A stretch of DNA of 32,000 bases, taken from contig NC_014972.1 of NCBI RefSeq assembly GCF_000186885.1, positions 1,920,001 through 1,952,000 of the forward strand. Reading direction: 5' to 3'. Below, one piece after another: positions 1-32,000 of the stretch (positions are counted from its first letter, which is position 1; each line of letters begins with the position of its first letter). Made by a program: the position numbers and the translations under genes. The notes under the pieces were generated by a model. It had not been told where the DNA came from and did no database searches. It was given only the letters and a program-made list of their open reading frames with translations. Source of the stretch: Desulfobulbus propionicus DSM 2032. GTDB taxonomy: Bacteria; Desulfobacterota; Desulfobulbia; Desulfobulbales; Desulfobulbaceae.

Positions 1-56
1 CTGCCCTCGTTTCCCTCAACATCCTCGGCACCCGCCGGGCCATTCCTTCTCGCGGC

Positions 57-1520
57 ATGACGGATGCGGTTGCCTGGGGATTGACCTCCTCGCTCTTTTT
101 GACCGATCTCGCCATCCGCGTCGGCTTCTCGCTGCGGGTGATCATGCGCAAGCGAGCCCCCAGCGTTTCCTTTGCCTGGCTGGCGGTCATTCTCCTCATC
201 CCCTTCGGCGGCGCCGTCACCTACCTGTTGTTTGGCGAGAACCGGCTCGGTGAACGGCGGGCCAGTCGCCTGCTCAAGGATCGGCAGGTCGTGCGCGAGT
301 GGTCCAGCGCCCTGCGGGAGCGGCCGACAATCGACTGGACCGGAATCAATCCGGAATGTTTGCCCCTGGACCGGCAGATCCTGGCCACCACCGGCATTCC
401 GACCATGCCCGGCAACCAGCTGGAACTGATCGACACCGCCGGCTGTTTTTTCTCCCAACTGATCGACGATATCCATCAGGCCCGCTTCTCCTGCTTGCTG
501 GAGTTTTACATCCTCCAACCGGGAGGCTGGGTGGATGCGCTGATCGAGGCGCTGCTGGCCGCGCGACAACGCGGCGTCACTTGCCGGCTGCTGCTCGACA
601 GTATTGGTTCCAAACCTTTTCTCCGCAGTGCGCAACTGGCTCGTCTGCGCGACGGCGGAGTCGAGGTGGCCGAGGCCCTGCCCGCCGGATTGATCCGAGC
701 CCTGTTTGTCCGCATTGACCTGCGCAATCACCGCAAGATCGCGGTGATCGACGGCGAAATCGCCTACACCGGCAGTCAGAATCTGGTCGATCCCCGTTTC
801 TTCAAACAAAACGACGGGGTTGGCGAATGGGTGGACGCCATGGTCCGGATCACCGGCCCGGTAGCGGAACTGCTGACGGCGGCCTTTATGTTTGATTGGC
901 TGCTCGAGCGCCGGCAATGCCTGAGCGAATACAGCGGAACCGCCGATATCCGCCCGGTTGAGCCGAGCGGACAGGCCCTGGTGCAACTGGCGCCTTCCGG
1001 GCCGGGATATGGCGAGGACACCATCCACAATCTGCTGCTCACCACCCTGTATGCGGCGCGGCGGGAGATCATTCTCACCACCCCCTATTTCGTGCCGGAC
1101 AATGCCATTTTGGCGGCGCTCAAATCGGCGGCGCAGCGGGGCGTTGCCGTGACCATCATTGTTCCGGCAAAAAATGACTCCCGCCTGGTGCAGTACGCCA
1201 GTCGGGCCCGCTACGATGCCCTGAGCCGGGCCGGCGTGCGAATCATGGCCTTTTCCGGCGGTCTGCTGCACACCAAGACCATCACCGTGGACGGCGATTT
1301 CTGCCTGTTTGGCTCGGTCAACCTCGACATGCGCAGTTTTTGGTTGAATTTTGAAATGACCCTGTTCATCTATGACAAGACATTCACCGCCAAGGTCCGC
1401 GCCTTGCAGCAGCAGTATCTTCGCGAGACCACCGAGCACGACGTCGAAATCTTTCAGGCCCGTTCCTTTGGCCAGCGATTGCTGGAAAACATCGCCCTGC
1501 TGGTGAGCCCGCTGCTCTGA
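57..1520 (+). CDS. cls: Cardiolipin synthase (phospholipase D superfamily)
   Basis: 487-aa ORF. N-terminal hydrophobic helices (WLAVILLIPFGGAVTYLLFG). Two HxK(x4)D motifs (HRKIAVIDG and HTKTITVDG), the typical ClsA architecture. Confidence 0.9.
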   Translation: MTDAVAWGLTSSLFLTDLAIRVGFSLRVIMRKRAPSVSFAWLAVILLIPFGGAVTYLLFGENRLGERRASRLLKDRQVVREWSSALRERPTIDWTGINPECLPLDRQILATTGIPTMPGNQLELIDTAGCFFSQLIDDIHQARFSCLLEFYILQPGGWVDALIEALLAARQRGVTCRLLLDSIGSKPFLRSAQLARLRDGGVEVAEALPAGLIRALFVRIDLRNHRKIAVIDGEIAYTGSQNLVDPRFFKQNDGVGEWVDAMVRITGPVAELLTAAFMFDWLLERRQCLSEYSGTADIRPVEPSGQALVQLAPSGPGYGEDTIHNLLLTTLYAARREIILTTPYFVPDNAILAALKSAAQRGVAVTIIVPAKNDSRLVQYASRARYDALSRAGVRIMAFSGGLLHTKTITVDGDFCLFGSVNLDMRSFWLNFEMTLFIYDKTFTAKVRALQQQYLRETTEHDVEIFQARSFGQRLLENIALLVSPLL

Positions 1521-1565
1521 TCCGGCCAATCAATCCATTTTCCCCCAATCGAGCCCTTTCTGCTT

Positions 1566-2285
1566 ATGAAAATCTTGCTGATCAGTGATATCCATGGCAA
1601 TTATCCGGCTCTCGAGGCGGTTGCTCGGGCAGCGACGCCGCTGGCCTGCGACCATGTGCTCAACTGCGGCGATTCGCTTGTCTATGCCCCCTTTGCCAAT
1701 GAAACCCTGGATTGGCTGCGCCGCCATCAAGTGTTTACCATCCGTGGCAATACCGACGATCGGGTGATCAAGCTGCTCAAGGGAAAGCAGTTCAAAAAGC
1801 CGTCCAAGGCCGAAAAACGGATCATGTACACCAGCACCGCGGCGGTGCTCTCCCCCGAGAACCAGACCTTTTTGCTGGAACTGAAAAAAAAGAAACTGCT
1901 GCGTCTCGGCCAAACCTTTATCGGCCTGTTTCACGGCAGCCCCGACGATCATGAGGAATTTCTCGGTGCCGACACGCCGGAAAAGCGCTTCAAGGAACTG
2001 GCCAAGGAAACCAACTGCGAGGTGGTCGTGACCGGCCATTCCCATTCCCCCTATCATCGCTACGTGAACGGGGTGCATTTCATCAATCCGGGTTCGGTGG
2101 GACGAATGTTTGACGGCTGTCCCGATGCCTCCTACGCCATTCTCGAGCTGGCCCATGGCCGGATATCGGTCCGCCATCATCGCTGTCCCTACGATGTCGA
2201 GGCCGTGGCCAAGGCTCTCCGCGACCACCAGTTGCCGCCCATCTACGAGGAGATGTTTCGCACCGGCCGCAAACTCGGTCTGTAG
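1566..2285 (+). CDS. Metallophosphoesterase, YfcE/MJ0936-like
   Basis: 239-aa ORF with calcineurin-like phosphoesterase motifs: LISDIHGN, GDSLVY, IRGNTD, GHSHSPY, INPGSVG. Confidence 0.85.
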   Translation: MKILLISDIHGNYPALEAVARAATPLACDHVLNCGDSLVYAPFANETLDWLRRHQVFTIRGNTDDRVIKLLKGKQFKKPSKAEKRIMYTSTAAVLSPENQTFLLELKKKKLLRLGQTFIGLFHGSPDDHEEFLGADTPEKRFKELAKETNCEVVVTGHSHSPYHRYVNGVHFINPGSVGRMFDGCPDASYAILELAHGRISVRHHRCPYDVEAVAKALRDHQLPPIYEEMFRTGRKLGL

Positions 2286-2449
2286 CCTCGCACCCGTTGC
2301 GTGCCAAAACCGGCGTTCGGCGTATTCGGGAGACTCTCGCCCTCATGTGGGGGCAAGGATGAAAAACGCGGTGCGCACCCACGGGGAATCGGGTACATTC
2401 AACGCGTTGTTACCGTTCCTTTCTCAATTCTATCTATGCGGAGGACTCG

Positions 2450-2956
2450 ATGCGGCCGGATGAAATGCGGGAAAAAGCGATTGACCTGTTCTTGAAGCGA
2501 ATGCACTGCAGCCAGGTGCTGGCCATGGTCGGCCAGGAAAAACTGGGGTTGAACGACCCCTCGGTGATCAAGGCACTCGGAGCCTTTGGCGGCGGTATCG
2601 GCGGCACGGGCAACATCTGCGGCGCGCTGGTGGGCGCGGCCAGTGTGATTGGCAGCCTGTACAGCCGGAGCAACCTTGAGGAAAAGGAAAATCCCCGGAT
2701 GTGGAATGCCACCAAGCTGGTGATGAAACATTTCGAGGAACTGACCGCCCAGCACGGCGGCATCAACTGCTGTCAGATCGCCCGGGTCAATTGGATGGAT
2801 CGGGATCAGGTCAAGGACTTCTATGGCAACCCTGAGAGCCGCAGGCGGCATTGCATCGAGGTTGTTGGCGAGACCGCCAGAGCCCTGGGCGAACTTCTCG
2901 ATCAGGAAGCCGAACGCATGGCCGCGAAAGAAGCCGAAAAAAACGAAGCCAAATAA
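2450..2956 (+). CDS. C_GCAxxG_C_C family redox protein
   Basis: 168-aa ORF with the family signature around GGGIGGTGNICGALVGA and further Cys residues (INCCQI, RRHCIE). GGAGGA Shine-Dalgarno 4 nt upstream of the ATG. Confidence 0.8.
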   Translation: MRPDEMREKAIDLFLKRMHCSQVLAMVGQEKLGLNDPSVIKALGAFGGGIGGTGNICGALVGAASVIGSLYSRSNLEEKENPRMWNATKLVMKHFEELTAQHGGINCCQIARVNWMDRDQVKDFYGNPESRRRHCIEVVGETARALGELLDQEAERMAAKEAEKNEAK

Positions 2957-2983
2957 CCCGGGCGCACCGCTGCGCTTGACCGA

Positions 2984-3010
2984 GGCAGTCTAAACCAGAC
3001 TGCCTTTTTT
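2984..3010 (+). terminator. Rho-independent terminator after the C_GCAxxG_C_C gene
   Basis: Perfect 8-bp stem GGCAGTCT / AGACTGCC with loop AAACC, immediately followed by TTTTTT (3005-3010). Confidence 0.75.
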
Positions 3011-3022
3011 CATTGATCGCTG

Positions 3023-3895
3023 TTGGAGAATGCCATGGAGATGTTCAATTTTTCCGCCGACGAAATACGCCGACTCAACCGGGCATTGAGCTTTGTCGGC
3101 AAACGAGAGGCGCCGCTCGATCAGGTGGCGGCCCGTACCCTGATCGTCAAGACCGAGAATTTTAGCGACGAATGCGAACAGCTCGCTCCCTACTATGCCC
3201 CCCTTGGCCTGGAAAACCGGAGCGCCCGGTTGGTGTTCGCGCCCAAGGAAGGGCAGCATAAGATTCTGCTCAACAAGGAGACGGTGGCTGGCCTTTCCTA
3301 CATCCACTCCCTGGTGACCGAAATGGTCCACCTGGGCAACCTCAGCCGGTATGCCGCCGATCACGGCAACGTTTACCGCCTGGAACCGTCGCAGGCCATT
3401 GCCGATTACTACTACGAGTTTCTGCTGTGGACCAAATTTCAGGCCATGAAAATCGCCACCCGCTGCCATGCGCTGGTCTGCTGGCACGAGGTCAACGGCG
3501 AGACGCCGCCTGCAGATGGTCGATACCAGTTTGCCCAGGTCGATTTTCCCCGTGACGCGCTCAAGGCCGGCTTGCGGCAATTGGCCGACGCCGGCGATAT
3601 CGCCACCTGGCGCGAAGGGTTCTGGGATGCGCTTGAGGAATTGTCCCTCTACTTCGGCCGACTGGCCTTTTACCAGCTCACCGCCCAGCCCGAAAAGGTG
3701 GACGAACGATTCCCGGCCCCGGCCATCGAGGCAACCCTGGGGCTGGAGAACTGTCTGGCCCTCTACGCTTGTCTGCATCGGGCGCGGGAGTATAAGTCCT
3801 GGCTTGAGGAGAGACGCAACCTTCGCGCCGCCATTGTCGCCATGGAGGGACGAGGAAAACAGCGGTTTCAGGAAGAAGGGGAACCGATTCCTTGA
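3023..3895 (+). CDS. Hypothetical protein (no recognisable family)
   Basis: 290-aa ORF in the only long frame here not explained as an antisense shadow. It follows the terminator and is convergent with the flavodoxin-like gene. No motif recognised. Confidence 0.55.
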   Translation: MENAMEMFNFSADEIRRLNRALSFVGKREAPLDQVAARTLIVKTENFSDECEQLAPYYAPLGLENRSARLVFAPKEGQHKILLNKETVAGLSYIHSLVTEMVHLGNLSRYAADHGNVYRLEPSQAIADYYYEFLLWTKFQAMKIATRCHALVCWHEVNGETPPADGRYQFAQVDFPRDALKAGLRQLADAGDIATWREGFWDALEELSLYFGRLAFYQLTAQPEKVDERFPAPAIEATLGLENCLALYACLHRAREYKSWLEERRNLRAAIVAMEGRGKQRFQEEGEPIP

Positions 3896-3938
3896 CTTGA
3901 CAGGGCAAACGCGCCGGAATTGCCTGCTGCCAGACCAT

Positions 3939-4394
3939 TCAGAAAATGCCCAGGGCAACTCCTGCCGCCAGGGTGTGGCCGAGCTCTTCAATTGCCAAAA
4001 AATCGGCCTCGGTGGGACGGCCGGCGATCCTGATGTGTTCCAGCGCTTTTCTCCATTTGTAGCCCGCAACGATTCGCTCGATCTGACTGATGGCTCCCCG
4101 GCCGTCATTGCCCGCGCAGACAAAGAGGACAAACGGCAAGCCAATGGTTTGATCCTGAGCGGCTTGAAAGGTGCGGTCAAAAAAATCCTTGATCATCCCG
4201 GCCATGGTCCCAAAATATTCCGGAGACCCGATGGCGATGGCATCGCACCGCAACAAGTCGTCGAGGGTGGCGTCTTGCGCCCGTTTCAGACTGACGACAA
4301 CCTCCTCTTCCCGAGCCGCCCCCCGCGCGAAACGATGGGCCATGCCATCCATGGTCCCGCCCTGGGAGTGGTAGAGCACCAAAATGGTTTTCAT
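3939..4394 (-). CDS. Flavodoxin-like fold protein (WrbA/flavodoxin family)
   Basis: 151-aa ORF. N-terminus MKTILVLYHSQGGTMDGMA is the flavodoxin-type FMN phosphate-binding loop. AIGSPEYFGTMAG resembles WrbA-like flavoproteins. Confidence 0.8.
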   Translation of the reverse strand: MKTILVLYHSQGGTMDGMAHRFARGAAREEEVVVSLKRAQDATLDDLLRCDAIAIGSPEYFGTMAGMIKDFFDRTFQAAQDQTIGLPFVLFVCAGNDGRGAISQIERIVAGYKWRKALEHIRIAGRPTEADFLAIEELGHTLAAGVALGIF

Positions 4395-4485
4395 GATCTT
4401 CCCCCGGCCCTGTTGTCAGACTGTTCCCGAACCGGTTTGTTCTCCATCCTGTCAGACAGTGATTGTTCGGCGACCGCCGAACCCG

Positions 4486-4490
4486 CTAGA
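4486..4490. repeat. Left copy of the 5-bp target-site duplication CTAGA
   Basis: CTAGA directly abuts IR-L. The identical CTAGA directly abuts IR-R at 13744-13748. A 5-bp duplication is the Tn3-family hallmark. Confidence 0.9.
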
Positions 4491-4528
4491 GGGGTATGAA
4501 GTCCAACGGAACGAAAACGTACGCTAAG
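4491..4528. repeat. IR-L, 38-bp terminal inverted repeat
   Basis: GGGGTATGAAGTCCAACGGAACGAAAACGTACGCTAAG. It shares the GGGG...GGAACGAAAAC...ACG.TAAG frame of the Tn3 IR and is 36/38 identical to the reverse complement of IR-R. Confidence 0.93.
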
Positions 4529-4596
4529 AATTCAATGGAGATGTTTCGATATCTAAAATCAGCAATTGAATCGAGAAACTGACTCTATCCTGCTAG

Positions 4597-4914
4597 TTAT
4601 AGGTCTCCTGTCATGCCAAATTCAATTGCCGTTTTAACAAAAAAAACGTTCACGTCTTCCTCCTTGATCCGTGCAAACAACCGTTCGGCATCCGCCTCGC
4701 TTACCGCCATGGTTACTTGCAGGGGTTGATCCGTCAGCTCAAAAAAATGCACAGAGCGTAATTTTCGATCATGGCCGTACCCCTCGGCAGCCTGGGTCAA
4801 CGTTGCGCCGCCAATTCCTATTGATCTAGCCTCCTCCACTAACCATTTCGCTACCGGTCGGCCTTTATGATTTCGATCCTGTTGCGTAAAAAATGTCAGT
4901 TGATATCCAAGCAT
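4597..4914 (-). CDS. DUF190 domain protein (CrcB-associated, PII-like fold)
   Basis: 105-aa ORF resembling DUF190 proteins (HKGRPVAKWLVEEARSIGIGGATL..AEGYG). Lies directly downstream of crcB, which is the usual pairing. GAGG Shine-Dalgarno 5 nt before the ATG. Confidence 0.8.
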   Translation of the reverse strand: MLGYQLTFFTQQDRNHKGRPVAKWLVEEARSIGIGGATLTQAAEGYGHDRKLRSVHFFELTDQPLQVTMAVSEADAERLFARIKEEDVNVFFVKTAIEFGMTGDL

Positions 4915-4929
4915 ATTTGCCTCGTTCTT

Positions 4930-5310
4930 TCAGCTTCTGAAGGCTGCAATCGTTGCCATACCCAAAATGGTCATGGAGAGCGACCCTATGACATGTATTG
5001 AAATCGCGATTCCGGCCCAAAGGAAACGCCCTTGTTGCAACAAGGTGGTTACTTCGGCGGAAAAGGTGGAAAACGTGGTCAGTCCACCAAGAAAACCGGT
5101 AATAACCATCAAGCGCCATTCCGGAGACAACTGGGGCACTGCCGCAAAGACCGCCAAGGCCACCCCGATCAAATAGCCGCCAAGTAAATTGGCGGCTAGG
5201 GTACCTGGCGGAACAAAGGGAAAAATAGTGTTCAGAGTGCGACCAAGCAGCCACCGCAACACCGCTCCAACTGAGGCGCCTACACTGATTGCAAGTATTG
5301 AGTTGAGCAT
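4930..5310 (-). CDS. crcB: Fluoride ion channel CrcB/Fluc
   Basis: 126-aa, 4-TM protein aligning along its whole length with E. coli CrcB: [34 protein letters not shown]. Confidence 0.9.
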
Positions 5311-5319
5311 AATATTTTT

Positions 5320-6318
5320 TTACGAACAGGCTCCAGCGATAGCAACCGCAACCGCAACAGATGCGCCCACCATGGGATTGTTGCCCATGCCAAGGAAGCC
5401 CATCATTTCAACATGAGCTGGAACTGAGGATGACCCGGCAAATTGCGCATCGGAATGCATTCTGCCCATAGTATCGGTCATTCCGTAGGAAGCCGGTCCG
5501 GCGGCCATGTTGTCGGGGTGCAGGGTGCGGCCGGTGCCGCCGCCAGAAGCCACGGAGAAATACTTCTTGCCCTGTTCAAGACATTCTTTCTTGTACGTCC
5601 CGGCCACTGGATGCTGAAAGCGGGTCGGATTGGTCGAATTACCGGTGATGGACACATCCACCCCTTCAAAGTGGTTGATGGCAACCCCTTCACGAACATC
5701 ATCAGCGCCAAAGCAGCGCACCTTGCCTCGCTCGCCTGTGGAATAGGCAAGCTCGCGGACAACGCTCAGGGTGTCAGCGGCGTAATCGAACTGGGTCTGC
5801 ACATAGGTGAAGCCGTTGATCCGGGAGATGATCTGGGCCGCATCCTTACCCAAACCATTGAGGATCACCCGCAGCGGTTCAGTGCGAGCCTTGTTGGCCG
5901 AACGGGCCAAACCGATCGCGCCCTCGGCGGCGGCAAAAGATTCATGACCAGCGAGGAAGGCAAAACATTTGGTTTCTTCGGAAAGGAGCATGGAGGCCAG
6001 ATTGCCATGGCCGATGCCCACCTTGCGATCCTCGGCCACCGAGCCGGGGATACAGAAGGCCTGCAAACCCTCGCCCAGGGTGCGGGCTATATCCACCGCC
6101 TTGCTTTCCCCTTTTTTGAGGGCAATGGCCGCGCCTAGGGTGTAAGCCCAACAGGCGTTGTCGAAACAGATTGGCTGGATGTTTTTGACGATGGCTGGAA
6201 CATCGACCCCTATGGCCACGCTCATGGCTTTGGCCTCCTCCAGCGAGGCAATACCCCATTGAGCTAGCACCGTGTTGATCTTCTCAATTCTGCGTTCATA
6301 TCCTTCAAAAAAAACCAT
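5320..6318 (-). CDS. GGGtGRT family protein (Pfam PF14057-like, function unknown)
   Basis: 332-aa ORF with the eponymous motif SVASGGGTGRTLHPDN and about the family-typical length of 330 aa. AAGGAGG Shine-Dalgarno overlaps the stop of the upstream gene. Confidence 0.85.
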   Translation of the reverse strand: MVFFEGYERRIEKINTVLAQWGIASLEEAKAMSVAIGVDVPAIVKNIQPICFDNACWAYTLGAAIALKKGESKAVDIARTLGEGLQAFCIPGSVAEDRKVGIGHGNLASMLLSEETKCFAFLAGHESFAAAEGAIGLARSANKARTEPLRVILNGLGKDAAQIISRINGFTYVQTQFDYAADTLSVVRELAYSTGERGKVRCFGADDVREGVAINHFEGVDVSITGNSTNPTRFQHPVAGTYKKECLEQGKKYFSVASGGGTGRTLHPDNMAAGPASYGMTDTMGRMHSDAQFAGSSSVPAHVEMMGFLGMGNNPMVGASVAVAVAIAGACS

Positions 6319-6329
6319 GATCCGCCTCC

Positions 6330-7019
6330 TTATTCGTGCCGGGGATTGATGGTTCGTACCGCCTCGGAGAAGCGGCCGTAGCTGCCGGTGGCCCTGGTGA
6401 GGGCTTCGTCGGCGCCGGTACCCCGATGAATCATCTCCATCATCTTGCCGAGATGGACAAACTCATAGCCGATCACTTCGTCGTTGGCATCGAGGCCGAG
6501 CCGGGTCACATATCCTTCAGCCATATCGAGGTAGCGCACCCCCTTGGCCTTGGTGCCATACATAGTGCCCACCTGGCTGCGCAGCCCCTTGCCCAGGTCC
6601 TCCAGACCGGCGCCGATGGGCAGGCCACCCTCGGAAAAGGCTGTCTGCGAGCGGCCATAGACGATCTGGAGAAAGAGTTCACGCATGGCGGTGTTGATAG
6701 CATCGCAGACCAGATCGGTGTTGAGAGCTTCGAGGATGGTCTTGCCCGGCAGGATCTCGGCCGCCATGGCCGCCGAGTGAGTCATGCCCGAACAGCCGAT
6801 CACCTCGACCAGGGCCTCCTCGATAATGCCCTCCTTGACGTTGAGGGTGAGTTTGCAGGCGCCCTGCTGGGGGGCACACCAGCCGACCCCGTGGGTCAGA
6901 CCGGCGATATCTTTAATCTCTTTGGCCTGGGTCCATCGGCCTTCCTGGGGGATGGCCGCGGGACCGTGATTGGGTCCTTTGGCCACGCAGGTCATCTGTG
7001 CCACTTCTGAAGAGTACAT
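6330..7019 (-). CDS. Divergent NifU/IscU N-terminal-domain-like protein with a C-terminal extension
   Basis: 229-aa ORF. GACKLTLNVKEGIIEEALVEVIGCSGMTHSAAMAAEILPGKTILEAL follows the IscU pattern (CGD..L.l.v, GC..a.ASSS..tE...GKT..EA). AAGGAGA Shine-Dalgarno 5 nt upstream. Confidence 0.6.
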   Translation of the reverse strand: MYSSEVAQMTCVAKGPNHGPAAIPQEGRWTQAKEIKDIAGLTHGVGWCAPQQGACKLTLNVKEGIIEEALVEVIGCSGMTHSAAMAAEILPGKTILEALNTDLVCDAINTAMRELFLQIVYGRSQTAFSEGGLPIGAGLEDLGKGLRSQVGTMYGTKAKGVRYLDMAEGYVTRLGLDANDEVIGYEFVHLGKMMEMIHRGTGADEALTRATGSYGRFSEAVRTINPRHE

Positions 7020-7064
7020 GCCTGTCTCCTTTTGTTGTGAATGAGCAGGTTGTTGCCACCTGCT

Positions 7065-8336
7065 TCATGATTGTTGTGCACCGCCTGCCTGTCGTAAAAC
7101 AAGGGTGCCGGCCAGCATCAGCACAGCTGCCAGGCCAAAGCTGAACACCGGCGATATTGCCGTCCACAGGACGCCGACCACGGTGCTGGAGATAAATTTG
7201 GCAGTGCCGTTGACTGTGCCCAATGCACCCACTGCGGTAGCGAGCAGTTCCTGGCTGACCATTTCGGCGGTCACCGTCGATTCCAGAGCTTCCTGCACCG
7301 CCATATACAAACCAGCAACCAGGAAAATCACTCCCAAGAAGACGATACTGTCGATGCGAAGGGCAAAAGCGGCAGCAGTCAAGATGGCAGTGAGCACACC
7401 TAGCACATATCCGGCGATCAGGGTCGGCATGTGGCCAAAACGGTCGGCAAGGACACCGATGGGAAAGGAGACGACTACCTGGACCACATTGCGCCAAACG
7501 TAGAGAAGACCAGCAACCTGCGCCGCATGAACCACACCCATAGTTTCGGTCAACAGTTGGGTAGCCGCCAGGATCAGCAGGCTATGGGAAAAATCGCCGA
7601 TACCAAAAATACCAACCGCCGCTAAATAGCGCTTGAACCGCAGCGGCAACCCGCGCAGGGTATGAAAAAACCGCAACGCCGGGTTGGGAGAGTGTTCAGG
7701 ATCTCGCACCAGGGTGAAAAATGCGACTACAGCCAGAACACCAGGGATAACCGAGAGCCACAACACAACACGGAAGGCAAACGATCCGTCATGCCCATTC
7801 CATCCTTGAACCCATCCCAGTAGAGCAACGCCCAGCAGGGGACCGAGCACAGCGCCAATGGTATCGGTGGCCCGATGAAAACCAAAAGCCCGACCACGGG
7901 TTTCCGGCTGCACCGCCTGCATGACAATGGCATCGCGGAGTGGGCCACGCAATCCCTTGCCAAACCAGGAGATGATCCTGCCCCAGAGGATAAGGGGCCA
8001 ACCGGCGGCCAAGGCGATCAGAAACTGGCCAATCGGGGTCAGGCCGTAGCCAATCACAACTAGCAACTTGCGGTGCCCGAGTTTGTCGGCAATGAAGCCG
8101 GAGATCATCTTGGTGAAGCTGGCCACGGCATCGGCAATGCCCTCGATCGTCCCCAGAACAGCCGGTGGCAGGCCAAGGACCGCCAGGAACCCCGGCAGGA
8201 TGACCGTGGTGGTTTCATAGCAGAAATCACCCAATGCACTGGTGATGCCAGCACCTATTACGGTGCGATTAAGCCAGCCCTGCGGCTGACCTTGAGATTC
8301 GGTTGGTGCATCCTGGGTATCGATAGATTTTTGCAT
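7065..8336 (-). CDS. MFS transporter (about 12 TM)
   Basis: Highly hydrophobic ORF with an MFS loop 2-3-like motif (GFIADKLGHRKLL). The track ORF starts at a TTG (8348); the ATG at 8336 (MQKSID...) is preferred. Confidence 0.85.
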   Translation of the reverse strand: MQKSIDTQDAPTESQGQPQGWLNRTVIGAGITSALGDFCYETTTVILPGFLAVLGLPPAVLGTIEGIADAVASFTKMISGFIADKLGHRKLLVVIGYGLTPIGQFLIALAAGWPLILWGRIISWFGKGLRGPLRDAIVMQAVQPETRGRAFGFHRATDTIGAVLGPLLGVALLGWVQGWNGHDGSFAFRVVLWLSVIPGVLAVVAFFTLVRDPEHSPNPALRFFHTLRGLPLRFKRYLAAVGIFGIGDFSHSLLILAATQLLTETMGVVHAAQVAGLLYVWRNVVQVVVSFPIGVLADRFGHMPTLIAGYVLGVLTAILTAAAFALRIDSIVFLGVIFLVAGLYMAVQEALESTVTAEMVSQELLATAVGALGTVNGTAKFISSTVVGVLWTAISPVFSFGLAAVLMLAGTLVLRQAGGAQQS

Positions 8337-8356
8337 GGTTTTCCCCAAACATTGCC

Positions 8357-8899
8357 TTAACGATTTTCATCCTGCACTTCGAATACCCGCTGCGCATAGG
8401 CATCCAGCAGGGATTCACAGTCTGCCAACCGTTTCTGGGCCTCTTCGGCGAGATTGGTTCCGTAGAAGTCGAGCTTGCGGATTTTTTCCAGCCAGGAGTG
8501 GAGTTTTTTCAGGTCGACGTCGTTTTCTTCCAACTCAGCGTAGGTAAAGTGGCTGGCGGCGGTTTCCTTGGCGATTTCTGCTTCGAAATCTTTACATTTA
8601 TCAAGGAACTCTTTGTATTCTTCGTCACGGTCTGCCTTGAATCGTGCTACCACTTTGTTTTCCTGAGCCTTGTCTAGGGCCACAGCTTCCAGAATCACTG
8701 CGTCGCCACCCATTTCAATGATCTCATTCTCCAGTATCTTCAATCGTCGGGTGTAGTCATCGGTTTTTGGGAGTAAACAAACACCGTTCTGCAGATAAAC
8801 AGCTCCCATCCCTTTCAGCTTTCGCCAAAGGGAAATACGCTTCTTTGCCGGCTCCGGTGGTACTTTATACGTCAGCAACAACCAATTTTGTGTCTCCAT
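8357..8899 (-). CDS. ChrB N-terminal-domain-like protein (putative regulator/sensor), followed by a coiled coil
   Basis: WLLLTYKVPPEPAKKRISLWRKLKGMGAVYLQNGVCLLP matches the ChrB N-terminal signature (WL.L...lP...s..R...WR.Lk..Ga..L.dGvylLP). The track ORF (to 9001) starts at a TTG; the ATG at 8899 (METQNW) is preferred. The start is uncertain. Confidence 0.7.
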   Translation of the reverse strand: METQNWLLLTYKVPPEPAKKRISLWRKLKGMGAVYLQNGVCLLPKTDDYTRRLKILENEIIEMGGDAVILEAVALDKAQENKVVARFKADRDEEYKEFLDKCKDFEAEIAKETAASHFTYAELEENDVDLKKLHSWLEKIRKLDFYGTNLAEEAQKRLADCESLLDAYAQRVFEVQDENR

Positions 8900-9041
8900 G
8901 CGTCTCAGATTCTTTTTTCGCTTTGCGAGCCTTTTATGGAACAGTACCCGATCAATCGCATCCACACTGTTGGACAGAAACACATCGATCCTAACCGTCA
9001 AGATAGGGTTATCAGTTTCAGGGATTTCTTATCACGTGCTT

Positions 9042-9070
9042 ATTACAATGTAACGGTCGTTACAATTCAA
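9042..9070 (-). promoter_or_regulatory. Candidate sigma70 promoter with an operator palindrome in the spacer (cargo operon)
   Basis: On the minus strand: TTGAAT (9070-9065), a 17-bp spacer, then TGTAAT (9047-9042). The spacer contains the perfect palindrome TGTAACG-AC-CGTTACA (9064-9049) and direct ATTGTAA repeats. Confidence 0.45.
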
Positions 9071-9102
9071 CAGAAATAATAAGGGTTGAGGCTGCGAGAT
9101 AG

Positions 9103-10667
<1,565 letters not shown>

Positions 10668-10707
10668 TTAAAATTGCTCGAAGTTCAGTTTTGATGGGGA
10701 GGGAATC

Positions 10708-13700
10708 ATGCCCGTCGATTTTTTAACCTCGGAACAGAAAGCCTGCTACGGCCAATTTTCTGGGGAACCTAACGAAGTGCAGCTGGCCCGATATTTTCAC
10801 CTGGATGAAGCTGACCTTGCTTTTATCAATAACCGGCGTGGTGATCAAAACCGTTTTGGTGTCGCCTTACAGGTGGGCTGTGTTCGATTTCTAGGAACCT
10901 TCCTCTTCGACCTGTCACGGGTACCTGTCAACGCGCAATGGTTCATTGCCCGACAGCTTGATATCACTGATGTTGGGATACTGTCTAAATATGCTCAAAG
11001 GGAGACCACGCGAAGAGAGCATACTGCTCTCATCCGCAATCAGTATCAATACCGAGAATTCACATGGCCCTGGTCGTTCCGGCTGAACCGCTTACTCTAT
11101 ACACGCAGTTGGATCAGTAACGAGAGACCAAGCCTACTGTTTGACCTGGCCACTGGATGGTTGACTCAAAATAAGATCCTTCTGCCCGGTGCTTCCACAT
11201 TGACACGTTTGATTTCAGAGGTGCGCGAACGAGCTACCAATCGTTTATGGCAACGATTATCGGCGTTGCCTGCCCCAACGCAAATTGCCAAGCTAGAGAC
11301 GTTGTTTCAGATCCCGGAAGGGTCAAGAACTTCTCGTTTTGATCGCTTCCGCAAGGGGCCGGTGACAATCAGTGGTCCCGCCTTCAATGAGGCAGTTGAC
11401 CGTTATCAGGAGCTGAAGACCTTCGGCATGCATGAGCTCGATTTCACAGGTATCCCGCCGGTACGCTTTAAGAACATAGCCCGTCACGCTGGTATGATCT
11501 CTATGCACAAAATCGCTCGCATGCCGGAGAGTAAGCGTACTGCTATTCTGGTTGCCTTCGCCAGAGCGTATGTGACCATCGCCTTCGATGAAGCCCTGGA
11601 CGTGCTGGATTTACTGATTACCGAGATCGCCGGTGAGGCTAAAAAGCTGGGCCAGAAGAAACGGCTACGTACATTGAAGGATTTAGATAAATCTGCGCTG
11701 GCGCTGGCAGAGGTTTGTGCTCTGATACTCAACGAAAGCATGCAGGATGAACTGCTGAGGCCGACTATCTTTGCCAAAATGCCACCTGAAAGACTGGCGG
11801 AATCCATTGCCACTGTCCATGACCTGGCTCGGCCCTACGACGATAACTTCCAAGATGAAATGGTGGAGCAGTATGGCCGGGTCAGGCGTTTCTTGCCGAG
11901 ATTATTGCATGTTATCAAATTTAAAGCAGCTCCTGCGGGGAAATCAACTCTTGAAGCCCATCAGTATTTGGCCGGGTTATTGGAATCACGCAAACAGTTA
12001 TTGGATGAGGCCCCACTGGACATTGTTTCTAATTCCTGGAAACGCATGGTGTTTGATAAAGAAGGGAGAGTAACCAAACGAGGTTATACGCTGTGTTTTC
12101 TTGATAAGTTGCAAGACAGCCTGCGCCGCCGGGACGTCTATGTCGAAAATAGTGATCGTTGGGGTGATCCACGTGCCAAACTACTACAGGGCCAGGAATG
12201 GCAAGCTAACCGAATTCAGGTGTGTCGGTCACTTGGTCATCCTCTGAATCCCCAAGAGGCCATTGATGCTCTGGTGCGCCAACTGGATGATACGTATAAA
12301 CAGGTAGCCAGCAGATTTGATGACAATGCGGTTGAGCTCGACCTGTCCGGCAAACGGCCAACGTTGACGATTACACACTTTGATAAATTGGATGACCCCG
12401 CCAGCCTAACTATCCTCTCACAACAAATTGAGGCCTTGGTTCCCAACGTGGATCTTACAGAGCTGCTACTGGAAATCCATACTCACACCGGCTTCGCTGA
12501 CGAATTTACTCATGTCAGTGAAGCCAATGCTCGCGTCGATGACCTGACTGTCAGCATCTGCGCAGTACTATTGGCGGAGGCTTGCAACATAGGGTTGGAA
12601 CCACTGATCAAGCACCATGTGCCCGCATTGACTCGACACCGTCTGAACTGGGTCAAACAGAATTACCTGCGTGCCGAAACATTGGTAAAGGCAAACGCCA
12701 AACTGGTGGACTATCAATCTACTTTATATCTAGCCAGGAAATGGGGTGGTGGCGAGGTCGCTTCCGCCGACGGAATGCGGTTTGTCACACCGGTCCGCAC
12801 TATTAATGCCGGGCCAAATCGAAAATACTTCGGCTCTAGCCGGGGCATTACCTGGTACAACTTTATCTCTGATCAATTCTCAGGGTTTCATGGTATTGTT
12901 ATCCCTGGAACATTGCGCGATTCCATCTTTGTGCTTGAGGGATTGCTGGAGCAGCAGACCGGTCTGAACCCGGTGGAAATTATGACCGATACCGCCGGTG
13001 CAAGCGATATGGTATTCGGTTTGTTCTGGTTACTTGGTTATCAATTCTCACCGCGCCTTGCTGACGCTGGCGAATCCGTATTCTGGCGCGTGGACAAGAA
13101 TGCCGACTATGGCGTATTAGATGACCTAGCACGTAGTTGCGTCAATACACACAAGATCGAGCAGCATTGGGACGACATGATGCGTATTGCCGGTTCACTC
13201 AAACTTGGTACCGTGCAGGCATCCGAGTTGATCCGATCTCTACTGAAAAGTGATCGTCCTTCCAGCCTGGCGCAAGCCATTATTGAAGCGGGTCGGATCA
13301 ACAAAACTTTGTATCTGCTAAATTACGTGGATGATGAGGACTACCGTCGCCGGATTCTGACGCAGTTGAATCGCGGCGAAGGCCGTCATGCCGTCGCACG
13401 GGCTATTTGTCACGGTCAGCGGGGCGAAATTCGCAAACGGTACCGGGAAGGTCAGGAAGATCAACTTGGCACGCTTGGCTTGGTGACCAACGCTCTGGTG
13501 TTGTGGAATACAATTTATATGCAGGCCGCCCTTGATCATCTAAAAGAACAGGGGAAGGATGTGAAAGAAGAGGATGAAGCCAGATTATCCCCTCTCAGCC
13601 ATAAACATGTGAATATGCTCGGCCATTACTCGTTTACCTTGGCGGAACAAGTACTGAAGGGCCAACTCAGGCCGTTAAAGCAGCCATCTGAACTGGACGG

Positions 13701-13710
13701 ATGGTCTTAG
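10708..13710 (+). CDS. tnpA: Tn3-family DDE transposase TnpA
   Basis: 1000-aa ORF. N-terminus MPVDFLTSEQKACYGQF...RGDQNRFGVALQVGCVRFLG is typical of the Tn3 TnpA DUF4158 region, and a Tn3-type DDE region follows. GGGGAGGG Shine-Dalgarno. The TAG stop (13708-13710) lies inside IR-R, as in Tn3. Confidence 0.95.
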   Translation: MPVDFLTSEQKACYGQFSGEPNEVQLARYFHLDEADLAFINNRRGDQNRFGVALQVGCVRFLGTFLFDLSRVPVNAQWFIARQLDITDVGILSKYAQRETTRREHTALIRNQYQYREFTWPWSFRLNRLLYTRSWISNERPSLLFDLATGWLTQNKILLPGASTLTRLISEVRERATNRLWQRLSALPAPTQIAKLETLFQIPEGSRTSRFDRFRKGPVTISGPAFNEAVDRYQELKTFGMHELDFTGIPPVRFKNIARHAGMISMHKIARMPESKRTAILVAFARAYVTIAFDEALDVLDLLITEIAGEAKKLGQKKRLRTLKDLDKSALALAEVCALILNESMQDELLRPTIFAKMPPERLAESIATVHDLARPYDDNFQDEMVEQYGRVRRFLPRLLHVIKFKAAPAGKSTLEAHQYLAGLLESRKQLLDEAPLDIVSNSWKRMVFDKEGRVTKRGYTLCFLDKLQDSLRRRDVYVENSDRWGDPRAKLLQGQEWQANRIQVCRSLGHPLNPQEAIDALVRQLDDTYKQVASRFDDNAVELDLSGKRPTLTITHFDKLDDPASLTILSQQIEALVPNVDLTELLLEIHTHTGFADEFTHVSEANARVDDLTVSICAVLLAEACNIGLEPLIKHHVPALTRHRLNWVKQNYLRAETLVKANAKLVDYQSTLYLARKWGGGEVASADGMRFVTPVRTINAGPNRKYFGSSRGITWYNFISDQFSGFHGIVIPGTLRDSIFVLEGLLEQQTGLNPVEIMTDTAGASDMVFGLFWLLGYQFSPRLADAGESVFWRVDKNADYGVLDDLARSCVNTHKIEQHWDDMMRIAGSLKLGTVQASELIRSLLKSDRPSSLAQAIIEAGRINKTLYLLNYVDDEDYRRRILTQLNRGEGRHAVARAICHGQRGEIRKRYREGQEDQLGTLGLVTNALVLWNTIYMQAALDHLKEQGKDVKEEDEARLSPLSHKHVNMLGHYSFTLAEQVLKGQLRPLKQPSELDGWS

Positions 13711-13743
13711 CGTACGTTTTCGTTCCATTGGACTTCAAACCCC
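13706..13743. repeat. IR-R, 38-bp terminal inverted repeat
   Basis: The reverse complement, GGGGTTTGAAGTCCAATGGAACGAAAACGTACGCTAAG, differs from IR-L at 2 of 38 positions. Confidence 0.93.
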
Positions 13744-13748
13744 CTAGA
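13744..13748. repeat. Right copy of the 5-bp target-site duplication CTAGA
   Basis: CTAGA immediately outside IR-R, identical to 4486-4490. Confidence 0.9.
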
Positions 13749-13752
13749 CGCC

Positions 13753-13953
13753 TCAGGAGCCACCGTAGCCCACGGTCACCTTGCCGTCGATGACAAGCAC
13801 CGGCACCCTGCGCTGCCCCAGGCTGTGTTGCAGCATTTCCTCCATGCGGCGAGGTTCCGCCTTGACGTCATGATAGATATGATCGGGATGCGCCGCCCGG
13901 GCGCTGGTGGTGTAGGGTCAACCATGTTTTCCATAGATGATGCTCTGGCTCAT
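13753..13953 (-). CDS. Glutaredoxin-like small redox protein with in-frame UGA (putative selenocysteine, U-P-Y-T motif)
   Basis: Hand translation of the minus strand: MSQSIIYGKHG-[TGA 13920-13918]-PYTTSARAAHPDHIYHDVKAEPRRMEEMLQHSLGQRRVPVLVIDGKVTVGYGGS*. The TGA sits exactly where Grx/NrdH proteins have the first Cys of CPYC. The C-terminal GQRRVPVLVIDGKVTVGY is the Grx pattern. GGAGGA Shine-Dalgarno 5 nt before the ATG. Not in the ORF track because of the TGA. Confidence 0.7.
13890..13904 (-). other. Candidate bacterial SECIS hairpin
   Basis: On the mRNA, 13 nt after the UGA: GCGCC-CGGGC-GGCGC, a 5-bp GC stem with a G-containing apical loop. The loop starts 19 nt after the UGA, within the commonly cited spacing range. 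The stem is short, so the call is tentative. Confidence 0.4.
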
Positions 13954-14279
13954 GCTGGTCCTCCATCGGTTGCAATTGCATGCTGCGGAACGCGACATAC
14001 CACAATGTTCATCGAGTCTGAGTGGGCGTGCTTGCCGTCGCCCTCGTGATCTGCGGTGAACCTTTCTTCTTATTCCACTCAAGGGAAGTATTTACAATTG
14101 CAAAAATGACGCGAAAGAGAATGCACACCAAACACGTGATCCATCCAGTTGAAATATATATAATTTTATATTGACAGCACGCCATGGCCGGACGGAAAAA
14201 GACAGCCGCAAGACGATGAGCTCCGACAAAAGATTCCGCAACAGGTTCGGAGTGTGATATAAAATATATCCAAAACCCG

Positions 14280-15725
14280 ATGGCTCACTCACCTCTATTC
14301 AGCGGCATGGCTACGATTCTCATCGTCGATGACGATTTTATTCTCAACGGACTGATTGAAAAGCATCTCAAGCGGGCCGGCCATCAAACCGAACCTGCCC
14401 TGACGGTTGCGCAAGGACTGGCATTGGCCCGCTCCGGCAACTTCGATCTCATCCTTCTCGATGTGCAACTGCCGGACGGCAACAGTCTGGATTTCTTTTC
14501 CGCGTTCTCCGAGGTCGCCTCAGCCCCGGAAATCATCATCATGACCGGCAGCGGTGACCCGGATGGCGCCAAGAAAGCCATTCAATTCGGCGCATGGGGG
14601 TACCTGGAAAAACCCCATGCGGTCCGCGATCTGCTTTTGCCGGTGACCCGGGCCCTGCAGTTTCGAGCCGAAAAGAAAAAAATTGGCGTGTTGCCCGTTG
14701 CCCTCAAAAGAGAAGCCATCATCGGCAGCAGTGCATCGTTGACGGGATGTCTCGATTTCGTCGCCAAGGCGGCGATCGGTGATGCGAGCGTGCTCCTCAC
14801 GGGAGAAACGGGCACCGGCAAGGAAGTCTTTGCCCGGGCCATCCATGACAACTCGCCCAGGGCCTCGCATCCCTTTGTTGTGGTCGACTGCGCGGCCCTG
14901 CCGGAAAATCTGATTGAAAGCACCTTGTTCGGCCATGTCAAGGGATCGTTCACCGGCGCGGAGCGGACAACGAGCGGCTTGGTCAAAATGGCCCACGGCG
15001 GCACCCTGTTTCTGGATGAGGTCGGGGAAATGCCGTTGAGAATCCAGAAAACCTTCCTGCGTGTCCTGCAGGAGCATCGGTTTCGACCCGTTGGCGATTC
15101 CAAGGAGGAATACAGCAACTTTCGCCTCATCGCGGCCACCAACCGCGATCTGGATTCTGCGGTGGACAACGGGGCGTTCCGTGCGGATCTGCTTTTTCGT
15201 TTGCGCTCGCTGGCCCTTCACTTACCGCCGCTGCGAGAGCGGAAACAGGATATCCGCGAATTGACCCTGCATTTTCTCAAGCGCCTGTGCGTGCTCCACA
15301 AGGTGAGCAGCAAAGGCATCGATGACGAGCTCATCGAGTATCTCCTGGCCCACGATTGGCCCGGCAATGTCAGGGAGTTGCAACAGACCATCGAACAGGT
15401 GTTCGTCAACGCCCTCCATTATCCCACCTTGTATGCCTTTCATCTGCCAGAGCATTTTCGCGTACGCAAGACGCTCGCCAGCATGACAATGGCGCCAGCC
15501 GCCGCTCCTCATGCCACGGACATCGATTCCCGGCCGCTTGCTGGCCCGCCGCCCTCGTGGAAAGACCACAAGACGGCTTCGGAATGTCGATACCTCAAAC
15601 ACCTGCTCGCCTTCACCCGGGGGGATGTCCGGGAGGCGTGCCGTGTCTCTGGCCTCTCCCGCTCCAGGTTGTACCAATTGATCAACCAATACAACCTGAC
15701 AAGTCCAGAACGCTCCTCGCCTTGA
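14280..15725 (+). CDS. Sigma54-dependent response regulator (NtrC family: REC, AAA+, Fis-type HTH)
   Basis: Receiver (ILIVDDD...LILLDVQLPDGNS). AAA+ domain with Walker A GETGTGKEVFARAIH, GSFTGA (a GAFTGA variant) and GAFRADLLFRL. C-terminal HTH (REACRVSGLSRSRLYQLI). The start may instead be the ATG at 14307 (MATILIV). Confidence 0.9.
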   Translation: MAHSPLFSGMATILIVDDDFILNGLIEKHLKRAGHQTEPALTVAQGLALARSGNFDLILLDVQLPDGNSLDFFSAFSEVASAPEIIIMTGSGDPDGAKKAIQFGAWGYLEKPHAVRDLLLPVTRALQFRAEKKKIGVLPVALKREAIIGSSASLTGCLDFVAKAAIGDASVLLTGETGTGKEVFARAIHDNSPRASHPFVVVDCAALPENLIESTLFGHVKGSFTGAERTTSGLVKMAHGGTLFLDEVGEMPLRIQKTFLRVLQEHRFRPVGDSKEEYSNFRLIAATNRDLDSAVDNGAFRADLLFRLRSLALHLPPLRERKQDIRELTLHFLKRLCVLHKVSSKGIDDELIEYLLAHDWPGNVRELQQTIEQVFVNALHYPTLYAFHLPEHFRVRKTLASMTMAPAAAPHATDIDSRPLAGPPPSWKDHKTASECRYLKHLLAFTRGDVREACRVSGLSRSRLYQLINQYNLTSPERSSP

Positions 15726-15849
15726 GTGCCCCCTCGCCGATCCACAGCCCCGCGCGCCATCTGACACCTTTGCAGTCAACGCTGTGGAAACTTGCTTCCC
15801 TGGGTTCATGCGGAGGGGCGTACGTTTTCGATCCCGCGCGAGAAAAAAT

Positions 15850-18186
15850 TCAACCAGCGGTTCCACGGGACGCGTCAAGCGCATGGCGCACCGCGCGCAG
15901 CAGGTCTCTTGGAGAAACCGGCTTGAACAGAATCTCGACGTGCATGTCGAGCAACTCCCGTTGCTGGATGTTTTCCGGTGCATAGCCACTGATAAAGATC
16001 CCTTTGATGGCGGGCTGCAGGTGTTGAATGGCCTCATACGCCTGCTTGCCGTTCATCTTGGGCATGACCAGATCAAACAGCAGCAGGTCGATTGCCTCCT
16101 TGTGTTCCGTGAAGACACGAACCGCTTCTTCCCCATCCGTTGCCTCGATGACCCCATAGCCGTTTTTTTTCAGGACGGTCGCATACAATTCCCGCACGGT
16201 CGGCTCGTCCTCGGCGAGCAGAATGGTTTCCCGGCCGCCACGCGGTTGTTCTAGGCCGATGGTGTCACGGTGGTCGTGCGGATCGGCGGCGAGCAAGGGG
16301 AGGTAAACCGTCAGGACCGTGCATTTCCCCGGCGTGCTCGTCACCTCGATATGCCCTTGATGCTGCTTGATGATCCCATAGACAACCGCCAGACCGAGCC
16401 CGGTGCCCTTGCCCATTTCCTTGGTGGTGAAAAAGGGATCGAATATCTTGGCCACGGTCTGCGGGTTCATGCCCTTGCCGGTATCGGCCACGGTGATGCG
16501 GGCATACGGTCCAGGGATGCCAAACCCGTGAAGGTCGATGAAATCCTGGTCGATCCTGATCCGTTCGGTGGTGATGGAAAACACTCCGCCTCCAGGCATG
16601 GCGTCCCGGGCATTGGTGGCGAAATTCATCAGTACCTGATCCATCTGATGACTGTCGGCGTGGATGACCAGCGACTCCTTGGCCAGATGGGTCTGGCAGA
16701 GAATGTCCTCGCCAATGATCCTGCGGATGAATTTCTCGATGCGGCCAATGATCTGATTGATATCGACCGCCTCCTTTTGGCTGACCTGCTTGCGGCTGAA
16801 CAGCAGCAGATCCTTGGTGAGGTGCGAGGCCCGCATGCCTGCCTCGATCATGGTTTGCACGCTTTTTCTCGCCGGATGGTCCTCGGCCATGTCCTCCAGC
16901 GCCAGATCCCCATAGCCGAGGATCGCGGACAGGATATTGTTGAAATCATGGGCAATGCCGCCGGCCAGGGTGCCGATGGACTCCATCTTCTGCGCCTGGC
17001 GGAACTGTTCCTCCAATTTTCGGTGGGCGGTGATATCCCGGGCGATTTCAATGATGCTCCCGATTTCGCCGGCCTGGTTGCGCATGGGAATGGCGCGAAT
17101 TTCAAACTCCTGGCCGTTGTGTGCCGGTGAAAGAAAGCCGATCTCGTTGCACTCCGTTGACGCGCAACGCACAATCGGGCAATCGGTGCATTGCTCCGGC
17201 CGGCTCCAGAAGACCTCGTGGCAGTGTCTGCCCTGATAGGAACGGCTATCTTCCGCCAGCTTGAACATTTGCCGAGCGGCCCTGTTCACCCACAGGATGC
17301 GATAGTCGTTGGTGAGGTGGACAATGACATCGGGAACATTGTCGAGCAGGGTCTTGTATTCCTGGGACAGGCGCCGATACTCCTCTTCCTGGTTTTTCAG
17401 CAAGACCTCGGCGCGAATCCGATCGGTGATGTCATGGGCAATGCCGAACAGGCCATTCACCTGACCATCATCGGCGAAGGTCGGCCCCTTGGTGGTGAGA
17501 TAGCAACGTATTTCGCCGCCCACATGAAGCACTTCATCTTCAAAAATATTCACCCGCCCGGAAGCCATGATCATCCTGTCCTGTTCGATGATCTTCTGGG
17601 CGGTTGCCGGTGGAAAGACAACGGTATCGTCATGGCCGATCACCTGTTCGGCCATGACGCCGGCAAAACGGGCGGCTGCGGCATTGAACAGCAGATATTT
17701 ACCCTCGCCGTCCTTGACAAACACCGCATCGGCGGTGCCTTCGAGCACCGAGCGCATCAATTGCTCGTTGCGCACCAGCCGCGCTTCCGCCGTCCGCCGT
17801 TTCCGTTTTTCCCCCGCCTCGTTGAGGCAGCGCTCAATGGCCGGAATCAGGCGGAACAATCGATCCTTGAGGACAAAGTCGGCCAAGCCGCTCTTGAACA
17901 GTTCAACCGCCGTCTCCTCGCCGATGCTGCCGGAAATCAGGATCACCGGCACATCGGGCAAGCGATCTTTGATTTTCGCCAGCGATTGGGCGAAATCGAG
18001 CCCCGGTACCTTGTAGTCGGAGAGCACCACGTCCCAGCCTCCGTGTTCGAGGGCTCTGTGCAGGCCGGCTTCCTCCTGCACCCAGTGCAGATCAGTCTCC
18101 AGTCCGCCGGTACGGAGATGCCGCTTGATCAATAAAAAGTCGGCAGCCTCATCCTCGATCATCAATATGTTCAATGTAGGCATCAT
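15850..18186 (-). CDS. Hybrid sensor histidine kinase: REC, PAS x2-3, HisKA, HATPase, REC
   Basis: N-terminal receiver (LNILMIEDEAADFLL...VVLSDYKVPG), PAS regions, H-box [19 protein letters not shown]-boxes (DTGKGM, GTGLGLAVVYG), C-terminal receiver (ILLAEDE...LLLFDLVMPKMNG). The preferred start is the ATG at 18186, in an ATGA overlap with the upstream stop; the track start at 18195 is a GTG. Confidence 0.9.
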   Translation of the reverse strand: MMPTLNILMIEDEAADFLLIKRHLRTGGLETDLHWVQEEAGLHRALEHGGWDVVLSDYKVPGLDFAQSLAKIKDRLPDVPVILISGSIGEETAVELFKSGLADFVLKDRLFRLIPAIERCLNEAGEKRKRRTAEARLVRNEQLMRSVLEGTADAVFVKDGEGKYLLFNAAAARFAGVMAEQVIGHDDTVVFPPATAQKIIEQDRMIMASGRVNIFEDEVLHVGGEIRCYLTTKGPTFADDGQVNGLFGIAHDITDRIRAEVLLKNQEEEYRRLSQEYKTLLDNVPDVIVHLTNDYRILWVNRAARQMFKLAEDSRSYQGRHCHEVFWSRPEQCTDCPIVRCASTECNEIGFLSPAHNGQEFEIRAIPMRNQAGEIGSIIEIARDITAHRKLEEQFRQAQKMESIGTLAGGIAHDFNNILSAILGYGDLALEDMAEDHPARKSVQTMIEAGMRASHLTKDLLLFSRKQVSQKEAVDINQIIGRIEKFIRRIIGEDILCQTHLAKESLVIHADSHQMDQVLMNFATNARDAMPGGGVFSITTERIRIDQDFIDLHGFGIPGPYARITVADTGKGMNPQTVAKIFDPFFTTKEMGKGTGLGLAVVYGIIKQHQGHIEVTSTPGKCTVLTVYLPLLAADPHDHRDTIGLEQPRGGRETILLAEDEPTVRELYATVLKKNGYGVIEATDGEEAVRVFTEHKEAIDLLLFDLVMPKMNGKQAYEAIQHLQPAIKGIFISGYAPENIQQRELLDMHVEILFKPVSPRDLLRAVRHALDASRGTAG

Positions 18187-18626
18187 TTCATCCACGGCGG
18201 TTCATTGATAGCCACCCAGTACACCCCCAACCGGGCCACGGTTTCGGCAAACTCGGAAAAGTTGAGCGGTTTGCGGACAAAGCTGTTGGCGCCGTTCTCG
18301 TAGCTCTTCAACCGATCCTTTTCTTCGTCCGATGAGGTGAGGATGACCACCGGCAGCAGCCGGGTTCGCGCATCGGCGCGGATGATCCGGAGCACCTCCA
18401 GGCCGGAAAGCCTCGGCAGGCTGATGTCCAGCAGGACCACGACCGGTAATTCGCGGCATCCTTCCTGCGCAAATTCGCCCTGGTTGAACAGGTAGTCGAC
18501 GGCCTGCTGGCCGTCACGGACCACGTCGATCCGGTTGGCGATCCGGGCCTTGTGCAATGCCCGCAGAATGAGCATCTCATCCTGCGGGTTATCCTCGACA
18601 AGAAGAAGGGTTTTCTCGTTCATCAT
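18183..18626 (-). CDS. Single-domain response regulator (receiver only)
   Basis: MMNEKTLLLVEDNPQDEMLILRAL...VVLLDISLPRLSGLEVL...VVILTSS...NSFVRKP. The preferred start is the ATG at 18626 or 18623 (ATGATG overlapping the upstream TGA, GGAGG just upstream) rather than the track start at 18665. Confidence 0.9.
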   Translation of the reverse strand: MMNEKTLLLVEDNPQDEMLILRALHKARIANRIDVVRDGQQAVDYLFNQGEFAQEGCRELPVVVLLDISLPRLSGLEVLRIIRADARTRLLPVVILTSSDEEKDRLKSYENGANSFVRKPLNFSEFAETVARLGVYWVAINEPPWMK

Positions 18627-21241
18627 TCCTCCATGGTTGACATCTCCCCGGACAGACTGAAACAAAAGGTCGCTCCTTGTCCTTTTTCTCCCCGGGCATG
18701 CAGCCTGCCGCCGTGGCGGTGCACGATCCGTTGCACCGTTGCCAGCCCGATGCCGATGCCGGGGAACTCCTCCTGCCGGTGGAGCCGCTGGAACGGTTGA
18801 AACAATTTGTCGGCATGGGCCGGATCAAATCCAGCCCCATTATCCTCGATGCACATGTACGTCACGTCGCCCTCCTTTCTGGAAAACACCCGGATGATCG
18901 CCTCGTCGCGGCGGCAGGTGTATTTCCAGGCGTTGGCGAGCAGGTTGCGCACCACCACTTCGAGCATGGCCCGGTCGCCGCGGACCAGCAGATTGGGCTC
19001 GATGTGCCAGCGTACCTGGCGCTGGGGTTCCGCCGCAGCCAGGTCTTCCATGATCTGCCGAGCCATTGTGGACAGGTTCACCCGTTGTCGCTGCAATTCG
19101 CCCCGGGTGCTCCGCGACAGGGCCAACAGTCCATCGATCAGCTCCCCCATCTTGCGGCTGCCGATGATGATCTGCTCCAGGTAGACGCGGGCTTCGCCCT
19201 GAAGGAGGTCACCGTAGTCCTCGATCAAGGCCTGGGAAAAGCCGTTCATTGCCCGCAGGGGAGCACGCAGGTCGTGGGAGACGGCATAGGCAAAGCTGTC
19301 CAACTCCCGGTTGGCGGCCGTGAGCTCGGCGGTCCGCTCGGCCACCCGTTGTTCGAGTTCGGCATTGAGCTGGCGAATCTCCATCTCGGCCTCCTTGAAC
19401 CGGGTAATGTCCTCAGAAAAGATCAGGATGCCGCCGATGTCACCGGTGGCAGTATGCCAGGGACGAATTTCCCACCGCTCCCACTGCGTCTGACCGTTGG
19501 CCCGTTCAAAGCGGTCCTCGTCACGATGGAGGATCTCGCCAGCCAGGCCGCGACGGTGCAGCTCTTTCCAATCCGGACCTATTTCAGGAAAAATGTCGTA
19601 GTGGCATTGACCAAGGACAACAGCCTCGCCGATGGAGTAATTATGCAGCCAGCGCCGGCTGACGGCCAGATAGCGCATGTCCCGGTCAAACATGGCCAGG
19701 GCCGCCGGCGCGTGCTCGATGAACAGCGCCAGCCGTTCCTCGCTCTCCCGCAGGGCAGCCAGGACCGCTTCGGCTTTGCCCCGGGCAATGTTGGCGTCCT
19801 GCATCTGGTTGAGTGCCGCGATCCGGCCGTCCCGCTGGCGCTCCAGGGCCTCGGCCAGGGCCCGTTCTGCTTGTTCTTTCTCAGTTATATCAAGAACATA
19901 AGCAATTCGATTGACGGGCCGGCCTTCCTGATCATACAACGCGGTGATATCGATCAATACCGGAAAACGATGTCCCTCCTTGGTGACATGCTCGGTTTGG
20001 AACAAACCATGACTGGTGGAACGCAACGTGGCGACCAAGTCGTTCAAATCTTGTTGTCGGTCTGCCGGGAAGAGGCGCGACAAGGGCATGCCGGTCAGTT
20101 CTTCCCGCCCGTAGCCGCGCTGTCGGGCAAAAGCGGGATTGGCCGCCACGATGGTGTTGGTCTGGGCATCGGCGATCACCAGAGCCAGTTGGGCTTGGTC
20201 AAAGGATTCCGCCCACAGCCGCAAACGGCGTTCCGCCTGGTGGCGATCGGTTTCGTCGAGCAGAATGGTCAACTGCCCTTCCGGCATGAGCGTGGCGAAA
20301 AAGCGAACCAGCCGTTCGGTGCCATCCTTGCATCGCACTCGAAAATCGCCGCCCATGACCGTCTTGTTGTCCGGGCCGAGCCGGCTGAGAGCGGCGTTCC
20401 ACGAGGCCTGCACCTCGGCGCGATACACCGGATCGGGGTAGGCGAGATGCCACCAGTCGTCGACCGTGACGAGCTCTGCCGGAGTATAGCCAAACAGCTG
20501 CTCCATGCGGGCATTGCGGGCGAGAAAGACCTTGGCCTCATTGGTCAAGGTCATCGCAATCGGGGCCGCCTCGAAGAGGGTGCGGAAACGCTCCGCGCTT
20601 TCCTGTAAGGCGGCAAGGGCCTCGTTGAGTTGATGCACACGGAGCCGATCCTTCCGGCGCAGCCGATGGACGGCCCCGCTGACCAGGGAAATGATGAGGC
20701 CGTTGACAATCAGCAGGCTCAATTGGAACAGATCCTGCTCAGCGCCAATGGTGAAACTGCCCGCCGGAGGAATGAGCGCGTAGAGCGTGAGCAGCGTCGA
20801 GACCAGGGTGGCGAAAAGCCCGGGGCCCAAGCCGCCAAACAGGGCGGAAACAATGATCGGCAGGGCGAACATGAACATCAGGGGCCGCTTTTCGATGGGT
20901 ACCGGCAGGAGCAGCCGGAGGCACAGGACCACTCCGGTGAGGGCGGCGGCCAGGATATAGGCCAGCCAGCCAGGCAGGGGATGCGCGGAAACCAGATCGA
21001 ACAGCCCCTCGTCCATCGTTGTTGCCCGAATGTCCGACTCGGCGGCGGGCACGGCATGCAAAACGGAAAACAAGGCCATGCTGGTGACCAGCACGAAAAA
21101 AACACCCTTGGCCCGGGATATCCAGGCGATGGACTGGGAATCGCCCACGGTGGCCAGCAGCTGATCGGAAAGCAGGATCCAGGCGAGCGCCAGCAGCACA
21201 TAGCCGCCGGTGACAACAAGGATATAACGGCGGCGCGTCAT
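18623..21241 (-). CDS. Membrane sensor histidine kinase: DUF4118-like TM domain, PAS x3, HisKA, HATPase
   Basis: N-terminal multi-TM region with a KdpD-type DUF4118 pattern (PLMFMFALPIIVSALFGGLGPGLFATLVS). PAS S-boxes. H-box FAYAVSHDLRAPLRAM. HATPase (NLLANAWKY, EDNGAGFD, GIGIGLATV). Its ATG overlaps the upstream stop (ATGA at 21238-21241). Confidence 0.9.
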   Translation of the reverse strand: MTRRRYILVVTGGYVLLALAWILLSDQLLATVGDSQSIAWISRAKGVFFVLVTSMALFSVLHAVPAAESDIRATTMDEGLFDLVSAHPLPGWLAYILAAALTGVVLCLRLLLPVPIEKRPLMFMFALPIIVSALFGGLGPGLFATLVSTLLTLYALIPPAGSFTIGAEQDLFQLSLLIVNGLIISLVSGAVHRLRRKDRLRVHQLNEALAALQESAERFRTLFEAAPIAMTLTNEAKVFLARNARMEQLFGYTPAELVTVDDWWHLAYPDPVYRAEVQASWNAALSRLGPDNKTVMGGDFRVRCKDGTERLVRFFATLMPEGQLTILLDETDRHQAERRLRLWAESFDQAQLALVIADAQTNTIVAANPAFARQRGYGREELTGMPLSRLFPADRQQDLNDLVATLRSTSHGLFQTEHVTKEGHRFPVLIDITALYDQEGRPVNRIAYVLDITEKEQAERALAEALERQRDGRIAALNQMQDANIARGKAEAVLAALRESEERLALFIEHAPAALAMFDRDMRYLAVSRRWLHNYSIGEAVVLGQCHYDIFPEIGPDWKELHRRGLAGEILHRDEDRFERANGQTQWERWEIRPWHTATGDIGGILIFSEDITRFKEAEMEIRQLNAELEQRVAERTAELTAANRELDSFAYAVSHDLRAPLRAMNGFSQALIEDYGDLLQGEARVYLEQIIIGSRKMGELIDGLLALSRSTRGELQRQRVNLSTMARQIMEDLAAAEPQRQVRWHIEPNLLVRGDRAMLEVVVRNLLANAWKYTCRRDEAIIRVFSRKEGDVTYMCIEDNGAGFDPAHADKLFQPFQRLHRQEEFPGIGIGLATVQRIVHRHGGRLHARGEKGQGATFCFSLSGEMSTMEE

Positions 21242-23532
21242 GGCTCGTCCACCTCGACAAAGGAGAGATCAAAGGGTGGCGGCTGGCCAAGCTGTTCGGA
21301 CAACATGTTGATCTGGCGTTTGAGCTCGATCATTCGCAGTTCACGGCCAACCGAAGCGTGGTTAAACTGTTCTAGTTCCTCGTTGCGGCGCCGCAGTTCT
21401 TCTTCCACCTCCTTGCGCTCGGTGATGTCCTGGACAATGCCGGCCATCCTGCGGCCATCGCCGTCCTCGCCGCCCGCGTGCCGGCCGGCGGCCCAAATCC
21501 AGCGCAGCTGGCCATCCCGGCGCCAGATTCTACATTCGAAACTCCAATTGCCGCCCGTGGCGACCGCCTCCTGGAAGGCGGCGTCGACGTGCTGGCGATC
21601 GTCGGGATGGACATGGTCGAGAAACAGCTCATAGGTCCACTCGGGCAACAGGGCCGCATAGCCGAAGATCTGATCATGACGCAGCGATCGATAGGCGGTG
21701 TGATTGACGAGATCCAGGTCCCAGGCGCCGATCTGGCTGGTTTCCAGGGCAAAGCGGATGCGCTCTTCCCCTTCGTGCAACAGGGTCTGGGTGCGTTTGA
21801 GTTCGGTGATGTCGTTGCCAACGGTGAGAATGCCGGTGACGCGGCCCTGTTCGTCGCGGATCGCTTGATTGGTCCAGGCCATCCAGACACGGCGGCCGTC
21901 GCGGCAGATGTTTTCGTTGGTATTGTGCTGATACCGTTCCGGGGCGGCAATGATGCCACGGACCATGTCCGTCAGATCGGCTCCGTTGGCATCCTCCTTG
22001 GGCACCAGGACACCGATGTGCTGGCCGACGATCTCTTCCTCGCTCCAGCCAAACAACCGTTGGGCAAAGGTATTGATGAAGGTGATGTATCCTTCCCCGG
22101 ACCAATGAATGATGGCGCTGTTGGCGTTCTCCACCAACTGGCGGTAGCGCTGTTCGCTGGCCAGCAGGGCCGCCTCTGCCTCCTTGCGCGCCTGGATGTC
22201 CTCCACCACCGCGACATAGCAGTCTGGAATGCCCTCAATGTTTCGGATCAGGGTGACGCACAGGTTGACCCAGATGGGGGTGCCGTCCTTGCGCAGGTAG
22301 CGTTTTTCCAGGGAGTAGTGTCCGTCCTCGCCGTCGATCAGGCGCCGTTTGGCCAGCAGATCGGCTTCGAGATCATCCGGATGGGTCAGCTGCGGGATGC
22401 CGAGGGCAAGCAGTTCTTCCCGGCTGTAACCGAGAATGGTGCAGAACTGACGGTTTACCCGCAGCCAATGCCCCTCAAGCGTGACCAGGGCGATGCCGAC
22501 CGCGGCCTGCTCGAAGGTGGCATCGAAGCGACTTTCGCTCAAGCGAAGATGCTCGGCTTGTTGGGTGAGCGATTGTTGCACCGTGGCGATCTCGCGAATC
22601 GTGATGGACGAATGACCGGTTCCGTTCGCTCGAGTGAGCGCGGTGATCTGTCGGGTCAAACAACGACCGGCCATGGTGCCGCCAAGCAGGCTGGCGGCGA
22701 TGGCCACCGTCAGGGCCAAGGCCAAGCCAATGCCGGTGGTCGCTATGGGTGCCCAATAGACGGTGCGCGGAATTTCCAGAACCACCGACCAGGGGGAGGT
22801 GGTCAATCTGGCCGTAAACCGTCCCATGCTCTCGATATCGCGCCTGGCATCGAAAGAGGAAGGCGCCCGGCGGGCAATGACATCCCCGCGGCCATCCACC
22901 AGTGACAGCGCCCATGTGTTGGGAAACACGACCTGGTCGAGCCGTTCCTGAAACTGTCGGGTGGCAATGGTGGTCAGCAGGATGTGGGTGACCGTGCCGG
23001 CACGGATTCCCGGCACGGCGATGGCCACCAACGGTTCCTTGGCGACCGGTCCCAAAAAGGTGTCGCTCACTGCCGGCCGCCTGGTGGCGAGGGCCGTCGG
23101 CGCGGCGGCCTGTCCCTGGAAACGCGGCAGCGGCGGCAGGGCGGCGCCCAGGGGGGTGCGGGTGTTGAACAGCATCGGCATGGGATCGCCAAGGCCGGCA
23201 AGGATGACATGGCTGCCAAAGCGTTCCTTGTATCCGAGCGCCTGGGCGTACAAGTCCGGCCAGCGTTGCGGATCGTCGGCCAGGGGCGAGGCCGCCAACA
23301 GATGGAGCGCCCCGATCCGGGCGTCCAAATGGTAATCGATGGCCGTGGCCAGATTTTCGGCGATGGTGGCCGCCTGGCGCCGCATTTCCGCTTGTTTGTC
23401 GAGCACATCGTCAACGGCCAGCCAACCGGCCGTGAGGACCAGCGGCAGGATGGTCAGCAGGAGCAATCCAGTGAGAAAGGTGGACAATGGGCGTTGCGTC
23501 ATGCGATCTCTTCTGCGTTTCCTGCGGCCCAT
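21238..23532 (-). CDS. Membrane Cache-like/PAS multi-domain sensor without a kinase or output domain
   Basis: 764 aa. TM1 (LLLLTILPLVLTAGWLAV), a periplasmic region of about 250 aa, TM2 (IGLALALTVAIAASLLGG), then several PAS domains. Ends in a coiled-coil segment (EELRRRNEELEQFNHASVGRELRMIELKRQINML) with no H-box or ATPase motifs. Confidence 0.8.
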   Translation of the reverse strand: MGRRKRRRDRMTQRPLSTFLTGLLLLTILPLVLTAGWLAVDDVLDKQAEMRRQAATIAENLATAIDYHLDARIGALHLLAASPLADDPQRWPDLYAQALGYKERFGSHVILAGLGDPMPMLFNTRTPLGAALPPLPRFQGQAAAPTALATRRPAVSDTFLGPVAKEPLVAIAVPGIRAGTVTHILLTTIATRQFQERLDQVVFPNTWALSLVDGRGDVIARRAPSSFDARRDIESMGRFTARLTTSPWSVVLEIPRTVYWAPIATTGIGLALALTVAIAASLLGGTMAGRCLTRQITALTRANGTGHSSITIREIATVQQSLTQQAEHLRLSESRFDATFEQAAVGIALVTLEGHWLRVNRQFCTILGYSREELLALGIPQLTHPDDLEADLLAKRRLIDGEDGHYSLEKRYLRKDGTPIWVNLCVTLIRNIEGIPDCYVAVVEDIQARKEAEAALLASEQRYRQLVENANSAIIHWSGEGYITFINTFAQRLFGWSEEEIVGQHIGVLVPKEDANGADLTDMVRGIIAAPERYQHNTNENICRDGRRVWMAWTNQAIRDEQGRVTGILTVGNDITELKRTQTLLHEGEERIRFALETSQIGAWDLDLVNHTAYRSLRHDQIFGYAALLPEWTYELFLDHVHPDDRQHVDAAFQEAVATGGNWSFECRIWRRDGQLRWIWAAGRHAGGEDGDGRRMAGIVQDITERKEVEEELRRRNEELEQFNHASVGRELRMIELKRQINMLSEQLGQPPPFDLSFVEVDEP

Positions 23533-23677
23533 TCCCCAAGGCGGGACAGGCGAGGCATTGGCGGTATTGTTTCAGGGATATTGTTTTCTGATAGCCTAGA
23601 AAATCGATTATGGCAAGTCTACGGCAGAAGAGGCTTGCGGTCGGCGGGAACGCGAAAGCTGTCCCCTCGAACGTACC

Positions 23678-26600
23678 CTAGAGTGAGCGTGCCGGGGACA
23701 CATCCGCCGGCACGGTTTTGCCGAGCGCCTCCCTGAGTTTGACGGAAAGATCCGAGCGCGTGAACGGCTTGTGAATGAACTGCACCCCCGCGCTGACCAC
23801 TTCCTGGGGCATGATGATATTATCGGTATATCCAGACATATAGAGCACGTTGAGTTGTGGATGCAGGCCTGCCAGCTGTTGCCGCAATGCATGGCCGTTC
23901 ATTCCCGGCAGGATCACATCGGTGAGCAGGAGGTCAATCTTGCCGGTCCATTCCCTGGCCAGATGCAAGGCCTGTTCGGGGAGACGGGAGGCCAGCACCG
24001 TATATCCCAAGCGTTCCAGCATGGTGGTGACCATGGTCAAGATGGCGCGATCATCCTCGACCAGCAACACGGTTTCCTGGTGTCCTGGGGCCATGTCGGT
24101 GCTCGCTGGGCGCGCGGCGCGCGCTGGTTGCGCGTGATGCGCCGGGAGATGGATGTCGAACCTGGTCCCCTGGCCGGGTGTGCTGTGGACCTGGATTGTT
24201 CCCCGGTTCTGTTTGACGATTCCATAGACCGTGGACAGCCCGAGTCCGGTGCCGTGACCGACTCCCTTGGTGGTGAAAAATGGTTCGAATATTTTATCGA
24301 TCAGTGGTTTTTCGATGCCGCAGCCCGTGTCGCTCACCGAGAGCCGCACGTAGGCGCCGGGGGCACATTCATCGTTTTCCGCCCGGTTTCCTTCATCCAC
24401 GACAACATCCTGGGTGGCGATGACGATGGTTCCGGTCCCGTCGATGGCATCGCGGGCATTGATGCAGAGGTTGGCCACAATCTGATCCACCTGAACCGGA
24501 TCCATGGTGATGGCCGGCACCCCCTGGGCGGGACGCCAGATCAGTTCAATCTGTTCGCCGAGCATCGGCCTGAGCATGTTCAGCATGCCTTCGACCGTGC
24601 TGTTGAGGTTCAGCACCTTGGGCGCGATGATCTGCTGTCTGGAAAAGGCGAGCAACTGGCGGACAATATCGGCGGAGCGACTGGCCGCCTCCAGGATCTT
24701 GCGCAGGTTGTGATGGATTTTCTGTGACGGCTCCGTCTGTTCCAGGGCCATTTCCGTGTAGCCGATGATCACCGAGAGGATATTGTTGAAATCGTGGGCC
24801 ACGCCGCCGGTCAATCGACCAACCGACTCCATTTTCTGCGCCTGGAGAAATTGCTGTTCCAACTTGAGATGAGCGGTGATATCCCGTTTTACCGCCACAT
24901 AGTTGATGATCTCCCCCCCTGGAGCGAACACCGGTGAAATGGTCGCCTCTTCGGTATACAGCGAACCATCCTTGCGTTTGTTGACCAAACGGCCGTTCCA
25001 CGTTTTCCCTTTGGAGATGGTCGCCCACAAGTCCTGATAAAAGGCTGCGTCGTGCTGGCCGCTTTTGAGCACGCGCGGATTCTGGCCGACAATATCCTCC
25101 AGGGTGTGGCCGGTGAGCTGTTCAAAGGCGGGATTGGCGTATTGCACGGTTCCCTGGGGGTCGGTGACAATGAAGATTTCTCCGGCTTGGTCGATGGCCA
25201 CCCGCAGCCGTTCCAGATCGGCGGCCTTCTGCTTGGTCTCGGTGATGTCCAGGGCGGTGAAGGTGACGCCCTCGCCGAGATCCCCGGGGTTGAACGGCGT
25301 GGATCCGAGCAGAACATCGATGCATTGGCCATCCTTGCGCACCCATTGGGTTTCCATTGTTCCTGTCCCCCGTTGCGCGATCATCCGATATTTTCCCACG
25401 CCGACACGCAGGTATTCGTGCTCGTCGGGGTAGAGCAAGCGCGCGTCCTGGCCTGTCAGCTCTGCCTGGGTATAGCCGGTCATCGCGCACAGGTGATCGT
25501 TGACCGTGACAAACACGCGCTGCCGGACGACGCCAATGCCCACGGGGGCCGCCCGAAAGATGCTGCGCAGATAATTCTCCTTGGCCTGCAAGGCCTCTTG
25601 GGCCATCTTCTGGCTGGTGACATCGTGGACGATGGAATGGAGCAGGGTTCTGCCGGCCACTTCGATGTTGCTGTTGAACACATCAACATCGCGGACCGAG
25701 CCATCCGCCAACCGGTGGCGAAAGGCAAAATACTTGCGCCGGGCATGCTTGGCCTTGTTGATTTCCCGTTGAATGTCCTCCAGCGGCAAGGTGTTGATCT
25801 GGGCGATATTCATCTGGATGAGGAGCTCTTTGGGCCACCCGTAAAACAGTTCCGCCGCCTGGTTGGCCTCGATGATATCGCCGGTGTCTGGATCAATGAT
25901 CAGCTTGACTGCCGCGTGGTGTTCAAAGAGATTTCTGAACAACAACTCGCTGCGTTGCAGCCGTTGCCGGGCCCTGTCTTCCTCGCCGATATCGCGAAAG
26001 ACGAGCACCGTGCCGGCGCGGTCATGGTGCCCGTCACGGATTGCGGCGGTGTGTTGGGTGATCGTGTACTGGGCGCCATCACGGCAACGGAGGACAGCCC
26101 GGCCGGCGGAACCTTCCCTGGGGACAGGACCGCCCTGGCCATCGACCATCCGCACGACCTCGGTCAGCGGTTTGTTGATGGCCTCGGCAAGCGTCCAGCC
26201 CGTCAGCGCCTCGGCCACGGGATTCATGAACAGAACCCTGTTGTGGGCATCCGTCGAGAGGACGGCCTCGCCAAGGGAGTGCAAAATGGTGTGCAGGTGC
26301 TCCTTGGTTTGTCGCACTTCGTTGAGAAAGCGAAAGCGGTTTTCCTGATCCAGGAGAATTTTCCCGGCAAGAAGGGTGGCCAGGGGATAAAGCATCAGCA
26401 CCGGCAGGCCGATCGATGCAAGGGTATCCAGGGCCCTGGGCAGGGGCAGGGAGAACAGCATGGTCAGCATGGCACAGTGGACAAGCAGACCAAAGCGGTA
26501 CAGATCCCACGCGGTGAGCGAGGTCGTGTTCCCTCGAAGAGAACGATGGACAAGCAGGCCAATGCCCGAGGAACTGAGCACCAACAGTACCCCGGTGGCC

Positions 26601-26899
26601 ATGCCCATCCCTCCCATTGCCAACCGCGAGCCGATGGTGCACAGCGAGGCGAGGGTGGCGGTCACCGGTCCGTAAAAGAGCGCGCCCAGACTGAGGATCA
26701 TGGAGCGGCCATCGAAAAACAGACCCGGCTCGACCTGCACGGGATGGAGCATGCCCAGGACGGCGACACCGCCAAACAGGCAGCCCTGCACCACCTGACC
26801 CTGCAAGGTCTGCCGCGCCCAGCGTTGTTCAACAAAGCCGGAGACAACGCTCAGGGCGATCAACAGGGTCAGGTTGAAAAGAAGATCATGGAAGATCAT
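23678..26899 (-). CDS. Hybrid sensor histidine kinase: 5TMR-LYT membrane domain, PAS x4-5, HisKA, HATPase, REC
   Basis: From the ATG at 26899: [22 protein letters not shown]...[18 protein letters not shown] (LytS/YhcK 5TM receptor pattern). H-box [18 protein letters not shown]. HATPase ([17 protein letters not shown]). C-terminal receiver (VLLVEDD...[13 protein letters not shown]). The track start at 27022 would overlap cheB and adds non-hydrophobic junk. Confidence 0.85.
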
Positions 26900-26954
26900 G
26901 GGAAAAGCAATGGGTTGTGTGTCGATCTGGAAGATGTTATTCGGTGCGCCGGCA

Positions 26955-28028
26955 TCAGACGCACAGCCGCAATACCTCGGGGGCGATGCGCTCAAGGGGC
27001 AGCACCTTGTGCACCCCGCCATGTTTGATCGCCTCGGCCGGCATGCCGAAGACCACGCAGCTGGCCTCGTCCTGGGCGATGGTGATCGCGCCGGCCTCGA
27101 ACAGTTCCCTCATGCTCCGCGCGCCGTCATCGCCCATGCCGGTCATGATCACCCCAACCACGTTCTTGCCGCCATAGCGGGCGGCGGAGCGGAACAGCAC
27201 GTCCACCGACGGCCGGTGCCGCGAAACCAGGGGGCCGTCCTTCACTTCCACATGATACCGGGCGCCGCTGCGCTTGAGCAGGGTATGTCGATTGCCAGGG
27301 GCGATCAGCACCCGGCCAGGCACCACGCTATCGTTGTCCATGGCTTCCTTGACCGTTACCCGGCACAGGCCATCCAGCCGTCGGGCAAAGGCGGCGGTGA
27401 AATATTCGGGCATGTGCTGGACGATCACCACCCCGGGCGCATCCTCGGGCAGCATCTCCAGAAAAACCTTCAGGGCCTCGGTGCCGCCGGTGGAGGCGCC
27501 GACCATCACCACCTTGTCGGTGGTCTGGAGCATGGCCTGGGAGGTCGGTTTGGCCATGATCACGTCGGCTGAATAGCGGGGTGACGGTTCTTTCAGCGTG
27601 CTGCGGCCAGGTGGTGTTTTCCCCGGACGGACAGCGGCGGCGCCCTTGATCGCGTCGCAGATCATGATGCGCGACTCCTCGATGAACTGCTTGGTGCCCA
27701 TGCGCGGCTTGGTGATGATGTCGACAGCCCCGTATTCGATGGCCTTGAGCATCGATTCGCTGCCCCCACCGGCCAGGCTGGAGCACATCACCACCGGAAT
27801 GGGATGCTGACTCATGAGCTTGCGCAGGAAGGTCAAGCCATCCATGCGCGGCATTTCGATGTCCAGGGTGATGACATCGGGGATGACCGTGCGCAGCCGT
27901 TCCGCCGCGGCAAAGGGGTCGGCGGCGGTGGCAACCACCTCGATATCCGGGTCAGCGTTGAGTATCGCACACAGGGTTTGCCGCACCAGGGCCGAGTCGT
28001 CGACCACCAGCACCTTGATTTTCTTCAC
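26955..28028 (-). CDS. cheB: Chemotaxis response regulator protein-glutamate methylesterase CheB
   Basis: Receiver ([15 protein letters not shown]...[12 protein letters not shown]). Methylesterase motifs ([27 protein letters not shown]). The preferred start is the GTG at 28028, with AGGGAGG 5 nt upstream and a GTGA overlap with the cheD stop. Confidence 0.9.
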
Positions 28029-28543
28029 GGAAACCTCCCTTGCATGCAGGTGCAACCGTTGTCCCTGTGTCGCAGTTTGCGTACATAGACATCGCCGGTC
28101 TTGATCGAGAACAGCACTTTCCTTCCCACGTTCCCGCCAGTGTCGGCATTGGCGATACCCAGGCCAAGCTGTTCCAAGGTCTGCCGGGCCTGGCGGATGT
28201 TCTGCGCGCCCACCGCCAGCCTGGCATCGATGATCGGCTCGCAGGCCAGGACTTGGGCGCCGCCGAACAGTTTGACCACCAGTTGCTTGCTGCGCCGGTA
28301 CCGTTGTATCTGTTGATACATGGCACGCACCGCCGTGCCCACGTGGCGCAGGTCGTTGTTGCCGGACGGATCGTCCGGAAGCATCGCGTGGCAGATGGCG
28401 CCGATACCCTGATCCGGGGCATACAGGGTCACCGCCACACAGGAGCCTAGAATGGTGCTCACCAGCAGGGGTTCGGCGGTCACGATCACCTCGCCCGGCT
28501 TGAGAAAGGCTTGCCTGCTATGGCCGGCGAGAAAGGGGATCAT
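28025..28543 (-). CDS. cheD: Chemoreceptor glutamine deamidase CheD
   Basis: Only the C-terminal 172 aa of the 338-aa track ORF look genuine: MIPFLAGHS...[13 protein letters not shown]...AICHAMLP...KLFGGA. The ATG at 28543 overlaps the cheR stop (ATGA). Confidence 0.85.
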
Positions 28544-29421
28544 TGTTTCTGATAGACGGTGGAACCCACGGTGACGAAATCGACATCCAGACCGTTGATG
28601 GTTTCGGAATGGCCGAGAAACAGATAGCCGCCCGGGCGGAGTTGACGATGGAACTTGCGGATCAGCTCCTGCTGGGTGGGTTTGTCGAAATAGATGATCA
28701 CGTTGCGGCAGAAAATGATGTCCATTTTCTCGGACAGGCCGAAATGATCCTCCATGAAATTGATCCGGCGAAACACCACCCGCGCCCGCAGTTCCGGGCT
28801 GATGCGCACCAGGCCACGGCTCCGGTCCTTGCTGCGCAGGAGATATTTTTTCTTCAGGCCGATAGCGATGCCCTCGGTGCGTTCCTGGGGATAGACCCCG
28901 GTTTGCGCGGCTTCGAGAATGCGGGTGCTGATATCCGAGGCCAGGATGGAAAAACGGAATGGGGGATGCCCCGCCGCGAATTCGGCGAGCACCATGGCCA
29001 GGGTATAGGGTTCCTCGCCGCTGGAACAGCCGGCGCTCCACAGGCGCAGGGGTTCCTCGAACCGATCGCCCCGCCGCGCCCGCAGCGCGGGCAGGGCCGT
29101 GTGGGTCAGATACTCGAAATGGCCGGGTTCGCGAAAAAAATCGGTCTTGTTGGTGGTGACCACGTCGATCAGGTGCACCATTTCCGTCCGCTGCCCTTCG
29201 GGACTGAAGACATAGCTGCCGTAGGCCTCGAAGGAATCCAGGCGCAGGACCTTGAGCCGCTTGTGCAGCCTGGATTCAAGCATGGTCTTTTTCGCCGGCG
29301 GCAGTTGGATGCCCACCCGTTGGCGGATCAGGGCGCTAAACTGCGTGAACTCCCTGTCGCGCATTTTAGCCGGCGCCAGCCCCTGGGACGTGCGCCCTGT
29401 TTCCGCCGCTGTCGGCTGCAT
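28540..29421 (-). CDS. cheR: Chemotaxis protein methyltransferase CheR
   Basis: FFREPGHFEYL, SAM-binding LRLWSAGCSSGEEPYTLAM, IFCRNVIIYFD. The start is uncertain (ATG at 29421 preferred over 29460, which would overlap cheW). Confidence 0.9.
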   Translation of the reverse strand: MQPTAAETGRTSQGLAPAKMRDREFTQFSALIRQRVGIQLPPAKKTMLESRLHKRLKVLRLDSFEAYGSYVFSPEGQRTEMVHLIDVVTTNKTDFFREPGHFEYLTHTALPALRARRGDRFEEPLRLWSAGCSSGEEPYTLAMVLAEFAAGHPPFRFSILASDISTRILEAAQTGVYPQERTEGIAIGLKKKYLLRSKDRSRGLVRISPELRARVVFRRINFMEDHFGLSEKMDIIFCRNVIIYFDKPTQQELIRKFHRQLRPGGYLFLGHSETINGLDVDFVTVGSTVYQKQ

Positions 29422-29446
29422 GTTCCGCTTCCCGCAACTGGTTCGC

Positions 29447-29935
29447 TTATTGGGCCGCATTGCCCTGGATATCGCCCAGTTGCTCGGACGAGAACACCTT
29501 GTCGATATCGAGGATCATGACAAAATCATGATCGACCTTGCCCATGCCACGGATGAACTCGGTGTTCAGCTTGGTGCCCAGTTGGGGTGGCGGCTCGATC
29601 TGCTCGGGCTCCATCTCCACCACCTCCTGGACCGAATCGGCCAGCACGCCGAGGATCAGCACCTCGCCCGCCAGGTTGACCTCGACCACGATGATACAGG
29701 TATTGACGGTCTGTTCGGTGCATGGCATGCCGAAGTTGAGCCGCAGATCCACCACCGGCACCACGCTGCCGCGCAGGTTGATCACCCCGCGCATGAACTC
29801 CGGGGTTTGCGGCACCTTGGTGATGGAGGTCATCTCCAGAATTTCCCGCACTTTGGCGACATCGAAGGCAAAGACCTCGTCGGCCAGTTTAAAGGTCAGG
29901 TATTGAACAGTTTCAGTGATTCCGGCCACGCTCAT
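29447..29935 (-). CDS. cheW: Chemotaxis coupling protein CheW
   Basis: From the ATG at 29935 (GAGGAA Shine-Dalgarno): MSVAGITETVQYLTFKLADEVFAFDVAKVREIL...INLRGSVVPVVDLR. About 162 aa, typical CheW size. The track N-terminal extension is implausible. Confidence 0.9.
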   Translation of the reverse strand: MSVAGITETVQYLTFKLADEVFAFDVAKVREILEMTSITKVPQTPEFMRGVINLRGSVVPVVDLRLNFGMPCTEQTVNTCIIVVEVNLAGEVLILGVLADSVQEVVEMEPEQIEPPPQLGTKLNTEFIRGMGKVDHDFVMILDIDKVFSSEQLGDIQGNAAQ

Positions 29936-30035
29936 GGGTGTTTCCTCGTGTGTGTTCCAGTGAAAGGCAGGCTGGAACGGCGGGGCGAACGTTGCTCGAC
30001 CCGCGCCCTTCCAGCCCAATGGGAGGCAATCCGGC

Positions 30036-32000
30036 TTAGAACCGCTCGAATTCCTCGTCCAGGTGATCCGCACCGCCCGTGACACCCAGGTCGAGCTGGA
30101 TACCCGTTTCGGCCTGGGCCTGACGGACCGGTTTGCCCGGTTTTTCCACAGCTACCTTGACCGCGCCGGCGTTCTTGGGCAGGGGCGCGGGAGCGATGAA
30201 CGGCTGCTGGGCACGAACCGGCTGCACCGCTGCCGTCACCCGCCGCTGTCGGCCGGTGTCCAGGGTAAAGAAGGCGATGGTGGCCTTGAGCTGCTCGGCC
30301 TGACTGGACAGTTCCTCGGTGGTCGAGGCCATTTCCTCGGCCGCGCCCGCGTTCTGCTGAATCACCTGATCCAGCTGCTGGATGGCCTTGTTGATCTGGT
30401 CGGCGCCGGTATCCTGCTCCTTGCTCGAAGCGCTGATCTCCTGGACCAGTTCGGCAGTCTTCTGGATATCGGGCAGCATCTTGCCCAGCATCTCGCCGGC
30501 CTGCTCGGCAATAGCCACGCTGGAAGTGGACAGCTGGCTGATCTCGCCTGCCGCCGACTGGCTCCGTTCCGCCAGTTTGCGCACCTCGGAGGCCACCACC
30601 GCGAATCCCTTGCCGTGCTCGCCGGCCCGCGCCGCCTCGATGGCCGCGTTGAGGGCGAGCAGATTGGTCTGACGGGCGATCTCCTCGATGATCGAAATCT
30701 TGGTGGCGATCTGTTTCATGGCCGAGACGGTTTCGGTCACCGCCTTGCCGCCCTCGCGGGCATCGGACGCGCTCTTGACCGCGATTTTTTCCGTCTGCAT
30801 GGCGTTGTCGGTGTTCTGGCGGATGTTGGACGCCATCTGCTCCATGCTCGACGAGACCTCCTCGGCGCTGGCCGCCTGCTCGGTCGCGCCTTGCGACATC
30901 TGCTGGGCGGTAGCGGACATCTCCTGGGCGCCGGTGGCCACGTTGTCGGCCGCAGCCTGCACCTCGGTGACCACCTCTTTCAGTTTGTCCACCATGGTGG
31001 ACAGGGAGACCATCAATTCATCGTTGTCGGAACGCTTCTTCAACTCGACCATCAGGTTGCCCTGGGCGACCTGCTTGGCGTTGGCGGCGATGTTGTTGAT
31101 GGCCTCGATCAACAGGTTGAGGTTGTTCTTGATTTGATTGTACTGCCCTTTATAGACATCGGTGATCAGCGGCGGCATGTCGCCCTTGGATACCCTGTCG
31201 ACATAGTCGGCGGTGACCCGCAGGGGGTTGACGATGTTGGTGACCGTGTCGTTGACCCCGACCACCAGGGTGTTCCAGCCGCCGACAAAGAGCGAGGCAT
31301 CGGCGCGTTTGTCCAACTCGCCGTCGGCGGCCGCCTTGATCAACAGGTCGGTCTGGGCGAGCAGGTCGGTCATCATCCGCACCATGTTGTTGAGATTGTC
31401 CTTGATCTGGTTGAAATCGCCGTTGTAGTTGGCGGTGATCGCCGGCGGAATGACGCCCTTGGCAATCTGGTCGACATACTCGGCAGCCACGTTCAAGGGG
31501 GTAATCACCGCATCCAGGGTGTCGTTGACCCCAACCACGATCTTCTGAAAATCCCCCTGGTGACGGGAGACGTCGGCGCGGGTGGCGAGCCGGCCTTCCA
31601 CGGCGGCGGTGGCCAGCATGTTGGCATCGTCGACCAGGGCCTGGATGGTGGCCACCATCTTCTTCATTGCCGCCATGACGCTGGTGGTGTCGCCGCTGGC
31701 GAGCACGATATCGTGCGACAGATCGCCGACCGCCACCGTGTTGGCAATTTCCCCCACCTGTTTCGGATCGCCGCCCAGTTGGCGCAGGACAATGCGGGCA
31801 ATGAACAGACCCAGGCCAATGGCCAGCACCACTCCGACCACCGCCAGCACGGTCATGATGATATTGGCGCTCTTGGCGGTGGCGCTGTTTTCAATCGAGG
31901 TCAGATTGCCCTGCTCTATCTTTGCCTCCATGAGCTTGTCGATGATGTTCTGTTCTTCTAGGGCGGCTTTCACCACCTCCCCTTGGAGCAGGGCGGTGGC
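30036..32000 (-). CDS. Methyl-accepting chemotaxis protein with tandem HAMP-type modules (5' end outside the window)
   Basis: Conserved signalling hairpin [36 protein letters not shown] helix ([22 protein letters not shown]) followed by repeated HAMP-like units. The frame stays open upstream of the GTG at 31976 to the window edge, so the gene is N-terminally truncated by the window. Confidence 0.9.

Follow-up and report, generated by a model that had tools for sequence, protein, structure and literature searches.

Why should a transposon carry a fluoride channel gene in a tight string with a ChrB-type protein, a transporter and a pair of genes whose role is poorly understood? The element in question is an intact Tn3-family transposon of 9,253 bp in Desulfobulbus propionicus DSM 2032, at positions 4491–13743 of the window (the whole 32-kb stretch of DNA that was analyzed). 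Besides tnpA and tnpR it carries seven cargo genes, all on the minus strand, in the order prenyltransferase-like, ChrB_N, MFS, NifU-like, GGGtGRT, CrcB, DUF190. The cargo is probably a mobile, mosaic fluoride-tolerance operon under the control of a ChrB_N-type repressor, and comparison with other genomes provides a first tie of its poorly understood genes to fluoride defense.

That the gene set is carried by an intact transposon, as the original prediction had it, is clear from the ends of the element. The 39-nt terminal inverted repeats (4491–4529, plus strand, starting GGGGTATGAAGTCC; 13705–13743, minus strand) are 95% complementary and are bordered by identical 5-bp target-site duplications, CTAGA, read directly at 4486–4490 on the left and 13744–13748 on the right. 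The transposase gene, tnpA (10708–13710, plus strand; 1000 aa, DUF4158 and DDE_Tnp_Tn3), has about 80% DNA identity with Tn3-family modules of Shewanella and Aeromonas plasmids; tnpR (9951–10544, minus strand; 197 aa, Resolvase and HTH_7) encodes a serine resolvase. By its position, the region between them (10545–10707) presumably holds the res site and divergent promoters, and it includes two promoter-like sites at 10612–10645. A second, identical copy of the transposon, with a different flank, was found in an unrelated sequencing run. Judged from the repeats, the duplication and this copy at another site, the element is recently active or mobile.

The cargo had been described as six genes, and all six open reading frames are present on the minus strand where they were placed, but a seventh was missed. 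This gene (9103–9954, minus strand; PF00432, 50 bits) encodes a prenyltransferase-like alpha/alpha-toroid protein of 283 aa, its ATG overlaps the tnpR stop codon (ATGA), and a homologue (52–73%) lies upstream of ChrB_N in four other loci (L085, L090, L091 and L092). All the predicted families hold in Pfam HMM searches, NifU_N with a score of only 19.6 bits, under the 22-bit cut-off. The operon opens with a short, ChrB_N-only protein of 180 aa (8357–8899; PF20229, 152 bits), the presumed repressor, followed by an MFS transporter of 423 aa (7065–8336; MFS_1, 107 bits), which matches no NCBIfam subfamily at its cut-off. The MFS reading frame extends to a TTG at 8348, and the ATG at 8336 follows GGGGA at a distance of 5 nt. 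An MFS protein is the constant partner of ChrB_N, with 72–88% identity between the cargo MFS and the one that follows ChrB_N elsewhere, Tn6452 included. Next comes the NifU/IscU-like partner of GGGtGRT (6330–7019; 229 aa), which is as divergent as predicted, with a sub-threshold Pfam score, a C-terminal extension and weak PDB matches to IscU/NifU over residues 49–108; its conserved residues are C48, C55, C76, C105, H43 and H81, and it adjoins GGGtGRT in 74–75 of 81 loci. The GGGtGRT protein itself (5320–6318; 332 aa; PF14057, 635 bits; a 100% match to Despr_1681) is 78–94% identical across phyla, with invariant C89, C118, C202 and C246 and seven invariant His residues. Its function was rightly called undescribed, and a PDB search gives neither a sequence nor a fold match, so that it is also without solved relatives there. 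The last two genes encode a CrcB/Fluc fluoride channel (4930–5310; 126 aa; PF02537, 97 bits) and a PII-like DUF190 protein (4597–4914; COG1993, 105 aa; PF02641, 53.4 bits). An established role had been claimed for both; for CrcB it is supported by NCBIfam equivalogs NF010792 (180 bits, cut-off 125) and TIGR00494 (99.6 vs 80.45), but for DUF190 it is by association only. The CrcB translation also shows a 10-residue motif. The closest relatives of the DUF190 protein (50% identity) are short DUF190 genes adjoining crcB in L108 and L110.

Do these genes form a single transcription unit? Their tight packing stands, with intergenic gaps of 20, 45, 11, 9 and 15 nt when the likely start codons are used (ATG at 8899 for ChrB_N and 8336 for MFS). 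The claim that Shine-Dalgarno sites sit at the preceding stop codons is true of GGGtGRT, where AGGAGG overlaps the NifU-like stop, and there are good sites before MFS, NifU-like and DUF190 (GAGG, 5 nt before the ATG), but the picture is mixed overall, crcB having no site at a normal distance. Terminator-like matches in the region do not exceed chance level and all lie within open reading frames. A 7-bp hairpin, AGCAGGT...ACCTGCT, in the 45-nt spacer between MFS and NifU-like (7043–7065) was rejected as a minus-strand terminator, as the coding strand has no U-tail. Purely from the spacing and the absence of terminators, we infer co-transcription from 9042–9070.

At these positions (minus strand) there is indeed, as proposed, a candidate sigma-70-type promoter with an embedded operator. 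Between the –35 (TTGAAT, 9070–9065) and the –10 (TGTAAT, 9047–9042), the 17-nt spacer holds a perfect 16-bp palindrome, TGTAACGACCGTTACA (9064–9049), of the form TGTAAC-N4-GTTACA. The exact sequence is unique within the window, where 0.23 occurrences would be expected by chance at two mismatches or fewer. At the same tolerance, the palindrome is found upstream of 61 of 73 non-redundant ChrB_N genes, compared to 3 of 1112 background segments; it is kept down to 38% ChrB_N protein identity and always fills the –35/–10 spacer. In L087, where ChrB_N has been lost, it stands ahead of a deltaMFS–NifU-like–GGGtGRT–CrcB–DUF190 cluster. The leader from the predicted transcription start to the ChrB_N ATG (8900–9035, about 135 nt, minus strand; a correction to the original prediction) is no more structured than shuffled sequences (z = 0.67). 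In most other ChrB_N loci the operator is at –29/–30, which implies a leaderless ChrB_N mRNA there. Neither the leader nor any other part of the transposon contains a fluoride riboswitch; together with the general conservation of the palindrome upstream of ChrB_N genes, this fits the suggestion of protein/operator control in place of the usual riboswitch.

Could the ChrB_N protein be the regulator? It lacks the ChrB C-terminal domain in Pfam, is also matched by PaaX_M, and has no described function and no solved relatives that we could find. The AF2 model (pLDDT 84.7) has a Cas2-like ferredoxin fold and three long helices, and its best PDB match is PaaX (8a39). The protein is 78–92% identical across distant taxa, with invariant C41, C102, C161 and H117 and two invariant arginines, R21 and R26, having the same 5-residue spacing as R18/R23 of ChrB. 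An inverted repeat that overlaps the –10 in the tnpR–chrB spacer is the binding site of full-length ChrB, whose N-terminal R18A/R23A mutants are constitutive; the N-terminal half of O. tritici ChrB alone gave no regulation (PMC3817168). Since the cargo protein has no recognizable helix-turn-helix, the case for its binding to DNA is made by analogy and from the conserved palindrome, and its role as a DNA-binding repressor is presumed.

What ties this module to fluoride? A survey with our own riboswitch model (E < 0.01), which under-counts as judged by Rfam, gave 41 matches in 29 of 80 ChrB_N-anchored metagenome loci (603 kb), against 5 matches in 3 of the 78 GGGtGRT-anchored loci used as control (931 kb). 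Of the 43 ChrB_N loci that reach 5 kb or more, 22 carry a fluoride riboswitch. The genes behind the matches form the classic fluoride regulon (Na/H exchanger, enolase, Usp, MutS, CLC, PAP2, HAD), and crcB/DUF190 adjoin ChrB_N in at least 12 loci. On the other hand, ChrB_N–MFS units were never found behind a riboswitch in these loci, and 18 of the 43 longer ones have no fluoride marker, so fluoride is perhaps not the inducer.

For NifU-like/GGGtGRT, a near-universal anaerobe pair, the link is seen in the closest relatives. At least five gene orders place these next to crcB/DUF190 or a fluoride riboswitch: CrcB–DUF190–NifU-like–GGGtGRT (L002); riboswitch–PAP2–HAD–PAP2–CrcB–DUF190–sulfatase–NifU-like–GGGtGRT (L003); NifU-like–GGGtGRT–riboswitch (L085, L082 and L091); NifU-like–GGGtGRT–CrcB–DUF190CBS (L087 and L173); and the latter order with an inserted 156-aa gene (L088). 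Co-occurrence with fluoride genes was thus borne out for both parts of the cargo. Of 78 genome loci that are more distant, 76 have no fluoride gene near the pair, nor was one found near it in L172 and L174 (87–88% identity), and the linkage could in part be inherited synteny within Desulfobacterota. The upstream four cargo genes are 88–95% identical to L085/L091, while the window CrcB is about 40% identical to CrcB of those loci and 62% to that of L108/L110; the operon is therefore a mosaic. Its source would have been a Desulfobulbaceae-type chromosomal locus (prenyltransferase-like, ChrB_N, MFS, NifU-like, GGGtGRT, fluoride riboswitch, Usp, CrcB, DUF190-CBS), in which a foreign crcB–DUF190 pair, joined 9 nt after GGGtGRT, may have replaced the riboswitch–Usp–CrcB–DUF190-CBS segment. 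By this replacement, we propose, fluoride export came under protein/operator control.

The short ChrB_N protein would thus act as a dimeric autorepressor that blocks RNA polymerase at the palindrome until a signal linked to fluoride stress (fluoride, a metal–fluoride complex, or a downstream upset of phosphoryl-transfer or metal metabolism) releases it and a single transcript is made. CrcB would then export fluoride, probably assisted or gated by DUF190, with the MFS protein and the Cys/His-rich NifU-like/GGGtGRT pair as auxiliaries. The pair is most likely a fluoride-sensitive metal-cluster enzyme, supplied as an extra copy; riboswitch-controlled enolase and pyrophosphatase are thought to be extra copies of fluoride-sensitive enzymes. 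Both the identity of the inducer and what MFS and the pair do are inferred.

How much of the cargo is really about fluoride? It is possible, though rather unlikely, that only crcB (with DUF190) is selected, that NifU-like/GGGtGRT is a housekeeping pair dragged along from beside a Desulfobulbaceae fluoride locus, and that ChrB_N–MFS is an unrelated mobile efflux module with a promoter that drives the other genes by accident. The pair is highly conserved, widespread, iron-regulated and in most genomes without fluoride context, the operon is demonstrably mosaic, and ChrB_N–MFS accompanies unrelated cargo elsewhere, for example mcr-5. However, linkage by inertia alone is unlikely given that the gene orders in which the pair adjoins crcB/DUF190 have different outer flanks. 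Moreover, L003 has the riboswitch upstream of the pair within one co-directional gene string, ChrB_N loci are more than 10-fold richer in riboswitches than the control set, and the L087 operator directly precedes NifU-like–GGGtGRT–CrcB–DUF190.

Distinctly less probable is a role for ChrB_N in sensing a cation, phosphate limitation or envelope stress and controlling transporters and phosphoesterases (MFS, EEP, PHO4, CDF, EptA/MCR-5), the proximity to fluoride genes reflecting shared chemistry and not sensing, since fluoride poisons phosphoryl transfer and complexes metals. Against this, the window, and apparently also L114, has ChrB_N at the head of a crcB-containing operon without a riboswitch, and half of the longer ChrB_N loci bear fluoride riboswitches. 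Yet the genes heading other ChrB_N operons do fit a broader phosphate/metal/envelope theme: those directly after ChrB_N include Exo_endo_phos (11), PHO4 (3), CDF (2), OFeT (2), EptA-like and Metallophos genes, mcr-5 occupies Tn6452, and in Rhizobium tumorigenes ChrB_N is flanked by an alkaline-phosphatase-family gene and a cation transporter; a metal site would be consistent with the invariant Cys and His residues. Resistance to chromate or another oxyanion, with MFS replacing ChrA as the exporter, is highly improbable as the function. The ChrB_N domain and the TnOtChr-like position of its gene, behind tnpR in a Tn3-family transposon, do suggest it, but the neighbors are fluoride genes, and the reading is unsupported because the C-terminal domain with the chromate-response residues R180, R187 and H229 is wholly absent, identity to canonical 325-aa ChrB is only about 26%, and chrA is missing from the transposon and all of the roughly 90 related loci. 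The predicted pairing of a ChrB-type protein with MFS instead of ChrA stands, and of the predicted selectable function, fluoride or another (oxy)anion, the fluoride part is favored.

As a fluoride-tolerance operon, the cargo has the logic of fluoride riboswitch loci (RF01734), namely an exporter with extra copies of vulnerable or helper proteins, and shares with them a bona fide CrcB and a DUF190 neighbor; relatives of its genes occur in or beside riboswitch strings (L003, L085, L082, L090 and L101). It differs in having no riboswitch and apparently being controlled through a protein operator. The crcB RNA motif controls crcB, eriC-F, enolase, Na+/H+ antiporter and Usp genes (Baker et al. 2012, as cited in PMC7266159), and the available parts of the literature on riboswitch-associated genes name neither ChrB_N, the cargo MFS nor NifU-like/GGGtGRT. 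With ChrB of TnOtChr from Ochrobactrum tritici (PMC3817168), the cargo protein shares a homologous N-terminal domain with the Arg pair in its helix, a gene position immediately behind tnpR of a Tn3-family element, and an inverted repeat overlapping the core of its own promoter. It is 180 aa long, not about 310–325 aa, without the rhodanese-like C-terminal sensing domain or a ChrA partner, and its operator sequence is different. PaaX, the phenylacetyl-CoA-responsive repressor, has the Cas2-like middle and C-terminal helical domains in common with it (183 aligned columns, 15% identity, TM 0.49), whereas the N-terminal winged helix of PaaX is missing. Another close parallel is Tn6452, the Tn3-family mcr-5 transposon (tnpA–tnpR–chrB–mcr-5–MFS) of pSE13-SA01718 and Cupriavidus gilardii. 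Its cargo likewise opens after tnpR with a short ChrB_N (82% aa identity), preceded by an operator of the same type, and ends with MFS (73%); what separates or follows these two genes is mcr-5 there and NifU-like/GGGtGRT/CrcB/DUF190 here. At the DNA level only chrB and MFS align, the transposition modules having no relationship, so that ChrB_N–MFS was captured independently. The Tn6452 chrB has been treated in the literature as a chromate regulator. Through the "chrB" and MFS genes of that transposon the ChrB_N–MFS pairing had entered the record before, though without discussion.

The cargo is best explained as a mosaic operon for fluoride tolerance, mobile and governed by a repressor/operator of the ChrB_N type, in which the MFS protein and the NifU-like/GGGtGRT pair probably act as recurrent auxiliary components. 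The interpretation in the original prediction, a mobile anion-stress operon with protein/operator control, is supported. Its six minus-strand ORFs were all found where it had placed them, and Pfam searches confirmed the families of ChrB_N (PF20229; 152.5 bits, covering positions 1-157 of a 159-position profile), MFS_1 (107), GGGtGRT (634.9), CRCB (97.1) and DUF190 (53). The NifU-like protein is a divergent relative that scores 19.6 bits against a PF01592 cut-off of 22 (and 22.8 against 187.9 for TIGR03419), so that only the label "NifU-like" stands; its orthologues in the comparison loci L002 and L003 reach 23.0 and 22.0 bits, at the PF01592 threshold. The sequence of CrcB identifies it as a predicted CrcB/Fluc fluoride channel above curated thresholds (PF02537, 97.1 against 32.9; NF010792, 180 against 125; TIGR00494, 99.6 against 80.45), and its translation contains the TTFST-type conserved pore motif known from Fluc structures.

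The likely starts of ChrB_N (ATG 8899) and MFS (ATG 8336) leave gaps of 20, 45, 11, 9 and 15 nt in the operon. Good ribosome-binding sites precede the MFS, NifU-like and DUF190 genes, and the AGGAGG ahead of GGGtGRT shares bases with the stop codon of the NifU-like gene; crcB lacks such a site at normal spacing. Terminator-like matches across the operon are no commoner than in shuffled sequences, and they lie inside ORFs. (The sole long spacer, the 45 nt between MFS and NifU-like, holds a 7-bp hairpin at 7043-7065 with no U-run on the coding strand, which may serve in RNA processing or stability, or be a scar where two modules joined.) The six genes are not the whole cargo, since a seventh had been left out: a prenyltransferase-like alpha/alpha-toroid gene (9103-9954, minus strand). 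Its ATG and the stop codon of tnpR share bases (ATGA), and this overlap couples its translation to that of tnpR. Its product has no NCBIfam match. Homologues (52-73%) lie upstream of ChrB_N in loci L085, L090, L091 and L092, and a fragment lies upstream of the NifU-like gene in D. alkaliphilus (L082).

Tn3-family transposons typically have terminal inverted repeats of ~38 bp starting with GGGG, a 5-bp target-site duplication, a Tn3-type DDE transposase and a resolvase. The element has 39-nt inverted arms at 4491-4529 and 13705-13743 that are 95% complementary, a CTAGA duplication bordering both ends, a 1000-aa transposase (DUF4158 plus DDE_Tnp_Tn3) and a serine resolvase, tnpR (Resolvase plus HTH_7), with a 163-nt tnpR-tnpA spacer that holds two promoter-like sites. 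A second, identical copy of the 9.25-kb element is present with another flank in an unrelated sequencing run. Taken together, the repeats, the duplication, the enzymes and the second copy make this a Tn3-family transposon that is intact, as had been proposed, and recently mobile. Its G+C content is ~50%, against ~60% in the surroundings. In a search of plasmid DNA, the tnpR-tnpA module showed ~80% identity to elements on Shewanella and Aeromonas plasmids; relatives were found for the transposition module only, and none for the cargo. The 38-bp right end alone (repeat 13705-13743) matches, at 97%, solitary sites in ~190 plasmids of Klebsiella, Enterobacter and Citrobacter. Five nucleotides past the right target duplication is a glutaredoxin-like ORF of 66 codons (13753-13953, minus strand), and the insertion point lies directly downstream of its stop codon. 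The ORF has an in-frame TGA at the first active-site Cys of CPYC (G-TGA-P-Y-T) and matches PF00462 with 34 bits once Cys is substituted, making it a candidate selenocysteine-containing glutaredoxin.

How is the operon controlled? The predicted promoter and operator at 9042-9070 held up: between TTGAAT and TGTAAT, a perfect palindrome, TGTAACGACCGTTACA (9049-9064), fills the 17-nt spacer and has no other exact match in the 32 kb. The absence of the usual fluoride riboswitch is likewise borne out, since Rfam gives no RF01734 match in the window at the gathering threshold, and our own covariance model, run with filters off, peaks at 6.6 bits, with no riboswitch. (RF01734 is present in the related loci L003, L082, L085, L101, L108 and L110.) The operator was sought in a 300-nt stretch ahead of each ChrB_N gene in 80 ChrB_N-anchored metagenome loci, allowing up to two mismatches: TGTAAC-N4-GTTACA precedes 61 of 73 non-redundant ChrB_N genes, compared with 3 of 1112 background segments. 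The palindrome is kept down to 38% protein identity, always between a TTGAnn -35 and a -10. In most loci (L092-L158, for example L112, L114 and L120) it begins 29-30 nt before the ATG and the -10 ends 6 nt before it, so that transcription would start at the start codon, implying a predicted leaderless ChrB_N mRNA. The Desulfobulbus clade, including the window, has a 135-240-nt leader inserted instead; that of the window (8890-9036) folds no better than shuffled sequences. In L087, the operator is kept ahead of a deltaMFS-NifU-like-GGGtGRT-CrcB-DUF190 cluster even though ChrB_N is gone.

The presumed regulator stops at residue 180, so that the C-terminal domain is missing. AF2 models it (pLDDT 84.7) as a Cas2-like ferredoxin fold with three long helices; among PDB entries, the repressor PaaX, minus its winged helix, matches best. 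Proteins of 180 aa with 78-92% identity occur in Desulfobulbus, an archaeal MAG, Ferrovum, Chloroflexota, Cupriavidus, Thauera, Methylomicrobium and E. coli plasmids, and such identity across distant taxa indicates that ChrB_N probably spread horizontally.

The link to fluoride comes from the company that ChrB_N keeps. With a covariance model built from three Rfam-confirmed fluoride riboswitches (match threshold E < 0.01), 41 matches were found in 29 of the 80 ChrB_N-anchored metagenome loci (603 kb; 22 of the 43 that measure 5 kb or more), against five in 3 of 78 GGGtGRT-anchored control genome loci (931 kb), which bears out the expected co-occurrence as far as ChrB_N is concerned. These figures are conservative, since Rfam finds riboswitches that the less sensitive three-sequence model scores weakly (L101, L108 and L110, at E 0.1-0.9, reach 46-58 bits in Rfam). 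L101 had been considered a riboswitch-free locus, which is ruled out by Rfam's recovery of its riboswitch. Behind the matches lie the genes well known from fluoride regulons: Na+/H+ exchangers, enolase, Usp, MutS-like, CLC, PAP2, HAD and PP2C. The ChrB_N gene itself is never behind a riboswitch among the ChrB_N-anchored loci. What usually follows it is a gene for an MFS protein like that of the window (72-88% identity), and in at least 12 loci crcB/DUF190 lie beside it, often in divergent orientation and with the riboswitch toward crcB. Dense "fluoride islands" (L134, L121, L147, L117, L101 and L110) have three or four riboswitches within 16 kb, often as divergent pairs. The only strong matches in the control set are divergent pairs in two Myxococcales MAGs, L005 (11393-11608) and L007 (1215-1462), 2.4-6.8 kb from NifU-like/GGGtGRT, with GGGtGRT relatives at 86% identity; even the control signal thus belongs to GGGtGRT relatives. 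A literature search found no paper linking ChrB or DUF190 with fluoride riboswitches.

GGGtGRT (PF14057) had been described as having no known function, and the literature agrees: proteomic and iron-stimulon mentions were found, and no functional study. The window protein, identical to Despr_1681 of Desulfobulbus propionicus DSM 2032, matches 325 of 327 profile positions and has the GGGTGRT motif at residues 259-265, which does not vary across 88 sequences. In the NifU-like protein, Cys 48, 55, 76 and 105 and His 43/81 are conserved, and only residues 49-108 align to IscU structures (E ~0.003-0.1). The invariant Cys/His sets of both proteins are consistent with a metal cluster; structure and fold searches returned no match giving a function for either. 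Together they are a near-universal pair of anaerobes, with 78-94% identity across phyla and genes that lie side by side in ~75 of 81 loci. In Bacteroides and Clostridium the pair is strongly regulated by iron, and it is abundant in metaproteomes of gut and rumen. For most of these loci the surroundings show no link to fluoride, the exception being the closest relatives of the window copy (87-93% identity). With NifUl-GGG for the pair, the orders are CrcB-DUF190-NifUl-GGG (L002); riboswitch-PAP2-HAD-PAP2-CrcB-DUF190-sulfatase-NifUl-GGG, with ChrB_N-EEP-MFS ahead of it (L003); prenyl-like-ChrB_N-MFS-NifUl-GGG-riboswitch-Usp-CrcB-DUF190CBS (L085); NifUl-GGG-riboswitch-Na/H exchanger-Usp (L082); NifUl-GGG-CrcB-DUF190CBS (L087); MFS-HEAT-NifUl-GGG-156 aa-CrcB-DUF190CBS (L088); and MFS-NifUl-GGG-CrcB-DUF190CBS (L173). 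(A first tblastn with the window CrcB and DUF190 missed the divergent homologues in L002 and L003, for which Pfam and small HMMs were needed.) The ~156-aa gene recurs beside MFS or between GGGtGRT and CrcB (L088, 9021-9491; L091, 5063-5533; L092, 9615-10085).

The window ChrB_N, MFS, NifU-like and GGGtGRT proteins are 88-95% identical to their counterparts in L085 and L091, but CrcB is only ~40% identical to theirs and is closest to the crcB-DUF190 pairs of L108 and L110 (CrcB 62%, DUF190 50%). The transposon thus resembles a locus of the L085 type whose riboswitch-Usp-CrcB-DUF190-CBS segment was swapped out; a foreign crcB-DUF190 pair would have been joined 9 nt after GGGtGRT, leaving no riboswitch.

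Bacterial fluoride defense is understood as riboswitch plus exporter. Here the exporter has become mobile and stands under an apparent protein/operator switch, and the comparative data tie three orphan families to fluoride biology: short ChrB_N, its MFS partner and the GGGtGRT/NifU-like pair. It is conceivable, if doubtful, that short ChrB_N proteins are widespread, horizontally mobile sensors of fluoride or metal-fluoride stress acting through TGTAAC-N4-GTTACA, the first such transcription factors, and that NifU-like/GGGtGRT is a fluoride-vulnerable metal-cluster enzyme, backed up under fluoride stress. If so, a pair among the most conserved and abundant uncharacterized ones of anaerobes would gain a role in fluoride stress. 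The operator consensus of this possible protein-based fluoride switch is an immediate target for EMSA and reporter assays.

Could the cargo mean something else? It may be a hitch-hiking mosaic in which crcB alone matters. The co-occurrence of GGGtGRT/NifU-like with crcB holds for the closest relatives, in several gene orders and with outer flanks that differ throughout, but not for most other loci, nor for L172 and L174, equally close relatives with no fluoride gene; we consider this reading rather unlikely. A phosphate, metal or envelope module, tied to fluoride only indirectly, would suit the EEP, PHO4, CDF and EptA genes that are found after ChrB_N as well; such a module is quite improbable.

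Chromate resistance is the least credible reading, to the point of being rejected. The original prediction was right about the ChrB_N domain and about an MFS transporter in place of ChrA. Canonical ChrB is ~325 aa long, with a C-terminal rhodanese-like sensing domain and ChrA as its partner, whereas the window protein is 180 aa, lacks that domain and is only ~26% identical; ChrA is found neither in the transposon nor among the genes downstream of ChrB_N at 55 loci. On these two defining features, the missing domain and the missing ChrA, the protein falls outside the ChrB chromate regulators. In TnOtChr, the chromate-sensing residues of ChrB (R180, R187 and H229) are in the C-terminal domain, and the full-length protein binds an inverted repeat overlapping its own -10, repression requiring the N-terminal R18/R23 (PMC3817168). 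The window protein has an invariant Arg pair, R21/R26, at the same spacing. The likeness is in the mode of action, autoregulated operator binding, which the palindrome in the promoter spacer suggests for the window as well, and ChrB_N presumably acts as a repressor.

Among described elements, Tn6452, the transposon that carries mcr-5 in the order tnpA-tnpR-chrB-mcr-5-MFS, comes closest. It shares the short ChrB_N (82% aa, 77% DNA) and the MFS gene (73% aa, 72% DNA), both behind tnpR and oriented as in the window. In Salmonella Tn6452 (plasmid pSE13-SA01718), a 1-nt deletion ~53 nt upstream of chrB (ATGAAACGGCC to ATAAACGGCC) damages the left half-site of the operator and leaves 16 instead of 17 nt between -35 and -10, which could change mcr-5 expression; the operator is intact in the Cupriavidus gilardii copy and in the metagenome copies L098 and L102. 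The chrB of Tn6452 is treated in the literature as a chromate regulator, and since the same regulator, dismissed there as a chromate gene, stands ahead of mcr-5, the switch proposed here could also explain the control of that colistin-resistance gene. At the DNA level, only the chrB and MFS genes align with the window transposon, so that two different Tn3-family backbones appear to have taken up the ChrB_N-MFS module independently.

Follow-up and report, generated by a model that had tools for sequence, protein, structure and literature searches.

The minus strand of the window that we analyzed, a stretch of 32,000 nucleotides from Desulfobulbus propionicus DSM 2032, very probably carries the gene of a glutaredoxin (Grx)-like selenoprotein with two UGA-encoded selenocysteines (Sec), the second SECIS of which has been removed here by a transposon. 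The coding sequence (13744-13953, minus strand) comprises 69 codons plus TAG, with the layout M1...U12...U67-G-V-stop, and is assigned by its profile match to the NCBIfam family NF041114. As a type, the gene adds nothing new, for NCBIfam already has a curated family for it and selenoproteome reviews list it. The sole unusual element is the transposon that clips off the second SECIS.

Gene model and family assignment

A Shine-Dalgarno sequence, GGAGGA, occupies positions 13964-13959 of the minus strand and is separated by a 5-nt spacer from an ATG start codon at 13953-13951. The frame reaches a TGA at 13920-13918, 11 codons on, behind MSQSIIYGKHG. Both the GGAGGA-ATG start and the TGA had been described in an earlier, sequence-only reading of this DNA and were borne out on the minus strand. 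Reading through the TGA gave PYTTSARAAHPDHIYHDVKAEPRRMEEMLQHSLGQRRVPVLVIDGKVTVGYGGS, which ends at a second TGA (13755-13753). The sequence-only reading had taken this codon for the end of the gene, at 13753, and of a 66-residue Grx-like protein. However, the supposed stop continues with GGC GTC TAG, so that the coding sequence passes the second TGA and ends at the TAG at 13746-13744. The Grx-like character of the read-through product was upheld by its G-U-P-Y-T motif and its match to Pfam Glutaredoxin, but the length was not: the second TGA is assigned to Sec, and the native form has 69 predicted residues.

The listed open reading frames (ORFs) yield only fragments of this gene, namely, a 30-aa ORF that starts with ATG (13753-13845) and a 54-aa ORF that starts with TTG and ends at the first TGA. 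On an identical locus, a metagenome gene caller called the 30-aa piece alone. Standard ORF and gene callers shrink the gene to this 30-residue fragment, and even a careful reading caught just the first of its two Sec codons. The earlier claim that only a fragment would be made without recoding was correct in kind, but the ATG ORF has 30 aa and not 34 aa. Likewise, the claim of a hidden gene was justified insofar as the gene is real and missed by gene callers, but its type had already been catalogued as NF041114. As for the genetic code, TGA is the commonest stop among the ordinary genes of the window (14 of 24) and therefore is not globally reassigned, which ruled out codes 4 and 25.

The 69-residue product, with both TGA codons read as Sec/Cys, scored 105.3 bits against NF041114 (cut-off, 72) and covered positions 2 to 70 of the 70-position profile. 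The 66-residue form, with the first TGA read as Cys, scored 96.3 bits, and its alignment stopped at profile position 67 of 70; three positions found no match because GGC GTC TAG continues past the supposed stop. The Cys-substituted 66-residue product also matched Pfam Glutaredoxin (PF00462) with an E value of 2.8e-8. The active-site motif [U/C]-P-[Y/F]-T is present as G-U-P-Y-T, and the U-X-X-star tail is present as TGA GGC GTC TAG (13755-13744). We found neither the CPYC, CGFS, or CVQC motif nor the C-terminal helix of classical glutaredoxins and NrdH, the motif being U-P-Y-T, and the scores with all Grx NCBIfam equivalog models were far under the cut-offs (for the 69-residue product, 26.6 versus 90 for TIGR02181 and 28.3 versus 88.55 for TIGR02196). 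On the strength of these matches, we assign the gene to a known family, NF041114 or "UXX-star selenoprotein family 1," and not to an undescribed gene type. Since this family is curated and reviewed, a current annotation pipeline would name the gene.

The name "UXX-star" evidently stands for Sec, two residues, and then a stop, and the paper cited for the UXX-star families is one by Haft and Tolstoy from 2025. Zhang and co-workers list the family in a review table as "Distant Grx-like protein 1," give its motif as UxxT, and add the figure 2, taken here to mean two Sec residues; they credit the family to a 2008 metagenome study and remark that its Sec residues may serve as metal ligands. A 2022 review again lists the Distant Grx-like protein 1 family.

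The window gene shares with UXX-star family 1 the full-length profile match, the [U/C]-P-[Y/F]-T motif, the G-G-[S/T]-U-X-X-stop tail, a length of ∼70 residues, and a coding SECIS past the first UGA. Unlike two transposon-free alleles found on metagenome contigs (L001 and L002), the window copy has no 3'UTR SECIS, because a Tn3-family element is inserted at its stop codon. With E. coli Grx1 and Grx3 (CPYC) and the Sec-Grx of Clostridium oremlandii (UxxC), the window protein has in common Pfam PF00462, the column of the nucleophile, and the V-P (cis-Pro) and GG motifs, but it carries Thr in place of the resolving Cys and a second Sec on the tail. In contrast to E. coli Grx1, it ends 3 residues past the GG turn, without the C-terminal helix, and the alignment of the two proteins ends at residue 72 of 85. 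The HUGP/GUXX-star fusion (NF045501) and UXX-star families 2 and 3 also combine a Grx-like module with a C-terminal U-X-X-stop, and the match of the window protein to NF045501 falls in the C-terminal part of that model (positions 166 to 236). However, the window protein scores far below the cut-offs of these three models (39.9 versus 325, 34 versus 100, and 32.5 versus 97, respectively) and lacks the C-GCAxxG-C-C domain that is fused in NF045501.

Conservation of the two Sec sites and of their hairpins

Homologous loci were collected in one scan of GTDB species representatives, which returned 241 relatives. We kept 80 loci, each from a different GTDB species, and 79 of these are complete. Because the retrieval pattern lies upstream of the tail, the counts made on the tail are free of selection for it. 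The codon at the first site was TGA in 62 of the 79 complete loci, TGC or TGT in 16, and TAA in 1, and the motifs at this site included uPYT (51 homologues), CPYT (15), and uPFT (8). In the Cys-containing homologues P0001, P0002, and P0004, CPYT aligned to the first UGA. An alignment with E. coli Grx1 likewise paired the nucleophile of CPYC, Cys11 (aligned as "gcpy"), with the column of the first TGA, which corresponds to U12 of G-U-P-Y-T (13918-13920, minus strand). The reading frame was kept on both sides of this TGA in the 80 homologous loci. Thus, the TGA does stand at the catalytic Cys position, as first proposed from the sequence, and the two checks suggested along with that proposal, a Cys or Sec in the orthologous column and a frame conserved across the TGA, both came out in its favor. 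Two loci had oddities around this site: in L006 (about 3001-3204), the first Sec column holds TAA, and L048 (about 667-864) contains an extra in-frame TGA where I-Y-G-K has its Gly. Either locus may be a pseudogene or reflect an assembly error in its metagenome-assembled genome (MAG).

In bacteria, SelB binds a hairpin that follows the UGA on its 3' side at a set distance. The hairpin that had been pointed out past the first TGA lies within the coding region at 13904-13890 (minus strand) and has the sequence GCGCC-CGGGC-GGCGC; its stem starts 13 nt and its apical loop 18 nt after the UGA. The fold has a predicted energy of -9.4 kcal/mol, with a z score of -0.8 versus shuffles, and so is not distinguishable on a single sequence; similarly, single-sequence folding of 13850-13925 did no better than shuffles (z = +1.17). 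The evidence came from the comparison of homologues. With a 5-nt loop fixed at +21 to +25, Sec-form genes showed a mean of 4.07 consecutive pairs versus 0.94 for Cys-form genes. When the best stem of each Sec-form gene was taken, the mean was 4.90, above every one of 500 resamplings of synonymous codons (4.10 ± 0.14; maximum, 4.49). Across the family, the coding hairpin is tied to the Sec forms and absent from the Cys forms, which supports the SECIS-like element proposed earlier. From the SelB/SECIS mechanism and these comparative data, U12 would be decoded via this small hairpin within the coding region. Rfam searches returned no SECIS family, either in the whole window at the gathering score or in 13650-14000 at E values of up to 10, where a chance match to UPD-PKib was the only hit; Rfam appears to lack a usable model for bacterial SECIS elements of this kind.

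We considered whether the gene might be a dead relic that is not recoded, in an organism unable to insert Sec, so that translation would stop after 11 residues. Such a fate could be argued from the TAA of L006 and from the transposon that has already struck the locus, but it is very improbable given the state of the gene: the window, L001, and L002, which come from independent assemblies, keep the frame, both TGA codons, and the coding hairpin, and only one conservative and one synonymous change distinguish the three copies. Moreover, the start codon and the Shine-Dalgarno sequence are intact, and the full-length score with NF041114 is well over the cut-off.

The second site was even more uniform. 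The codon that follows G-[YF]-G-G-[TSAN] was TGA in 79 of 79 complete loci, and no Cys form was seen at this site among them. The two codons past this TGA encode GV in 53 loci, EV in 9, and AV in 5, other pairs being rarer, and the terminal stop is TGA in 47, TAA in 18, and TAG in 14. The two codons of the tail vary in their third positions and yet keep their amino acids, the signature of translated sequence. P0001, the closest Cys-form relative (69% identical), has the tail TGA-GGT-GTT-TAA followed by a hairpin. In the window, the second Sec codon (13753-13755, minus strand; U67) is followed by GGC GTC TAG, and since TGA-X-X-stop recurs in 79 of 79 loci as a Sec codon ahead of two sense codons and a stop, we predict that the native protein has 69 residues with two Sec and is not a 66-residue monoselenol. 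In the 47 members with a terminal UGA, this stop codon lies 6 nt past the Sec UGA and before the same hairpin. Two UGA codons only two codons apart would then be read differently, one as Sec and the other as stop, which suggests tight spacing rules for the SECIS.

Only six coding bases remain past U67, and the hairpin that serves it would therefore have to sit in the 3'UTR. In 78 homologous loci, the 3'UTR hairpin had a median stem of 7 bp, and the stem reached at least 6 bp in 88% of cases versus 37% of shuffles. Its apical loop contained GG or GU in 72 of 78 loci, GGUC being the commonest loop, with GGC, GUU, and GGU also occurring, and it started 15 to 23 nt past the UGA in 74 of 78. Within 19 ungapped segments, the inner five pairs were always paired, using CG, GC, UA, and AU, although the percentage paired is biased because this subset was selected for pairing. 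The covariation score of the subset was 0.795, versus 0.22 for shuffles and at most 0.28 when the segments were slid. An alignment of 57 3'UTR segments with MAFFT and RNAalifold recovered only 4 pairs, since differences in loop length and spacing shift the register. A covariance model built on the 19 ungapped segments (R1), which has a low information content, gave 13.2 bits at intact sites and 11.7 bits at the clipped site of the window, where the score comes from the linear UGA-GGN-GUN-stop part alone; the model thus was too weak to tell the two kinds of site apart, and we do not count it as evidence. The SelB/SECIS mechanism and the comparative data point to U67 being decoded via the 3'UTR hairpin just past the stop codon.

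These results bear on the earlier proposal that the protein is natively a single-Sec monoselenol (U-x-x-T) of 66 residues ending at the TGA at 13755-13753. The frame does meet a TGA after Ser66, the product of the transposon-bearing copy is probably of that length, and the 96.3 bits obtained without the tail pass the cut-off of NF041114. Yet including the three additional residues, which the profile spans, raises the score by 9 bits, and two Sec are indicated both by the name of the family and, as we read it, by its listing in the literature. Furthermore, the TGA-X-X-stop conserved in 79 of 79 loci, the amino acid-like conservation of the two codons that follow this TGA, and the conserved hairpin directly behind this arrangement speak against such a design, which we judge highly unlikely. 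With two Sec in the native design, the description as a monothiol-type selenol protein does not apply to the native form.

For the native two-Sec protein, the fold alignment places the chain end right past the conserved GG turn that borders the glutaredoxin active site, and with the chain ending there, the tail selenol can probably reach U12. Thr stands where the resolving Cys is usual, and the tail selenol would be the likely partner of U12. U12 and U67 thus probably work together, forming either a diselenide redox couple or a ligand site made up of two selenolates. The Gly-Cys-Sec-Gly tail of mammalian thioredoxin reductase offers an analogy, not a homology: its Sec is set two or three residues before the C-terminus, in a flexible tail that moves to and from a buried redox center, and its SECIS must lie in the 3'UTR. 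That enzyme differs from the UXX-star proteins in its fold and in its eukaryotic decoding system.

A Tn3-family transposon at the stop codon

A Tn3-family transposon of 9,253 bp occupies 4491-13743 of the window, as recognized by its terminal inverted repeats, its Pfam DDE_Tnp_Tn3 and Resolvase matches, and a shift in G+C content (52% in the element versus 60% in the host DNA). The inverted repeats, at 4491-4529 and 13705-13743, are 39 nt long and 95% complementary. The element encodes a resolvase (9951-10544, minus strand; Pfam Resolvase) and a transposase (10708-13710, plus strand; Pfam DDE_Tnp_Tn3) and is flanked by a 5-bp target-site duplication, CTAGA, the left copy of which lies at 4486-4490 and the right copy at 13744-13748, where it includes the TAG stop codon of the selenoprotein gene. 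The alleles L001 and L002 have a near-identical locus with no element and a single CTAGA. An identical element was present in another sample with a different flank (L084), and the transposition module shares ∼80% identity with Tn3-family elements from plasmids of Shewanella, Aeromonas, and Stutzerimonas. The passenger region had no match among the PLSDB plasmids at a coverage of 80% or more. The passenger genes encode a DUF190 protein (about 4597-4914, minus strand), CrcB (crcB, 4930-5310), a GGGtGRT protein (5320-6318), a 229-aa protein of no assigned kind (6330-7019), a major facilitator superfamily (MFS) transporter (7065-8348), a ChrB_N protein (8357-9001), and a prenyltransferase-like protein (9103-9954).

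On the gene strand, the junction reads ...GGC G[TC TAG], with the terminal repeat of the transposon directly past the TAG. Because the CTAGA duplication spans this junction, U-G-V-stop was kept intact. The reading frame is untouched, and where the second SECIS belongs there is now the terminal repeat. L001 and L002 have CGG after the TAG and next to it the hairpin GUUCGGC-GGUC-GCCGAAC, directly behind UGA-GGC-GUC-UAG. The counterpart of this hairpin in the window was found on the far side of the transposon (4465-4482, minus strand), so that the stem, which begins 12 nt past the second UGA in the native allele, is 9.26 kb distant from it. As an isolated stem, the hairpin stands out from shuffles (-11.9 kcal/mol; z = -2.8). 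In contrast, the best fold of the 44 nt past the second UGA in the window (-6.7 kcal/mol; z = 0.07) was no better than that of shuffles, and neither a comparable hairpin nor a G-rich apical loop at 15 to 23 nt was found behind this UGA. The missing 3'UTR SECIS is a secondary loss by insertion and not a difference between families.

From what is known of the bacterial SelB mechanism, U12 would still be inserted in the window copy but U67 would not, and the product would end at Ser66. The window copy thus probably yields a 66-residue, one-Sec truncation that is devoid of the most conserved residue of the family. One could also suppose that the insertion is harmless and that the second UGA is still read as Sec, through a structure formed by the transposon end or through loose spacing rules. 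The target duplication preserves U-G-V-TAG exactly, and a weak pairing within the terminal repeat can be drawn (GGGUU/AGUCC, 5 pairs including G-U). Nonetheless, this pairing compares poorly with the 7-bp G+C stem and GGUC loop of the native allele, and with shuffle-like folding and no G-rich loop at the proper distance in the window, we give very little credence to continued decoding of U67. That the allele is a natural and precise knock-out of one SECIS, with the two-Sec frame untouched and the signal for the invariant C-terminal Sec lost, is an interpretation that we hold to be rather unlikely.

Our reading that the transposon removed the second SECIS has consequences for annotation and for biochemistry. 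A mobile element can silence recoding without altering the coding sequence, a kind of lesion that annotation at the protein level does not see. As a pair, the alleles with and without the transposon could help to address the biochemical role of UXX-star proteins. If the transposon-bearing lineage is viable and the gene expressed, the pair would be a ready-made test of the C-terminal selenol, which, if our reading is true, would discriminate between a diselenide partner and a metal ligand for U12 and tell whether a U-x-x-T Grx fold works alone.

Genomic neighborhood

The transposon also parts the selenoprotein gene from a downstream gene for a flavodoxin/FMN reductase-like protein (151 aa; 3939-4394, minus strand), which matched NCBIfam flavodoxin and WrbA-type models, all below the cut-off. 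In the empty-site allele, this gene lies ∼100 nt downstream of the selenoprotein gene, and its counterpart in L001 matched Pfam FMN_red in the same gene order. We infer that the two genes have been uncoupled in the window. The flavodoxin-like neighbor is specific to this organism. When we searched the 80 loci with tblastn of the window neighbors and with an all-against-all clustering of ORFs within 3 kb on each side, we found only lineage-level synteny and no conserved neighbor that would point to a substrate.

Further along, a Cys-form C-GCAxxG-C-C gene (2450-2956, plus strand) matched the N-terminal half of NF045501 (positions 8 to 151; E = 4.6e-11). Some genomes have the C-GCAxxG-C-C and UXX-star families fused; here, ∼1.5 kb would separate the two genes in the native arrangement, and none of the other 80 loci showed them paired. 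Between the C-GCAxxG-C-C and flavodoxin-like genes lies a 290-aa ORF (3023-3895, plus strand), which was called as a gene in L001 and had no match in Pfam or NCBIfam. In another homologous locus (L085, 1786-5905), the Cys-form homologue P0001 is encoded directly past a rubredoxin gene and near those for cytochrome bd oxidase subunits I and II, surroundings that could hint at a role in the handling of oxygen or oxidative stress in anaerobes.

No credible TGA-interrupted gene was found elsewhere in the window. Upstream, a divergent gene for a sigma-54 response regulator (14280-15725) faces the selenoprotein gene, and the 326-bp region common to the two genes contained no sigma-54 promoter. The host DNA on this side is rich in signaling genes: beyond the regulator, it encodes four large histidine kinases or hybrid kinases with multiple PAS domains (15850-27022) and a chemotaxis cluster with CheB, CheD, CheR, CheW, and a methyl-accepting chemotaxis protein (MCP) (26955-31976).
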